Source: Anaerolineales bacterium (GTDB lineage Bacteria; Chloroflexota; Anaerolineae; Anaerolineales; E44-bin32). From it: a DNA stretch of 64,000 nucleotides. Under the pieces are notes generated by a model, which did no database searches, was not told where the DNA came from, and was given only the letters and a program-made list of their open reading frames with translations. Where the stretch lies: the NCBI GenBank assembly GCA_034430795.1, contig DAOUDJ010000116.1, forward strand, positions 254 through 64,253, written 5' to 3'. A program made the translations under genes and the position numbers. This document shows, piece after piece, positions 1 to 64,000 of the stretch (position 1 is the first letter of the stretch; the number at the start of each line of letters is the position of its first letter).

Positions 1-323
1 ACGCCAATCGATGGAATAGTAAGTAAGCCCCCCGGGGGTTGGTGTGAAAGGGGATCTGCCTGCTTGCTCAAGCAAATAATGTGTCTTCCAACCCAATATG
101 AGTTCAGGTGCCGCCGTTCTTAACATAGAACCGATCTGTGCCCTGCCAGGACGATTGCCTTTGCTCGGTCGTCGCTTCCCTCGAATGCACCGATAGATCA
201 TCCTTTGAAGCTCGAATGCCGGCGAAACCATGCGGGTGGTTGGTAATCATTAGGGTTTCACTGATCTTCTGCACCCAAATCGCGTATACTCATGAGTAGC
301 TATAGCATTTTAGAGGTTATCCA

Positions 324-884
324 ATGCCGAGATTCCCAGCGGTATTCTTGGACCGTGATGGTGTGATCATTGAGAATCGTGCGAATTATATTCGCGGTTG
401 GGACGATGTTAACTTCCTGCCTGGTATCTTTCCCGCACTGCGGCGTCTCTTCGCAAGCGCCTACCGAATTGTGATAGTGACAAATCAATCAGCTATTGGG
501 CGCGGTTTACTTACGCTTGAGCTAGCGAACGAAATCAATACCAGAATCGTTAATGCGATCGAACAACAAGGCGGACGGATCGATTCCGTGCAGATGTGCC
601 CGCACACACCACAGGATAAATGCTCGTGCCGCAAGCCTGAGCCGGGCATGCTTCTCCAGGCCAGCGCCGAATTGTCCCTCGATCTGGCGACCTCATTCAT
701 CATCGGCGATTCTAGGTCCGACTTGCTGGCCGGCAAGGCTGCTGGGATCGGGGATCTGGCCCTCGTCCGCACAGGTTTAGGTGCTGACCAGGAAACGCTC
801 TTGTATGCAAGCGACTTATATTCGTTTCATGTATTCGATGACTTAGCGGATGCGATCACCAGACTTCCACTCACTCTAGCCTGA
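324..884 (+). CDS. gmhB: D-glycero-D-manno-heptose-1,7-bisphosphate phosphatase (HAD family IIIA)
   Basis: HAD motif FLDRDGV, VTNQSAIGRG, Zn-binding CPH...CSCRKPEPGM and IGDSRSD. HddA/GmhA domains occur in the same window. Confidence 0.9.
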   Translation: MPRFPAVFLDRDGVIIENRANYIRGWDDVNFLPGIFPALRRLFASAYRIVIVTNQSAIGRGLLTLELANEINTRIVNAIEQQGGRIDSVQMCPHTPQDKCSCRKPEPGMLLQASAELSLDLATSFIIGDSRSDLLAGKAAGIGDLALVRTGLGADQETLLYASDLYSFHVFDDLADAITRLPLTLA

Positions 885-902
885 GCTTAACTCGAGGGAA
901 GC

Positions 903-938
903 AAAAAGCCGGACAGGCTATGCTGTCCGGCTATCTTT
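903..938. terminator. Probable bidirectional intrinsic terminator between convergent gmhB and wzc-like genes
   Basis: 10-bp perfect stem AGCCGGACAG (907-916) / CTGTCCGGCT (923-932) with a 6-nt loop, an A-run before it and ATCTTTT after it. Confidence 0.7.
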
Positions 939-1119
939 TAAACCTAGCTCATCCAATCAATTTCAACTGTTGATTGATCTTACTCGCGCAACCGATATCT
1001 TGGCGATGATGGGCTAAGTTGATTGATCAGAACCCGGTATCGGCTATGGCAGTCGCTCCTAGAGCATGAGTTCGTGCCATCCGTGACATTATGCATGCAT
1101 CTGGCGTGCATAAGTCGTC

Positions 1120-2775
1120 TCACTTGTCATCCTCTTCTTCGACAAACGCCGGCAATTGCTCCCGTGGTGGTTCACTTACATCCGATCCATCCACCTCAGC
1201 GGATATCGCTTTCCCTCCATCTCGAGATTGACTGAGATAGGGTGTGATCCCGTACGAACTCACCATATACCTTGGAATACGATTGACAACGATACCTAGA
1301 ATGTTCCCATGACTTTGATGCAACTGATCCATGAGAATACTCGCTGCACGCTGGTCAATTTCACCCGGTCGTATGACAAGCAATACTGCATCAACCTTAC
1401 TGGCAAGCAGTAGCGTTTCGGAAACAACAACAGACGGACTGTCGATGACCGCCAGGTTTATTTTTTTGATATGAAGTTGTGCGAGCAGGCGCACAACTTC
1501 AGCCGGTTGGAAAACTTGAGTATAGTCATCCCGTCGAGCGCCACTTGTAATTATTTTTAAGCGGGCATCATCCGTTGATTGTGTAATTGTTTTTAAGGTA
1601 AGAGACTCCTGAAGCGCATCACCCAAGCCAGGATATAACTCAGCGCCAAATCGACGATGGAGATCCGGATCTCTCAAATCCGCATCAACCAGGGTAATCA
1701 TCTGACCCCGGCGGGCAAGCTGGACTGCTAGGTGAGCTGCCACCGTGGTCTTGCCCGCTCCCGGTTTCAGGCTGGTGACGAGCAACGACCGGGGCGGTGA
1801 TTCGCCAAAGCGAAAGGACAAGTTCGTGGCAAGAAGTTCGAAGCTGAGCGCTTCCTGTGAAGTGATGGCCAGGGGAGTGGAGACGTCATGCCCCTTAGAC
1901 GACACCCGAAGTAGGCGCGCATCAGGGATAAAGCCGATAATTGGAAGTTGAAGCGCAGCAGATATTTCCTCTGGGGTTTTGAGCCGGTTATCAAAGAACT
2001 CTACCAAGTACATTCCACTTCCACCCAGCGCAATTCCTAAAAGCGTCGCAAGAGATACGATGACTGCTCGGTCCGGACCGATCGGTTTTGTCGGCAGGAG
2101 TGCGGATTCAAATACACGAAGAGTATTCGAAGCGCCAGACCTCGAGTTTGCAAGTAGATTGGCGTAGTTCGTCTGAAAGAGGAACAGTTTCTCCTGCAAA
2201 GCGATTTGAGTCTCTCGCGTATGCTCTAAATCGGATGCACTTACCATTTCTACCAAAATGAATTGAAGGTCTGCGATCTCCGTCTGCGTTTTTGTAATTA
2301 TTGTCTGCAGGGAATCTAACTGGTTGGTGACGAATTCAGCGCGAACCTGATCTTCTTGCTCCGAGCTTGAGGGACTCTGGATGATGATCTGACGCGCGAG
2401 CTCATTGGCCACGGTCTGTGCCCGTTCGGGCGAGGTGTCTGTCACACTGATCTCAATGAGTTGGTTATCCAACACGGCGCGCACGGAGTTTTCAGGCAGC
2501 TTGCTCAAGCCAAGAGACGTCCTGGCTGCCTCCTGAATTGGTTCACGCATCGCTAAGCTTGCGTAAATTGTAGAAAGCTGCTGCCCTAGGAAGAAATCCC
2601 CACTATTCGGATTAGGATTTTCAAGAGTCTGTCCAATGATGAGCGTAGACGTTGCCCGGTAGGTGGGAGGGATATTCCGCAGCGAAACAATGCTTGATAT
2701 CGCAGCAAGAGCCCCTGCGGTCGCAAGCAACCACCACCATCGTCTCAAGGGTAAGTACAGTCGATTTGATTTCAT
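1120..2775 (-). CDS. wzc: Polysaccharide co-polymerase / BY-kinase fusion (Wzz domain + CpsD/CapB tyrosine kinase)
   Basis: N-terminal TM plus PTYRATSTLIIG Wzz motif, coiled coil, second TM, then Walker A PGAGKTT, A' LVDADLRDP and B VIDSP. Short Tyr-containing tail (RYMVSSYGITPY). Confidence 0.88.
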   Translation of the reverse strand: MKSNRLYLPLRRWWWLLATAGALAAISSIVSLRNIPPTYRATSTLIIGQTLENPNPNSGDFFLGQQLSTIYASLAMREPIQEAARTSLGLSKLPENSVRAVLDNQLIEISVTDTSPERAQTVANELARQIIIQSPSSSEQEDQVRAEFVTNQLDSLQTIITKTQTEIADLQFILVEMVSASDLEHTRETQIALQEKLFLFQTNYANLLANSRSGASNTLRVFESALLPTKPIGPDRAVIVSLATLLGIALGGSGMYLVEFFDNRLKTPEEISAALQLPIIGFIPDARLLRVSSKGHDVSTPLAITSQEALSFELLATNLSFRFGESPPRSLLVTSLKPGAGKTTVAAHLAVQLARRGQMITLVDADLRDPDLHRRFGAELYPGLGDALQESLTLKTITQSTDDARLKIITSGARRDDYTQVFQPAEVVRLLAQLHIKKINLAVIDSPSVVVSETLLLASKVDAVLLVIRPGEIDQRAASILMDQLHQSHGNILGIVVNRIPRYMVSSYGITPYLSQSRDGGKAISAEVDGSDVSEPPREQLPAFVEEEDDK

Positions 2776-2834
2776 AAAAGCTCCTTATTCTTCTGGCCTC
2801 CATACTGTCAAATTAGGCACATCGACCGGGTTAT

Positions 2835-2973
2835 ATCCCCCACCGCGGTCTTCGTATACAAATCCCTCGCCCGGATGCCTGTTTCTTTCGTCAGGAGATC
2901 TGGCTATCCTTCCGTTGGCCGGTTGATCTCTGAAGCAGCTTCCAGCTCGGTTTGGGTATCTGCTCCCATAGGA
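2835..2973. repeat. Dispersed ~140-bp direct repeat, copy A (copy B at 31308-31445)
   Basis: Manual alignment shows roughly 80% identity, including an exact 26-nt core TGAAGCAGCTTCCAGCTCGGTTTGGG (2931-2956 and 31403-31428). Confidence 0.85.
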
Positions 2974-2980
2974 TACTACG

Positions 2981-4064
2981 TAGATTCAACTCGTAAGTGC
3001 AACTTTGAAGGTTGGAATAAGAGGTAAGCTGCAGTAGCATCTGTACTTCTTAGACCACCACGTCAAAGGAGCACCGACACCAGCAGAGCACCGGCACGGT
3101 GTGAGAACCTACACGCAGCTTACCCAGGAACAAAGATACCAGATTTACCCACTTCTGAAAGCAGGACATAGACAATCGGAAATTACACACCATATGAAGG
3201 TTAACAAATCCACGATCAGCAGAGAACTGAGGCGCAATCATGGATTGAAAGGATATCGACCCAAGCAGGCTCATCAGTTCGCTTTGAACAGACGCAACAA
3301 GGCCTGGTTTCGCATAGAAGCTTCTACCTGGATTTTGATCGAAGCGTTGATCAGCCAGGAATGGAGCCCGGAGCAAGTGTCGGATTGGCTCAAGGCGAAT
3401 TACGGTCTCCGGATCAGCCATGAATGGATCTACTAGTACATTCTCATGGATAAACAAGCGGGAGGAGATCTACCATCGTCACCTACGATGCCAGAAGAAG
3501 CGCTATGGGAGCTATGACCGGCGCGGAAAGCTCAAAAACAGGGTGAGTATCGACGAGTGGCCTGCTATCGTTGATACCCGTCAACGCTTGGGTGATTGGG
3601 AAGTGGATACGATTATCGGAAAAGGACATCGTCATGCCATTGTCTCCCTGACCGAGCGCAAATCTCGCCTTTCTCTGCTGAGAAAGGTTGAGCGCAAGAC
3701 CGCTCAGGCCGTGGCGGATGCTGTTATTGAGCTCATGAAGTCGCTGCCTGGTCCGAACCCATACGATCACGGCGGATAATGGCTAGGAGTTTGCGGACCA
3801 TGAGCGTATTGCGAAAGAATTGAATACTGATGTCTACTTTTCTCATCCCTATTCATCCTGGGAACGAGGCTCAAATGAAAACATGAATGGTCTCGTTCGC
3901 CAGTACTTTCCGAAGAAGTGCAGCTTCGCCACAATCACTGAGACTGAAATCGAATTCGCCATGGAGAGACTCAACAACAGACCTAGAAAATGCCTTGGAT
4001 TCAAATCACCAAATCAAGTATTCTTCAATCATTCACCCGCTGTTGCACTTAGTAGTTGAATCTA
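2981..4064 (+). mobile_element. IS30-family insertion sequence, degenerate
   Basis: 23-bp terminal IRs TAGATTCAACTCGTAAGTGCAAC (2981-3003) and GTTGCACTTAGTAGTTGAATCTA (4042-4064), 21/23 match, enclosing an IS30-type transposase. No clear TSD. Confidence 0.9.
3101..4059 (+). pseudogene. IS30 transposase pseudogene
   Basis: HTH (YTQLTQEQRYQI...STISRELRRN), WSPEQ, SHEWIY, GDWEVDTIIG, TITADNG*EFA and WERGSNENMNGLVRQYFPK. In-frame TAG at 3434-3436, a second TAG in DNG*EF, and frameshifts. Confidence 0.9.
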
Positions 4065-4610
4065 GGTTTTGATCCATACCGTTAGTATCAGATAAAAGAA
4101 GGAATAAATGCATTTCGTGGGCGATTATTGACAGAGTCGTTGGTGCGCTTTTTCTGGCAACCGGGCTGCTCAAGCTTCATAAAAGTAAAGTCTGACTACG
4201 TATTGGGGAAATAATCGCCTGAGCAAACTAGCAAAGATTATTCAAAGCCAAGGATTAGTCATCAGTCGAAATATACTTTTTACGTGATCTTGGCTAGTTA
4301 CCACCCATTTTCTCTTTGATAGCGTCAATGATGTTAACCGCTGCGTCTCAGTCATTAAAGCTAGCTTTCATATACTGCAGATATATCACACACTGACGCT
4401 AGTAGGTGGAGTTTACGAGAACTTAGGATGGGGTATTATGCAACCTCTTTGAAGAGAGATCATACTCTGGATCGATCTATATAGCATCTCCTCCTTAATT
4501 CCTTCAGAAACGCGCCAAGCACATGGCATTGAGGTTTTCTGATTGGGAGTTCAGACTATCTGCCAGATTTTATTATAGCTTTCGATTGTTTATTAAACTG
4601 CTTAAGTTCA

Positions 4611-5918
4611 TTACTTAATGAGACCTTCAATTAGGTCGACCGCCCTCACTGGACCATCGTAGTCAGCCACCTGTTTCTGCAGCCAGCTCGCACTTGAGCA
4701 AAATCGCTCTTCATGCAGCAGACGGTGTACTGCTCGGCGGAGTTGGAACGCATCAAGTGTTGACCGAGACGCAATAAGAAAGGAAAAAGGTCTTCCCTGC
4801 CACCGAACCTGCACTGGCTCATAGGGGCCGTCGCTGTGCCGGATTACGATGCCTGCACCACTCGCTTCCAATCGACGGCCGTTCGCCTCCTGTTCACTGT
4901 GAAAGGGTATGATCAGGCTTGGCACACCTAAACGCACCGTTTCCATCATTGTGCCGTATCCACCGGGAAAGACGACGACGTTGCTGCGGGCGATCACTGC
5001 CGACCCCGGGACCCAGCTTTTAATATTGAAATTTTCCGGCGGTTTAGGTAGGTCAGATGGTTGAATCCGGGCTCCTGTCGATACTACGACCTGGATCGGA
5101 AGATCCTCGAGAGCCTCGGACAGCATTTGGAGCAGTTGACGTCCACCGACTAGCGTAGCACCACCTCCAACGGTAATGTAAACCATAGGTTGATCAGTGG
5201 AAAGCTGGTCGAGCCAGTTATCAGTCTCACCCGTGTGATGGTTAATCTGGGTCAATGGTCCCACATAGTAGGTGTCGGGCAATCCCAGTGGCAAGGGATC
5301 CAGCTCAGGAATACTTGGAACGAGGAGTAGATCACCGGTCAACAGGTCTTCAGCCCTTTTGATAAGTGGCAATCCCCAACTCTGAAGTGCCGGATTAAAC
5401 ACGGGTCGGACGTCGGGACTGACCAGGTTGGGGGGCGGTAGTTCCCACCAAATCAACCGAGGACAGGTCGGGTGAACGACTGATTTGATGATTTGAACTA
5501 CGGGAATTCCAATTCGCCGACCGATGATCGAGGTTAGTGGCCAGGTATCTCCAATGAGCACATCGGGTTGAAACCGACCCACTATGTTCAGTTGTTGCTC
5601 TGTCCACCGAAATACCACCCCGGGGTTATGAAAGCCATCCCGGGGAATCTGGTAGTTCATATCGGATACGATAGTATAAGCTGGAGCATCTTGGGTCTCA
5701 CGACGCAGCCGCTTAGCCAAATGTCTGAAGCTAGCGGTTAAGGGGAGGCGTGGGCGCACCACTAGATTTCCTGCCGCCTCAACTCGAGGCACGTGTTGCC
5801 CCTCAATAACGAATGCAGTCTCCCAACCCTGCTGGTTCAGTTCCGCGGATAAAGCCAGACAGCGGCTGATGTGACCAAATCCTCCACCCATGTAGCTGGG
5901 GAAGAACAATGCTTTCAC
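4611..5918 (-). CDS. GT1-family (MGT/UDP-glucuronosyltransferase-like) glycosyltransferase
   Basis: N-terminal GGGFGHISRCLALS and C-terminal WVPGSAVIARSNVVVFPGGYGTMMETVRLGVPSLIIPFHSEQEAN donor-binding signature. Confidence 0.85.
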   Translation of the reverse strand: MKALFFPSYMGGGFGHISRCLALSAELNQQGWETAFVIEGQHVPRVEAAGNLVVRPRLPLTASFRHLAKRLRRETQDAPAYTIVSDMNYQIPRDGFHNPGVVFRWTEQQLNIVGRFQPDVLIGDTWPLTSIIGRRIGIPVVQIIKSVVHPTCPRLIWWELPPPNLVSPDVRPVFNPALQSWGLPLIKRAEDLLTGDLLLVPSIPELDPLPLGLPDTYYVGPLTQINHHTGETDNWLDQLSTDQPMVYITVGGGATLVGGRQLLQMLSEALEDLPIQVVVSTGARIQPSDLPKPPENFNIKSWVPGSAVIARSNVVVFPGGYGTMMETVRLGVPSLIIPFHSEQEANGRRLEASGAGIVIRHSDGPYEPVQVRWQGRPFSFLIASRSTLDAFQLRRAVHRLLHEERFCSSASWLQKQVADYDGPVRAVDLIEGLIK

Positions 5919-5954
5919 CGCATCTTCACTCCTAATCTGGATTCGCTGAGGATA

Positions 5955-7847
5955 TCACCTCGCTGGACCAAATTGCTTGTGCCACTTTCCGAAAGTAAGT
6001 AATCGATATAAGAGAACGGTAATCATATCGTCTCCATTTAGTTGCTGTATAAAAATCTTATTTATTCTCGGGATGTCGAAAATTCTAGGGTCAAGACACT
6101 CTGGATCCCGTAGGACATCATAGATCGCGTTTTTCATTTTTTCATTATGCCTTATCAATTCAGCATGATTCGGCCATGAACCCTGAGTATAGGTAGGATC
6201 GGGTGGTTGGCGAGAGACGAAAAGATGCAGGCTGGTTGCTAGCCTTCCTCCGACAGCCAATCCCCATTTTAAATAATCTGGAAGGTAGGGACTATATCCA
6301 CTATTGGAATCAGGTATGGCTGCGAGCCTAGAATCTAACTTCGCTAAAGCTCTTATCCATATCCTGTTATTAGATCTGAACAGTAATGGCATCCTTAAGT
6401 GGAGATCCAAGACGTCGTTGTCAAATGCAATGTTTCTCTCGTTTACAAATGTTCTAAGAGAGATCTCAAATAAATATGCGGGATTTCTTGCTTTATAGTA
6501 GTTATCAAACCATATGAATTTGTCATATACATTCGTACAATGTCCTAATGTCTCGCTCAGGATGCTTCCGACAGAGCTAAGGAGGACATCACCTAAGTTT
6601 GATGCGTAGGGTTCAACAAAGAGTTGCTTAGGATTCAAACGATACATACTATATTTCCACCTTGTCCTGACTGTCATCGGCAAACTCTCCTCTGACAACT
6701 CTTCAAGGCCAATATTGCAACTCGCACCAAGGAAGTTGATGTTTCTTTGAGGAAGATTGGTGCCTCTGAAATAGCCCTCAATCGCAAAACCGTGGAATAA
6801 CACGTCGCATTCGGCCCGTATCTGTTCAACAAAACCAAGGCCATGGGCATGAACAAAACTGTACATCCCATCCCCAATTTGAGCTGCTTTGTCCACGAGA
6901 TTGGAATAATAGTCTCCATCGCGTTGAAGAAAAGTATGTTTGCAGCCTCTAGTTTCAGCTATTTTCCGGGCTAATTTCACTTCTCGGTTTTCGAAATCTC
7001 CAAACGTGAAACACACCATTTTCTTATCTGATGCGGCCAATACCATTCTTGAATCTAATCCTCCACTTAACAATAACCCAAAACGAAGATCTCCTTGGGT
7101 TCGCCTCTCAGCTGATAACTTAATCGCTGCCGCCAACTCATCAACAAAGAAGCTTTCTGGTTTCATCTCTTCTTCGAATGTCATTTCCCAATACTGAGCC
7201 TGGGTGACATTGCCATCTCGATAATGAAGGATTGTAGCAGGTGCAAGGAGCTTTACATCCTCATAGAATGTCTTTGTCCCCAAAATCCGCCCAAAAGTGA
7301 TAAATTCATAAACCGAAGTAATGTCTAATTCTCGCGGGACTTCAGTCGATTGGAGTATTGATGCTAGCTGCGTGCTAAACAGTAAGGTCTTATTGTCCGT
7401 TAGAATGTGGAACATTAGATGTGAGGAGAAACGATCGTTGACCAATAGAAGTTCATGATTAGCCAAGTTATATATTGTGATGCAGAAACAACCATTAAGT
7501 TGTTTGAAAGCGTCTTTTCCCATTTCTTCGTAAAGGTGCAGACAATACTCGGCATCATTGTCTGTAAACTTGAATACATGCCCATTTTGTACGAGTCGCT
7601 GCTTCTGTTGTTCGTAGTCGAAAACCTCCCCGTACATAACTATAAACATGGATTTATCTTCATTAAAGATAGGTTGGGGGTGTGGATTCGTGGCAGCATA
7701 ATGCACACGAGATATGGAAAAGAAATTATCACTCCACTGGTCAATACGATCACTTTCAGTATAGCGTATTGATTTGGACATACTTTTAAGTAATGTGGTC
7801 GGATGACATCCTGTACTACTGTTTATAAACCCGACAATTCCACTCAC
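5955..7847 (-). CDS. Asparagine synthetase-like ATP-dependent amide ligase (N-terminal Ser in place of Cys)
   Basis: Ntn-like N-domain (MSGIVG, VMYGEVFD, LNGCFC, NDRF) and synthetase PP-loop LLLSGGLDSR. Confidence 0.85.
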   Translation of the reverse strand: MSGIVGFINSSTGCHPTTLLKSMSKSIRYTESDRIDQWSDNFFSISRVHYAATNPHPQPIFNEDKSMFIVMYGEVFDYEQQKQRLVQNGHVFKFTDNDAEYCLHLYEEMGKDAFKQLNGCFCITIYNLANHELLLVNDRFSSHLMFHILTDNKTLLFSTQLASILQSTEVPRELDITSVYEFITFGRILGTKTFYEDVKLLAPATILHYRDGNVTQAQYWEMTFEEEMKPESFFVDELAAAIKLSAERRTQGDLRFGLLLSGGLDSRMVLAASDKKMVCFTFGDFENREVKLARKIAETRGCKHTFLQRDGDYYSNLVDKAAQIGDGMYSFVHAHGLGFVEQIRAECDVLFHGFAIEGYFRGTNLPQRNINFLGASCNIGLEELSEESLPMTVRTRWKYSMYRLNPKQLFVEPYASNLGDVLLSSVGSILSETLGHCTNVYDKFIWFDNYYKARNPAYLFEISLRTFVNERNIAFDNDVLDLHLRMPLLFRSNNRIWIRALAKLDSRLAAIPDSNSGYSPYLPDYLKWGLAVGGRLATSLHLFVSRQPPDPTYTQGSWPNHAELIRHNEKMKNAIYDVLRDPECLDPRIFDIPRINKIFIQQLNGDDMITVLLYRLLTFGKWHKQFGPAR

Positions 7848-7860
7848 AGTAAGGATGCCC

Positions 7861-9420
7861 TCATAATCTCGTTAAAAGATACTTCTTTATCAATCTAACG
7901 TCACCAAGAATGTCATAACTTCGAACAAGGGATTGTATCAGGTAGATAACTGCCAGGTAGATCAACCCGCCTATAATACATACTCCAATGAAAATCGAGG
8001 CAGCAAGGACAAAAGACTGCTGATTTGGATCCCAATTCAATGTCAGAAAATAAAAGCATGCTGCCATAATCAACGAACCGAGCAAAGGTGGGCCGATGCT
8101 GAGAGCATAGTTCTCCCATGGCGCTCTGGTGACCTTTCGGGTCAGTGGATACCAAACAGCGGCCATCCCAATCGCGCTCAAAATCACACAAAGAGCTGCG
8201 CCAGAAATTCCCAGAAGATCCGTTAATGGATAGATGCAGATTAGCATAATTAGGCTTCTGACTAACTGCATTCGAAACTCAAAATTAGGGTTCCCACTCC
8301 CGATAAAAAGGGGGCTTCCAGTGGAGACAACAGACTTGATCAGCGCCGCTATGGCAAGCAACTGCATTACTTGTATCATCGGTATCCACTTCTCCCCTAA
8401 AAATACAGTCGTGAATTCTGGAGCCAAAGCAACTAACCCTAAAGCAGCGGGAATCGAGATTGCAGTCGTCAGGCTCATTGTACGAAAATACGCTTTTTTT
8501 AAGGTATCTTCCTGATCTTGAATCTTCGAATAGGTCGGGAACGCCACTCTCCCGATTACATAGGTAATCTCAGTAGCTGGCACATTTGCTATTCGATAAG
8601 CCAATTGATAGATTCCAAGGGATGCTGAACCCAGGAACCTCCCCACAACAATATTGTCGATTTGCGCACCCAGAAAAATCCATACATTAGAGCCCAGGAT
8701 CCACTTACCATAACTAAATAATTCTTTTGCCATAAGGAACTCTATTTTGGGCCGAGGCCGATAAGGATGTATGATGTAACTCACAATACATTTTACGAGA
8801 GTCCCCGCTAACAACCCCAACACTAGTGCCCAAGCGCTTCTTAAGATAATAGCAGCAACAACAGAAACAATGAAGTCAATTATTGTGCCACTGATTTCAA
8901 ACGCGAATTGTTTTTTAAATTGTAGTTCTTTTTGGAAGTAGACTACACCAATATTAAATGAGGATTGCAGGAGGATGGAGAAAGCAACGACTTGAAGGAT
9001 GGATTCGGCCTCTGGGTCGTTGAAGAAGGTTGCAATATACGGCGCAGTCAAAAATAATATGGTAGTTAGAGCAAGCCCTCTCAGAATCGTCACCGTCCAG
9101 GCCGTATTAAGGTATTCCTTAATGTCCTCCTTCTTTTGAACAAGTGCCGGCAGGAATCCTATCTGTGAGAAAGCCTCCAACATTGAGATCGCTAGCAATG
9201 CGATGGCCATCAATCCGAAATCTGAGGGAGACAGCAGCCTGGCAAGAATTATGAGCTTAAGAGTTGTGAGGGCAAAACCAGACCCTCTTAACATGAACGC
9301 CCAGAAACTGCTTCTTACAGCTTTCCTTGATAGTTTATCATTCGATTCCGCAGAGTCTTTATTAGTTGAGTTAGTTTCCATTGCCCCATCCACAAAACGA
9401 CAATAATAGGGAAATCTCAA
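7861..9420 (-). CDS. wzx: PST-family polysaccharide flippase (WzxC-like)
   Basis: Polytopic; LARLLSPSDFGL, ALVQKKE, ELFSYGKW, DNIVVGRFLGSASLGIYQLAYRIA. The real start may be Met14 at 9381. Confidence 0.9.
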   Translation of the reverse strand: MRFPYYCRFVDGAMETNSTNKDSAESNDKLSRKAVRSSFWAFMLRGSGFALTTLKLIILARLLSPSDFGLMAIALLAISMLEAFSQIGFLPALVQKKEDIKEYLNTAWTVTILRGLALTTILFLTAPYIATFFNDPEAESILQVVAFSILLQSSFNIGVVYFQKELQFKKQFAFEISGTIIDFIVSVVAAIILRSAWALVLGLLAGTLVKCIVSYIIHPYRPRPKIEFLMAKELFSYGKWILGSNVWIFLGAQIDNIVVGRFLGSASLGIYQLAYRIANVPATEITYVIGRVAFPTYSKIQDQEDTLKKAYFRTMSLTTAISIPAALGLVALAPEFTTVFLGEKWIPMIQVMQLLAIAALIKSVVSTGSPLFIGSGNPNFEFRMQLVRSLIMLICIYPLTDLLGISGAALCVILSAIGMAAVWYPLTRKVTRAPWENYALSIGPPLLGSLIMAACFYFLTLNWDPNQQSFVLAASIFIGVCIIGGLIYLAVIYLIQSLVRSYDILGDVRLIKKYLLTRL

Positions 9421-9709
9421 ATGAGAAATCTAGCAGTGAACACCAGCAAATTGTCACTTATATAGGACCTGATATGGGAGGTTCTGGTAAAGAGATCATT
9501 TGGTTTAGGTATTAATTAGGTAAATAAAGTCAAATGCCGCGAGATGATGATCGCATTGGTATTTGTAAATTGGTTGTTTGATTGCTAAATCTTTTATCCG
9601 TGTATATGGCTAATAGCATGCTTGCAAGATGAAAGTGTGAAGCGCAGCCCTTTATCATATTTTTTCTAAACCATTTCATCTGGTGGTGCCAGGTGTAACC
9701 TGGTCACCT

Positions 9710-12217
9710 TCAATCAGGCTTCGTTCCCTGATGGATCACCACCACGCCCGCATCACCGTCTACCGTCAGCAGATCTCCTGTTTTGATCATGGCACAGGCT
9801 TTACTAACGCTAACCACGGCAGGAACTCCGTATTCCCGAGCTACTGTGGCTCCATGAGAGAGAAAGCCACCGATCTCAGTTACTATCCCAGCCGCCGTTA
9901 AGAAGAGCGGTGTCCATCCCGGATCGGTACTGGGTGCCACCAGAATCTCACCCGGTTGAAATGTCCATACAAGAGAAAGGTCTTTCAGCACTCTAGCCCG
10001 ACCCTTTGCCTGGCCAGGGCTGCAAGCAATACCTTCGAGTACACCACAGGATGATGCCCCCACATGGGTTTCTACTGGTGTCAAATGTGAATCAGTTACC
10101 CAAAAAGGTGCGTCCTCATTCGCCCACAATGCATGGGCGTTTCGTCGTTCCTGAACGGTTTGAATTGTCCCAGTGCCGAGTGCCTTGTCCCCACAAGCCA
10201 GAGCGATGGCTTCGCTAGCAGTCAAAAAAAAGATATCATCTACTGTTTCGATAACGCCCTGGGATCTAAGCTTTTCACCCAAAGCCAGGAAGAGTTGACG
10301 CAGAACATAATACCCCTCCATCAGGCGATATTTCATGTTCTCACGGAGGGTGACACATATACTGTACGAATGCAGAAGACGTCGAAAGATCTCCTTCTGC
10401 CACCACTTTAGATGGCCTTCCACTTCCGCCAAAGAGTCCTCCCGCAAGCGCCGACACTGATCTGACTGAACATCCAGGCTATTTTGTCGACCATCCTGTA
10501 GATAGCCACGGATAATTTTGAGTAAGAAACCAGGATCTTCACGCCACCGGGGAGTTCTCAATTCAAACTCACCTACCGCCCGGGCACCGTTGCTGCTCAG
10601 AAATGCGTCAAATCCTGTCAAGAACTCCTGCCCGTCCTGCGTGGCGGCAATCTCATGTGATATAACCTGCCAGCTCAAGTCTCGCATCAAAAGAACCTCA
10701 AGGGCAGGGGTTTTTTGTGCCTGCTTTGCCAACCTCCACAGCGATCGCCCCTGCGTGGCTGTTTGCAAGTCTTCTCGGCCGGTCAGGATTATAGGCAACA
10801 AGGAATCGGGGTGTGAGGGTAGATAGCGACGTAGCAGGGCAGAGAGGAGACCAAACACACTGATGGCATACCCGGTACAACGCAGGTGCAGTTGAAAACA
10901 TTGCGCAACCCAAGAGAATGCCAGTTCGACTTGGGGCTTCAGGACTTCTTCGTCAAGCTCTGTCGCTCTACCCGGAAGATTTCGTAGATCAAGAGGCATT
11001 CGCGAACCAAAACGATCTACACGCCATTTCAGAAGTGGAACACTGGTCAGTATATCGAATACAAACATCGCTTGCTTTCCCCATAAAAACGAGGGAAATC
11101 TCGAATCTTTACCAAGAGAGGTCTCAATGTGTTTGGGGATCTCAACACCGAGCACCCATCGCATTACCTCGGTTGTGACACCAGGCAGCCCACAGAACCT
11201 GCCCAGCATCATATCCAAGCGTAGATAAGCTCTGCCAGAAAATAGACTCACACCCTCGTCAGTCGTGTCATCCTTACCATGACCATCGGGACCATCCACG
11301 ATGGATAGAGGGCGGTTTAACAGCCCCTGTCGAAACACAGACCACGTCAATGGAGTGACCACGTCAGGCAAGACCTCCCCGATGTTCGCACGGGTCCAAT
11401 AATTAGAAGCTGTTATAGATTTTAAGGTACTGATGGTGACCGGACGTGCCTGCAGTAGGTGGAATTGGCCCTCATAGAGTGCCCACTCCATGTCCTGAGG
11501 TTCCCCAAGTATCGCTTCGGCCTGCCATCCCAGGTCAGCCAACTGGTGACATTGAACAGAAGTTAGCAGGGGTTGTTCAAGGACCGGTTCAACACTCACT
11601 TCACCTTCGACGGTCACTCGGTATCGGTCCGGGGTGATCTTTCCAGACACCAGGTCATCACCTAAACCGACCACGGCCTCGATAATCGCTTCGCCCACAC
11701 CTGACAAGGGATCAACAGTGAAGAGCACACCACTGACCTGGGCTGGGATCATCCTTTGTACTAATAAAGGAAGGACTGCTTCACCTTTGACCTGCTGCTT
11801 TTCCCGGTAGTATTGTACGCGCGCCGAATCAGCCGCCTCCCAACACCTATAAATGGCCGTCAGAAGATCATTCTCATTCTCAACGTTAAGACGGGTTTCG
11901 TATTGACCAGCAAACGAAGCTGCGGATGAATCCTCGGCTGTACCCGACGAACGGACCGCCACTTTGGCTCCATCTGGGGCCAGCCTATGATAGGCGTTCT
12001 GGATTTCTCGGACCATCTTCGGAGGAATGCAGCCCTTCAACCCGAAACGTGCGAATCCAAAGGCAGTGATACAAAAACCGTTTGGCACCAAAAACCCCGC
12101 ATTCATCAAGGAGCCGAGAACAGCCGCCTTACCGCCTACGATAGCCCGGTCATCCACAGTTACGTTTTCTAACCAGCGCAAGAAAACAGTCATAGCACTC
12201 CTTGAGAGCCAAGACAC
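9710..12217 (-). CDS. PEP-utilising phosphotransferase with RPH/PigC-type architecture (ATP-grasp, substrate domain, His swivel)
   Basis: GGKAAVL, VAVRSSGTAEDS..SFAGQYET, QDMEWA, central WTRANIGEVLPDVVTPLTWS and C-terminal TDPGWTPLF...GGFLSHGATVAREYGVPAV. Likely start 12193 (AAGGAG RBS). Confidence 0.9.
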   Translation of the reverse strand: MSWLSRSAMTVFLRWLENVTVDDRAIVGGKAAVLGSLMNAGFLVPNGFCITAFGFARFGLKGCIPPKMVREIQNAYHRLAPDGAKVAVRSSGTAEDSSAASFAGQYETRLNVENENDLLTAIYRCWEAADSARVQYYREKQQVKGEAVLPLLVQRMIPAQVSGVLFTVDPLSGVGEAIIEAVVGLGDDLVSGKITPDRYRVTVEGEVSVEPVLEQPLLTSVQCHQLADLGWQAEAILGEPQDMEWALYEGQFHLLQARPVTISTLKSITASNYWTRANIGEVLPDVVTPLTWSVFRQGLLNRPLSIVDGPDGHGKDDTTDEGVSLFSGRAYLRLDMMLGRFCGLPGVTTEVMRWVLGVEIPKHIETSLGKDSRFPSFLWGKQAMFVFDILTSVPLLKWRVDRFGSRMPLDLRNLPGRATELDEEVLKPQVELAFSWVAQCFQLHLRCTGYAISVFGLLSALLRRYLPSHPDSLLPIILTGREDLQTATQGRSLWRLAKQAQKTPALEVLLMRDLSWQVISHEIAATQDGQEFLTGFDAFLSSNGARAVGEFELRTPRWREDPGFLLKIIRGYLQDGRQNSLDVQSDQCRRLREDSLAEVEGHLKWWQKEIFRRLLHSYSICVTLRENMKYRLMEGYYVLRQLFLALGEKLRSQGVIETVDDIFFLTASEAIALACGDKALGTGTIQTVQERRNAHALWANEDAPFWVTDSHLTPVETHVGASSCGVLEGIACSPGQAKGRARVLKDLSLVWTFQPGEILVAPSTDPGWTPLFLTAAGIVTEIGGFLSHGATVAREYGVPAVVSVSKACAMIKTGDLLTVDGDAGVVVIHQGTKPD

Positions 12218-12373
12218 CCAGGTACCGCCTCCGAAAGAGCTTGGTGCGGTCGATCCAACTGTGAAGGAGGATCTCTGCGAGCTAGGGAGGCAGCTATATC
12301 GAGCTGGGTGATGGTTAATTTCCCCAGGTCTTCACTCCATTCAGATGAAACAGGTCGACCTGCAGTATTGAAC

Positions 12374-12960
12374 TCAGACTCTTTGCTCTCTCTGAACCCA
12401 CTGCACTGCATCGGCACCCACATCGTCATCGGCATCATCGCTGATCCCCACGCTACCTTATGTGACTGCTGAAAATCGGAAAACGCCCAGGTACCGCCAC
12501 TCACCTCCACTGACATTACCTTGGAAGGTTACCACGATGGTTGTCGCCCCACTGTCAAAATTGATAATAAAAGGCTGATTTGTTGCTCCGAACGGCTCAA
12601 TCCCACCCCAGATGAAGACCTCGTAATACCCGCTGCTGTTGCTGCTTGCGCTGCCCGAGTCATTACCTGATAGGGTTAAGAGAACCTCCATGATGGGTGT
12701 CCCATCCGTTTCATGTGCGTAACCTGATATCGCATAACCTTGTGGCGATGGATAGCGCCGCAGCTCGTTTCAACCAAATCCAGAAAATGTTTCTCCATTT
12801 AAAGTCCCACTGATGTTGAAAACGACGTGACCGGAGAGGATGTAAGACATTTCATATGTGAATTTAATTGTTCGGAAATGGATCGAACCTTGACTCGTGG
12901 GGAACGTCACATCGCAGTGCTAATAATCGCCAACATCAGTAATATTGAGCTCCTTATCTA
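12374..12960 (-). pseudogene. Relic of a secreted/surface protein (carboxypeptidase-regulatory-like segment plus Golvesin/Xly CBD-like C-terminus)
   Basis: One frame reads through three stops: ...GDY*HCD...GFG*NELRRYPSPQGYAISGYAHETDGTPIMEVLLTLSG...GGEWRYLGVFRFSAVT*GSVGISDDADDDVGADAVQWV. The GGEWxxLGxFxF...V.ADAV pattern is Golvesin-like. Confidence 0.6.
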
Positions 12961-12969
12961 AGAATCCCT

Positions 12970-14220
12970 TCACCTAAGATACTTGGTGATCAACGAACGA
13001 TTCAATCGATCCCGCAAACTACGCCGGATTAACCCCAGGCGATCATACACCAGCAACCACCATATCAACGGAAGTGAAATATGGGGGGTGTTGTGCCGCA
13101 GACTATGCAGCATTTCCGGACCGGACATCTGATCGAGCTTATTCACCGTATAATTCCAGGCTGCCTCACCGCGATGCCATTCCAGGTCAGCGAGCATTAC
13201 CGATTGGCGATAACCTCGACCATTTCTGGTTTTCCACATTCGCTCATAATCAAGCAAGCGAGATCGACTGAAGTCCTGCTCTCGGAATGCGCTGACTGCC
13301 ACTCGACCACACAACTGCCCGTTCAACAATGCTGGCTCTGCCCCCATACATGCCCAAGGCGTCGCCTGTCCGGCAGCATCACCAACCAACATCAGTCCAT
13401 CATAAACTAGCCGCTTAACAGGACCTATCGGGATGGAACCAATGTGTACATCTTCTGGGATAGCATCTTGTAGGATTTCTGCGTAAGGGGAGAAATCCTG
13501 TAAGGCATATTCAAACCCCTGTTTACATTCTTTTTCTGGAAACTGCGACGAGTTTGTGAGTCTGGCGAATCCAAAGCTAGCCCGCTGACCCCCGAATGGA
13601 TAGAACCAACCTCCCCCATTACCGTGACGAGGGTTTCCCGTTAAAAAAAGAGCCACCCTTTCCTCACCAGCCGGAGCACTGCAGTTCCTAAATAATCGGC
13701 CATAGCTGTGACTATACATGGGCGGTGTAGGGTGACCTAATTGCCGGGCAGTGAAATGTGCACGACCTGAAGCATCAATGAGTAGATTGCAAGTCACTTT
13801 ACTTTTGTTCCGCAAACAAACACTCCATCCTGCTGGATTGTGATCCAGTTTGACGGCCCAAGCCGATAAATGTGCAAAAGTCGGGTATTCCTGTAACCTC
13901 GTATAGAGTTGACTAGATGCCGCTGAATAATCCAATGAGACGAATGGTGTCTTATCATGTATTCGCAATGCTTGATTACCGTTGCGTGTGCGCATAGCAA
14001 AGCCATGATAACGCTCCAGAATACTATCTTCTAAACCATACTTTTGAATAGTATCAAAAAACGTCAGTGGAATCGAACGATTGGAGCCGATAGCTCCGTC
14101 AATCAGGATTACACTTGCCTTGCTATGCTCTGCGATAGTGAGCGCCGACGAGAGCCCAGCAAGTCCTCCGCCGATAATCGCGATGTCGCACTCGAGTGCG
14201 AGAGAATGAGTGTTATTCAT
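12970..14220 (-). CDS. FAD-dependent oxidoreductase, geranylgeranyl reductase / lycopene cyclase-like
   Basis: IAIIGGGLAGLSSA, LLIDASGR, GGGWFYPFG and LVGDAAGQATPWACMGAEPAL. Start overlaps the stop of the upstream ORF (translational coupling). Confidence 0.8.
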   Translation of the reverse strand: MNNTHSLALECDIAIIGGGLAGLSSALTIAEHSKASVILIDGAIGSNRSIPLTFFDTIQKYGLEDSILERYHGFAMRTRNGNQALRIHDKTPFVSLDYSAASSQLYTRLQEYPTFAHLSAWAVKLDHNPAGWSVCLRNKSKVTCNLLIDASGRAHFTARQLGHPTPPMYSHSYGRLFRNCSAPAGEERVALFLTGNPRHGNGGGWFYPFGGQRASFGFARLTNSSQFPEKECKQGFEYALQDFSPYAEILQDAIPEDVHIGSIPIGPVKRLVYDGLMLVGDAAGQATPWACMGAEPALLNGQLCGRVAVSAFREQDFSRSRLLDYERMWKTRNGRGYRQSVMLADLEWHRGEAAWNYTVNKLDQMSGPEMLHSLRHNTPHISLPLIWWLLVYDRLGLIRRSLRDRLNRSLITKYLR

Positions 14221-15230
14221 TCGTAACGCTTATCCCTCCCACGTATTGTGCAACTATCCGCGCACCTGCGATGCCTGACTCCATTGCCTGGGGTACACAA
14301 GGAAAATCTGGCTGGACAGAATCTCCCACACAAAGCAGGTTTGGAATCGGCGTGCGAACAGGAAAACGGTGTTGGCCCAGTGCGGGTGAAACGTAAAAAA
14401 CAGAAGGCGGGAATCCAAACTCGCGCTCATAACGGATGGGATCATAGACAGAATAACCGGTTATCGCTCTTGAAAACCCCGCAAATAACTTCTCCAATCC
14501 ATCATGCATGGTCCGTTGAACATGATCATCCAGGCACCTGGAGGTCACTTCTCCCCTGGGAAAATAGAATTGCAGCGTTGCCGGGCGATCACCATCTAAA
14601 TTGGGATCAATATTCGAAGGTATATGAAGTATAAACATCGGTTCATTTGGAAAACGGCCTTTGTCAAGAGCTTGAAATCCTTCTTTAATATCAGAGCTAA
14701 CAAAAAACACGGCGATTCCAGGGGGGATATTATAAAAACGCGAGAAGGTTAAGAAGATATTGACTACTTTTAATGTTGTTTCCAGATTTCTAACCTGGCT
14801 ATAGTAATCAGCCTGCCAATCCCCCGGATCTGTTAAACGCAAAATTGTAGACCGCAATCCGACGTTGCTTACCACCACATTACCGCTGAAATCACCTAGA
14901 TTTGTTTTCACACCAACCGCGCGACCATTCTTTACCATGATCTTATTTACCTTTGCATTAAGAAGTAATTTACAATTACTTTTAGCTAGATCAACAAGAA
15001 TGGAGGATATTTCTCCATTGCCTTTATGTGAGGCTTCAGACATGGAAATTTTATATTTTTTTTCCGCTGGATTTTGCGGTGATAAATAACTGGCAGGCAA
15101 ACGATAAGGACTTACACCTGATACACTAACCATCGAAACAAAAAAATGGCGTCAAACATCATTTGTAATTACCGTATCAAAGATCTGGCCAACAGATTCA
15201 TATCTTTCAAAAGTCAGCGGATCAGATAGG
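14213..15230 (-). pseudogene. Phytoene desaturase (CrtI/COG1233)-like flavoprotein lacking its N-terminal FAD-binding domain
   Basis: ORF 14213-15133 has KGNGEISSILV, AKVNKIMVKNGRAVGV, VVVSNVG and FPVRTPIPNLLCVGDS. The frame extends upstream through a TGA (SVGQIFDTVITNDV*RHFFVS). No GxGxxG is present upstream. Confidence 0.7.
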
Positions 15231-15329
15231 ATCCTTGAGCGGTACTTGAAACGAAGTAATCCCTGTAATTAGAAATATGGCAGCCATCATGGATAGTTGA
15301 TTTGGTTTCATTCATAGAAACATATTGGA

Positions 15330-15450
15330 TCAGTCGTGCAGAATAAGTATTCCAAGATTAGTAAAAACTATACATCCACATTCCGGGCGAGATTCCATCG
15401 TTTGTGGCACAGATTGTTTTTCTGGCTGAACCGAATCGCCAACGTCGCAA
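15330..15450 (-). pseudogene. C-terminal relic of a second CrtI-like paralog
   Basis: VGDSVQPEKQSVPQTMES (15390-15443) matches VGDSVQPDFPCVPQAMES (14276-14329) of the downstream gene. Confidence 0.55.
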
Positions 15451-15463
15451 TGAGCGGCGGCCA

Positions 15464-16708
15464 TTATCTTCGGAGCACCAACTTCAATATTTTTTGAAAA
15501 AGATAGTTGACGGTATTTAGAGTGTACCTTCCCGGCAGCTCGGTGCGCGGGGTGGGTGTGCCCAGGAGAGGGTAGAACAATGCCCGAAACTTGTCGGGCC
15601 AGGACAGGAATCCTCCCATAAAAGCCAATTGGGTAACTTTTGGCGGTAGGTATGGGTCCCATCGAATAAAGATATGAGCTAATTGGACGAGTCGATATTG
15701 TAAATTAATTGACTTGTGTCTTTCACCCTCCATCCATAAATCCTGGTACTTCTGCATCGCTTGTGAAGAAAGATCCCCCTTTGCTAATGACTGGCTCATC
15801 ACCTGGCCTGCCAATTTACCGGCTGCCACCGCATTATCAAGGCCGGATCCGAGTAAAGGAAAAACCATACCTGCTGCATCACCCACAACCATGGACGAAG
15901 TACTCGCTATGTGTTTGGCTGGGTTCATAGGAACGAAGGCACCTCGCTCACTCACTATCCTTTTGTCTTTCAACACCTTGGAAGCAACTGGGTGATGTTT
16001 GATAAAATTCATCAGATCCGTCTTCAATTTTCTTGATCGGCGCAACTCGCCTTCCAGACAACCCAGGCCAACATTCAAGGTGTCTTTATATGGGAATATC
16101 CATCCGTAACCCCATTCAGCAATACCTTTTCCATAATAAATTTCACAATGTTCCATCGGGTTGTTGGGCCAATCCAACTCATAGGCCAACGCAAACGCCG
16201 TACCAATTTCATTGGGTTGATAGCCAAGTCCAATCGAACGAGCCAAGGTGTGAGGTCCATCTGCAAAGATTACGGCTTTCCCGTAAAGCTTGATATTTTG
16301 CCAGGGTTTAAATGTATGGGCAATAATTTGCACATTACCAGGTCCAGTCACACCGACCTGGCGTGCACGGGTATTCGTCATCAATTCAGCACCTGCCTCC
16401 ATGGCCTTCTCCGCCAGCATACGGTCTAAAATCTTTCGCTGAATTGTCACTTGTTGTGTAGGATTATTGACCCTGCCCCAGGGCATAATATGGACTTCTT
16501 TACTCATGACCTTTTCGATTACTTGTGGGTAAAGCTCTAACTCTTCAACAACTGAACGACTGATCATACCTCCACAGACATTGTCTTTGCCAGGGCAGGA
16601 AGATTTTTCTATCAGGATAACTCGCCAGTTGTCCTGCGCCAGGCGCTGCGCGGCCATAGAACCCGCCGGCCCAGCTCCGATAATAATCACATCATAAATA
16701 TCACGCAT
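15464..16708 (-). CDS. Geranylgeranyl reductase family flavoprotein
   Basis: YDVIIIGAGPAGSMAA, EK...PGKDNVCGG, VIFADG, GYGWIFP and VVGDAAGMVFPLLGSG. AAAGGA RBS upstream. Confidence 0.9.
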   Translation of the reverse strand: MRDIYDVIIIGAGPAGSMAAQRLAQDNWRVILIEKSSCPGKDNVCGGMISRSVVEELELYPQVIEKVMSKEVHIMPWGRVNNPTQQVTIQRKILDRMLAEKAMEAGAELMTNTRARQVGVTGPGNVQIIAHTFKPWQNIKLYGKAVIFADGPHTLARSIGLGYQPNEIGTAFALAYELDWPNNPMEHCEIYYGKGIAEWGYGWIFPYKDTLNVGLGCLEGELRRSRKLKTDLMNFIKHHPVASKVLKDKRIVSERGAFVPMNPAKHIASTSSMVVGDAAGMVFPLLGSGLDNAVAAGKLAGQVMSQSLAKGDLSSQAMQKYQDLWMEGERHKSINLQYRLVQLAHIFIRWDPYLPPKVTQLAFMGGFLSWPDKFRALFYPLLGTPTPRTELPGRYTLNTVNYLFQKILKLVLRR

Positions 16709-17111
16709 AGTCGTTTCCTTTCATCTTTCAACCATTACCTCGTCTCATATCAACCAAAATCAAGTCACCCGATTGGAAATCGGGGTTGAAAATCAGCACA
16801 TTATCGTCGAAATCATAGGCAGGTTCTGTTGAAACCGTTGGTGTGTCAATCTGGCCTGTAGTTTCTGCCAAGTATACCGCCGCCGATAGACCTACAACAC
16901 CACCGTCGATGCCCGGTTTATCAAGTATGAGGGTGCGCCCATAAAGATAGAATTTGTGTTTCTTTACAGAATGAAAACTGGAAGCAAGATCGATACCAAT
17001 GTATTCCGAGGTTTTCTTTTATTCAAAGAATTGCTGGTGAACGGATGGATGCCAATGAGGTGAACCACCGATATGGTCCCTTTTTTCGAATACTTCAACT
17101 TCATAATCTGA

Positions 17112-18632
17112 CTTGAGTTTTGACTAATTTCATTAACGTCAAAAACAATGATACAGGCAAATGCACCTTAACAATCGAGTTTCAAGCCGCAGAAACGGCG
17201 TATATAGACTGTTTCGGACACTTTCGGATCACCGGAAATCGCTCCCGCGGCTTCCTTGGCTTGCCTTTTGGCCATCCCGGAGGAATTCCGCGCGGTTTGG
17301 GCGATAATGCCGGGTTACCAATCGCGCGAAAAACCGTACCGATACCTCTTTTCACTCTTCCCGGCGTAAGATCATGCTGCAGGCGCTGCCAGGGAAGGGG
17401 TTGATCTTGAACAATCGGCCTTGCCAGATAGAGCATCCACATTGCCAGACTGACTAGAGTGCTCCAACGATCAGCAGCTTCCACAAGTTGAAATTGGGGC
17501 AAAGTCCACCAAAGTCGCTGCTTGCGAAAGCGGATACTGGGTTCAATGGGCCATCGATGTTGGTAAGCCTGCCAGATGGTTTCTGCATTCACCTGGATAC
17601 CTTCGAGCATGGTCGCTGGTGCTTGCCAGGCGAGCCATAATGGCGCAGGCGGTTCCTCTTTCTCCAAATGAGCTTGTACTTGAACTACATCAAACCAGGT
17701 GTCCACAGATTGCCATGCATGCAGATCATTCCACCGGCGGATCTCGACAGAGCCCCAACGTGGATGCTGAAGCGCGGCGAATTCATCGGGTTCACCCCAG
17801 GTCTCGGGCTCCTTGAATGCGAAGCGCGGCCCATGCTTTCGGGGTCGACCCCGCTTCCTCACCTTTCGTTCTTGAACTGGGCGAAAGAGCACCCGATCTT
17901 TTCTGAGCCGAACAACTATCCCACATGGTTGGTCTTTGAGCGCATCCATAAAGTGGTGATTGCCATATTTGGCGTCGGCAGACACAATGTCCAGCCCATG
18001 ATCACGGAATCTGCGAACCTGGCACAGCCTTTTCACCTGCCCAACTCCGACTTCCAGGTCAGTATGCTCGCTGGAAACGCGCTCTACATCTACTGGCAAT
18101 GACCAACTGCTGTTCGGCTCAGGCACCCAGTCCAAGAGGGAATAAGCGTGTCCAATCACGACCAATGATCCCTGATTGGTTCTACTTGGCTGGTACACAT
18201 ACTGTCGGTCAGGAAGGGTATGCGCTTCCGGTCTTGCCCATGCAGTGCAATCCAGCGAGAAGAATTGGATACCTATCTCGGGAACTTGCTTCGCCAAATA
18301 ACTCCTCAGCCAGGTTGTGTCTTGTTGCCCTTTTTCCAGAGCGGCATAGACACTGGACCAGCGTCTCGTGAACGCTGCCGAGCAACTTAACATCGGGAAG
18401 GATGCAATTTGGTCTTTCAGCAATAGCGCATCCAAAAGCTCAAATTGTGCGTCCCTCCGGCGTGTGAAGCCATATTGGTAAATGGCTTGTCGAAGATCCT
18501 GACCAGGGCCGAAACTCGGATAGTTTGCTAATCTGTTTTTCGGTGTTGATTTCTTTTGTCATAAGAAAAGTCTACACCGATGGGCGGTATAGCGCGAGTC
18601 GCTAGCCGCCCGACTTTTTGTCAAAACTCAAG
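17112..18632 (-). mobile_element. IS701/IS4-like DDE insertion sequence (1521 bp)
   Basis: Perfect 13-bp IR CTTGAGTTTTGAC (17112-17124) / GTCAAAACTCAAG (18620-18632). 7-bp TSD AATCTGA at 17105-17111 and 18633-18639. Confidence 0.92.
17182..18562 (-). pseudogene. DDE (DDE_5-like) transposase with a 5' frameshift
   Basis: SLDCT (D), SADAKYG (D) and WPIEPSIRFRKQ (E). ATG at 18562; a 19-bp insertion at 18495-18513 shifts the frame, leaving the 417-aa ORF 17182-18435. Confidence 0.8.
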
Positions 18633-18876
18633 AATCTGAACGAGCAAGGTTAATCGCTGCAACCAACCCGGATATACCTGCTCCAAATATTTTTATTAGT
18701 TTGACAGATGTTTTCATGGCATGGTTTTTCCTGTAACGAAAGAGATACCCTGAGGTCACCCAGAACAGATCGATCCAGTTTAAAAATGCAGCCAAAAGGA
18801 ACTTTTCTTATTTGAGTTTATAAATTCTCGATTTTTGGATACTTATAGGGAGTTTCGACAGACTTTGTCCATCGAT

Positions 18877-19992
18877 TCACGTTACTCGGCGCTTAATGGT
18901 TCGCAGCCAAACCAGTAAAGGACGAAGTGGCCACGTCGCTGCCCAGCGTTCTGGTGAGTAGAGTCTATACAATAGTACCAAGGCCACCACAAAGACCGCG
19001 TTGGGCCAATAAAGCACGGCCATCCAGCAAGCGAGGTAGAGCGGCACCACCACTGAAGGTAGAGAGTGGTGAATAATCTGTAAGGTGTCGTGCACCCTCT
19101 TCTGACGTTCCGGTTTGTAGGGATCTTGGAGCGGTAGACGCCCCTGACGCTGTGCACGCCAGGAGCAGCCAACCGTCTGGAAAAAGAGCCATGCGTAAGC
19201 TAGGGCTAGAGGCCAAGCTGGGGATACCTGCCAATTCAGTAGTGGTATGATCACCCGCGGCAGATCCAATAACAGTACGATCATTATCCCACTCAACGCC
19301 AGACGTTCGAATTCCAAACTGATAGCATAGGTCGTCTTGATAGTGTCGTAACCGTGACGCACCGCAAAGGTGCCGGTGTCGGTGCTGGTATCCTGGGACC
19401 AATCACGCATCTGGTGACCCACGTCTGAAGAAACACCTCGGGCTGTAGAATACAGGACAAATACCAAAGCAGACCAACTAACCAGTTCTCCGAAAGCAGC
19501 GAATATGAGGGCGGTGGGCAAAGTCTGCTGAGCAGCGATGGTCGCCGTCAGGCCGATCAATCCCCTCTCTTTGAGCCGCAGCGGCGGCATTGAGTAGAAC
19601 GTCGCTGCCAGAATCCACAGCAGCCAGAGTGGCACAAATCCGGGACGGTTCAAAAAAGGTAGTGCAAACAGCGAGCCGATGACCATGAAAGCCAGGACAA
19701 TAAAGACTGCCTTTCTTTTACTCCTACTCAGGAAGACGTTGGACTTGCCGTGGCACCGGTCGAGTTCGACATCGGCCAGGTCGTTGATCAGGTAGCCATA
19801 GCCAGTCATGATTGTACTGAACAATATAAAAAATCCCACCTGACCGAGGAATTTAAGGTTGAACAGTTGATCGGTGAGTGCAATGTAGAACAGCGCAGCT
19901 ATGTTTAGCCAGAACGAATTATAGCGTAGGATACCCCAGTTACGCCAAGCAAGGAGCGCCAAAATATTTTTCAACATGACAATGAATTTCAC
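18877..19992 (-). CDS. UbiA-family intramembrane prenyltransferase
   Basis: Asp-rich motif 1 GYLINDLADVELD, YSMPPLRLKERG, motif 2 HQMRDWSQDTSTDTGTFAVRHG and multiple TM segments. Confidence 0.85.
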   Translation of the reverse strand: MKFIVMLKNILALLAWRNWGILRYNSFWLNIAALFYIALTDQLFNLKFLGQVGFFILFSTIMTGYGYLINDLADVELDRCHGKSNVFLSRSKRKAVFIVLAFMVIGSLFALPFLNRPGFVPLWLLWILAATFYSMPPLRLKERGLIGLTATIAAQQTLPTALIFAAFGELVSWSALVFVLYSTARGVSSDVGHQMRDWSQDTSTDTGTFAVRHGYDTIKTTYAISLEFERLALSGIMIVLLLDLPRVIIPLLNWQVSPAWPLALAYAWLFFQTVGCSWRAQRQGRLPLQDPYKPERQKRVHDTLQIIHHSLPSVVVPLYLACWMAVLYWPNAVFVVALVLLYRLYSPERWAATWPLRPLLVWLRTIKRRVT

Positions 19993-20349
19993 CTCAAGAT
20001 AAAGAAGCCAATTCTAGTTTTTTAATTTCGAACCGCGCTGGTCAGAGTTGCTGTCCCCCTGCTAGAATGCTACTTTAAATCACGTCACTTAACTTGAGCA
20101 CAGCTCAGTCTACAATGAATCTTAATATCCAACTCAATCCACTATTTATCACTTACCTTTTTTCCCTTGGACAGACTAAACATCATCAACTATTAAGGCG
20201 TCTGATGCTGATTGAGCCCCCTTTTCAGGCTATAACGAATGGCATGTTGGGAGAAATGGCATCCCCACTATGTCAGGTGGTGCGATAGTTCTCGACAACC
20301 AGGAGTAAGAACGTAACGGTCGGTATAGATACAGGTTGTATAACAATGC

Positions 20350-21712
20350 TCCTAGCACAAAGTAGCAGTGTCCCCTTTAACCAAAGTTAAAATGTCCCCT
20401 TGGTGGTGAATGCCCAACCACCTGAGGGACAGGTAAAAGTTAGTGACAAACTAACTATGAGCGCAGCAGAACTTACACGTCTTGAAATCATGCATCGACT
20501 TGAAAACAAAAGGCTCTCACAAAAAACGGCTGCCGAAATACTTGGTCTCAGTGTGCGGCAGATCAAACGCATCTGGCGCGCCTATCGTCGACACGGCGCG
20601 GCTGGGCTTGTCTCGAAGAAACGAGGGAAACCAAGCAACAATCGTCTAAAGCCGGGAATCAGACAGCAAGCCTTAGACCTACTCTACAGGCATTATTATG
20701 ACTTTGGCCCGACACTGGCCCACGAAAAACTTACGGAACGCCACCATCTCAAACTCGCCATTGAGACGGTTCGTAAGCTGATGATTGCTGAAGGGCTGTG
20801 GAAACATAAGAAATCCAAGAAAGTGATTGAACACCCGATGCGAGAACGTCGAGCCGGTTTTGGGGATCTCGTTCAGATCAATGGATCGTCTCATGATTGG
20901 TTTGAAGGGCGTTCACCAGCTTTCACGTTACCATTTTTATCAACGACGCAACCGGGCGTCTGATGGAGCTTTTCATTACCCCCGTAAACCTATAGCTATT
21001 GGGCCGCCATGCGGCGTTATTTTCTCTATAGCAAACCCAGTGTCCTCTACAGCGACAAAAGCAGCATTTTCAGGGTCAATTGGGCTAACACAGTTTGGGC
21101 GATCCATGAAAGAGCTGGGGGTTGAGGTTATCTGTGCCAATACCCCGCGGGCAAAAGGAAGAGTTGAAAATGTGAATGGCACGCTGTAGGATCGATTGGT
21201 CAAGGAGATGAGACTGGCCGGGATCTCAGTGATAGAAGAGGCTAATCCATGGTTGCCAACCTTCATGGCCGATTTCAATACTCGCTTCGATGTCGTACCC
21301 CACAGCTCGCATGACGCTCATCGCCCCTTGCTCTCAACCGATGATTTAGACCGTCGTTTCACCTGGCAGGAAACCCGCACTTTGAGTAAAAACCTCACAT
21401 TAAAATTCAAGAAAGTGATCTACCGAATCCAATCCAAACGCCCGACCTATGCTATGCGCAATGTGGCGGTTACGGTCTGTGAAAATGAAAGGGGGAATAT
21501 TGAAATCCTGTACCGAGACCATTCCTTGCCTATACAGCATCTACCACAAACAAGCACGAAAAGCGGAGGAGGTTACACGCAAGTCCCTGGATAAAGCATT
21601 GAAGAAGGTCTGGAAGCCGCCTGCGAATCATCCATGGCGAAATTACGGAAGCGCCAACCCCAGAAAGGAGGTTGACTCTGTCACTGCGTGACATTTCTAC
21701 TTTGGGTTGACA
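20350..21712 (+). mobile_element. ISNCY / IS1202-like insertion sequence, degenerate
   Basis: Right end ...GTGACATTTCTACTTTGGGTTGACA (21712). The left end has two copies of a CAAAGT..AATGTCC-like motif. Flanking direct repeats at 20334-20350 and 21713-21729 match 15/17. Confidence 0.8.
20457..21691 (+). pseudogene. ISNCY transposase pseudogene
   Basis: HTH MSAAELTRL...LGLSVRQIKR, YYDFGPTLAHEKL, VQINGSSHDWFE (catalytic D replaced by N) and PRAKGRVENVNGTL*DRLVKE. Split over four ORF pieces. Confidence 0.85.
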
Positions 21713-23277
21713 GGTTGTAAAACAATACTGTAAGAACTGCTGGCCGGTAGATCTAAATCAAGAAGGATGGGAGTACCTGCTAGGTCAACAGTAGTGATTG
21801 GGTCGGGTCCCTTGAGGTTATCGTAAACTTGCACATGGGCAGCACTCGCCGGGAAATTGATAATCTCAAGTCGCAATGTATCTTGTGGTTCAGTTGTCGG
21901 GTTCGTCACCCAGATAGCCAGCAGGGGATTCCCTTTTACGCTTAAACCGCGTCCTGCCAACAGGACGAGCGGTTCTTTTTCTTGTACTGACACCAGTTCA
22001 GTTTCACCAAAGTAACCATAAAAGTTAGTATAAACCCAATAGGCAGGTTTAATTTCCCAATCTTCTCGCCAATCGTAAAAGAGCCCCAGTTGATTATAAC
22101 CCTCGTGTGTGCCAGGAAATTCAGAGAAAGGAAATTGTAGCGGGTTAATGCCGGCAGCCCAGATTTGCGGAAGAGTAACCGCATGCCACAAGGCACCTTG
22201 TGTGCCGTTGCTCCATACCTGCGTGTTGCCATACTCGTTGAGGTAAACTGGTTTCCCATAGGTAGCCAGACGTTGCCCCCGGGCCAAGCCATCACTGAAG
22301 TCTTCCCCCGATACATACCGGTGATAGGTTAAGCCGTCGAGAAGTGTATGTCCAGCATATTCATTCATCAGGATTTCGACCAGTGCTGTGCTGCAGCACT
22401 CCGCCACACCAACGACATGAATATCCGGATCGACTTCCATCGCAACTTCATCAGCGGTGCGCATCACGTTCACCAGATCATCCATTTGCCAGTTTTCCCA
22501 GAAGCAAGGCACATTGGGGTCTTGACCACAACGTAAATCAGGTTCATTCACCGGTTCCAGGATCACGCGTTCTGGAGGGTAGCCTACTTCGTCAATCACG
22601 AAGGTTAATAGCGCAAGTAAATATTCTCGATATTCAGCCATGTCACGAGGCGGATAGGTTGAGTAGAGACCCTGGTCTCCGTTGGAGCTCAGCCAACCAG
22701 CCAGATAGGGGACGTGGATCATGACGCTGACATCCTGGTCGCGTAACGTTTCCAGCCACCTTCCGAAGGTAACGGTTCGCCCGAACCAAGGTAAAGGCTG
22801 ATCAAATAAAAAACCTTGGCGGTTGATGTGGTTAGGATTGGTGTCGTCATTCTGGGGCTCAAGCATGCCCTGTATTGCGGGTAAACGCACAACAGTCGGT
22901 CCAAGTTCAGCATAGCGGGTGCGCCACATTTCAGCGTCTTGGTCGGACCAATACCCGTTTGTACCAAAACTAGCAGGACTCTGGCTGATCATGCTTTGAT
23001 AATCTACCTCAATAGTAACAGGAGTTAAATATTCTACACTTTCCTCTATGTGAGTTGAAGTACTCGCCAGCTGTGGTCCATCATCAAGAGTGGGGGTCGA
23101 TTTGCTATTATCAGTATCGACAGTAGCAATCAGCATAGGTGTCTCGGCACTAATTAATTCAGTTTGGCAGGCAATCGAGATATGAACCAAAATGAGGTTA
23201 ACCATCAAGATTAGAATGATAAACGGTCGTTTTAATCCCTTAACTATTTGGTTGTTCTTAGCCATGGCAATATACAA
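21697..23277 (-). CDS. Exported or membrane-anchored glycoside hydrolase-like protein (clan GH-A-like TIM barrel plus beta-sandwich)
   Basis: N-terminal hydrophobic signal ending ISIAC, Thr-rich linker, EPVNEPD (acid/base-like), YLNEYG (nucleophile-like) and IKPAYWVY. The stop codon lies inside the IS right end. Confidence 0.65.
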   Translation of the reverse strand: MYIAMAKNNQIVKGLKRPFIILILMVNLILVHISIACQTELISAETPMLIATVDTDNSKSTPTLDDGPQLASTSTHIEESVEYLTPVTIEVDYQSMISQSPASFGTNGYWSDQDAEMWRTRYAELGPTVVRLPAIQGMLEPQNDDTNPNHINRQGFLFDQPLPWFGRTVTFGRWLETLRDQDVSVMIHVPYLAGWLSSNGDQGLYSTYPPRDMAEYREYLLALLTFVIDEVGYPPERVILEPVNEPDLRCGQDPNVPCFWENWQMDDLVNVMRTADEVAMEVDPDIHVVGVAECCSTALVEILMNEYAGHTLLDGLTYHRYVSGEDFSDGLARGQRLATYGKPVYLNEYGNTQVWSNGTQGALWHAVTLPQIWAAGINPLQFPFSEFPGTHEGYNQLGLFYDWREDWEIKPAYWVYTNFYGYFGETELVSVQEKEPLVLLAGRGLSVKGNPLLAIWVTNPTTEPQDTLRLEIINFPASAAHVQVYDNLKGPDPITTVDLAGTPILLDLDLPASSSYSIVLQPVNPK

Positions 23278-23560
23278 TCCCTAGCGCGATACAGTCCGAA
23301 CACGGCTCCTTTCAAATTCGAGAGCTCTATTTCCGCCCACACGCCGAACGTCGCTCACCACGGTGCAGTTCGTTAGAGATTCAGCCCCCCATCAGCCAAG
23401 CTCTAACGAAAAGAATGGCATGATCAAAGATTGCTAACAAACCTGGTCTGAGCAGCAGCAAGGGTCATGAGCGCCTACATCATCAGCACCAAGATTGAGA
23501 CAGTGAAACCTCCGGTTCGTTTCATGACCCACACTCTATCATAGGATTCCACTACGCAGA

Positions 23561-24685
23561 TTACCATAAGGTTTCTCGCTGAGAAACGCGGAGGGGTGGT
23601 GCCCAAGATCCTTCAACAAATCCCAGAGCCCAAACATAAAACCCAAACAGGAGTGGCAACAGCACTAGAGGGTGTTGTCTTAATACATCTGGTTGATGCC
23701 TCATAAAGACTCTTATTGTCCGCAACCACTTGACCAACGGTAACAATGGGGCTGCTAGCAAGGCTAATACCCGCGAGCGTGCTAAGATAATGCCCTCGTC
23801 ACCAGTCAACTTAATCACCCGGGCCGTGATACGCCCGATTCGGCGTTGATGTTGGTTGTAGGCGTACCAAGTGGAGCGATGGTAATGCCTTACACGAATA
23901 GCTGGATCGAACCAAATGCGCACGCCGTGCTGCGATAGTCTCCAATGGTAAAGCAGATCCTCCTGGGGGTAAAATCGAGTGGGAAAACCACCAAAGTGGG
24001 TGAATATGGATCGATGGTATGAGATATTGCAGGTTGGCACGTGGTCCACTAGACGAGCGCACCCAATCGGCAACCACTCACGGAACTCCCCAAGATACCC
24101 GGCCCAAGCAATGAGGCTCTCTGGGTTACCGTTCTGTATCGTCCCACCAACAACCTGGTGACCTTCCCGCTGCGCTGCCACCATGCGTTTTAACCAATCA
24201 GGTGGTGCAATGCAATCGGCATCAATGCATGCAATGATTTCTCCTGCAGCTTGAACGATTCCCAGATTGCGTGCTGTGCCTGGGTCGGTTCGCTCATCTC
24301 GATGGACCAAACACACGCCAGGGAACTCCTCGGCGATAATGCGCGGGGTCGCGTCAGATGAACTATCCACAACGATAATCTCGAAGGGATCATCGATCTC
24401 TTGAGCTTGGAGAGAGGTTAGCGTATCCCGGATAGTACTGGCAGCATTGTAAGCCGGGATCAACACCGTCACTTCGGCCGAGCGTTGACCATTGACTCGA
24501 TCTGATGTTTTCTCCCTCACGTCCAGAGTAGGAAAAACATTTTTTGCAACCTGTTCTATTTCGCTGTGGCAATATGGACACAGGAGGCGCGGGGTGAGAA
24601 ATCGTTCCCCACAGTTGGTGCATTGCAAACCAGTTAGCCTGTAACGCTTCTTGTTGAAACGCCAAAAACGTGGGGCCGACATCAT
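23561..24685 (-). CDS. GT2 glycosyltransferase with an N-terminal DUF35-like Zn ribbon
   Basis: PRFWR...RYRLTGLQCTNCG...PRLLCPYC, then VLIPAYN, VVDSS, GPARNLG-like GTARNLG, IDADC, QEDLLY and C-terminal TM segments. Confidence 0.85.
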   Translation of the reverse strand: MMSAPRFWRFNKKRYRLTGLQCTNCGERFLTPRLLCPYCHSEIEQVAKNVFPTLDVREKTSDRVNGQRSAEVTVLIPAYNAASTIRDTLTSLQAQEIDDPFEIIVVDSSSDATPRIIAEEFPGVCLVHRDERTDPGTARNLGIVQAAGEIIACIDADCIAPPDWLKRMVAAQREGHQVVGGTIQNGNPESLIAWAGYLGEFREWLPIGCARLVDHVPTCNISYHRSIFTHFGGFPTRFYPQEDLLYHWRLSQHGVRIWFDPAIRVRHYHRSTWYAYNQHQRRIGRITARVIKLTGDEGIILARSRVLALLAAPLLPLVKWLRTIRVFMRHQPDVLRQHPLVLLPLLFGFYVWALGFVEGSWAPPLRVSQRETLW

Positions 24686-24870
24686 GAACCTCCCTTCAAG
24701 TATGGCATCATTTTTCTGAAAGAATTAGAGTTAATTCTTCAGGGCAGGTGTGTCCACTTAGGAATTACACAAAATAGACAAAAGGTGACCATGTCCTTCC
24801 AGAAAGATTCGATCATACTAACTAACAGAATGAAATGAATAGATTGTTACGCACAACCTTCGCATATTAC

Positions 24871-25863
24871 CTACCTAGGCGGTTTTGAATTCCGCAACCA
24901 TTCCTGCGTCCGCTGCAGTCCTTGTTCAAGACTTACGCGAGGTTGATATCCTAATTCTTTACGCGCTCGAGCGTGGCTGAATCCCCGATCAACCGTGAGA
25001 GTAGCAACCGCATCCATGGTGACGGGAGGGCGCCTACTCATCATTCCCCACATACGTTCCATACACCCCGCCACCACTTTCGCGATTTCCGTCGGTACAT
25101 AAATAGGTCCAGGACCATTCTTCCCGAGTATTCCATATGCCGCTGTCAGAACATCGCGCATCAAATATGGGCGCTGACCCGATAGAATGTAGACCTGTCC
25201 AACGGTTCCACCTTCCCAGGCTAGCACAATACCAGAGACTATGTCATCTACATATACTAGATCCACATGGTTGCGACCATTACCTACTGGCAGAAACCAC
25301 CCACGAGCCAAGCGATCTAACAGTTGAGTCACCATACCCGTTTGGTCGCCAGGACCATATGTGATAACCGGGCGGACCACCAATGCTTGTACTTTTCCAG
25401 AATGTGCTGCTGCAAGTACATCCTGCTCAGCCAGCGTCTTTGTCCGATGGTAGACAACCTGGCTTGAAGCCTCAACGTATGGGAAAGTTTCATCCGCATT
25501 TAAATTGCCCGGCTGGCGGGCAACTCCCACCGAACTGCAGTATACAAAGCGCTTCACGCCAACCTTAAAGGCCGCTTCCAGCAGGTGTCCAGTCCCTTCG
25601 ACATTCACCTGCAGGAAAGTAGAGTCTGGAGTACCCCACTCATCACGCTGGGCTGCCAGATGGAAGATATCGGTCATACCTGTTACAGCCCTCTGTACCG
25701 ACTCAGGATCCGTAATGTCCCCCAGCGTTAGTTCAATGCCGTTTTCAGACAGGGACGGACTAAGACGGCGTACCAAGGCTCGGACGTTGTGTCCCCGCGA
25801 CACCAATTGGCGGGATAAATACCCACCAATGAAACCGGTGGCGCCAGTGACCAAGATCCTCAT
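24871..25863 (-). CDS. NAD-dependent epimerase/dehydratase (extended SDR, HpnA/dihydroflavonol reductase-like)
   Basis: ILVTGATGFIGG, IFHLAA, NVEGT, YCSS, YHRTK (YxxxK) and RPVITYGPGD. Confidence 0.9.
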   Translation of the reverse strand: MRILVTGATGFIGGYLSRQLVSRGHNVRALVRRLSPSLSENGIELTLGDITDPESVQRAVTGMTDIFHLAAQRDEWGTPDSTFLQVNVEGTGHLLEAAFKVGVKRFVYCSSVGVARQPGNLNADETFPYVEASSQVVYHRTKTLAEQDVLAAAHSGKVQALVVRPVITYGPGDQTGMVTQLLDRLARGWFLPVGNGRNHVDLVYVDDIVSGIVLAWEGGTVGQVYILSGQRPYLMRDVLTAAYGILGKNGPGPIYVPTEIAKVVAGCMERMWGMMSRRPPVTMDAVATLTVDRGFSHARARKELGYQPRVSLEQGLQRTQEWLRNSKPPR

Positions 25864-26981
25864 CTTTCCAACTCTTCAGCTAGCTGCGAATTTTGCCTGG
25901 GCTGTAGTTTGCTGTTAAGGAGGGATAGACCCACGCGGCCTAAGGATGGATAATGGCAAAGCATGTTAGTGTAAGAGGCGTTTGCAAGCGGACAGTAGCA
26001 TTCTTTATTATAAATGCTATGCCGAATTCGATCTGCTTCCGGGCTAAACCAAACTTCCTCGAAGTCGTAATCCGCATCCCTCAGGTTGAGCATAGTGTCA
26101 GCGCGGATACAGCAAGGCCACACATCACCATTGGCATAGATCTGGGCGGACACCCAACCTGCATAGCAAGGAATGACCTGGGTTTGTTCTACAAGGATAC
26201 GCTTGACCAATTCGTAGTATTGAAGTCGAAATGCTCTGGTGATCTGCGAGATGTCTCCGAAGGTCTGCTGATCCAAACGGGTGATAAGCATATCGATAGC
26301 TTGCTGGTACTCGTCAGCCGATGGCGTGATGTCGAGCCCCACCGTATCCAGTTCAATACGCTCCTCGGCGATCTCAGTGATGTATGAATCAGGCTCTAAA
26401 GCCAAGGCATAATCATACACTTGCTCGATGTTGTGCACGTTATATTTAGAGATGACCGTGTGAATTCCAACTGCCAAGTTTGGGAAATTAAGTTCACGTA
26501 GGGCATGATATGTTCTTTCGAATTTTGCAAAGTTTCCCGGAATCCCGCGGATGTCGTCGTGTTGTTCTCCTACCCCATCTAAAGATAGATTTATGATGAT
26601 CTGCGATTCGGGGCAGGTCTCTGCGATTGCAGAGACCTGCTCAGGAATTACTCGATCCAATAGGCTATTATGGGGAATATTTATGATACCAGGTCGGCAG
26701 TGCTGATAGAGAAGCTGAGCTAGCTCAACAATCTTAGGAAAAAGGAATGGTTCTCCCCCACTGATGGTAACCCAGAATGGTGCTCGACCTAAAGATTGGA
26801 AGACCATTTCCCATTCTTCCAATGCTAGCTCATCAGCACGTTTCTTCCAAATGTTACACGTCAGGCATCTGGAATTGCAACGAGGCGATGGGGTAATTGT
26901 GAGGTTCAGAGGGAGCAAACGTGGCCAACCGAATCTGCGGAACATCTGATACTGAGGTATCCTGGTTAAAATCTCAAGCAT
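25860..26981 (-). CDS. Radical SAM protein with SPASM/twitch-type C-terminus
   Basis: CNSRCLTC motif, ISGGEPF, LSLDG, and CYAG...WPCC...CYCP. Confidence 0.9.
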   Translation of the reverse strand: MLEILTRIPQYQMFRRFGWPRLLPLNLTITPSPRCNSRCLTCNIWKKRADELALEEWEMVFQSLGRAPFWVTISGGEPFLFPKIVELAQLLYQHCRPGIINIPHNSLLDRVIPEQVSAIAETCPESQIIINLSLDGVGEQHDDIRGIPGNFAKFERTYHALRELNFPNLAVGIHTVISKYNVHNIEQVYDYALALEPDSYITEIAEERIELDTVGLDITPSADEYQQAIDMLITRLDQQTFGDISQITRAFRLQYYELVKRILVEQTQVIPCYAGWVSAQIYANGDVWPCCIRADTMLNLRDADYDFEEVWFSPEADRIRHSIYNKECYCPLANASYTNMLCHYPSLGRVGLSLLNSKLQPRQNSQLAEELER

Positions 26982-27038
26982 GAATATCTCACTTCTTCAC
27001 GGCAAACAAATTGGGCGAAAGACACCTTGAAGTAACCC

Positions 27039-27929
27039 TTAATCAACGTCTGTTAGTTCCTTGGTGGTTTCCACAACCGACCAGGCGAACGGCTTTCGTT
27101 TCCAGATCTTATAATCGTACGTCCCCAATAGCCTGGCCAGTATCTCAAGGGCTACGATTCCCGGCCCGTAGATGAAATACCGCCAGTCAAGTTTCACGCT
27201 TTTAATGAACATTGAGGCGACGCGTAGTCCGTTCATTGTTGAAACTCTGTATCCTACCAGGGTCTGGACGTATAAGTGTCCAGCATAAATCCGTCGGCGT
27301 TGTTTGAGGTAATCGCGGACAGTTTCGGGGCCTTTATTCCGGACGATGGCGTCAGGGGCATAATGAAGCCGAAGTCCTTGGCCGATTATCAGGGGCTCGA
27401 TGCTGGCTTCATCGACGGCTGAGTCGTAGGGAATCTGACGAAAGATGTTTCGAAAGGCGATCAGTTCTCCCATTTTGGGATGACGCAGCGATACCAGGTG
27501 GTGCAACTCCCAGAGGAGGTGTGCGCCATATCCCATAAAAGTTGTGGTAGGGTTTATAGGCACGGGATGACCGCCTACCATACCGACCTGAGGATCGGCA
27601 AAGGGGGCTACTAGCGCCTCAATTGTACTCGGTGTCGGCAGGGTATCGGCATTGTGTAGAACGTACACCTCGTGGTTGATATTCTTTTTCAACAGATTAA
27701 TGGCAGATGCCTTGCCCTTTCGCTGTCTCTGGATCGTCAGCCGGACCCGGCTGTCCTTAGCGGCATATTCGTTAACAATCTCTTCGGTCCTGTCCGTACA
27801 ACCGCTCGCGACAACGTGGATTTCTTCTATGTTCACCGTTTTCGTTACCTGAGCAAGCAGCCCGTCGAGCACTCGGCTTATGTTAGCTTCTTCATTGTGG
27901 GCCATAACGGCAACGCAACAATTAATCAT
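27039..27929 (-). CDS. GT2 glycosyltransferase
   Basis: VMAHNEEANI, ASGCTDRT, GKASAIN, HNADT, VDEA and QRRRI (QxxRW-like). Confidence 0.88.
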   Translation of the reverse strand: MINCCVAVMAHNEEANISRVLDGLLAQVTKTVNIEEIHVVASGCTDRTEEIVNEYAAKDSRVRLTIQRQRKGKASAINLLKKNINHEVYVLHNADTLPTPSTIEALVAPFADPQVGMVGGHPVPINPTTTFMGYGAHLLWELHHLVSLRHPKMGELIAFRNIFRQIPYDSAVDEASIEPLIIGQGLRLHYAPDAIVRNKGPETVRDYLKQRRRIYAGHLYVQTLVGYRVSTMNGLRVASMFIKSVKLDWRYFIYGPGIVALEILARLLGTYDYKIWKRKPFAWSVVETTKELTDVD

Positions 27930-28400
27930 AATTCATCCTCTCTTCAAGTTCAGAACCTCTTTCGAGCCAATTGTTTCGTGTTTTCGAATTGTATTAAATT
28001 GGATGATTAGTCGAACTAGCGAAACGGCACGGTGCAGGTAAAACCTTGACTTTTTCAACATTAATATAAGTAATGTTAGCGAACTCGGAGAATGATAAGT
28101 TAATTCTTCTCAAGCCATTGCAAGCCCCTTAGCTCGATCTGGTTGTTGTCATGTCAATATTTGGAAGGAAATGTTATTGATATCTAATTTCGATAGATCT
28201 GTTTTGGAAACCAATCCTGAAGAGGTTCAATTCGCTCTGGTTGAGTATTGATAAAAATATCGGTTCAAGGGGAAAGGCAAGATACTCCATAGGAGGTTGT
28301 ACAGGTCAAGATTGTTAGCATTTCCGGGGAAGCCATATTCAAGGAGGTCAAATTGTAACGCAGGATTCTTCAGTTCCTTAGAGAACACTTCACCCCGGAG

Positions 28401-29960
28401 TCAAGGAAGCAATGAGATGCCATTTGATGTCCATACAAATGTTCGGTTTTGAGGTGCCTGGATCATATAGATAGAAATGCCATTTTGGATTATTTCTTCT
28501 GCTAGTGATTGATCATTCAGAATTTCCTCAGGTAGCAGATCAAACAGGACGATCGTTTTTGTCCGAGGAGGGATTAGTGTACTGACATCTACATTTTCCC
28601 ACGAATGGATCTTGCCCTTATTTATAAAGACTACATAGCTGACAAGGTTGGGGGTTATTGGGTCAAGTTTTGGCTCTGTGAAAACGCTATACTCGGGTAA
28701 GTAATATTGCAAATGCCTGAACTCTCTTGCAAATATTATGGTTCCTTCTGATGGAAATTTTTGAGTAAGCGCCAGCTTGTGATTATAATAATCAACCTGT
28801 CGGATGACTGTTTGATTATTCATTAGCCTACGATAAGCCTCTCCAAGCGGTTTTTCGGGTAATAAGGCGAATATTGCAGTCTGTGTGATGGTGAGTAGCA
28901 CGAGTCCAATACAACCGACTGTTTTCCAATGCGGCAACCCAATCAGCCAATCCAGACCAAACGCGGCCAACAATATAAATGGCGTTAAGGTTACAAGGAA
29001 AGTGCCCAAGTTGCCTGGCCAGATCAAAAAATATATTACCCAAATCGGTATTACCATTAACCCGAGAAACACAATCCGTTCTTTTCGAGATGCTTTATCT
29101 AACCTCAATGGAGCCAATACACCTAGAGCAATAAATGGCCAAACTAATTCGCCCACGGCATCAAAGGTGCTCCTGAGAATAACATATGCATTATATTGGA
29201 AACGTTCCAAGCGTGTTGAACGGACCAGATTACTTACAGAAGAAAAAAGAGGCAGGATACCGAACATCCCCTCGATAAAGCTCTTAAAGCCACCGCTCGC
29301 CAAGACAGAAGGGATAAAAAACAAACCGAAAGTGATCATCACTATTACCGAACTGGAAATAATAATTTTAAATTGATGGTGGCGTACTGAGTAAAGAAAC
29401 AATGGAAAAAAGAAAATCATAGTTTGCAGGCGGAAAGCACCTGCCAACCCCAATGCTAAGGCGCAGATATAAATGTGTTTTTCTCCGTCGCGTTTAAGTG
29501 CCCGATAGCATAACCATCCTATAAGAGCAGCAAAGAAAAGATCTATTGTGTATGGAGCCGAGATTTCACCAAAATACCAGAAAAATGGCAAAACTGCTAA
29601 AAGACACGCTGCCAGTAACCCTGCTCGCCTCCCGAACATCTCCACACCGAGAAGGTATATAGCCAAAACAGCCAGCCCGCTAGCTACTGTGCTCAGCCAT
29701 AATAAAGCCAATCGGGGATCTTGGAACACTAGATTAAAGGCTCTGCCTAAAAGGATATATAAAATATAACCTGGAGGATGGGGTTGGTGAAGACGCATGT
29801 CGAAATGTGAAAGTGCTAAAGTATAATTGATCGCGTCAAAGGTGGCAAAACCTTTTGCATGGAAAGGTACTCGGGAGAAAATAGTGCCAATCATAAGCCC
29901 GAGAATCAGAATGAAATTTGGCATAGAAAATTGTTTACTTTTCAAACTGGTTAATTTCAT
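28401..29960 (-). CDS. GT-C-like polytopic membrane glycosyltransferase (DUF2723/ArnT-PMT-like)
   Basis: Acidic residue after TM1 (FDAINY), HQPHPPGYILY, about 10 TM segments and a soluble C-terminus. Paralog of 47010-48599. The ORF track starts at 30005; 29960 has a better RBS. Confidence 0.7.
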   Translation of the reverse strand: MKLTSLKSKQFSMPNFILILGLMIGTIFSRVPFHAKGFATFDAINYTLALSHFDMRLHQPHPPGYILYILLGRAFNLVFQDPRLALLWLSTVASGLAVLAIYLLGVEMFGRRAGLLAACLLAVLPFFWYFGEISAPYTIDLFFAALIGWLCYRALKRDGEKHIYICALALGLAGAFRLQTMIFFFPLFLYSVRHHQFKIIISSSVIVMITFGLFFIPSVLASGGFKSFIEGMFGILPLFSSVSNLVRSTRLERFQYNAYVILRSTFDAVGELVWPFIALGVLAPLRLDKASRKERIVFLGLMVIPIWVIYFLIWPGNLGTFLVTLTPFILLAAFGLDWLIGLPHWKTVGCIGLVLLTITQTAIFALLPEKPLGEAYRRLMNNQTVIRQVDYYNHKLALTQKFPSEGTIIFAREFRHLQYYLPEYSVFTEPKLDPITPNLVSYVVFINKGKIHSWENVDVSTLIPPRTKTIVLFDLLPEEILNDQSLAEEIIQNGISIYMIQAPQNRTFVWTSNGISLLP

Positions 29961-30227
29961 TCTCTTTGTACTCCCTGAAATTTTAATGGAGAAATTCCAG
30001 AGCAAATTAGTGGTCGGGGCATCCTATCCCTGTTAATGCTCAGTCCATTACGAGCATGGTAACGAAGCTATATGCCTTTTCCAAATTGCATGCCGGGCAA
30101 CGAGAGTCTAACTGTGTGCTATGGGACAAAATCAAGTTAATAAGAAGGGAGTGAGACCCGTTATATTTTTCAGCTGTATTGAAATTACGTTTCCCGCAAA
30201 GGATGTTGGAGATTGAAATCACGGCTG

Positions 30228-31067
30228 TTAAATTTTTTCAGCAAGGATGCCCAGATGGTGCGCAAAGCGTTTTTTCAACCATTGTAGATTACTGTTTTCA
30301 AAATAAGACAGGCGGGCAATGTTTTGGCTAACGTCTGGGTAACGATCATTATCATAATATGGCAGTTGATCTGCGGACCATTTATAACGGTTTTGTGGTC
30401 TTGCTTGATTTGCTAATCCTGTTAGAAACGGAAAAAAGTCAACAATCAGCTGTCCAAAATCGACGATATCAGGCCACCAAGGGCAATCGAGCCAGACAAT
30501 TTCACAAAGCTTTAGACCTAAGTTGTTAAGCATGTCCTGCCATGCTTCTGGTCGCATGAGGTCAATACACCCATGATCCCACTCTTGTTTTGCTACTTTG
30601 TGGTGTAAACGGTGTAGGCAGAAAGAGTAATTTTGAGAATTCGGCACGAAAAATAGGATATATTTTTTGCTCAACCTGCACATTTGACTTAACAAGGGTT
30701 GAGGATTGGCAAGTCTTGTGAGTACATTAAAATTCCATACAAGATCAAATTGTTTTTCATGTATGGGTAGATCACTTTTTGTAGAGACATTGAAATCCGG
30801 TCGGTTTTTAGGTGCATAAATTGACCAGACAAACTCGGCGAAACTTGCACAGGTTTGGGATGGTAACACAAGAGTCACATGGATTCCGTGGATACCTAAT
30901 ATTAAACTATTGATCCCAACTATTCCCGCAACCCCATCATCCGGTCCCTCAAGAACTGTTCTAATCCCTCTAACTTTACAAAGCGTTAAGAGATAGCGGT
31001 TTATGGCATAACGTTCAAAGGTTGTTCCTAACCCAACGTCTGATTTTATTACCTCACTTGAGCGCAT
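30228..31067 (-). CDS. Class I SAM-dependent methyltransferase-like protein
   Basis: VLEGPDDGVAG (atypical motif I), FDLVWNFNVL (motif IV-like) and ILFFVPN. Confidence 0.62.
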   Translation of the reverse strand: MRSSEVIKSDVGLGTTFERYAINRYLLTLCKVRGIRTVLEGPDDGVAGIVGINSLILGIHGIHVTLVLPSQTCASFAEFVWSIYAPKNRPDFNVSTKSDLPIHEKQFDLVWNFNVLTRLANPQPLLSQMCRLSKKYILFFVPNSQNYSFCLHRLHHKVAKQEWDHGCIDLMRPEAWQDMLNNLGLKLCEIVWLDCPWWPDIVDFGQLIVDFFPFLTGLANQARPQNRYKWSADQLPYYDNDRYPDVSQNIARLSYFENSNLQWLKKRFAHHLGILAEKI

Positions 31068-31257
31068 TGAACTTCCAGATTAGAATTTGCCAACTCGCTT
31101 TTAGTTTATGTAATTCGTATGTTTTGTTGATTGAGTCTGCAGAAATAACTCGGATTGGGAGCCTCACGGCTGCCATTTCCAAATCAAGCCTTCGTAATAA
31201 CCCACGTTGAAGGAAACTCCCAAATGAGATAAAAACAAACTTGATCACCTCTTCCAT
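31054..31257 (-). other. Short 67-aa ORF, possibly a gene remnant
   Basis: The ORF overlaps the methyltransferase start. Its C-terminal part weakly resembles the end of GT2 enzymes. No firm motif. Confidence 0.25.
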
Positions 31258-31307
31258 ACCGCCAAAAAAGACCTGGTCGATTCAGGCAAGGTACGGGATG
31301 GGGTGAA

Positions 31308-31445
31308 ATCCCCCCCGCTATCTTCGTTTGCTGATCACTCGCCCAGATGCCTATTTCTTTAGTCAGGTAATCCGGCTATCCTTTCGTTGGCCGGTTGATC
31401 TTTGAAGCAGCTTCCAGCTCGGTTTGGGCACGTGCACCCATTGGA
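31308..31445. repeat. Dispersed ~140-bp direct repeat, copy B (overlaps the 3' end of the B12 radical SAM gene)
   Basis: Aligns with 2835-2973, sharing an exact 26-nt core. Confidence 0.85.
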
Positions 31446-32910
31446 CACTGCTCTTTAGTAGACTCGGCATTCTACATCGTAGTTTAACCCAGAAGAATTC
31501 TGGATCCTGGAGAGCTAGAGCGAGAATTCGTATCCCTCTCTTGAGCCATGATGTGCTTGGTGCAAGTTCCTCCATAACGCTTTTCCTGAACGCTTTTAAT
31601 TCCCTCGCGCTGTAATGTGGATTCTGAATGACATAATCAACGGATCGTAATTTCCGGAAATCGAAGCTATCTGGTAAATGGCCTGATTTGCGATAACTGT
31701 CATAGAGCTCAGTCCCCGGGAAAGGTGTAACTAACGAGAACCAAAACCCGCTGCAGCCAAGGTCGCGTAAATGGCGTGCGAACTGAACGGTCTGCTCCAA
31801 ATCATCCCATGTCTCTTCAGGGAAACCCATAACAAAGAAGGAGTTCACACCCAGGTGTAATTTTCGAGCAAGTTTCAACACTCGAAGACAATCTTCAAGA
31901 TTTTGTGTCTTATGAATAATGTTAGTGAGCGTATTCTGGCTCCCACTTTCCGGTGAGATCGAGATGTCCTGGAAACCAGCTGCTTTCATCAATTTCAGGA
32001 GTTCCTCATCCAATGAATCCGCTCTGACGCCATTGCGAACGTGCATACGGATGCCGAATTTCCTCTCTGCGATCGCCTGGAACAAGCTCTTTGCCCAGTT
32101 GTGGTTTACGGTCAGATTATCATCTTCGAAGTAAATCTCCTGAATGTTGTATTTCCGCTTCCAGTGGGCAATCTCTGCAACGATATTCTCAACACTGCGA
32201 CGTCGAATGGTGTGGCCCATCACGGTATGGATCGAGCAAAAAACACAACGATAGATACAGCCACGTGTCGCGATCATGTTGATCCAGCGCCTGCCGGAAC
32301 CCCAGATTTTTTCAAGCGGAAGCAAATCTAAGGCAGGAAACGGGAGCTGGTCTAAATCCTGGATGTACGGCACGCGTGAAGATTGTGCCCCCCCTCGTTG
32401 GAGGACACCCGCGATCGGTCGCTCTTCCTCATCCTGGTTTAAGGAACAGATCAATTCCAGCAACGCATATTCACCCTCACCCAGAACGCGATAGTCAAAG
32501 ATATCCAATACTTTGTCGTCAACATAGCCGGTGATGTGATTGCCTCCGGCGACCAGCACGACGTGAGAGAAACGAGACTTGATCTTTTCTGCTAGCTTGA
32601 CGGCGAGATCTTGCTGGCACGTAAATGGAACCGTGATTCCAATCAGATCTGGATCAGCGCTGGCAATACGATCCAGGATCTGCTCATCAGAAAGCCCCAA
32701 CTCCAGCCAGCCAGGTTCAACATCAGGTCTCAGGTTCGAGCGATCTTCGGCGTAACTGTCAAGAATTGTGACTTCGAGCCCATGGGTTCGTATAACTGCT
32801 GCAAGATACGCCAAGCTAAGGTGGAAGGAATGCCCATCCTCAAGATAGGTGTCAACCTCTTCCAATACGGCAGGTAAACTGATAAGAAAAACCTTCTGAA
32901 TTTCCTTCAT
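31363..32910 (-). CDS. Cobalamin-binding radical SAM enzyme (class B methylase-like)
   Basis: N-terminal B12-binding domain (LSLAYLAAVI, PDLIGIT, VAGGNHIT, GEGE), ATRGCIYRCVFC, FEDDNL and FVMGFPEET. Confidence 0.9.
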   Translation of the reverse strand: MKEIQKVFLISLPAVLEEVDTYLEDGHSFHLSLAYLAAVIRTHGLEVTILDSYAEDRSNLRPDVEPGWLELGLSDEQILDRIASADPDLIGITVPFTCQQDLAVKLAEKIKSRFSHVVLVAGGNHITGYVDDKVLDIFDYRVLGEGEYALLELICSLNQDEEERPIAGVLQRGGAQSSRVPYIQDLDQLPFPALDLLPLEKIWGSGRRWINMIATRGCIYRCVFCSIHTVMGHTIRRRSVENIVAEIAHWKRKYNIQEIYFEDDNLTVNHNWAKSLFQAIAERKFGIRMHVRNGVRADSLDEELLKLMKAAGFQDISISPESGSQNTLTNIIHKTQNLEDCLRVLKLARKLHLGVNSFFVMGFPEETWDDLEQTVQFARHLRDLGCSGFWFSLVTPFPGTELYDSYRKSGHLPDSFDFRKLRSVDYVIQNPHYSARELKAFRKSVMEELAPSTSWLKRGIRILALALQDPEFFWVKLRCRMPSLLKSSVQWVHVPKPSWKLLQRSTGQRKDSRIT

Positions 32911-33073
32911 ACCAATGTTCTTAATCCCATTCCATGAGGAATGACTCAGCGCGCCATTCGCCGGATCCGACTTTTCCGCTTACGACTACTTCTCTATTAA
33001 TCATCATACAGCCATCAATAGGACGCGTCTCAAGAACCTGTGCCTCCGCCCGGAACTTGTTTATCTCGTCACA

Positions 33074-35380
33074 CTACTCAACCGAGGGCAAATCGGAACG
33101 GTCGAGATCCTCCACGCTGGTTTCATGGTCACGCTCAGATTCATTCGAAAGGATATAGGTAATAGCCGCCAAGAAAGTCAGATGACCCTCCGAGTAACCC
33201 TTGTCACGCAAACGTGCAAGCGATAGGACACCGACTGTATCACCTCGAATTACAAGCGGGATGCTAACGACAGAGCGTGAAATTTTGTCACCCTCGCCTT
33301 GGATCCAGCGCGCATCATCCCGCGTGTCCTCAACAAGGGTTGGAGCACGATAATCGAAAACCCATTTCGCAAGGCCATTCTGTCCAAATTCAAGCACCTC
33401 TTCACGCTTCCGTTTTACAAGTTCTCCAGCATAGAGTGTATAACCCCCGATTGGCTTTCCATCCCGGTCGTAGCTAAGAACACTGCCGCTGTCTGCCTTT
33501 AACAGTCCATATGCACTCTTTAACACTTGTTTGAGAAGTCCGTCGTAGGCATCCTCGTCCAGCAAGGACCGGTTGAGTTGGTAAATCCACTCCACCTTCG
33601 AGAGGGTCTCCCCCTCCCGAGCGGTATTAGAATCGACCTCGATGGAAGTAGCAATCTGCCTTGGGGAGAGCTCGTACATCGCTGCAGCCTCCTGGTCTCT
33701 CCCCGATGCATCGAGTCTTGCTGTGCTCGGTATTTGCTTCATCGAGCGAATGATCATGTGCTCTAGCATCAAATGAATATCCTCAACCTGCTCAATAACG
33801 TGATTCGAAATATGGATGTGAAGGTCAACCATCCCGGCCAAACGTCCACCATCGAATCCCGTGAAGGCAATGGTATACGCTCCAGTTTCACGCGCATAGC
33901 GAATCCCCCGAACTACATTTTCCGAATTCCCACTGGCGGAAATCCCGATTACAACATCGCCTTGCGCGAGGTCGTTTTGAAGCTGTCGACAAAATACGTT
34001 CTCGTAGCCATCATCGTTTGCATAGGCTGAGAAAACCGGCATGTTATCAGCCAAGCCGAATGCCTTGAAATCTGGCCACCCTTCATGGCGCATGTTCTTG
34101 TTTAGGTCACAGACAAAATGAGAGGCCGTCGACGCACTCCCGCCGTTCCCCATGATGAAGATGCGATTTTCGCTCATTCGTTTGGCATGAAGGATGTCGA
34201 CCGCTGCTTGAATCTTCTCAAGTGGCAGATCCTGTACCGTCCTCGTGAAATCCCGCTGATATTGACGCAGAAGTGACGTCGTTTCCGTATTCGACGCTGT
34301 AGAGGTAATCATTTTTATAACAACACCTTTCCCTTCAAAATGATCCGAGTGAACGTCAATTGACTTATGTATCCGCTTTCTACGGTCTTCTGATCCATTT
34401 TCGCTACGAGGGTAGTTGAAAATAGTTTTGACCCCGTCTCGTTCCAAACGGAAAGGAAGCTCACGCAAATTCCGTAAAGCGCTGCGCACAGAGGCCTGAT
34501 GATCCTTCGTGCAATACAGCAGCAAAAAACCGCCCCCGCCAGCTCCCGTAATTTTTCCTCCCAGCGCACCCGCCTCCTTCGCAGCTGCGTACATTTCGTC
34601 AATCACGGTACTGGATATGCCATTCGCGAGCCTTTTTTTCAGTGTCCAACCGTAGTGGAGCATGTGCCCTAACTCGTCCACGTTTCCGGCCTCGAGTTCA
34701 ACACGTGCCAGTCTTGCCAACTGCTTCATTTCAGATAAAACATCCAGATGTTGATGGATGTTCATCTGCTGTTCACTTAGGATGGTCTCAGCCCGTCGTG
34801 CGATGCCAGTATAAAAGAGCATTAAGTTCGAATTCAAATCACGCTTCACCTCCGATGAGAGTGTTACCTGGTCGAGTATGGTACGCCCATCCTGATTTAA
34901 CTCCATAAAACGTATTCCACCAAAAGCAGCGATGATTTGATCCTGAATGCCGATGGGTTTTCCCAGGATATTAATCTCGATCTGACAGGCTTCACGCGCC
35001 AATCTCTCAGCGGTGACATGCTCACCGCAAAACGCATACAGGGCCTGCAACGTTCCAACGGTGACCGTACTCGACGATCCTAATCCTGAGCCAGCCGATG
35101 GGATGTCGCCCATGGTGGTAATTTCCACGCCATGGCTAACTCCCGTCATCCGCAAAGCTTCGCGAATGAGTTCGTGTTGAAGATCATCAACTTGATCGAC
35201 CAGCTCGGTACGCGTATACCCAACACGTATTTTTTGGTCGAATCGAGTCTTCACGCTTACGAAAATGTACTTATCGATAGCAGACGAGAGAATGCAGCCA
35301 CCCTCGTTCATATAATACGAGGGCAGATCTGTTCCTCCCCCGAAAAAACTAACCCTTAATGGGGATTGAATGATGATCAT
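33074..35380 (-). CDS. hddA/gmhA: Triple fusion: heptose-7-phosphate kinase (HddA, GHMP) + sedoheptulose-7-phosphate isomerase (GmhA, SIS) + GAF domain
   Basis: [27 protein letters not shown] and [14 protein letters not shown]; then [35 protein letters not shown] and [14 protein letters not shown]; then GAF-like GLAKWVF...[13 protein letters not shown]...SVVSIPL...VGVLSL. Confidence 0.9.
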
Positions 35381-35463
35381 CGATACTCCTCCTGCACAAA
35401 CGGCCCGATCTGATCCTCTCTGGGGAAAGATGGGGGGATATTCGATCCGACGAACAGTTTTGA

Positions 35464-37035
35464 TTAATTTGCATAACGGATATCACTGTTGATAGCGAGC
35501 AAAGTGGAAGCCGTTAGCAACAGCGCCAGATCATCCTCGGTGAACTTCCCTTTCTGGGGGTGAGTTAGGGTTAGCACACCTCGAACGCGGTGTGATTCGA
35601 CCAGGGGCACACTAATGGCAGACCTTGCCTTACATGCAGTCTGTTCCCATGATGTTCGAAACCAACGGGGATCCGAGCTCGTATCACGCACAAGGGCGGG
35701 CTTGCTCCTTCTGCTCACCCAGCCTGCCAGGCCTTTTTCCAGTGTGGTCTCAAGGCTGTGCTGACTCGTTTCTTGAATGTCGTCGTTGAAAGCGATTACG
35801 GCGTTTGTAATATGACCCTCATCATCGAGAATCAGAATGCTCCCACCAACTCCACCGGTACTGGCCATCGTAGCTTTAAGAATCTCGGCTAGTGTGACAG
35901 TGTGCAGTGACTTTCCGTAAAGCGCTTGTTCGATCCAACGAATTTTTTGCCGAGTCTTATCACCTTTGGTGCTCTGGACAGGATCGCGTCCAGCGGATGA
36001 CATCGATGGTTCATGCTCCCTGTGGCTTAGACTCCTGGCGTGTAGCTCCACAAGTTCTTCCTTCGAAGTTACTTCGTCGGTTGACAGGCGTTGAACCATC
36101 ACAGGAGCTATGCTTTCCGATTTTCTGAAGTAAGCAACCGTCTTTGCCAACCCTTCGGCCAGGGCCACTTCAGGCTTCCAACCCAACCGTTCGCCAGCCC
36201 GTGTAGCATCGAGGTAAATGTGTCGCGTCTCGCCCACTTTTGCCGGACCGTTCTGCGCGGCGCTGCGAAAATCCGTCAACTCGGAAAGATAGTCGAATAT
36301 TTCCTTTACCGAGGTGCCTTTTCCGGAACCGAGATTGAAAATGCCGTGTTCGATGGATGATTCAACCGCCATAACATTCGCACAGGCACAATCACCGACG
36401 TAAACATAGTCACGTGTTTGCTCACCATCACCATTAATAGTCACCGGTTTCCCCGCCAGCATCAATCCGGTGAAGATCGCGATAACCCCCGCCTCACCAT
36501 TAGGATCTTGTCGAGGTCCATACACGTTGGGGTAGCGCAAGATGATCGATTCCAAACCGTAATTCTCGTAATACATATATAAATAATGCTCCACAGTATG
36601 TTTGCTCGCGCCATACTGGCAGATGGGGTTGATCGGATGATTCTCATCACATGGTAGATATTCCGGTTCACCATAAACAGCGCCACCGGTCGAGATGTAG
36701 ACAAACCTGCGTACACCGAATTCCTTCGCACACTCAATCAGATTTAGCGAGCCAACCACGTTAACTTGCGCGTCGAATAACGGGTCGGCGACACTCCGCC
36801 GCACATCCATCTGGGCCGCGTGATGGTTGACTACCTCCGGCTGTTCACGAAAGAATATCTCCCGCAATTGTGAGTCCTGGATATCCATCTGATAGAACTT
36901 AGCACGCGGATCCAGGTTTGAAAGCCGACCCGTGGATAGATCGTCGACCACAACGACGTCGTAGCCAAGGTCTAAGTACCTTGAAACCACATGCGATCCA
37001 ATGAACCCCGCTCCACCTGTAACCAATATTTTCAT
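35464..37035 (-). CDS. UDP-glucose 4-epimerase-like SDR fused to a C-terminal GAF domain
   Basis: [39 protein letters not shown] and [12 protein letters not shown]; then GAF-like GSILILD...[24 protein letters not shown]...SAISVPL...GVLTL. Confidence 0.9.
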
Positions 37036-37081
37036 CGTGCGTACCTCCTACCCTTTGAGTTGAGTCTGTGAGACTCAGCCT

Positions 37082-38587
37082 CTAATATGCCCCTTTACCT
37101 TTCAACACCGCCGGGATGGTCTGAAACAATAGGTAAATATCGAACCAGAGATTCCAATTGCGGATGTAATACATGTCCATCCTCACGCGCTCTTGATAAC
37201 TGACATCTGAGCGCCCGCTTACTTGCCACAGGCCGGTAATGCCCGGTTTCAATGTGAGCAGATTGAGCCCCCACTGATCATATTTCTGCATCTCCTCCGG
37301 TGAGATCATCCTTGGGCCAACCAGCGACATCTCGCCTCGTAATACATTAATGAGCTGGGGTAGCTCATCCAGGCTGAACTTTCTCAACATTCTGCCCACG
37401 CGGGTGACCCGGGGATCCTTCTGAAGCTTATGCTCTTGGGCGAGCTTCTCTTGAAGTTCGGGGTTGTGTGTGAGGATTTCGTCCCCGTCGATGTACATCG
37501 TTCGGAATTTGAAGGCATCGAATTTCACCCCATTGAGGCCCATTACTCGCCTGCGGTGGATGATCAAACCCGTCGAGTCGAGTTTGATGGCGACCGCAAT
37601 CACTAAAAGCACAGGCGAGATCAGCACCAAGCCCAGTAAAGCCAGTGAGTAATCCATGCCTAGCTTCATGAACCACTCTATCCCCTTTAATCGGACCTTA
37701 TCGACGCTCACCAGCGGGACATAGGCCAGTTCCTTCACCTGCAAACCGGTCGTAATGATTTCAAACAATCCAGAAGAAAGCCTGAGGTTGACACTGCTAG
37801 AGACACCATAGCGCTGGAAGATCGAGAGCATCTCCTCGCGCGAGAGCGCGCTTGTGGCCAGGATGATCTCTCGAATGCCATATCGCGTGACGATTTCATC
37901 TAGCTGGTCCAGTGACCCAATGATCATTTCCTTTGGGAAACCATTCAGGACGGGAGGATGCTGATTGTGAAGAACGCCTTTGAGTTGAAGCCCTGATTTT
38001 GTCCATCTCATGAGTTGGTAGGCGAGCAACCTCGCCTCTTCATTCGCCCCGATGACCAGAGCCGGCATAACGAAATATCCGTACTGCCTGAGCTGATAGA
38101 CGACGCGCCGCAGGAGAAAACGTCCCACTACCCCAAACAGAAATGTGAGAAACCATGAGGATAAGATCCAGCCCCTGGCGATCAACAGGCTAGGCTCAAG
38201 GAAGCCTGCCACGATGACCAGGAGCAGTCCAAAAGTGGCCGCCCGGAAGAATAGAGCGTATTCTTTTGTCCCACCGAGTAAATTTTGGCGCTGGTAGAGA
38301 CCAATCACGGCAAAGACTATGATCCACAAGGGAATCGTGAGGATCATAAGGCTTTCGTAATACGCAAACGAAGGGTCTGCATCGAGCTTGAAGATTGGCA
38401 GGGACAGCTCGAAACGAATCCAGTATGCAATACGAAACGCGGCGCCAGTCATCACGATGTCGTTAATGATTAGCGCTGTCAGATAAAATGGCCACTGCCA
38501 AGACTCGGGGATCCACGGTTTTATGTGCGGTTTAGCAATCGCTGGGGTAAGTTCCCAACTATCCTCAGTGTTGGTTGTCGATGACAT
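37082..38587 (-). CDS. Polyprenyl-phosphate glycosyl-1-phosphate (initiating) transferase, WcaJ/WbaP/WsaP-like
   Basis: Four N-terminal TMs, Rossmann-like VIGAN, KFRTMY, DPRVTRVGRMLRKFSLDELPQLINVLRGEMSLVGPR and KPGITGLWQVSGRS. Start 38587 has a GAGGAG RBS. Confidence 0.92.
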   Translation of the reverse strand: MSSTTNTEDSWELTPAIAKPHIKPWIPESWQWPFYLTALIINDIVMTGAAFRIAYWIRFELSLPIFKLDADPSFAYYESLMILTIPLWIIVFAVIGLYQRQNLLGGTKEYALFFRAATFGLLLVIVAGFLEPSLLIARGWILSSWFLTFLFGVVGRFLLRRVVYQLRQYGYFVMPALVIGANEEARLLAYQLMRWTKSGLQLKGVLHNQHPPVLNGFPKEMIIGSLDQLDEIVTRYGIREIILATSALSREEMLSIFQRYGVSSSVNLRLSSGLFEIITTGLQVKELAYVPLVSVDKVRLKGIEWFMKLGMDYSLALLGLVLISPVLLVIAVAIKLDSTGLIIHRRRVMGLNGVKFDAFKFRTMYIDGDEILTHNPELQEKLAQEHKLQKDPRVTRVGRMLRKFSLDELPQLINVLRGEMSLVGPRMISPEEMQKYDQWGLNLLTLKPGITGLWQVSGRSDVSYQERVRMDMYYIRNWNLWFDIYLLFQTIPAVLKGKGAY

Positions 38588-39806
38588 CCGTATATAACTC
38601 CTCAAGTTGGTGTGCGATCAGATTCCAATCGTGGTGCTGTTCGACGTATCGCCGCCCGGCTGCACCGATCTCTTCACGAAGATGACGTTGATCCACTAGG
38701 TCGATCACATGCTTGGCAAAGTCAACCGGACGATCTGCAACCAAAAGCTCGCGCCCGTATCGAACCTGCAAAGCTGCGATCGCTGGCGGAGTGGCGACAA
38801 CCGGGATACCACAAGCCATGGCTTCAAGTACCTTGTTTTGAATCCCCATGCCGTACACAAGCGGCACAACCGCGATGGAAGCCTCCTGGAAAAATGCGCG
38901 GAGATCTGGAACGCTTCCAGTCACCTCAATGCGCTCGTCCTTCGACAGAGCTTGAATACTGGCCGGCGGATCTTTGCCCACGATCAGAAGCCTCACCTCA
39001 GGTCTGCTGCGCCAGATCAAGGGCAGGATGTCCTCGACGAAATACTTGCACATAGCGACATTGGCGTGGTAGCTCATCTTGCCAGTCATGATGAGCGTGG
39101 CAGCATCGTCTGATCCATGGTCCTCCGGTTTGAAGTACGTCAGATCGACACCATTTGGTACAACAGAGATCTCCGCTGGAGAATTCCCCCGATTCCTCAA
39201 GGACTGCAACGCCTCGCGGTCCGCGGCAGACGTTACCAGCACGCGATCGAATTGACTGACCAGCCACGATTCATATTGCTCGTTCCTTCCGAGCTCGAAC
39301 CGCGAAATCCAGCGATTGAGAGGCCGGATTGCATGGTTAGAAGTCAATCGGAAGAGCGCGCTGATACAGTCGACGCTGTCAAACACTATGGGGATAGGAT
39401 GGTTCTGATCTCGAAGCATGGCCTTTAACACCAGGCCATAGCGTGCCGCCCGTAAATGCTCTACGTGGATCAGGTCAAATTCACGGTCTAACCTTGAAAA
39501 CAAGCTTCCAATACCCTTGGATGAAAACGCACCTGGTTGCCAGGCAAAAGCGGCTTGCAGCGGGATGCGAGTTGGAAGGGCGAGCAGTAAATTCCAGGCT
39601 ACCCTCATCTTCGTGAGAGACACCGATTCAACGTGCTCGCAAAGCTCACGCATGAACTTCAAATCACTGTCGCTGCCGCTTCCATCATCGATTGCAAAGA
39701 GGGACACTTGATGCCCGCGCGCAACGAGGGCGCGGATGAAGTTGAAGGGTCGTACCCGTACCAGATTCGGAGTGTAGGGCAGGACGAAAAGAATACGGAG
39801 GCTCAA
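38565..39806 (-). CDS. GT4 glycosyltransferase
   Basis: RILFV, VVPNGVD, TGKMSYHAN and GIQNKVLEAMACGIPVVAT. Probable TTG start at 39806 (ORF track extends to 39956). Confidence 0.88.
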   Translation of the reverse strand: MSLRILFVLPYTPNLVRVRPFNFIRALVARGHQVSLFAIDDGSGSDSDLKFMRELCEHVESVSLTKMRVAWNLLLALPTRIPLQAAFAWQPGAFSSKGIGSLFSRLDREFDLIHVEHLRAARYGLVLKAMLRDQNHPIPIVFDSVDCISALFRLTSNHAIRPLNRWISRFELGRNEQYESWLVSQFDRVLVTSAADREALQSLRNRGNSPAEISVVPNGVDLTYFKPEDHGSDDAATLIMTGKMSYHANVAMCKYFVEDILPLIWRSRPEVRLLIVGKDPPASIQALSKDERIEVTGSVPDLRAFFQEASIAVVPLVYGMGIQNKVLEAMACGIPVVATPPAIAALQVRYGRELLVADRPVDFAKHVIDLVDQRHLREEIGAAGRRYVEQHHDWNLIAHQLEELYTDVIDNQH

Positions 39807-39921
39807 AGGATACCCTGTCTTTTCCGTAGCGGACCGAGGGAATTTGAACGAAGACCTAGATTCGATGGATGTCAAATTGAGAGTAAACGGGTGCAATAGA
39901 AGGTAAGCTGGGTTTAGAATG

Positions 39922-41490
39922 TTACCTTCTACGGATGAACGTGATGATGATGACACCTACAACCAGAAGGACAACCGGGAGGAGACTCCGCCCGAGTAGG
40001 AGGATGAAATCCGTCTCCTGGATCAAACCAGTTTCAACCAGCTCCAACGTGACCGATGGGACCGGCAATCCAGTTTCCGACGTTGCGGATTGCTCAGCTT
40101 CCGTTGTACCTGTAAGTGTTGGTTCCAGGCTGGCTGCCGTTGTCCGTTCCGTAGGCATCGGCATGGGAGTAAAACGTGGGGCATCGGTCTGGCTGGTCGC
40201 ATACCAAACGATGTACTCCCCCGCATCACTTTGCCAGATGTGCTCGGCATCACGCACGAACCAAACGACGTGCAAGCGATTTCCCTCACCTATAGCTATT
40301 GCTGGCCACTCCGGCGCGTCACCCACATAGCGGATAATTTCGTCTGGAGAGGACCATGACGAACCGTTCCAGCTGATGTGTAAGATAGACCGGGTTTCCA
40401 GATCGCCCTCAAAATCTGGCTGGCCTTCTACCCGACCGACCATTACCAGATGGATCTCGCCGGCCGTATCCACCGCCATATCCATCCTGTCCAACGCGGT
40501 CAAATAAGCTCCCCTGATACCTTCAATCTGCACCGGTTCTGTCCAAGAGAGGCCATTATAGAGTGAACGCTGGTAGTAGACACCTCTATCCGCGAGGGAC
40601 AGGTAGGCCACGATCAAACGATCTCTGCGATCGATCGCGAGGGCGACATTTTTTGCATCCATCCCTATGTCAGATAATTTGGCGGGAGTGGACCATCTTT
40701 GAGCGCCCGGATCAAGGCGGGTATAGAGAATGCTCGATGGACCGTTCAAATAGCCCAAGTCGCCCCCTACACCAGCCTCCCAGGCGACGTGCAAACGATC
40801 CTTGCTGTCGATCACGATCGATGGCTTCGCGGCACCGGTGGGCAGGATTGAGATATCCTTGGGAATCGACCAGGAAAGGCCTTGATTATCCGATGAACGA
40901 TAGAACACATGGAAACAATTTAAGCACTCACTTGTTGGAACATTCGCCGTATAGATCAGATGGAGCCTTCCGGACCCATCTTCCACGACCTCCGAGAAGT
41001 ATCCATACGAAATAATGACTTGAGGCTCTTCCCAGTTCGACGCTGTTGAGATCTGTAGTTGGTCCGACCGCTTATAATACACACCACGAGCGTTGCGATA
41101 CGTCAGGTGAAAACCATAGGTGCGATCAACGGTGAGCACCGGCCGTGTAGCATAACTCCCACTGACCTCCTTCAGCGAGGCGATGTCTACAGGCTCTGTC
41201 CAGGCTGCCGCAGCCCCGCGTCCGCGGTACATGACGACATCATAGATTCCACCATCCGTTTTCCTGATCGTGCTCGCCCACACAACATGGACACGCCCGA
41301 ACCGGTCTGTAGCGACATCCGGAAACCATCCGCCGGAGTCTGAAGAGAGCTCGAAAGGTCTCGACCATACCTGATCCTGGGCACTTGTGTCGGAAGGAAC
41401 TACAACCGCTATTAATAAGATGAAAGCCAGCAACAGGAGCCAGAATATCATTGATCTAAAGGTCCCTATGATTCTAGTCATCTTATCCAC
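39922..41490 (-). CDS. Surface beta-propeller (BNR/Asp-box, sialidase-like fold) protein with a C-terminal TM anchor
   Basis: Signal peptide, repeated D..GRLHV.W blades, Asp-box YRSSDNQGLSWS, Thr/Ser/Pro-rich linker, and a TM followed by RRR at the C-terminus. Confidence 0.7.
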   Translation of the reverse strand: MDKMTRIIGTFRSMIFWLLLLAFILLIAVVVPSDTSAQDQVWSRPFELSSDSGGWFPDVATDRFGRVHVVWASTIRKTDGGIYDVVMYRGRGAAAAWTEPVDIASLKEVSGSYATRPVLTVDRTYGFHLTYRNARGVYYKRSDQLQISTASNWEEPQVIISYGYFSEVVEDGSGRLHLIYTANVPTSECLNCFHVFYRSSDNQGLSWSIPKDISILPTGAAKPSIVIDSKDRLHVAWEAGVGGDLGYLNGPSSILYTRLDPGAQRWSTPAKLSDIGMDAKNVALAIDRRDRLIVAYLSLADRGVYYQRSLYNGLSWTEPVQIEGIRGAYLTALDRMDMAVDTAGEIHLVMVGRVEGQPDFEGDLETRSILHISWNGSSWSSPDEIIRYVGDAPEWPAIAIGEGNRLHVVWFVRDAEHIWQSDAGEYIVWYATSQTDAPRFTPMPMPTERTTAASLEPTLTGTTEAEQSATSETGLPVPSVTLELVETGLIQETDFILLLGRSLLPVVLLVVGVIIITFIRRR

Positions 41491-41654
41491 GTTTGGTCTT
41501 GGTCCTTTCTAACATAAAACCAGTGATAATAGTTCAAACAAACGGCGAGCCGCTCTTTTTTTTCATGCCGGCGTTTCAATCCAATGGTGGATTCGCGGTG
41601 CCGGCCGGCCGAAGGCGCCAGCGATATCCCTGATTTAAGATTCCCCCGCAGCGT

Positions 41655-43340
41655 CTATTGATCCACACGGAAGATCGTGACAACACCTTGAGAATAGGTT
41701 TCGACCAAGTTCTCGGCTCCCAAGGGTGAGTAAGCTCCTAGATCTCTCTCAGCCGGTCCGTAAAATAAGTAATCGACACCGCCCGTGGTGAGAATTGCTT
41801 CACGGACCGCAGGCGAGGTGCCTTCCTCAAAGAGCAATTCGACATTCTCCCGCTTGGAGTAGAAGTCCAGAGTCTGAGCCCAATGTGCCAGGTATGCCCT
41901 CGCCCCAGTCCAAGCTGGGATATATTGCCCGATCGTTAGACTGCTGATGATCACATCGTCACCGTCCGCATAGTCTTCGAGCCATTGCAGCGCCCGGATT
42001 TCATCATCGTGCAAGTAAAACGGGTAATCATGCCGGCTGAGATCGAAGAAACGCCACGACCAGAGATAGATATTCGTCGGTACAACAAGCAGTAACAACA
42101 GTAGAGGGATCACGCCGGGTTTGCGTACAGTCGCATGAAGTTTAGCGCCCGATCGGAAATTTCTCAGAGACGGCAGGACATGTTCATACACAAAGGTAGT
42201 TGCGAGGATGGCGATTGGAAGCTGCCAGCCATTCAGCAGGTGGATCTGGAAATCTGTGGGTATGTAAATCAACAGGAAATTGGCGCCAAACCAGGAGAGG
42301 AGCAGGATCTCAGCATCACGTTTCTCTCGAAGTCGATCCGGGCGTTCAAGAAAGAAAGCTGCCAGCGCCAAGAGAAACGCCGGCCCCATGAGGATGGGAA
42401 GATGCAGGAGATTGGGGGTGAACACGCCGGCGTTTGCAAATTGGTCGAGCACCTCTCCCCAAACCGGATCGAACGTTGTCAGTAGGACCGAATAAAGAGC
42501 CGGCCAGAAGGAGAATAACCCAATCACGACCAAAGCCTTGAGCGGAAAGCGCGGCACCGTCCTACGTTGAACTGCCTTGGCCAAAACGAATGTGAAAAGG
42601 ATGCCATAGACAAGGACCAGATCGTAGGCGTGCTGCCAGCCAAGGAATTGGGCGAACAATCCGGCGAAGACGGCATACCGGATCTGTTCTTTAGCCAGGC
42701 TCTCGAGGAACAGGATAAAAACGAGTATGTACAAGGCCGCGGCGATGAAATGGGGGTAGGCCATGATGCCCAAGAAGGTGTTGCCCTCAGCGATGAAAAC
42801 GTCGAGTGGGAAATACAGCACCCCGTTCGTGACCGTATACTTCAACAACACCAGAACCCATCCGAATCCCGAGCCGAACGTAAATACCAGGAATGCAGCT
42901 CGTCGTTGTTCTACCTCACCCAAGAAACGGGCGATCACCAAATACCCGGTAGCTAATAAGAGTCCCCCCGAGATGAGGCGGAAGATCTGGAAAGTCAGAT
43001 CAAGGCTCAGTCCTAACCAGCGCTTCAGATGACCCAATCCCCACCAGAGCAAGTTGAAGAAAACCGGTTCATTCGCCTCGGGCGTCAATTTGTTCGACGC
43101 TAGTGCGGAGGTTGAAAGCTCCCGCATCCACGAAAAGTATTGGCTATGATCCGGCACATCAAGCATGATTCCCATGAATTGCTTATCGGGAGGCGCGGAG
43201 AGATAAGCATAGAGATAAGGGATACTCGTCAAGACTAAGACGATTGTAATAATCATCAAGACGAAGCGCCATTCGACCGCTGCGATCGATCGTCTGGTCT
43301 CAGAATTGAATGGCTTCTCAGATGATTCTCGTTCAACCAT
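41655..43340 (-). CDS. GT-C-like polytopic membrane protein
   Basis: DVPDHSQYFSW after TM1, YPHF, about 11 TMs, and a soluble C-terminal domain (IPAWTGARAYLAHW). Confidence 0.62.
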   Translation of the reverse strand: MVERESSEKPFNSETRRSIAAVEWRFVLMIITIVLVLTSIPYLYAYLSAPPDKQFMGIMLDVPDHSQYFSWMRELSTSALASNKLTPEANEPVFFNLLWWGLGHLKRWLGLSLDLTFQIFRLISGGLLLATGYLVIARFLGEVEQRRAAFLVFTFGSGFGWVLVLLKYTVTNGVLYFPLDVFIAEGNTFLGIMAYPHFIAAALYILVFILFLESLAKEQIRYAVFAGLFAQFLGWQHAYDLVLVYGILFTFVLAKAVQRRTVPRFPLKALVVIGLFSFWPALYSVLLTTFDPVWGEVLDQFANAGVFTPNLLHLPILMGPAFLLALAAFFLERPDRLREKRDAEILLLSWFGANFLLIYIPTDFQIHLLNGWQLPIAILATTFVYEHVLPSLRNFRSGAKLHATVRKPGVIPLLLLLLVVPTNIYLWSWRFFDLSRHDYPFYLHDDEIRALQWLEDYADGDDVIISSLTIGQYIPAWTGARAYLAHWAQTLDFYSKRENVELLFEEGTSPAVREAILTTGGVDYLFYGPAERDLGAYSPLGAENLVETYSQGVVTIFRVDQ

Positions 43341-43344
43341 CGTT

Positions 43345-44907
43345 TCAAACAGCTCCCATATCAGAACTCAATGGCATACTTCGTCCAGGCTCACTGGATA
43401 TAACTGGGCTATGTTTCTTCGACCAACGGACCCATCCAAGGATAAGCATAAAAAGGATGGCGGATAGCGGCAGCAGGCTCCAAGCTCCTCTAAGATTCAG
43501 CAAATAACCGAAGTTCCTGGCGACATCGCCCTGGCTCCAAGCAGGGATGGCGTATTCGAAGAAAGGCTCACGAATGGCATCTGATGGGAAAGCCTGGCCA
43601 GCCAGCGCCAGCCCCCATGTTGCGAGGAAAGACCAGAGTAAGCTGAGAGTAAAAAGTACCTTAAACCACGCAATCTTCCTGAAACATAAGAGCGTGAATA
43701 TCACGGGAATTGCGAGGAAGGGCAGTGCAGGTAAGAGATAGCGCGGACCTATCGCAAAACCTCCCCACCACATAACCGAGGATGCATTGAAGACAACAAA
43801 CAAAATGGATATGGCAAGCGAGATCCAGAGTGCCGGCCGCTCGATTCGCTCACGCCACCAGAAATAAAACCCAACAACACTTGTTAAAAGCCAGGGTGAG
43901 AGGAAGAATAGTCCTCGATAACCGCTGAAGAATATTCCCCACAGTGCTTCAAGCTGGAAAGAACTCAGACTCATGAAGCCGGATTGATGCTGGTCGAGCC
44001 ATAGCTCAGAATAGGCATAACCCAAGTCGAATGGGCCTCCAAACACAGCGTTGTTGTACGCCATCAACCCGAGGCCCGGCAGGATGCCACCAAGGAAGAA
44101 GAACAGGCTCTTGACGAATGCTCTATGGGAGAGAAATCGTACCAACGCATAGGCGCCGATGATCATAACAGCAATGACCGATGGGTATTCGATCACAATA
44201 CTAAATGCCAGCAAGAGGCCTAGTCCGAAGGCACGCACGCGGCTTCCATCGAACCATCCCGTTGAGAGTCCCCAGAACGTGGTAAAGATCAGAAATGCGC
44301 TCAGTTGATGCCCGTAGAGAGCGCCTCCGTACACCCACGCAGGGGTGAGAAGGCCGTAAGAGAGAGCGACGATGGCGCGTGGTAGGACGTCCTGGCTAAA
44401 GCGCCCAAGATAATTGAATAACACGACCGAAAGGAGCGCTGTAGGGATTGCCGCCAGGAAGACGACAAGCACGCTTTGTGTGATCGCGAAGCGAACCTTT
44501 TCAAGTGAAACACCCGTCCCCTCCTCTCGCAATGTCGCTTGAAACGATGCATTCTGTGCCAACCACTGGGTGAGAGAAGCAACGGCAGGAAGGTCGAGCA
44601 GTTGCTTGAGACCGGCGTAGATTGGGATACCCAGAAAAGCTGTCCCGGGCGCTTTGTCGCTGTAATAATGATCCCCGACCTTTGCGTAATCCACCGTATT
44701 CCAAACGAAGCGGTCGATTTGAAAGCTGCCATCCTCGACAACAGCAAACACCATATCGAGGCGCGAGTTCTGGTTAGGATCCGCCCAACGCGGGAAGGTA
44801 TAGATGATCGAGAGGAAGACGATCAGGAATATGAATAATCCATTCATCTTGGAGCTTAATTTATATTTGCTCATTGAGTCATGCCCGCTCACGCCCGTTG
44901 TGCGCAA
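43345..44907 (-). CDS. GT-C-like polytopic membrane protein
   Basis: ADPNQNSR, YYSDKAPG, RGLFFLSPW and GPRYLLPALPF; many TMs. The real start may be 44874. Confidence 0.65.
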   Translation of the reverse strand: MRTTGVSGHDSMSKYKLSSKMNGLFIFLIVFLSIIYTFPRWADPNQNSRLDMVFAVVEDGSFQIDRFVWNTVDYAKVGDHYYSDKAPGTAFLGIPIYAGLKQLLDLPAVASLTQWLAQNASFQATLREEGTGVSLEKVRFAITQSVLVVFLAAIPTALLSVVLFNYLGRFSQDVLPRAIVALSYGLLTPAWVYGGALYGHQLSAFLIFTTFWGLSTGWFDGSRVRAFGLGLLLAFSIVIEYPSVIAVMIIGAYALVRFLSHRAFVKSLFFFLGGILPGLGLMAYNNAVFGGPFDLGYAYSELWLDQHQSGFMSLSSFQLEALWGIFFSGYRGLFFLSPWLLTSVVGFYFWWRERIERPALWISLAISILFVVFNASSVMWWGGFAIGPRYLLPALPFLAIPVIFTLLCFRKIAWFKVLFTLSLLWSFLATWGLALAGQAFPSDAIREPFFEYAIPAWSQGDVARNFGYLLNLRGAWSLLPLSAILFMLILGWVRWSKKHSPVISSEPGRSMPLSSDMGAV

Positions 44908-46090
44908 GTGCAGAGTACAGATTGCCCAGTTGATCTAGCGAGCGGCGGTAGTCATACACATTTTCGACGAGTGCGCGGCCGTTCCGGGCGAGTGTCTCAG
45001 CCTCACCGTTATTGAGCAACAGCCGGTTCGTCGCATGTGCGAAGTCTTCTGCTGAGTCGGCAACAAGAAGGTGCTTCCCGTTCTCAGCGCGGATGCCCTC
45101 ACAACCGATGGTTGTGGACACCACCGGAATCCCTTGTGCCAGAGCGTGTAGGATTTTGACACGCATACCACCTGCTGCACGCAATGGAACTACCATCACA
45201 CCTGCCCTTCGAAGATACACGGTGGGATCGGTGACGTAGCCCGGTAAATTCACATTGGAATCACGCATAGCGAGCTGCCGGAGGGCACGCGGGGGATGTG
45301 CTCCAACGATGTCGAACTTGACCCCGGGGTTTTTTATGTGGATACGTGGCCATATCTCCTTCAAGAACCAGATTACACCCTCGCTATTCGGAGGCCAAAA
45401 CATCGTGCCCAAATGAAGGATATTCGTTGCATCACTCTCACGCTTGATGAGACCGGTTTTCCGGGTGTCAATCGAAATGGGGATTACATGAATATTTTCC
45501 TCTGGAATCCCAATCTCAACCAATGCCTGACGATCCTCCTCACTAACTGCCAGGATAAGATCAAATCCTTCCCCGATCTTGCGCTCATACGCTTTGAGGA
45601 GTCCCCACTCTCGACTCATTACCAGCCTTTTAGCCGAAATCCGGCTCGATCTACAAAGCCGCTGGTATAACAGCCAGAGTGTATTGTGCGAATCCAGAAT
45701 CTTCGTACTACCCATGACTCTCGCGGCGTATTGCGCCATATTCAATTGGTCTGCATGGACCACATCGAATTTCTTCCCGGCAGTGATCCGCTCTAGTGCC
45801 TGCCGCATCCCTTTCCGCTGATCCCTCACCATCAGGAAAGGAACTCCAGTCGCTAGGCTTTTCAGCAAGGCTGAAATGTCATGCCCCAAACTTCGATCCA
45901 TCGGTACGGTATGGACCGCCTTACAGTAACGCTGGAGATGTTTGACCGCTTCTGACGGTTCGCCGCGCACGAATGAGAGAAGCGTAACCTCATATCTCTC
46001 TGCCAGGTAGCGCAAGACGTGATAGGTTTTCACCTTCGGTCCGCTATCTAGAGGATATGGGAGTACCTGAGTTAATAACAATACATTCAT
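44879..46090 (-). CDS. GT4 glycosyltransferase
   Basis: PYPLDSG, IPISID, GTMFWPPN and GGMRVKILHALAQGIPVVST. Confidence 0.9.
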   Translation of the reverse strand: MNVLLLTQVLPYPLDSGPKVKTYHVLRYLAERYEVTLLSFVRGEPSEAVKHLQRYCKAVHTVPMDRSLGHDISALLKSLATGVPFLMVRDQRKGMRQALERITAGKKFDVVHADQLNMAQYAARVMGSTKILDSHNTLWLLYQRLCRSSRISAKRLVMSREWGLLKAYERKIGEGFDLILAVSEEDRQALVEIGIPEENIHVIPISIDTRKTGLIKRESDATNILHLGTMFWPPNSEGVIWFLKEIWPRIHIKNPGVKFDIVGAHPPRALRQLAMRDSNVNLPGYVTDPTVYLRRAGVMVVPLRAAGGMRVKILHALAQGIPVVSTTIGCEGIRAENGKHLLVADSAEDFAHATNRLLLNNGEAETLARNGRALVENVYDYRRSLDQLGNLYSALAHNGRERA

Positions 46091-47013
46091 AATACGTTTT
46101 GGAGTTTTCTTGATAGAGTGCGAGGGTCCACAACCTCCCGGCCGTACTTTCCGCCGCTAACTCGACGGAGGGTCTCATGGACAATGGATTTCGCCGCGGT
46201 CAGGAGGACGATCATCCCAGCCAGTAACGCTGCCGACATCCGCCCGTGATGCTTCATGAAGTAGAGTACGCGACTCCGGTAGAGATCAGCCTCGCGCTTG
46301 GTAGGTATCGACCGGCTGCTCCCTCCCCCCACGTGCAACACTTCGGCCTCGGGTTGGTACCAGACCTGCCATCCCCCTTTCCATATTCGGTAGCAGAGAT
46401 CAACTTCCTCGGCATACATGAAGTAGGTGTCGTCGAAGCCCCCGACGTCATCATACGCACTCCGCCGCAATAACAGGCAGGCCCCACTCACGTAATCTAC
46501 TAGGCGTGGCACACGGCTCTGCTTCGGGTTGTGGCTTGGATACCAGCTCCCGAAAACCCGGCGTCCTAACCCTGACAAGATGAGAAACTCACGCAACAAA
46601 TTCGGGAAATCCACGAACGACGCTTGCAGACTTCGATCAGGATTCAAGATCCTTGCACCGACGAGCCCCGCAGTCTGGACGGAGGTAAGCAGCGAAGCCA
46701 AGGCTTCCAGCGCACCCGGCAGCAGTTCGGCGTCACTATTCAAAAGCAAGATGTATTCACCATGCACACGTTGCAGCGCAATGTTATTGGCAGCGGCAAA
46801 CCCGAGATTTTCTTCATTCGCAATCAGAGTTGCATCAGGAAACTGACTGTAGATCATCTCAACGCTTCCATCTTGCGATCCGTTATCCACGACAAAGATT
46901 TCCAGTTCAAGCTCAGTACTATCGCGTGGCAATGAGTGCAATGCCTTTGCAAGCAGTTCGCGTGTGTTCCAACTGACGATGATGACGCTGATCTTCGTAT
47001 TCGTTGCGGTCAC
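46087..47013 (-). CDS. GT2 glycosyltransferase (WbbL/rhamnosyltransferase-like)
   Basis: VIIVSWNT, VVDNGSQDGS, NLGFAAANN, LLNSD and YFMYAEEVDLC. Confidence 0.9.
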   Translation of the reverse strand: MTATNTKISVIIVSWNTRELLAKALHSLPRDSTELELEIFVVDNGSQDGSVEMIYSQFPDATLIANEENLGFAAANNIALQRVHGEYILLLNSDAELLPGALEALASLLTSVQTAGLVGARILNPDRSLQASFVDFPNLLREFLILSGLGRRVFGSWYPSHNPKQSRVPRLVDYVSGACLLLRRSAYDDVGGFDDTYFMYAEEVDLCYRIWKGGWQVWYQPEAEVLHVGGGSSRSIPTKREADLYRSRVLYFMKHHGRMSAALLAGMIVLLTAAKSIVHETLRRVSGGKYGREVVDPRTLSRKLQNVL

Positions 47014-48599
47014 TGGGGAAGCCCGTTCTCATCAAGAAGGGTTATGCCTTCCGGTGCTAAACGCACGCTTTCTCCGGCATTTAAATCAAGGTAGAGCATC
47101 TCGCTTCCAGCCTGCATACTTAACCGAGCTAGCCGGTCAATATCGGTAACCCAAGGATCGAGGACTTTATCGAATAAGACGATGGAGCATACATTTTCTG
47201 GTGCTGTTCGATCATCATCTAATGGACAGATGACAATCGTGGAGTTGGTTGATTTTGGTTGTCCCGTGCGATCCTCACCGCGAGCATAGATTTCATAGGG
47301 CTGGTAGACATATTCCGGTAAATAGTATTGAAGGAACCTCCACTCCGAAGCGACCAGGATAGTCGTCTTGGGATCAAAGTGATTCCTCACCGCTTCGGTG
47401 CGATCGAGATAGTAGCGATCATGTTCCCGGATTGTGTCAACCGTCAGAAGTTTCAAGCGGTCTGTGCCCAGCGGAAAGGACGGTCCAGCCAGAAAAAGCA
47501 AGCTGTTTCCCAGGATCAACACACCGGGAAGGGCAAGTCGAACTGCGACGTTGGTTAAATCTAGATTGACAAGTGCTTTGGCTGTGATGAGCAGCAATGC
47601 TGGAAGATAAACAAACACCAAACCTTGCTGGCCCATATGGATGAAGGTGTAGTAAAACAGGCTTGGCACGATCCAGAGTCCGATGAAGCGCCAATGCTCA
47701 TTTATGTGCTTGCGCTTTATCTTGAGGTTGGAATGTGAAATCTTGACCACTGCGGGTATGAGAATCAGGCTCACGAATCCCCAGCCGTAAAGCGTGTACA
47801 TGAACAGTTTGCGCAGGTTGCGGAGAATTCCATGCAATCCCCCTCCGCTAATGATCGAAGTGGTGGTATTAAACGATGAGTAAAAATGACGGAAAACGTC
47901 CCAGTAGGATTGCAAACCCCCTGTCGCAATCAGAAGCGGGATCAGCCAGACCAGGTTCGTTATGACCAGCGCCAGGAGGGCATAGATGAGATTCGTCCAA
48001 CCAATCTTGCGGCAGGCGTAGAGCGCAAGCGGCATCAAAAACACTTCGGTCTGAGGCCGGAAGCCGCCCACAAGGCCCAACCAGACGGCAGTGAAGATGA
48101 CGATCTTTGTGTCTCCTTTATCAATCCGGAATAAGAGCTCGATCGAAATAAGGATTAGCAACACGTCGAGAGCATGCGGCAGCGCGATCTCACCGTAAAA
48201 CCAGAAGAGTGGGCTCGAAGCCAAGAACAGCGCAGCCCAGATACCGGCACGCCGGCTGAATATCAAGCTGCCGATGCGGTACAACTGAACGATCGCAAGG
48301 GCACTCGCCAGGATGCTGACGACGACCATACTTACCTGAGGGTCGCTGAAGAAGAAATTTACACCGCGCATGAAAATCACATAGAGGATGTAGCCGGGGA
48401 TATGCGGCTGCGCCTGTGTGACGTCGAATTCTTCCAGCGCGAATGCAAAATTTACAGAATCCCAATGGTACAGAATGCGGCTTGTGAAGAGACTTCTCGA
48501 GAGCAGCCCGATGAGGAAGAGCACGATCAGAATCGTGGTCTCGCGCTGCCGGTCCGTTTGATTTAGCTTGAATGAAGATATCTTGAGGTGTGTGAACAT
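47010..48599 (-). CDS. GT-C-like polytopic membrane glycosyltransferase (DUF2723/ArnT-PMT-like)
   Basis: WDSVNF, QPHIPGYILY, FWFYGEI and GFRPQ. Clear paralog of 28401-29960. Confidence 0.7.
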   Translation of the reverse strand: MFTHLKISSFKLNQTDRQRETTILIVLFLIGLLSRSLFTSRILYHWDSVNFAFALEEFDVTQAQPHIPGYILYVIFMRGVNFFFSDPQVSMVVVSILASALAIVQLYRIGSLIFSRRAGIWAALFLASSPLFWFYGEIALPHALDVLLILISIELLFRIDKGDTKIVIFTAVWLGLVGGFRPQTEVFLMPLALYACRKIGWTNLIYALLALVITNLVWLIPLLIATGGLQSYWDVFRHFYSSFNTTTSIISGGGLHGILRNLRKLFMYTLYGWGFVSLILIPAVVKISHSNLKIKRKHINEHWRFIGLWIVPSLFYYTFIHMGQQGLVFVYLPALLLITAKALVNLDLTNVAVRLALPGVLILGNSLLFLAGPSFPLGTDRLKLLTVDTIREHDRYYLDRTEAVRNHFDPKTTILVASEWRFLQYYLPEYVYQPYEIYARGEDRTGQPKSTNSTIVICPLDDDRTAPENVCSIVLFDKVLDPWVTDIDRLARLSMQAGSEMLYLDLNAGESVRLAPEGITLLDENGLPQ

Positions 48600-48605
48600 G
48601 TCTAG

Positions 48606-50090
48606 TTAATAAGGATTGCCGTCTATATGTAATGGAGAAGCCGATCGCTTTTCGGAATTTTCTACCGTCAACCGGTCAAGAACCAGGATAACACCCAAGA
48701 AGAGCCAGGTCGGGACGATGTAGTCAAAGCCGGCAATGGTTTGCGTGTATGCGAACGGAAAAAGCCAGTCACCGAACATCATGATCACGATGGAGCCTGT
48801 CAGACCTGCCAAAGCTGCATTCGCCAGGCTTTCCTCGAGGTTCCCCGCACCACGCAATCTCCGATGCAAGCGAATGCCGATCTGAATCAAGGCCACAAAC
48901 ATCCAGCAAAGAAAACCCAATCCCAGGACACCCGTCTGGGCGATGACATCGATGAAGTTGTTATGTGTCGCCATGGCCCGGGTTGGGTTGTACGTCATGT
49001 AATAGGCTGCATACCCTGCCGGGCCTGTCCCTAGAAGGATATGCTCCTTCGTCACCGTCCAATTAACCCTCCATGCATCTAAACGCGTGAAGAGACTTTC
49101 TTCAGCTTCCTGCTGAATAAATGTGCCCAAGTAAAATTCCTGGTTCGGTCCGATCAGGAGGAAAAGAATAACTAGGATTACCAGCAGTGCACGCCAAGAG
49201 CGCATGAAGCTCAAGACGCATATGGCGACGAAACTCGGGAGCCATCCGGCAATCCATTGAAGATTAAGAACAAACCCACGGTAAATCCACCAGCCAGCCA
49301 GCGCGAACAATCCCAAACGAATACTCCACGGCAACCGCCGCTGGAAAACCGCCAAGCTAGCTGAGATGGCGATGATCCACATACTCACAAGGCCGTCGGT
49401 ATTTACTGGAAGGGGTAGGCTAAATCGATCCACCAGGAATCCCGCGATCCCAGCAACGATTGTTAAGCCAGCCATCCAGCGAAGCTGTTTTAGGTTCTCA
49501 ATCTGATTTGCGACCAGAAGCAATGCCAGAGGGAGCATCACCATCACAACCGTGGATGCAATCTGGACGAGGAGAAAACGATCCCATATATAGACATGAG
49601 GGTCACGGAAAAGGATGCTCCATAGGAGTGAGACGATGGTGATAGCTACAAACCCCAGCAGTGGCAGATTGACCGGTGAGGGGTATAGCCATTTTTTTTC
49701 ATGGAGGATAACCTTCCTGATGATCCAAACACCTACGAATGCAATGGTGAGTGCCAGGCTATCGACGATAGGGCTTTCAGAGCCCGTTGAAATACGGAAC
49801 GGAAGGAAGTATGCTGCGATGAGAATCAGGACAGGCGCCGAGCTATCGCCTCGGTCGATGAAGTAAACGAACATCGTTAATGTGAGCAGCACCAAAGGGA
49901 GAACGGCCGATCTGTATACACCTTCCAGACTTTGCATGCTGGCCAAGGCCACAAAGACGCCTCCTATGGCAGCTGTGAGCAGCGCCCAAAGGAGGACACC
50001 CGCGCGCCAAAACCTAACACCCTTGATAGCCTGGAATAAACTCATTGTCATATCACCACGCGTATATGAAACCGGATTATTCCATAGCAC
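48606..50090 (-). CDS. O-antigen ligase / Wzy_C family protein (polymerase, ligase or O-oligosaccharyltransferase)
   Basis: About 12 TMs and a large late loop with R..AW, LGTGPAGY and ATHNNFIDVIAQTGVLG. Confidence 0.8.
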   Translation of the reverse strand: MLWNNPVSYTRGDMTMSLFQAIKGVRFWRAGVLLWALLTAAIGGVFVALASMQSLEGVYRSAVLPLVLLTLTMFVYFIDRGDSSAPVLILIAAYFLPFRISTGSESPIVDSLALTIAFVGVWIIRKVILHEKKWLYPSPVNLPLLGFVAITIVSLLWSILFRDPHVYIWDRFLLVQIASTVVMVMLPLALLLVANQIENLKQLRWMAGLTIVAGIAGFLVDRFSLPLPVNTDGLVSMWIIAISASLAVFQRRLPWSIRLGLFALAGWWIYRGFVLNLQWIAGWLPSFVAICVLSFMRSWRALLVILVILFLLIGPNQEFYLGTFIQQEAEESLFTRLDAWRVNWTVTKEHILLGTGPAGYAAYYMTYNPTRAMATHNNFIDVIAQTGVLGLGFLCWMFVALIQIGIRLHRRLRGAGNLEESLANAALAGLTGSIVIMMFGDWLFPFAYTQTIAGFDYIVPTWLFLGVILVLDRLTVENSEKRSASPLHIDGNPY

Positions 50091-50096
50091 CTGGAA

Positions 50097-51299
50097 CTAT
50101 GGAGTGGATTTCGATTGGGCAAGATCGAGAACCAGACGGTTAAACTGGGGGCCAATCCTCTCCCAATCGTAGCTTCGGACAGAAATCTTTCCGGCCATAC
50201 TCAATGCCTGACGAAGTTCGGGTTGCTCGAAGACGTCGATCACATACCTACCGAACTGTTGTGGAGAGTCGGCGATCAGCATTCCATCTCCGGACTGAAT
50301 AGCAAGTCCTTGTGCGCCTTTTCTCGTGGCAATCACCGGGGTACCCATCGCCAACGACTCAAGAATCTTCAAGCGCGTCCCACCGCCGATTCGTAGTGGC
50401 ACCACGCTCACCCAGCTCTTGGCGATGATCGGACGGACATCTTCCAGATAGCCTGTGAATTCCACGTGCTCAGAAGCTGGGAGCTCGTCCAGATCGACGC
50501 CCTGTAGCGCACCGGTAACACGAAGTATGGCTTGGGGGTACGCATCCAGGATTTGAGGGAAGATTTCTTCCAGGAAGAAACCGACGGCATCGAAATTCGC
50601 GTCATAGGTGAGTGATCCACAATACAAGAGCGCATGCGCCTGGGCCCTAGATTCCAGAGCCCGGTAATGGGCGAGATCAATCCCGTTCGGAACCACTTCA
50701 AGGCGGTGGCCATCAGGCGTAACGTGCTGGACAACCTGTTTCTCGTCCTCTGATACTACTGTGGAGGCGGCATAGCCTTCCAAGATCCTCCGGTAGTATC
50801 GCGCTGCCTTCCACCAGGTTAGTCCTGGCCGTATGCGACGTGTGAGTGCATGCTCGTGAGCATAGGCTTCGTAGAACGTGGATAATTCCAGTTCTTCCAA
50901 GATTGCGGTGGGATGCTCAATGCCATCCAGATAGTCAGCCATGTCCCGCTGAGAGGCGATCACGAGGTCATAACCATCTCCTGACAGTGCATACTTCACC
51001 CGTTGGGCCATGTCCTTGTTATGGGTGGCGACCACAGACCGCGGCTTGGAATTGAAGAAACCCAGGATGGCCTGAAATGTAGATGGACGGAAGGGCTGGT
51101 AGGGCACAACCCCGATCGTATGGCAATCACGCAGCCCCATTTCTAGCATCTCAGGCTGCGCCGGGGCCGAATGAAAGGCGAGCAAATCGATGATAGCGAT
51201 ACGCGAGAGGTAGCGAATCAAATTGTAGATTCGCAAACGCGCCCCATTATCGGGTGGGTATGGGAACCAACGCGAAAGGTAAAGAATTTTCATATTCAA
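50097..51299 (-). CDS. GT4 glycosyltransferase
   Basis: PYPPDNG, VVPNGID, GSLTYDAN and GGGTRLKILESLAMGTPVIAT. Confidence 0.9.
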   Translation of the reverse strand: MNMKILYLSRWFPYPPDNGARLRIYNLIRYLSRIAIIDLLAFHSAPAQPEMLEMGLRDCHTIGVVPYQPFRPSTFQAILGFFNSKPRSVVATHNKDMAQRVKYALSGDGYDLVIASQRDMADYLDGIEHPTAILEELELSTFYEAYAHEHALTRRIRPGLTWWKAARYYRRILEGYAASTVVSEDEKQVVQHVTPDGHRLEVVPNGIDLAHYRALESRAQAHALLYCGSLTYDANFDAVGFFLEEIFPQILDAYPQAILRVTGALQGVDLDELPASEHVEFTGYLEDVRPIIAKSWVSVVPLRIGGGTRLKILESLAMGTPVIATRKGAQGLAIQSGDGMLIADSPQQFGRYVIDVFEQPELRQALSMAGKISVRSYDWERIGPQFNRLVLDLAQSKSTP

Positions 51300-51302
51300 C
51301 TC

Positions 51303-52265
51303 TCAGACACGCTGATGGTTCTCGTCCATCTGGCCAAATCGTCCGGAGAAGTAATCAAGGATCGCTCTCAGCATAACGGATCGCATAGGCCGCTGTGAAC
51401 GCCATTTGGGACGCAGACTCCAGCTCAGGAGCGTGCGCGCATAATCCAGCAGGAGCGTATGGACCCATGCCCGAATGCCGAGTTTCGCCGAGTGCAGGAA
51501 CAGCAATCGATTGCGGGTCATATAGTAATGTACGAGAGGTGATGCGGCACGTCTCTCGGCAGAGATTTTATGCCAGACTTTGCTCATAGGGATATGGCAA
51601 ACCTTATAACCGGCAGCAAGTGTTCGAGAACACCATTCAACTTCCTCGTAGTAAAGAAAAAACCTAGGATCCAACATGCCCACAGATTCCAAAATGCTCA
51701 TGCGGACCATCAAAGCACAACCTGTGACGAAATCCACTTCCCGGCATTGTGCTCGATATTGATCAACATCGATTTCATCGATCCCGATCATCTCGGCCTT
51801 TCCAATACTCCAATCGATCCTCCCCCCCGCGGACCAGATCCTATCCGGCTCATCATAGTAGTAGATTGTAGGACCAAGCATCGCCACCGCCGGATCTGAT
51901 TCCGCAGCTTCAACGAGCTTGGTCAGGAAATCGGGTGCCACTTCGGTATCATTGTTGAGCAACAACGTGTAGTCCTCGCCTTGCTGCAACGCGTGCTGCA
52001 GGCCGATGTTATTCCCCTCAGTAAATCCCAAATTCGTTTCATTAAGAATGATCGGAGTGCTAGGGAACGCTTCGCGAATGGCTTGGACTGAATCCGATTC
52101 CGACCCATTATCAACAATGAGTACCTCGAAATTTGGGTATTCGAGTTTTTCCAACGAACGCAGACACGCAAGCGTGTCCTGTTCACCATTGAAGTTCAGC
52201 AGAAGGATTAAGACACTGGGAGTATGGGACACCGGATCGTTTCCTGATCGATTCAAATCGACCAC
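51303..52265 (-). CDS. GT2 glycosyltransferase
   Basis: LLNFNG, VDNGS, NLGFTEGNN, LLNND and FFLYYEEVEWC. Confidence 0.9.
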   Translation of the reverse strand: MVDLNRSGNDPVSHTPSVLILLLNFNGEQDTLACLRSLEKLEYPNFEVLIVDNGSESDSVQAIREAFPSTPIILNETNLGFTEGNNIGLQHALQQGEDYTLLLNNDTEVAPDFLTKLVEAAESDPAVAMLGPTIYYYDEPDRIWSAGGRIDWSIGKAEMIGIDEIDVDQYRAQCREVDFVTGCALMVRMSILESVGMLDPRFFLYYEEVEWCSRTLAAGYKVCHIPMSKVWHKISAERRAASPLVHYYMTRNRLLFLHSAKLGIRAWVHTLLLDYARTLLSWSLRPKWRSQRPMRSVMLRAILDYFSGRFGQMDENHQRV

Positions 52266-52413
52266 CTCGAAATAAATCTTTTACCAAATTGAGATTCATA
52301 CAGCAGTGGAGGCAAGAATGACTTACATCCCTAAATTGCACATCTAGCAAATGGAAGAGAAGGGCCGTCGTGGGTGAGCGGAGACATACTTAGATTTCTT
52401 GTTTATAGCAGGC

Positions 52414-53718
52414 TCATTCTTTTACGCAGACATTGCAGTAGATCGTTTCAAGATCGTCGATCTCTGTTCTTTGAGACCGTAGAGGTAAAATTCCATCCTG
52501 CAGAGAAGCCAATATCTCGGGATGATTAATCAGCTCCTTGATTTTTTCAGCTAAATGTTCTGCATCTCCAACCTCGAATACGAAACCATTTTGACCATCC
52601 ACGATCAGTTCAGCCATCCCTCCGAGATTCGAGGCAATAACTGGCGTCTTAAGAGCGAATGCTTCAAGGATGACGTTGGGACTGTTCTCATACCAGACTG
52701 AAGGGACGATGAGAACATCGATGGACTCGTGGATCTTGGAGAGATCATCTGGCTGAAATCTTCCACGGAATTCGATCCGGCGATCATTAACTGCGCTATT
52801 TATTAATTTTCTTGAATATCTTTCGGCCACATTTAGATTGCCATAGATCTTCACATCAATGTCATCATTCTTAATGTATGAAAGCGCTTCAATCAGGACA
52901 TGAAGCCCTTTGTGTTCAGTAATGCCACCAATATACGCCAGGCGCAATTTATCGGAATAAGTTTTACTCAACTCACGGTCTGACAGATGCAGGAAATCGC
53001 AGCCCTGTCGCGAGAAGTCAATCCGTTCAGGATCCACGCCTGCCTCAATATACACGGACCGAAGAAACTTCGATGGACTGAGTAGCTTATTTGTTTGATT
53101 GAGGGTCTCTATAAGGAAAGACTGTCTTTTTTCAATTTCCGAGACTTCTCCAGTCCGAAGACGCCAATAGAAATCGCTCAGGCTCGGAAACACTTTTCCC
53201 GGCCAGCGATAACGGCGCTTTTCTTCATGCAAACACCGTACACAACGACTGGCTTCTATCGGTAGGGTCGAGATTTCCCCATTGGAACGCAGCATTGTTA
53301 TGCGAGGACACAGAAACCAGAAATCGGTCAGCGAAACGACCGTCGGAACTTTTAGTGATTGCGCTATACGGAGGGGGCTTGCCGTGATGAGATAACCGCT
53401 CATGAGATGGAAGAGATCGGGAGCCTCTGTCCTCATCAGTTGAAGAAAGTGCTCACCAATCCAGCGATTGTCGTACTCCCACATGCGTTTATTGGGAGCG
53501 GACTCAAGATCGAAGAATAATCTCCGGATCGGAACCCCTCTGTAGATTTCGTTCTTGTAGAAAAGACCCGTCGAGGCTGGTTGTTGAATGTTTTCAACAC
53601 TTACAACCTGCACATCGTGCCCGCGATCGATGAGCTCACGCGCGGTGCGGTAGGCTCGATTCTCAGCTCCCCCAGTGTATTCGGGCGGGAAATGATGTAG
53701 ACCTAAAAAAATTTTCAA
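52414..53718 (-). CDS. GT4 glycosyltransferase with a Cys-containing insertion
   Basis: HHFPP..TGGAE, DFWFLCPR...CVRC, HKGLHVL and PSVWYENSPNVILEA. Paralog of 59565-60863. Confidence 0.9.
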   Translation of the reverse strand: MKIFLGLHHFPPEYTGGAENRAYRTARELIDRGHDVQVVSVENIQQPASTGLFYKNEIYRGVPIRRLFFDLESAPNKRMWEYDNRWIGEHFLQLMRTEAPDLFHLMSGYLITASPLRIAQSLKVPTVVSLTDFWFLCPRITMLRSNGEISTLPIEASRCVRCLHEEKRRYRWPGKVFPSLSDFYWRLRTGEVSEIEKRQSFLIETLNQTNKLLSPSKFLRSVYIEAGVDPERIDFSRQGCDFLHLSDRELSKTYSDKLRLAYIGGITEHKGLHVLIEALSYIKNDDIDVKIYGNLNVAERYSRKLINSAVNDRRIEFRGRFQPDDLSKIHESIDVLIVPSVWYENSPNVILEAFALKTPVIASNLGGMAELIVDGQNGFVFEVGDAEHLAEKIKELINHPEILASLQDGILPLRSQRTEIDDLETIYCNVCVKE

Positions 53719-53740
53719 AGCAATTCTCTTTTAGCTCTCT

Positions 53741-55228
53741 TTAAGAACCCAGCCGACCTGGCTGCGAAAGAAGCTTGAGTCGTTTGAACGCCTTACGAGC
53801 GAACTTACGTTCCTCCTCATCAAACACTCGCAGGACGAGGCTTGATATCAGATAAGCGAACGCTCCCAGAAGAATGACCAACAAGACATGCCACGAACGC
53901 ATCCACCAGACGATCAAGCTCATGCCCCCGGAAGCGATCAGGACCTTGATGCCAATCCTCCGCATGCTAGGGAGATCTAACTTTCGGCTGAGCAACAGAT
54001 AAAACTGAATCGCGCCAATCACATCCGTTGCGACAGTTACAATCGCGGCGCCCACCAATCCATATCTCGGTATCGCGTAGAGATTTAAGAGCACATTCGC
54101 CGTCGTGTTAATGGTATAGATTCTGGCGGCGGACCGCTCCTCACGGATAATTATCGAAATATTCCCACAGAAGGCACTGAAGATCAGGAAGGGCACATCC
54201 CAGATGAGGATCTGCAACGCGATTGCTGAAGGTAAGAATTCATCAGAGTAGAGAAAGCGTATCAACGGGAATGCCAGTATTGCCCCTCCAAACGCGATTG
54301 GAGTCGAAAGCATTAGAATGACCCGCACAGATCGGTAGAACCATAATCGAACGACTTCAGGATCGGTCTCAAAAGCGCGGGTCAATGATGGAACGATAGC
54401 CTCTTTAAAGCCTTGGAAGAGAAAGTTGATAGAAAATACCAGGCTGTAGGCGACGTTATACCAACCGACGACGTAATTGGGTTCGAACTTGGACAGGATG
54501 ACGGTGTCGATCCCGAAAGCTATCGTGAGCATCAAGGTGTTGATGCCAAACGGCAGGCTCGACATGAGCATCCGGCCCCACAAACGTGGAGTAATCTCGA
54601 TCTCAAGCAGCTTCCAGTCCAACCGCCTGATCAGGATGAATGCCAGGCCAATCTGAAAGGGGAGTTGAAGCAACGCACCGACCAACAGCCAGATGAAGCC
54701 GCCTCCCGCAAACAAGGCTACCGCGGAAAAGAGCATGAAAACCACACGCCCAAGGATATTAATGGTCGTCACATAGCCGAAACGCGCTTCTGCAGTGAAC
54801 AAGGAAAGTAAAGGTTGGAGTACGGCCGCAAAAAGGAAAGTTGTTGTGTAGATAAAAATACCCAGGAGAACTTCGCCAGTGTACCCGAAGACTTTTCCTG
54901 CTGCCGTTATTAAAAATATCCCGACTAGAGCCAGCAACAATCGAAGGGTAATTAAATTTCCGAGATATTTGCGAATGTTGGCCCGGTCGCGTGCCATCTC
55001 CCGCATGGAGAAGTGGGTGAGTCCGAGTTCCGCGAAGATCGATGCAACACCCACGAATCCAAGGACGATCGAATACTGCCCATATTGCGAATCCCCAAGT
55101 GTTCGAATCACGTATACAGAAAACAGAAAGGCGAAACCCTTTAGAAGATAATTACCAGACGAGAGGATCGCGCTATTCTTAAGTATCGTATTTCTGAGAT
55201 TAATTGATTTGGAATAATCAATGGTCAT
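53741..55228 (-). CDS. wzx: Polysaccharide flippase
   Basis: RTLGDSQYGQY, ELGL, SSLPFG, DTVILS and VGWYNVA; about 14 TMs. Confidence 0.9.
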   Translation of the reverse strand: MTIDYSKSINLRNTILKNSAILSSGNYLLKGFAFLFSVYVIRTLGDSQYGQYSIVLGFVGVASIFAELGLTHFSMREMARDRANIRKYLGNLITLRLLLALVGIFLITAAGKVFGYTGEVLLGIFIYTTTFLFAAVLQPLLSLFTAEARFGYVTTINILGRVVFMLFSAVALFAGGGFIWLLVGALLQLPFQIGLAFILIRRLDWKLLEIEITPRLWGRMLMSSLPFGINTLMLTIAFGIDTVILSKFEPNYVVGWYNVAYSLVFSINFLFQGFKEAIVPSLTRAFETDPEVVRLWFYRSVRVILMLSTPIAFGGAILAFPLIRFLYSDEFLPSAIALQILIWDVPFLIFSAFCGNISIIIREERSAARIYTINTTANVLLNLYAIPRYGLVGAAIVTVATDVIGAIQFYLLLSRKLDLPSMRRIGIKVLIASGGMSLIVWWMRSWHVLLVILLGAFAYLISSLVLRVFDEEERKFARKAFKRLKLLSQPGRLGS

Positions 55229-55300
55229 AGTTGGGTATTATCAATCTGAAAGAAGATCAGGAAGAAGTAACGCCAGGCTATCAATTATTGATTCGAGGAT

Positions 55301-56767
55301 TTAGGAAATATCTGGCCAAGCCTTATTTTTCCATTCCTGGATCAGTTCTCTTGCCCATAACGGAGTGTCACCAATCACTCCAGATGTGATTCTATCCAGA
55401 GCAGTAAGATACAGCTCTCGATGTGCAAGTGTGTCAAGTCGGTTACGAAAAACCGAAGCCCCTCTCACCTCTTCATAAGTCAATGGCCTTGGATTACGTG
55501 CCTTTTCCCTGGTTTCCCTAGGATCAAGATAATGAATTACTCGCCATAAAATTGAACGGACGATACGCTGAATGCCACTCCTCAGCTTCAAACGATTCGC
55601 TTTAACCTTGAGAATAGAAAGCATCATCCTTCTTGGGCTCACCAAGGGTATAAGGCAAATAGCCAATTCATCCATGCGCTCCTTGGCAAACCAATAGTCA
55701 GAATAAGCGTGCCACACAGATTCGAATGCTGAATCATCGTTGATAAGAGCGCTTAGTGTTGTCATTTCAACGGAAAACTCGTGCAGCTCATCTCCTTCTA
55801 TCCGCCGGAGACCTTCCTTTGATATCTTATAGGGGACCAGCTCCAAAGACGTGAGATGGTGGTTAGCTATGCTTATTTTTAAAAGAAACCCTGTTGATTG
55901 ATAGATCGATCCAAAATTGCTTTCGAACAAGAAGTTGCCAAGACTGTACAATATTGGTGAGTTCTTGAAAATCTCAATACCTTGAGGTACATGAGGGTGA
56001 TGAGCAACAACAATATCGGCACCATAATCAACGAACGATCGGTACAAATCACGGATGTAGGGAGCAGGTACCGGCAAATATTCACGCCCTGCATGGGCTA
56101 TCACGATGACGAGATCGCAAGCGTTATTTGCCTGCGAAATTGATTCTAATATTTTAACAGATGCGATTGAATCCGTTCTTGAATCGGCTTGTTGTGAATA
56201 TGCTTCTTCTCCTTCCGCAATGTTAAACAGGGCTACATTTGCATTCCCCAGTCTAAATTCCTTGTAGCCATTTTGTTCATCGGAGAAGAAACGCCCACCT
56301 AATGCTGCAATCCCCGTTGTTCGCAATGTTTCGAGCGTATCTTCTACTCCGATAGATCCATAGTCATAAATGTGGTTATTAGCCAAGCAGACGACATGAA
56401 ATGGGACACAGGAAAGTTTATCTACGTCCTTTGGCACCAAGTTCAAGGAGGGGCCATCCTTTTTAATGGGAACTGCCTCGCGACGCAAAAATACACTCTC
56501 GAGGTTCGTAATAGCTAGATCCGTATCTCGCAGAACTGGAAGTAAATCACCGTATAGAAGGTGCTCATAATTCTTTCTTACCTTGAAAGTCGAACCAGCA
56601 GGACCCCAATCTCCCGTAATTACAACCGAACTCTGAGTCTGTCGCCTCCGTTCAGGATCCAGAAGGACTTCAATGCATCCTTTTTCCAGATCCAGCTTAA
56701 GACTTGAGCTAGCCCGCGCTAAGAGTTCTGGTGGAACGAGACTTGTAGATCGAAATGACATATTCAC
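55301..56767 (-). CDS. CapA/PGA_cap family metallophosphoesterase-fold protein
   Basis: TGDW, TNLES, LANNHIYDYG, IAHAGRE, AHHPHVPQG and YSLGNFLF. Confidence 0.82.
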   Translation of the reverse strand: MNMSFRSTSLVPPELLARASSSLKLDLEKGCIEVLLDPERRRQTQSSVVITGDWGPAGSTFKVRKNYEHLLYGDLLPVLRDTDLAITNLESVFLRREAVPIKKDGPSLNLVPKDVDKLSCVPFHVVCLANNHIYDYGSIGVEDTLETLRTTGIAALGGRFFSDEQNGYKEFRLGNANVALFNIAEGEEAYSQQADSRTDSIASVKILESISQANNACDLVIVIAHAGREYLPVPAPYIRDLYRSFVDYGADIVVAHHPHVPQGIEIFKNSPILYSLGNFLFESNFGSIYQSTGFLLKISIANHHLTSLELVPYKISKEGLRRIEGDELHEFSVEMTTLSALINDDSAFESVWHAYSDYWFAKERMDELAICLIPLVSPRRMMLSILKVKANRLKLRSGIQRIVRSILWRVIHYLDPRETREKARNPRPLTYEEVRGASVFRNRLDTLAHRELYLTALDRITSGVIGDTPLWARELIQEWKNKAWPDIS

Positions 56768-56820
56768 CTTAAAACCTTAATGATAGCTCAAGAAGGATTA
56801 ATGAAGACAGCAAGTTGAAA

Positions 56821-58671
56821 TTAATCAACGAATCGTCTTAGCATCATTTCATATGTAATCAGTGACGCAATTTTGCCAATCGTCCACTGTTCGAGGCCTG
56901 AACAATGACGAGCCATTAGACTACGCAGAAATGCCTGATTAAAGATGCCACGGTTCGCGGTGCGAGGATCGAAGAGGACCCCCTCAGCCCATGATCGCAA
57001 ATCCTTTCGTAAATAATCTTCATAGTCTGCATAGAGCGTGGGCCGTTCGGTAAAGACCGGCAGAATGTGCTTGTTGATGCGGCGCTTCAACCTAACGCCA
57101 AAAGCATGTGTTTTTCGAAGTAGATTGTCTGGCATGGGCAATAATTCATCGTGATCGTATGGAATCAAGGACAATTCAGGGGTTTCACTCTTTATGATGG
57201 CCCTAAAGAGGCGTTTGTCCACTCGGAGAATAGAAGGAATTGAATGCAAAAAAGAGAAGAGCTCGTAATCGAAATATGGAAAGCGTACCTCGATGTGTGA
57301 TCGATAGAACGTAACCATGTTGAAGGTTAAACGCTTACAATGATTGTCAATATAGAAATATTCACCACGAACATCATGACGATATCCTAAGTATTTTCCA
57401 ATCTCGTTTTTAAATGATTCGAAAGCCAATCCTTTTACCTTATTTCTGATGGATTCTTCGAAGAGCATATATTCTTCCGCCTCATTAATGGAAGGCCACG
57501 TAAAGTCTTGGTTGAATCTTTGATAAAGTCTCAAAATCAGCGCGCTGTCATCAACGGCCTCTGTCACTAGGGGCTCAATTAATACCCGACCGCCCATTAC
57601 TGTCCCCCCATCCCATCCGATTAAATTAATATCCATTTGAGAGCGGGCCACATCTAATGTATTCATGCCGTGCATGTGGATCAAACTGTGAAAGCCCTCC
57701 GTGAGTTCAAGATGAAGATCCACACAATCCTTGACCCAAGCGCCATCAGGCATATCTACCCAGGTATGATCACTACCGAGGGTGTTCGCAATCCTGCGCG
57801 CATAATAGACATCCCGACAATCCTCTTTGCCATAGGTGATGGATGGGACAGGTCTGCGATCGATTAGTCCCAAAATTGTTCTCGAATCCAACCCGCCACT
57901 GAGGTAAACACCGGGTTGATAAGGCCCACTACTTAATCGCCAAACTGCTTGCCTCAGGAGCCTTCCTGCTTCTTCCGATGCTTCGTTGAAGGTGATGTTG
58001 GGACAATATGGAATCTCTTCGAAAGACCAATATTGCTCAACCATTGAAGAACCTGATTCAACATCGAAAACCAAAACTGAAGCGTTTTCAAGGAGTTCCA
58101 ATTCTTCAAAGAAAGTTCTTGTTCCTAAAAGATGTTGAAAACGCACATATTGAGCGAGGGCTGTATGGTCTAACTGCTTTCCGAACGATTCATCGCAAAA
58201 AATCCCTTTCATCTCTGGCGAGAAGATCAATTTTCCAGCTCTGACAATGTAAAAAATTGGATATAAACCAAATCGATCATTTGTAACTACTACTTCCTTG
58301 GATCGGCTATCCCAAATCGCAATTACAAATGCACCATTGAGATATCGAGCGAAATCCTTCCCATATTTCAAATAGGCCGCCAGAGCTGCATCTTCTGTAG
58401 CATCAAATTCACCATTTATTGGCTTGCCATCAATCGCATAGATTTCACCAGACATGAACAGAACGACTTTCTCAGTTTCGTCAATGATCGGCTGTACCCG
58501 CTTATTAAAAATCCCGATGCCGATCCTTCCAATTGCGAGGCACGCTTTGGAGTCCTCATACCATTCGCAGACATACCAATCGCGGTGGGACATGACGTTC
58601 GCCATTTTTTGAACAACTTGGCGCGGATCGGTTTTATGGTTTAGGTCTACGATTCCAAAAACCCCGCTCAT
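56821..58671 (-). CDS. Asparagine synthetase-like ATP-dependent amide ligase (N-terminal Ser in place of Cys)
   Basis: MSGVFG, MSGEIY, LNGAF, NDRFGLYPIFY, FSPEMK and PP-loop YLSGGLDSR. Confidence 0.87.
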   Translation of the reverse strand: MSGVFGIVDLNHKTDPRQVVQKMANVMSHRDWYVCEWYEDSKACLAIGRIGIGIFNKRVQPIIDETEKVVLFMSGEIYAIDGKPINGEFDATEDAALAAYLKYGKDFARYLNGAFVIAIWDSRSKEVVVTNDRFGLYPIFYIVRAGKLIFSPEMKGIFCDESFGKQLDHTALAQYVRFQHLLGTRTFFEELELLENASVLVFDVESGSSMVEQYWSFEEIPYCPNITFNEASEEAGRLLRQAVWRLSSGPYQPGVYLSGGLDSRTILGLIDRRPVPSITYGKEDCRDVYYARRIANTLGSDHTWVDMPDGAWVKDCVDLHLELTEGFHSLIHMHGMNTLDVARSQMDINLIGWDGGTVMGGRVLIEPLVTEAVDDSALILRLYQRFNQDFTWPSINEAEEYMLFEESIRNKVKGLAFESFKNEIGKYLGYRHDVRGEYFYIDNHCKRLTFNMVTFYRSHIEVRFPYFDYELFSFLHSIPSILRVDKRLFRAIIKSETPELSLIPYDHDELLPMPDNLLRKTHAFGVRLKRRINKHILPVFTERPTLYADYEDYLRKDLRSWAEGVLFDPRTANRGIFNQAFLRSLMARHCSGLEQWTIGKIASLITYEMMLRRFVD

Positions 58672-58740
58672 GCCATTCTCTCGAGATAATAAATCATAAT
58701 CTTAGTTTCCAAATTGCAAACGAGGGATTTTCCGAAATAT

Positions 58741-59409
58741 TCATGAGCCTAGATTTCCATTTCCTGATGTCTGGTAGCGATCAATCAAGTCAAACCTTAC
58801 GAAAATAGTACCTAGGGAGAGTTTAGAGAAGGCACCTTTATCGCGGTGAAAGTAATATCGAATCTCAGCGATCTCAACATACCCGGTCCGACCAAAGTAT
58901 TCATAGGAGAGCTTCTTGATAGATTTGACAGCAGGAAGGTTGTAGGGCTCAATGAACGCAACCACCCTCTTATAACTGCCGCTCGCCATCTGAAGAGCTC
59001 TCGAACGGACAGAGGTGTGGACGCCGAGGCTCCTATATTCTGGAATGGTGTAGGCACCATAAAAATAGATCTCGTCATCTGCCAACTCAAACCTGCGATC
59101 CAGGAAATAAGAATAGGCATAACCCACACCCAACCAGGCTGTATCGACGGTCTCCCCTCCATGCGTAGCAATACAGCACTTATGATAGGCAGCAACCCGA
59201 TCAGGTATGTCATTTCGATGAACGAACGGTAGGTTGGCGACACGTTTTTCGATGGCTTCGACATCTTGAGGTAAGCGCACAAATGCGTATTGGATATCAC
59301 AGGGGAGTGTAGGAATATCTTCTCTTAAATCCCTTTGCCAGACCTGCAGGTACTTTATATTTGGCTTTCTGGATAATCGGTTAATGATTTTTCGAAGTGG
59401 GCTATGCAT
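58741..59409 (-). CDS. GNAT-family N-acetyltransferase-like protein
   Basis: YFYGAYTIPEYRSLGVH (R/QxxGxG/A-like AcCoA motif) and N..AVKSIKKLSY. Confidence 0.72.
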   Translation of the reverse strand: MHSPLRKIINRLSRKPNIKYLQVWQRDLREDIPTLPCDIQYAFVRLPQDVEAIEKRVANLPFVHRNDIPDRVAAYHKCCIATHGGETVDTAWLGVGYAYSYFLDRRFELADDEIYFYGAYTIPEYRSLGVHTSVRSRALQMASGSYKRVVAFIEPYNLPAVKSIKKLSYEYFGRTGYVEIAEIRYYFHRDKGAFSKLSLGTIFVRFDLIDRYQTSGNGNLGS

Positions 59410-59564
59410 ACTAAAATAATTAAAGGAGAAAGAATTTCACCTGTAGGAAAATCCTTGATAGGAAGGTAGACTGCATAGAAAAACTGACTTCTCGCTTAAT
59501 AACTCCTTTGATCTGTCAAACGTAGTTTCTGACCGAATTTATGCGTTGGCTACGCCCTCTTTTT

Positions 59565-60863
59565 TTACAAGATTTGTCCGTACATCTCCTCGAGTTGCTC
59601 CATCTCTTGCTCTACAGTTACGACATCAGCTATTCCTGCCCTCAAACGATCTACGAGATCAGGCTCGCTCACAAGTCGCTTCAGTAATCCCGCTAACTCG
59701 ATCCCATTTCCAGGCGAGAAAAGCAACCCGTTTACTTCATGCTGCACGAGTTCTGCCATGCCGCCTAGATTGGAAGCCACCACTGGAGTCTTATATGCAA
59801 AGGCCTCAAGTATGACATTAGGACTGTTCTCATACCACAGGGATGGGACGATGAGCACATCCAAGTCAGCCATGATCGCCGCCAGTTCTTGCTTCCCTGA
59901 AAATTTACCGCAATACTTAATTCGGTGATCACTCTGTGCGATTTGCCCCAACTGATCAGCGTACCCCTTTTCCCGAGACATCTCTCCGTACACCCTTAAT
60001 TCAAGGGGGAGGCTGTTTAGAGATTGGATAGCGTGATACAACGTGTGAACGCCTTTAAAGGATATGATCTGGCCAATATATCCAATGGTGAGGAGTGTAG
60101 ACTTTGGTTCTTCTACTTCAGGTTCCATGACATTCATTTTTTCCATCCCCTGGCGTGAATATCGAATGTGTTTGGAATCGACCCCCGCCTGGATGTGCAT
60201 CTCCCGGAGGAACTTCGATGGAGACAGGATAAGATCCACTCGATTTAATGCGTTTACGAGATAGGTCAATCTCGCATTTGCATTCCTAACTTCTTCCGTA
60301 TGGAGGTTCCAATACCGTCTCATAAGACCAGGGATGTACTTTCCCAGGATGCGGTATCTGCGTTGCTCCTCACGCACGCAGCGCACACAACTGGCCGGGT
60401 CGATCGGGAGCGTTGAGATCTCCCCATCACTTCTCAACATCTGGATACGCGGGCAGAGATACCAGAAATCAACCAGGGTGACCACAACAGGTATGCCGAT
60501 GCGCATCACTTCTCGCAAGGGATTTGCCGTAAGGAGATATCCACCGATTTGATGGTAGATATCAGGCTTATCATTCTGCAGGACCGAACGGATGTGTTCA
60601 CCTATCCAAGGATTGTCATATTGATAACGCGTCCAATATGTGGAAGGTGGATTCTTAAAGGCTAGCCGCTGAACCTGGATACCATCGAAAACATCATCTT
60701 CCCATTGCAGCCCAGTCGAGGGTCCGCGATCGATATATTCCACACAGATGACGCGAACCTGATGCCCTTGCTCTTGCAAGGTCTTAGCAGTCCGATAGGC
60801 TTGCATCTCAGCCCCTGCTGTATATATAGGAGGGAAATGATGGACCGCGATGGTTATCTTCAA
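59565..60863 (-). CDS. GT4 glycosyltransferase with a Cys-containing insertion
   Basis: HHFPP..TAGAE, DFWYLCPR...CVRC, FKGVHTL and PSLWYENSPNVILEA. Confidence 0.9.
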   Translation of the reverse strand: MKITIAVHHFPPIYTAGAEMQAYRTAKTLQEQGHQVRVICVEYIDRGPSTGLQWEDDVFDGIQVQRLAFKNPPSTYWTRYQYDNPWIGEHIRSVLQNDKPDIYHQIGGYLLTANPLREVMRIGIPVVVTLVDFWYLCPRIQMLRSDGEISTLPIDPASCVRCVREEQRRYRILGKYIPGLMRRYWNLHTEEVRNANARLTYLVNALNRVDLILSPSKFLREMHIQAGVDSKHIRYSRQGMEKMNVMEPEVEEPKSTLLTIGYIGQIISFKGVHTLYHAIQSLNSLPLELRVYGEMSREKGYADQLGQIAQSDHRIKYCGKFSGKQELAAIMADLDVLIVPSLWYENSPNVILEAFAYKTPVVASNLGGMAELVQHEVNGLLFSPGNGIELAGLLKRLVSEPDLVDRLRAGIADVVTVEQEMEQLEEMYGQIL

Positions 60864-61115
60864 GAACTTTCTCCTCTCATCCTATCCTCGTAAGTCTGGT
60901 CAAGCCTACAGATGGCTCCTGCAAAGTGGGAACTTGAAGTCGCATATAGGGTCCTAATATCCTATTGAGTTGGAGACTCGCGAGCAGACTGGATAGCTCG
61001 ATTAAACATTGATGTGGATGAACCCGCTGTAGCAAATTAATATCGAGCCAGACCGAGGCTCCCATAAATATTTTCCCGATCCCAGGTCCGACCATGGTTA
61101 TTGCTCAATCTTCAG

Positions 61116-62936
61116 TCAACCTTCATCTTCTAAGACGTATCGGGTTTCAAGCAGCTGGGTCCAAGCATCATGCTCTACGGTTAAGACGAGATCATATTGG
61201 CGCGCTGGGCGGCATCCCTCAAGATCAAAGTTTATGCTGAGTTCAGGTGCCGATATAAAAGCAAACGTTGAGATACCCTTATGGGTAAGGTCTCCAACAA
61301 GATCACAGAAATCATTTTCCGAATCGACTCTAAAGAAGCTATGCTCGTAAAATACTGGGGCCAGGACATGAGGAATCCAATCTACATTTGTGATAATCAC
61401 CGGTATATTCGCAATCGATTCCACTACTTTTCTGTAACGGAGTTCATTAATAAAGACAATTTGAACACCCCTTGCTTGAACACCTATACTCAATACGAGC
61501 AGAGTTACGAAGGCCGTAGACATCAGCCATTCCCCCCATCGAGGCCAAAGAGCCCGCGCAAATCCTTTCAAATGCGTGTAACTAAACCCCAGCAGGAGCA
61601 TAAGCATTGGTACAGCCGGCATGAATAAGCGACCCCCCCACTGACGGCCACTGTTGGATAACGACGTGAGGAAAACAAGAATTAGATATCCGATAGAGAA
61701 TGACAGGAGCAGTCTCTTGCTGCGCTCATATTCCGTATTTGCACCCATATTTGGAATATTGCAGCCGAGATCATCAGGATGGATGGCAAGCCATGGGATC
61801 AATAACAGAAGCGGGGTCGCTTCAACAAAGGAGGTTATCATCCACCCGTGCTTCAAATAATCAATAACTACAGCAATTGCACCCAAGATGCTCATCGAAA
61901 ACCCAAGAGCGAAGAATGCTCGACGATAACGATGCGGTAAGAATTTTGCCGAGAGCAATGATGAAGTGACCAATATTACTAGAGCTATCCAGCGTTTACT
62001 TGAAAGCGGGAAGAAATCTTCGACAAGAATTAGCCGCCGTAGTTCTAAAAATGGGACGGATTGCTCCGCCGACATGACCTCTGCCGTCACCTCAGATACG
62101 ATGTTTGCAATAACATGTATCCCTAACGGATTTCCATAAAGCACTGTATTAAAGGCCCACATAGGCGCCAACCCAAGTATCGCACCAACAAGAAATCGTC
62201 TCGTTCCACTGAATCGCCCGAACTCTCCAGGCTGCAGGAAAACCGCAATCATTCCTGCCGCTACCATCATGTAGAGTTCGGTTCGAAACCAAACGGACAA
62301 GCCGAGGAAAAAACCAGAAGCAATCAGATAGAAACCTTGGCGGGAATTCAATCCTCTCCATGCCCAATAAACACCAACAGTAACCAGTAGAATCGCCAGT
62401 GGATACTCAGACACTAAGAACACGTAGAAAGTTAGTGGGGTTGCCAGCACAGTCGCCAAGGGGGGCAGCCAGGACGCTTCGTCTTTCAATATCGACTTGC
62501 CAAACCAGTACATTACCAAGGCAATTCCGGCAGCGCTGATGATTGATAGGCCATAGATGCCGAAAAGTCCAAAATACCGATAAATTGGAGCATTGACCAA
62601 AGCATAGAAGGCCGGAAATACAGAAACCCAGCGATCATTCTGCATTAAAGAAAGATTGATCAGAGGGAAGAATCTTGGGGCTCCGCTGATAGATTCACCC
62701 GGGTAGCGGATATGAAGGCCAGGGGGATCCATCGTAAGATTCTGAATTTGGATGAATTTCATCCCTTCATCCATGCTCCAGAAAGACTCTTTCGGCAGGG
62801 CTGAGATAGCCACGAGCAATGGTAAAGCAACCATTAAGATTAATAGGTTCTTTTTAATGAATATCTTTGTTATTGGGTTCATTATTTCGATTTTGGTGAT
62901 TTGATTATGAATGAAAAGTTCATGTAGTCCATGCAC
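61116..62936 (-). CDS. GT-C-like polytopic membrane protein
   Basis: WSMDEGMK (DE after TM1), SEYPL, WFRTE and QWGGRLF; many TMs. The real start may be 62882. Confidence 0.65.
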   Translation of the reverse strand: MHGLHELFIHNQITKIEIMNPITKIFIKKNLLILMVALPLLVAISALPKESFWSMDEGMKFIQIQNLTMDPPGLHIRYPGESISGAPRFFPLINLSLMQNDRWVSVFPAFYALVNAPIYRYFGLFGIYGLSIISAAGIALVMYWFGKSILKDEASWLPPLATVLATPLTFYVFLVSEYPLAILLVTVGVYWAWRGLNSRQGFYLIASGFFLGLSVWFRTELYMMVAAGMIAVFLQPGEFGRFSGTRRFLVGAILGLAPMWAFNTVLYGNPLGIHVIANIVSEVTAEVMSAEQSVPFLELRRLILVEDFFPLSSKRWIALVILVTSSLLSAKFLPHRYRRAFFALGFSMSILGAIAVVIDYLKHGWMITSFVEATPLLLLIPWLAIHPDDLGCNIPNMGANTEYERSKRLLLSFSIGYLILVFLTSLSNSGRQWGGRLFMPAVPMLMLLLGFSYTHLKGFARALWPRWGEWLMSTAFVTLLVLSIGVQARGVQIVFINELRYRKVVESIANIPVIITNVDWIPHVLAPVFYEHSFFRVDSENDFCDLVGDLTHKGISTFAFISAPELSINFDLEGCRPARQYDLVLTVEHDAWTQLLETRYVLEDEG

Positions 62937-63124
62937 CCCCCCATTTCAAACGAATACTTGAATATAAACCCAACGTATCTTTTGTCAGCTACCGGTCTAA
63001 TGAGATTGGTCTATTGGCCCCAGAATTTAAACCTGCCAGCCAAACAATTATTTATGATGTATAGGCCTGGCAGGATATTAATTTTATGCTCCTTAAATTA
63101 CCTCAATCTAGGGAAAATATCTTC

Positions 63125-64000
63125 TTAGTTCTGGGCTTCAACATCTGCGGAGGGATTATATTGATATAGATAGCGAGGCCATCCAATTGTGTATCGTTTA
63201 GGCAATGTCGAAAGGGATTTATATTGTTCTCCGAAATCGATGACTAAGCGGTAGCTGTTTCTTAAGAAATTAAGTTCACCATCATCCTCAATTGGCACTG
63301 TGAGCAGAAGAAATGCGTCGTCAGTTGGGGTTGTTATCGGTGCGAATAATTCTTCCTTGGACGGAAATTCTGTCAAACCATTTTCAGTTCCTCTATAAAG
63401 GTCAATCAAAGGAACCATATGCGCACCCGGGCTGAATTCATAATCACTTGGGAGTTGACCGATCCAAGGGGCCGCGACTTTTCCCTCAATCTTATTCAGA
63501 TAGCTAATAAGGCTGAAATAATCCTCTGTTGCTCGATTGGGTATCAACACGGAAAGGGGATTGTAAAGCAATAGAGCAAAGGATACTCCCAATCCAAGAA
63601 CTATTAATCCCCACTTTCTTTCTCGATTAAGTTCATTTGTTACACGCGACAGGCCTATCACCCCTAGAAGAATAATCCATGTAGCCATTGGAATGAATAC
63701 GTTGTTATTGCCTCCTGGATCAAGCGCAGCGCATATGCCACTCAATATTGCTACTGGCAACATCACATGCCAATAATCAAGATGTTTGAATGCCCACTTA
63801 TTATTCGTAATTTTGAAGATAAGACTCGCTACTCCTGCGAAGCCAAGCACGGCGAAATAGCGAATAGAATAATAAGCAGGGCGCAGAATTGTGGATCGCA
63901 TTTCAAAGTCGACCCAGTTTCTTGGAAGCTGAAACGTATATACATGAAACCATGGTCCGAATAATCGTGGAGCTAAGTAGAGATAAAAAATAGGTATTAC
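63125..64000 (-). CDS. Polytopic membrane protein (GT-C-like), 5' end outside the window
   Basis: The frame is open from 64000 (VIPIFYLYLAPRLFGPW...) into the 258-aa ORF. TM segments are followed by a soluble C-terminal domain. Confidence 0.6.
   Translation of the reverse strand, partial: VIPIFYLYLAPRLFGPWFHVYTFQLPRNWVDFEMRSTILRPAYYSIRYFAVLGFAGVASLIFKITNNKWAFKHLDYWHVMLPVAILSGICAALDPGGNNNVFIPMATWIILLGVIGLSRVTNELNRERKWGLIVLGLGVSFALLLYNPLSVLIPNRATEDYFSLISYLNKIEGKVAAPWIGQLPSDYEFSPGAHMVPLIDLYRGTENGLTEFPSKEELFAPITTPTDDAFLLLTVPIEDDGELNFLRNSYRLVIDFGEQYKSLSTLPKRYTIGWPRYLYQYNPSADVEAQN

What the first reader, a model, noticed from the sequence alone, without database searches (positions are those of the whole stretch)
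33074..37035. Two adjacent nucleotide-sugar enzymes each carry a C-terminal GAF domain (HddA-GmhA-GAF and epimerase-GAF)
Seen: neighbouring co-oriented genes directly downstream of the initiating transferase both end in a ~150-aa GAF-like domain (about 33130-33580 and 35475-35925). The two share GS(V/I)L, GLA.WV, P.LV.DT..D.RW, S.(V/I)S(I/V)PL and GVL.L. Neither has a kinase, cyclase or DNA-binding output, and the catalytic motifs upstream are intact. Established: GAF domains are ligand-sensing and dimerisation modules, normally found on signalling proteins. Inference: precursor supply for the glycan (heptose and UDP-sugar) may be under coordinated allosteric control, or the two enzymes may assemble through GAF-GAF contacts into a precursor-channelling complex. 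I do not know of this architecture being described.
Basis: partly seen in the sequence, partly recalled or inferred. Interest (0 to 1): 0.78.

Follow-up and report, generated by a model that had tools for sequence, protein, structure and literature searches.

The report
GAF domains fused to sugar-precursor enzymes
In a large cell-surface polysaccharide gene cluster of an uncultured Anaerolineales bacterium, two neighbouring enzymes that make sugar building blocks each carry a well-conserved GAF "sensor" domain on a floppy tether, the most elaborate form of a so far undescribed but widespread Anaerolineae habit of attaching a GAF domain to the first enzyme of heptose synthesis.

Summary
ORF A (33074-35380, minus strand, 768 aa) is HddA-like GHMP kinase + GmhA-like SIS isomerase + GAF. 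ORF B (35464-37035, minus strand, 523 aa) is GalE-like epimerase + GAF. Both GAFs pass Pfam thresholds and give confident AlphaFold GAF folds. The fusions are not artefacts: about 46 and 50 protein clusters (45-92 % identity) keep the architectures, always as neighbours downstream of the priming phosphoglycosyl transferase. Among close relatives both GAFs have dN/dS 0.10-0.14, like the catalytic domains, while the adjoining 25-65 aa linkers have 0.44-1.16. New context: the window shows the derived end of a series. Many Chloroflexota have separate epimerase, hddA and gmhA genes without GAF. A large Anaerolineaceae family, including cultured Longilinea arvoryzae, has stand-alone GmhA-GAF only. 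One clade fused hddA to gmhA-GAF and added a second, related GAF to the epimerase. The same GAF subtype heads soluble sensor histidine kinases, and the nearest solved GAF binds cAMP. Most likely the GAFs are ligand-responsive regulators of precursor supply; the ligand is unknown. An obligate GAF-GAF enzyme complex is unlikely as the original role. This is a new variant of a known kind, of moderate interest.

The parts
33074..35380 (-). ORF A, 768 aa: HddA-like GHMP kinase + GmhA-like SIS isomerase + C-terminal GAF
   Evidence: ORF; Pfam and NCBIfam; PDB matches to the WcbL/HddA heptokinases and to GmhA; 46 full-length relatives.
34421..35380 (-). GHMP sugar-kinase domain (residues 1-320), HddA/WcbL-like
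   Evidence: GHMP_kinases_N and _C. NF049969 HddA 147 bits, below the 600-bit cut-off. Best PDB matches 4USM/4USK, 3K85, 4N3O. dN/dS 0.11-0.14.
34256..34420 (-). Linker 1 (residues 321-375) between kinase and isomerase. It lies where separate hddA and gmhA genes have a stop codon and intergenic spacer in other Chloroflexota.
   Evidence: 19 % pairwise identity, 35-69 aa. Junction comparison. dN/dS 0.21-0.49.
33737..34255 (-). SIS domain (residues 376-548), GmhA-like sedoheptulose-7-phosphate isomerase
   Evidence: SIS_2 and SIS. TIGR00441 gmhA 111 bits, below the 209-bit cut-off. Aligned to 1X94 and 2I22 with H180 conserved and E65 replaced by Asp. dN/dS 0.06-0.10.
33590..33736 (-). Linker 2 (residues 549-597), a flexible tether between the isomerase and GAF-A
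   Evidence: 13 % pairwise identity, 25-52 aa, polar-rich. dN/dS 0.44-1.16. Low pLDDT at its end.
33146..33589 (-). GAF-A domain (residues 598-745), followed by a 23-aa unconserved tail (33077-33145)
   Evidence: GAF_2 50.6 bits. AF2 pLDDT 83.5 with GAF topology. Foldseek. Invariant G632 S633 G669 L670 W673 T686 D689 R691 W692 R702 P708. dN/dS 0.13-0.14.
35464..37035 (-). ORF B, 523 aa: GalE-like NAD-dependent epimerase + C-terminal GAF
   Evidence: ORF; Pfam and NCBIfam; about 50 full-length relatives.
36118..37035 (-). SDR epimerase domain (residues 1-306), closest to UDP-hexose 4-epimerases
   Evidence: Best PDB match 4ZRM, T. maritima UDP-glucose 4-epimerase, 315 bits over residues 1-306. 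TIGR01179 galE 197 bits, below the 262-bit cut-off. About 72 % identical to abundant stand-alone 311-aa Anaerolineales epimerases. dN/dS 0.11-0.12.
35941..36117 (-). Linker (residues 307-365), a flexible tether between the epimerase and GAF-B
   Evidence: 17 % pairwise identity, 35-63 aa. dN/dS 0.49-0.66.
35482..35940 (-). GAF-B domain (residues 366-518)
   Evidence: GAF_2 64.8 bits, GAF 50.7, GAF_3 35.0. AF2 pLDDT 92.5. Foldseek. dN/dS 0.10-0.12.
37082..38605 (-). Priming polyprenyl-phosphate glycosyl-phosphotransferase (Bac_transf), the conserved upstream neighbour
   Evidence: TIGR03025 389 bits. The same position in L001, L002, L003, L005 and L065.
324..884 (+). GmhB-like HAD phosphatase, the probable third step of the heptose pathway, 32 kb away
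   Evidence: Hydrolase_like and PNK3P. The same type of gene lies close to the module in L003, L005 and L065.
31363..32910 (-). B12-binding radical SAM enzyme directly downstream, a conserved neighbour in the window's closer relatives
   Evidence: The same gene follows ORF A homologues in L005 and L087.

Best explanation
The two GAF domains are functional regulatory (sensor) modules tethered to glycan-precursor enzymes.

Shown:
- Both are genuine GAF folds.
- They are kept at fixed length, under purifying selection as strong as the catalytic domains, on long unconstrained linkers.
- They belong to one GAF subtype that is also the N-terminal sensor domain of soluble histidine kinases.
- They sit in a conserved, apparently co-transcribed module: priming transferase, epimerase, HddA, GmhA.

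Inferred history: a GAF was first attached to GmhA, the first committed step that pulls sedoheptulose-7-phosphate out of central metabolism towards D-glycero-D-manno-heptose. That stand-alone GmhA-GAF is widespread in Anaerolineaceae. In the window's clade hddA then fused to gmhA-GAF, and a second GAF of the same subtype was added to the UDP-hexose 4-epimerase that probably feeds the priming transferase.

Inferred mechanism: each GAF binds a small cytoplasmic ligand and dimerises through its N-terminal helix. Because the tether is flexible, the signal is probably passed by ligand-dependent docking onto the catalytic domain, or by a change in its oligomeric state (GmhA is a tetramer, GalE a dimer), not through a rigid signalling helix. 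The result would be post-translational throttling of heptose and UDP-sugar supply for the surface glycan.

The ligand is unknown. A cyclic mononucleotide is the first candidate, because the nearest solved GAF by sequence is the cAMP-binding Lcd1 GAF. An end-product nucleotide sugar or a C/N-status metabolite such as 2-oxoglutarate are alternatives.
For: GAF identity: Pfam scores above cut-off, AF2 models with pLDDT 83.5 and 92.5, Foldseek probability 1.0 to GAF structures.

Conservation: 46 and about 50 clusters with full architectures. Identical synteny in relatives at 46-54 % identity. GAF length fixed at 148-155 aa with about 40 % identity, against linkers at 13-19 %. dN/dS for the GAFs 0.10-0.14, catalytic domains 0.05-0.14, GAF-adjacent linkers 0.44-1.16.

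Target logic: stand-alone GmhA-GAF is a large family, all 120 listed hits being SIS+GAF. It is present in cultured Longilinea arvoryzae next to a GAF-less epimerase and a separate HddA. Outgroups lack GAF, and the fused double-GAF clade is monophyletic beside a GmhA-GAF clade.

Sensor character: the GAF-A and GAF-B HMMs cross-score at 134-142 bits, against about 25 bits for generic GAF repeats. The N-terminal GAF of GAF-GAF-PAS-HisKA-HATPase kinases scores 155-172 bits. Subtype-specific residues S631, L670, T686, W692 and T/S720 are shared with those kinases and lie on beta1, the alpha3/alpha4 junction, the beta4-beta5 loop and beta6, elements that line the canonical GAF pocket (the pocket assignment is from general knowledge of GAF structures).

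Ligand lead: the profile search puts the cAMP-bound Lcd1 GAF (5W10) first at 57.8 bits, the next hit at 37 bits.

Dimerisation: an N-terminal helix precedes the GAF core in both models. That helix is what dimerises Lcd1 (PMC11800159).

Co-transcription: no minus-strand terminator or promoter match between the three genes, and a 4-nt gene overlap in L001-L003.
Against: - No ligand is identified. Identity to any ligand-defined GAF is 12-25 %, and I could not map the cAMP-contact residues.
- The geometry is unlike characterised GAF-regulated enzymes: the GAF is C-terminal, on a floppy linker of variable length.
- Over long distances the GAFs diverge more than the catalytic domains (40 % vs 60-72 %), and GAF-A and GAF-B are only 25 % identical in this genome. 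A single conserved ligand is therefore not assured.
- L003 has lost the GmhA GAF while keeping the cluster, so the domain is dispensable in at least one lineage.
- The histidine kinase with the same GAF subtype is not genomically linked to the cluster.
- GAF-tree bootstraps are weak, 14-43 %, so the order of events rests on architecture distribution and a poorly resolved host-gene tree.
- There is no experimental evidence.
Confidence: 0.55

Rival explanations
1. Scaffold or metabolon: GAF-A and GAF-B heterodimerise and bring the epimerase and the kinase-isomerase together, perhaps at the membrane with the priming transferase, to channel precursors. No ligand is needed.
For: The two GAFs are of one subtype and cross-score strongly. 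The genes are always adjacent and translationally coupled in several relatives. GAFs commonly dimerise through the N-terminal helix, which is present in both models.
Against: Most genomes with this GAF have it on GmhA only, with a GAF-less epimerase, and L003 has it only on the epimerase. So each GAF works without the other. There is no within-genome co-variation of the two GAFs (32 % vs 31 %; the window's partner ranks 15th of 20). The two enzymes act in different pathways (heptose and UDP-hexose), so there is no intermediate to channel between them.
Confidence: 0.12
2. Ligand-independent homo-oligomerisation or stability module: the GAF simply dimerises and fixes a higher-order assembly of GmhA tetramers and epimerase dimers, or improves solubility or half-life, without sensing anything.
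For: Flexible, unconstrained linkers fit a tethered association domain better than a rigid allosteric relay. Many GAFs have no known ligand. The N-terminal dimerisation helix is present.
Against: The subtype-specific conserved residues cluster on pocket-forming elements rather than only on the dimerisation helix. The same subtype occupies the sensor position of histidine kinases. The nearest solved relative is a ligand-binding GAF. Purifying selection over the whole domain is as strong as in the enzymes.
Confidence: 0.22
3. The GAF domains are themselves catalytic, like the GAF-fold free methionine-R-sulfoxide reductases, and add a further enzymatic step.
For: fRMsr structures (3KSF, 3MMH, 3RFB, 1VHM) appear among the Foldseek matches.
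Against: There is no conserved cysteine in either GAF family; the invariant residues are G, S, L, W, T, D, R and P. The fRMsr matches are no better than those to sensor GAFs. The profile score to fRMsr is about 21 bits, against 58 for Lcd1.
Confidence: 0.02
4. Artefact or decaying remnant: the fusions come from assembly or frameshift errors or recent stop-codon loss, and the GAFs are not functional.
For: Some apparent variants are artefacts: L004 is a fragmented contig, and L033 has SIS and GAF in overlapping frames in a nanopore MAG.
Against: Identical architectures occur on dozens of independent contigs from JGI, ENA, NCBI and Logan, including contigs of 1.6 Mb and 345 kb and a cultured isolate for the GmhA-GAF form. 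dN/dS is 0.10-0.14.
Confidence: 0.01

Closest known systems
GDP-D-glycero-alpha-D-manno-heptose pathway enzymes GmhA, HddA, GmhB, HddC (Aneurinibacillus thermoaerophilus S-layer glycan, Campylobacter jejuni capsule, Burkholderia pseudomallei WcbL)
   Same: The GHMP-type heptokinase and the SIS isomerase are the best PDB and NCBIfam matches. A GmhB-type HAD phosphatase is in the window and close to the module in relatives. The genes are embedded in a surface-glycan cluster.
   Different: Known pathway enzymes are single-domain proteins with no sensor domain. Here the kinase and isomerase are fused and carry a GAF. NCBIfam equivalog cut-offs are not reached. No HddC nucleotidyltransferase is in the window.
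Lcd1 of Leptospira interrogans (GAF-GGDEF, cAMP-activated diguanylate cyclase; PDB 5W10)
   Same: It is the nearest solved GAF by sequence profile (57.8 bits) and among the top Foldseek matches. It has an N-terminal alpha1 helix that mediates dimerisation.
   Different: In Lcd1 the GAF is N-terminal to a signalling output domain. Here it is C-terminal to metabolic enzymes on a floppy linker. Identity is only about 20-25 %, and cAMP binding is untested here.
PtsP / EI-Ntr (GAF + PEP-utilising phosphotransferase; PDB 3CI6, 3TRC) and GAF-regulated PDEs, cyclases and HD-GYP (4MCW)
   Same: These are precedents for a GAF attached to an enzyme as an allosteric sensor. They are among the top structural matches.
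   Different: In all of them the GAF is N-terminal, and in the characterised cases it is coupled through a defined helical linker (own knowledge). The output enzymes are signalling or phosphotransfer enzymes, not nucleotide-sugar precursor enzymes.
GHMP-SIS (HddA-GmhA) fusions without GAF in Desulfovibrionales and other phyla (about 527 aa)
   Same: They have the same kinase-isomerase fusion order at 34-41 % identity (P0058-P0111).
   Different: They have no GAF and no GAF-bearing epimerase neighbour. They are probably an independent fusion: the Chloroflexota fused clade is nested among Chloroflexota genes that are separate.
PelD of the Pel exopolysaccharide system (GAF + degenerate GGDEF c-di-GMP receptor)
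   Same: A GAF-containing protein that gates exopolysaccharide production post-translationally (PMC7112168, listed).
   Different: PelD is a dedicated membrane receptor that binds c-di-GMP at its GGDEF I-site (own knowledge). It is not a precursor-supply enzyme. The Pel epimerase PelX has no GAF.

Membership tests
GAF domain (Pfam clan; PF13185 GAF_2, PF01590 GAF) | Profile score above Pfam gathering threshold | tested here: met
   ORF A GAF_2 50.6 (cut-off 28.6) and GAF 34.1 (22.4). ORF B GAF_2 64.8, GAF 50.7, GAF_3 35.0.
GAF domain (Pfam clan; PF13185 GAF_2, PF01590 GAF) | GAF fold: six-stranded antiparallel sheet flanked by helices, with N- and C-terminal helices | tested here: met
   AF2 pLDDT 83.5 and 92.5 with the expected order of elements. 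Foldseek probability 1.0 to more than 370 GAF chains at E <= 0.001.
GAF domain (Pfam clan; PF13185 GAF_2, PF01590 GAF) | Binds a small-molecule ligand in the pocket | not testable with these tools
   Only indirect evidence: subtype-specific conserved residues on pocket-forming elements and a nearest solved relative that binds cAMP.
Cyclic-nucleotide-binding GAFs (PDE2/5/6/10, CyaB1/2, Lcd1) | Conserved cNMP-contact residues in the pocket | not tested
Only overall profile similarity is known: 57.8 bits to 5W10, 27-36 bits to the PDE GAFs.
GmhA, sedoheptulose-7-phosphate isomerase (TIGR00441) | Score above the NCBIfam equivalog cut-off | tested here: not met
   111 bits against a cut-off of 209. 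GmhA is still the best family, ahead of DiaA at 71.7 bits.
GmhA, sedoheptulose-7-phosphate isomerase (TIGR00441) | Catalytic acid/base pair (E. coli E65 and H180) | tested here: inconclusive
   H180 is conserved as H536 in 'EDIH'. E65 is replaced by the invariant D425 in 'HFVCDL'. The change is conservative but untested.
GmhA, sedoheptulose-7-phosphate isomerase (TIGR00441) | Genomic association with the other heptose-pathway genes | tested here: met
   It is fused or adjacent to the HddA-like kinase in all 85 loci examined. A GmhB-like HAD is nearby. HddC was not found in the window.
HddA, D-glycero-alpha-D-manno-heptose-7-phosphate kinase (NF049969) | Score above the NCBIfam equivalog cut-off | tested here: not met
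   147 bits against a cut-off of 600. HddA is the best family, and the best PDB matches are the heptokinases WcbL (4USM/4USK), 3K85 and 4N3O.
HddA, D-glycero-alpha-D-manno-heptose-7-phosphate kinase (NF049969) | GHMP kinase motifs II ([10 protein letters not shown]) and III (GAGGGG) | tested here: met
   [14 protein letters not shown] (residues 92-105) and [10 protein letters not shown] (276-285), invariant across the family.
GalE-type UDP-hexose 4-epimerase (TIGR01179, SDR superfamily) | Score above the NCBIfam equivalog cut-off | tested here: not met
   197 bits against a cut-off of 262. The best solved relative is T. maritima UDP-glucose 4-epimerase 4ZRM at 315 bits, full length.
GalE-type UDP-hexose 4-epimerase (TIGR01179, SDR superfamily) | GxxGxxG NAD-binding motif and the Ser/Thr-Tyr-Lys catalytic triad | tested here: met
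   GGAGFIGS (residues 7-14), S115 in 'STGGAVYG', Y141-x3-K145 in 'YGASK', aligned to 4ZRM.
GalE-type UDP-hexose 4-epimerase (TIGR01179, SDR superfamily) | Substrate is UDP-Glc/Gal or UDP-GlcNAc/GalNAc | not testable with these tools
   This is inferred from the closest structures only. Its constant position next to hddA leaves open an activity on a nucleotide-heptose.

The most novel reading that the evidence does not exclude
Anaerolineae use one dedicated GAF sensor subtype to read a single intracellular signal (for example a cyclic nucleotide) at two levels at once. At the transcriptional level it acts through a soluble GAF-GAF-PAS histidine kinase. At the enzyme level it acts on the first committed step of heptose synthesis (GmhA-GAF) and, in the window's clade, also on the UDP-hexose epimerase that feeds the priming transferase. 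That would be a previously unknown mode of second-messenger control of surface-glycan production, acting on precursor supply rather than on the synthase or polymerase. It would work by ligand-driven docking or oligomer switching through a flexible tether rather than through a signalling helix.
Probability: 0.25. Interest if true: 0.7.

Novelty: new variant of a known kind. Interest (0 to 1): 0.5.

Why it matters
**Regulation of surface glycans.** Known post-translational control of bacterial surface polysaccharides acts mostly on synthases, polymerases and co-polymerases (c-di-GMP receptors, BY-kinases). A sensor domain built directly into the enzymes that commit central metabolites to glycan precursors would be a different control point.

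**The organisms.** It would be the first regulatory handle on cell-envelope or sheath glycan production in Anaerolineae. These are abundant filamentous bacteria in anaerobic digesters, activated sludge and sediments, and their physiology is poorly known.

**GAF biology.** The family offers a natural series: no GAF, one GAF, and two GAFs with a gene fusion. It includes a cultured representative, *Longilinea arvoryzae* KOME-1. Together these make it possible to ask how a GAF on a flexible C-terminal tether can regulate an oligomeric enzyme.

**Annotation.** Hundreds of database entries are currently named only "SIS domain-containing protein", "GAF domain-containing protein" or "UDP-glucose 4-epimerase".

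Tried and rejected
1. **Exhaustive representative search with a GAF-A profile.** It was meant as a census of other architectures with this GAF. The top 150 were all giant multi-GAF proteins, because scores are summed over repeats. Single-GAF proteins fell below the listing, so no census was possible. Local per-domain rescoring rescued the result that the HK N-terminal GAFs are the same subtype.
2. **A conserved single in-frame stop between the GHMP and SIS parts in most GTDB loci.** It looked at first like programmed readthrough. I rejected that. All three stop codons occur, the SIS genes have their own ATG a few codons downstream, and the best-80 tblastn ranking favours same-frame neighbours because HSPs extend through the stop.
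3. **'SIS-GAF only' proteins.** I first dismissed them as a frameshift artefact because L004 is fragmented. I reversed that after the GTDB loci, the Longilinea locus and one search showed stand-alone GmhA-GAF to be the commonest form.
4. **The 128-aa ORF after the GAF-less kinase-isomerase in L003**, tested as a split-off GAF. It has no Pfam hit and no hit to the GAF-A/B HMMs.
5. **Gene conversion or co-evolution between the two GAFs.** The effect is negligible.
6. **NJ tree of GAF domains to prove that GAF-B is a duplicate of the GmhA GAF.** The topology is suggestive but bootstraps are 14-43 %. The donor could equally be a histidine-kinase GAF.
7. **Genomic linkage of the like-GAF histidine kinase to the glycan cluster.** There is none.
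8. **Search for an HddC-type nucleotidyltransferase in the window.** None was found (Pfam on all ORFs of at least 150 aa; tblastn).
9. **Literature.** No description of GmhA-GAF, HddA-GmhA-GAF or epimerase-GAF was found. The Lcd1 structure paper with the cAMP contacts is not in the held library.

Full report
**1. What is there**

The window is one long array of minus-strand genes for a Wzx/Wzy-type surface polysaccharide. It encodes:
- a BY-kinase/Wzz protein, two Wzx flippases and a Wzy_C protein;
- many GT2 and GT4 glycosyltransferases and two PMT_2 (GT-C) proteins;
- radical SAM enzymes, methyltransferases and AsnB-like amidotransferases.

Within it, 37082-38605 encodes the priming Bac_transf phosphoglycosyl transferase (TIGR03025, 389 bits). 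It is followed, in the direction of transcription, by ORF B and then ORF A.

ORF B (35464-37035, 523 aa):
- residues 1-306 are a GalE-like SDR epimerase;
- residues 307-365 are a linker of about 60 aa;
- residues 366-518 are a GAF domain.

ORF A (33074-35380, 768 aa):
- residues 1-320 are an HddA-like GHMP kinase;
- residues 376-548 are a GmhA-like SIS isomerase;
- residues 549-597 are a linker of about 50 aa;
- residues 598-745 are a GAF domain.

Both GAFs pass Pfam's curated thresholds, and no other domain is present.

AlphaFold2 models built on family alignments are confident (pLDDT 83.5 and 92.5). Both have canonical GAF topology with an N-terminal helix. Foldseek matches hundreds of solved GAF domains at probability 1.0.

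**2. The catalytic parts**

Kinase. The best solved relatives are the GHMP heptokinases WcbL (4USM/4USK), 3K85 and C. jejuni HddA (4N3O). GHMP motifs II and III are invariant.

Isomerase. The best matches are GmhA structures. The catalytic His (E. coli H180) is conserved. The catalytic Glu (E65) is an invariant Asp.

Epimerase. It aligns end to end with T. maritima UDP-glucose 4-epimerase (4ZRM, 315 bits) and has the GxxGxxG motif and the S/Y/K triad.

None of the three reaches NCBIfam's equivalog cut-off (147 vs 600, 111 vs 209 and 197 vs 262). The precise substrates are therefore inferred.

A GmhB-type HAD phosphatase lies at 324-884. No HddC-type nucleotidyltransferase is in the window.

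**3. Not an artefact, and under selection**

Database searches give about 46 clusters with the full GHMP+SIS+GAF architecture (45-92 % identity). They give about 50 with Epimerase+GAF (49-89 %). The sources are JGI, ENA, NCBI and Logan assemblies, and where named the organisms are Anaerolineales.

In every relative whose contig I read, the order is the same: GT4, priming transferase, epimerase-GAF, kinase-isomerase-GAF. These contigs are L001 (1.6 Mb), L002 (345 kb), L005, L007, L055, L087 and L088. In L001-L003 the two genes overlap by 4 nt.

Conservation across the families:

| Region | Length | Mean pairwise identity |
|---|---|---|
| GAF domains | 148-155 aa, nearly fixed | about 40 % |
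| Catalytic domains | - | 60-72 % |
| Linkers | 25-69 aa, variable | 13-19 % |

The linkers are also polar-rich.

Codon-level comparison of the window with two close relatives:

| Region | dN/dS |
|---|---|
| GAF-A | 0.13-0.14 |
| GAF-B | 0.10-0.12 |
| Catalytic domains | 0.05-0.14 |
| SIS-GAF linker | 0.44-1.16 |
| Epimerase-GAF linker | 0.49-0.66 |

The GAFs are therefore functional domains on nearly unconstrained tethers.

**4. The wider picture: a graded series**

I scanned the GTDB species representatives and typed the architecture of 80 loci with local HMMs. This sample is biased towards the best tblastn scores. With the metagenome loci, four states appear:
- **State i.** Separate hddA and gmhA genes without any GAF, often preceded by the same epimerase. 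Found in Ardenticatenaceae, Promineifilaceae, Caldilineales, many Anaerolineales, and outgroups in other phyla.
- **State ii.** Epimerase without GAF, separate hddA, and gmhA-GAF. Found in at least 13 species representatives, including Bellilinea MAGs and the cultured *Longilinea arvoryzae* KOME-1.
- **State iii.** Epimerase-GAF plus fused hddA-gmhA-GAF. This is the window, L001, L002, L005, L007 and L055.
- **State iv.** Epimerase-GAF plus fused hddA-gmhA without GAF (L003 only).

The Longilinea locus was verified with Pfam. In order it has the priming transferase, a 310-aa epimerase, a 324-aa HddA, a 398-aa GmhA-GAF and, next door, a GmhB-like HAD.

A search with the Longilinea protein shows that stand-alone GmhA-GAF is a large family. 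All 120 listed hits, at 51-91 % identity, are SIS+GAF proteins of 377-409 aa. JGI names them 'D-sedoheptulose 7-phosphate isomerase'. NCBI names them 'SIS domain-containing protein' or 'GAF domain-containing protein'.

On an NJ tree of the concatenated kinase and isomerase domains, all outgroups lack GAF. The fused genes form one clade next to a clade of state-ii genes. The backbone is poorly resolved; bootstrap for the fused clade is 27 %.

The most economical history is a GAF gained on GmhA, then fusion of hddA to gmhA-GAF and addition of a second GAF to the epimerase, with occasional loss.

**5. What kind of GAF**

HMMs of GAF-A and GAF-B score each other's families at a median of 134-142 bits. 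Generic GAF repeats of the multi-GAF proteins that dominated the exhaustive search score about 25 bits.

The only other domains in that range (155-172 bits) are the N-terminal GAFs of soluble GAF-GAF-PAS-HisKA-HATPase_c histidine kinases. One such kinase sits in an unrelated neighbourhood.

Five positions are conserved in GAF-A, GAF-B, the stand-alone GmhA GAFs and these kinase GAFs, but are rare in other GAF repeats: S631, L670, T686, W692 and T/S720. In the model they lie on beta1, the alpha3/alpha4 junction, the beta4-beta5 loop and beta6. From general knowledge of GAF structures, these are the elements that line the ligand pocket.

By sequence profile, the nearest solved GAF is the cAMP-bound Lcd1 GAF (5W10, 57.8 bits). 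The next hit is at 37 bits. By fold, the top matches are the HD-GYP PmGH, Lcd1, NifA, PtsP and PDE GAFs, at 12-21 % identity.

The ligand cannot be deduced. Cyclic mononucleotides are the first candidates. No conserved cysteine exists, which excludes an fRMsr-like catalytic GAF.

A GAF tree places the kinase GAFs basal and the stand-alone GmhA GAFs as a grade below GAF-A and GAF-B. Bootstraps are 14-43 %, so the donor of the epimerase GAF is unresolved.

**6. How it most likely works**

Shown:
- genuine, selected GAF domains of a sensor-type subfamily;
- tethered by flexible linkers to GmhA, and in this clade also to the epimerase;
- in a module with no minus-strand terminator or promoter match between its genes.

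Inferred:
- Each GAF binds a cytoplasmic small molecule and dimerises through its N-terminal helix. That helix is what dimerises Lcd1 (PMC11800159).
- It modulates the attached enzyme by ligand-dependent docking or by changing the oligomeric assembly. The variable, unconstrained linkers argue against a rigid signalling helix.
- The primary target, GmhA, is the step that diverts sedoheptulose-7-phosphate from the pentose-phosphate pathway, which is a logical place for a valve.
- The epimerase probably supplies the UDP-hexose for the adjacent WbaP-like priming transferase.

I put this at about 0.55.

The main rival is a ligand-independent oligomerisation or stability module (about 0.22). Three results weaken it:
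- Most genomes have only the GmhA GAF, and one has only the epimerase GAF.
- The two GAFs show no co-variation within genomes.
- The two enzymes share no intermediate.

**7. Comparison with what is known, and novelty**

GAF domains fused to enzymes are well known: PDEs, adenylyl and diguanylate cyclases, HD-GYP, PtsP. So are HddA/GmhA heptose pathways and GHMP-SIS fusions. Three features differ here:
- the kind of enzyme carrying the GAF (nucleotide-sugar precursor enzymes);
- the C-terminal position on a floppy tether;
- the duplication of the arrangement onto two adjacent enzymes.

Four literature searches found no description. Public annotations do not point it out.

I classify it as a new variant of a known kind. 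It is a real, widespread, testable but functionally uncharacterised architecture, with a cultured organism available for experiments.

Interest 0.5. The architecture and its evolutionary series are solid. The regulatory mechanism and the ligand remain inference.

Noticed in passing
P0309, P0356, P0349, P0328, P0330; locus L006 10001-12082: Soluble sensor histidine kinases (GAF-GAF(-GAF)-PAS-HisKA-HATPase_c, 693-1013 aa) carry as their first domain a GAF of the same subtype as the enzyme GAFs (155-172 bits to the GAF-A HMM). The one locus read is not linked to a glycan cluster.
   Followed up: partly
P0054 (501 aa, JGI metagenome): An HddA-like kinase (62 % identical in the kinase domain) is fused directly to a different, divergent C-terminal GAF_2 that does not match the GAF-A/B HMMs. 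This looks like an independent recruitment of a GAF to the same pathway.
   Followed up: partly
window, all ORFs of at least 150 aa; tblastn of the whole window: No HddC-type nucleotidyltransferase is encoded in the 64-kb window, although the GmhA-, HddA- and GmhB-like genes are. The activating enzyme for the presumed heptose must lie elsewhere, or the pathway ends differently.
   Followed up: partly
window 31363-32910 and 30228-31067 (minus strand); L087 5093-7776; L005 12446-13909: A B12-binding radical SAM enzyme directly follows the kinase-isomerase-GAF gene in the window and in close relatives. In the window and L087 a 279-aa protein comes next, methyltransferase-like in the window. This may indicate C-methylation of the sugar.
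   Followed up: no
L008-L086, junction between the GHMP and SIS ORFs: In 57 of 70 loci with separate hddA and gmhA genes, the two genes are in the same reading frame, often with a single stop between the stop-to-stop ORFs. This is probably a ranking bias of tblastn (HSPs extend through the stop) rather than readthrough. All three stop codons occur, and the SIS genes have their own ATG.
   Followed up: partly
window 17182-18435 (minus strand) and 20400-20963 (plus strand): A DDE-family transposase and an HTH (transposase-like) ORF sit inside the glycan cluster, next to a UbiA prenyltransferase and geranylgeranyl-reductase-like FAD enzymes. The plus-strand HTH gene is one of the few genes that break the minus-strand array.
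   Followed up: no
window 9710-12217 (minus strand): An 835-aa protein with a PPDK_N ATP-grasp domain and a PEP-utilizers mobile domain (PEP synthase or rifampicin-phosphotransferase-like) is embedded in the polysaccharide cluster. Its role there is unclear.
   Followed up: no
window 41655-43340, 43345-44907, 21697-23277, 61116-62936, 63125-63901, 58741-59409 (minus strand): Six sizeable ORFs (222-606 aa) in the cluster have no Pfam match. The translation of 41655-43340 is highly hydrophobic and looks like a polytopic membrane protein.
   Followed up: no
L021, L062, L063: A contig binned as 'Flavitalea sp.' (L021) carries hddA-gmhA at Chloroflexota-level similarity (56 % best-segment identity). 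Contigs binned as 'bacterium' (L062) and 'Heimdallarchaeota archaeon' (L063), from one study, carry near-identical hddA-gmhA-like genes (45 %). This looks like binning contamination.
   Followed up: no
L033 8976-10215; L004 8799-11305: SIS and GAF (L033), or pieces of the kinase (L004), lie in separate overlapping frames in long-read MAG contigs. These are probably frameshift errors rather than real gene fission.
   Followed up: partly
window 39922-41490 (minus strand): A 522-aa BNR-repeat-like protein (below the Pfam cut-off) has an N-terminal signal/anchor and a C-terminal transmembrane helix. It sits between the glycosyltransferases and is possibly a surface glycan-binding or processing protein.
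   Followed up: no
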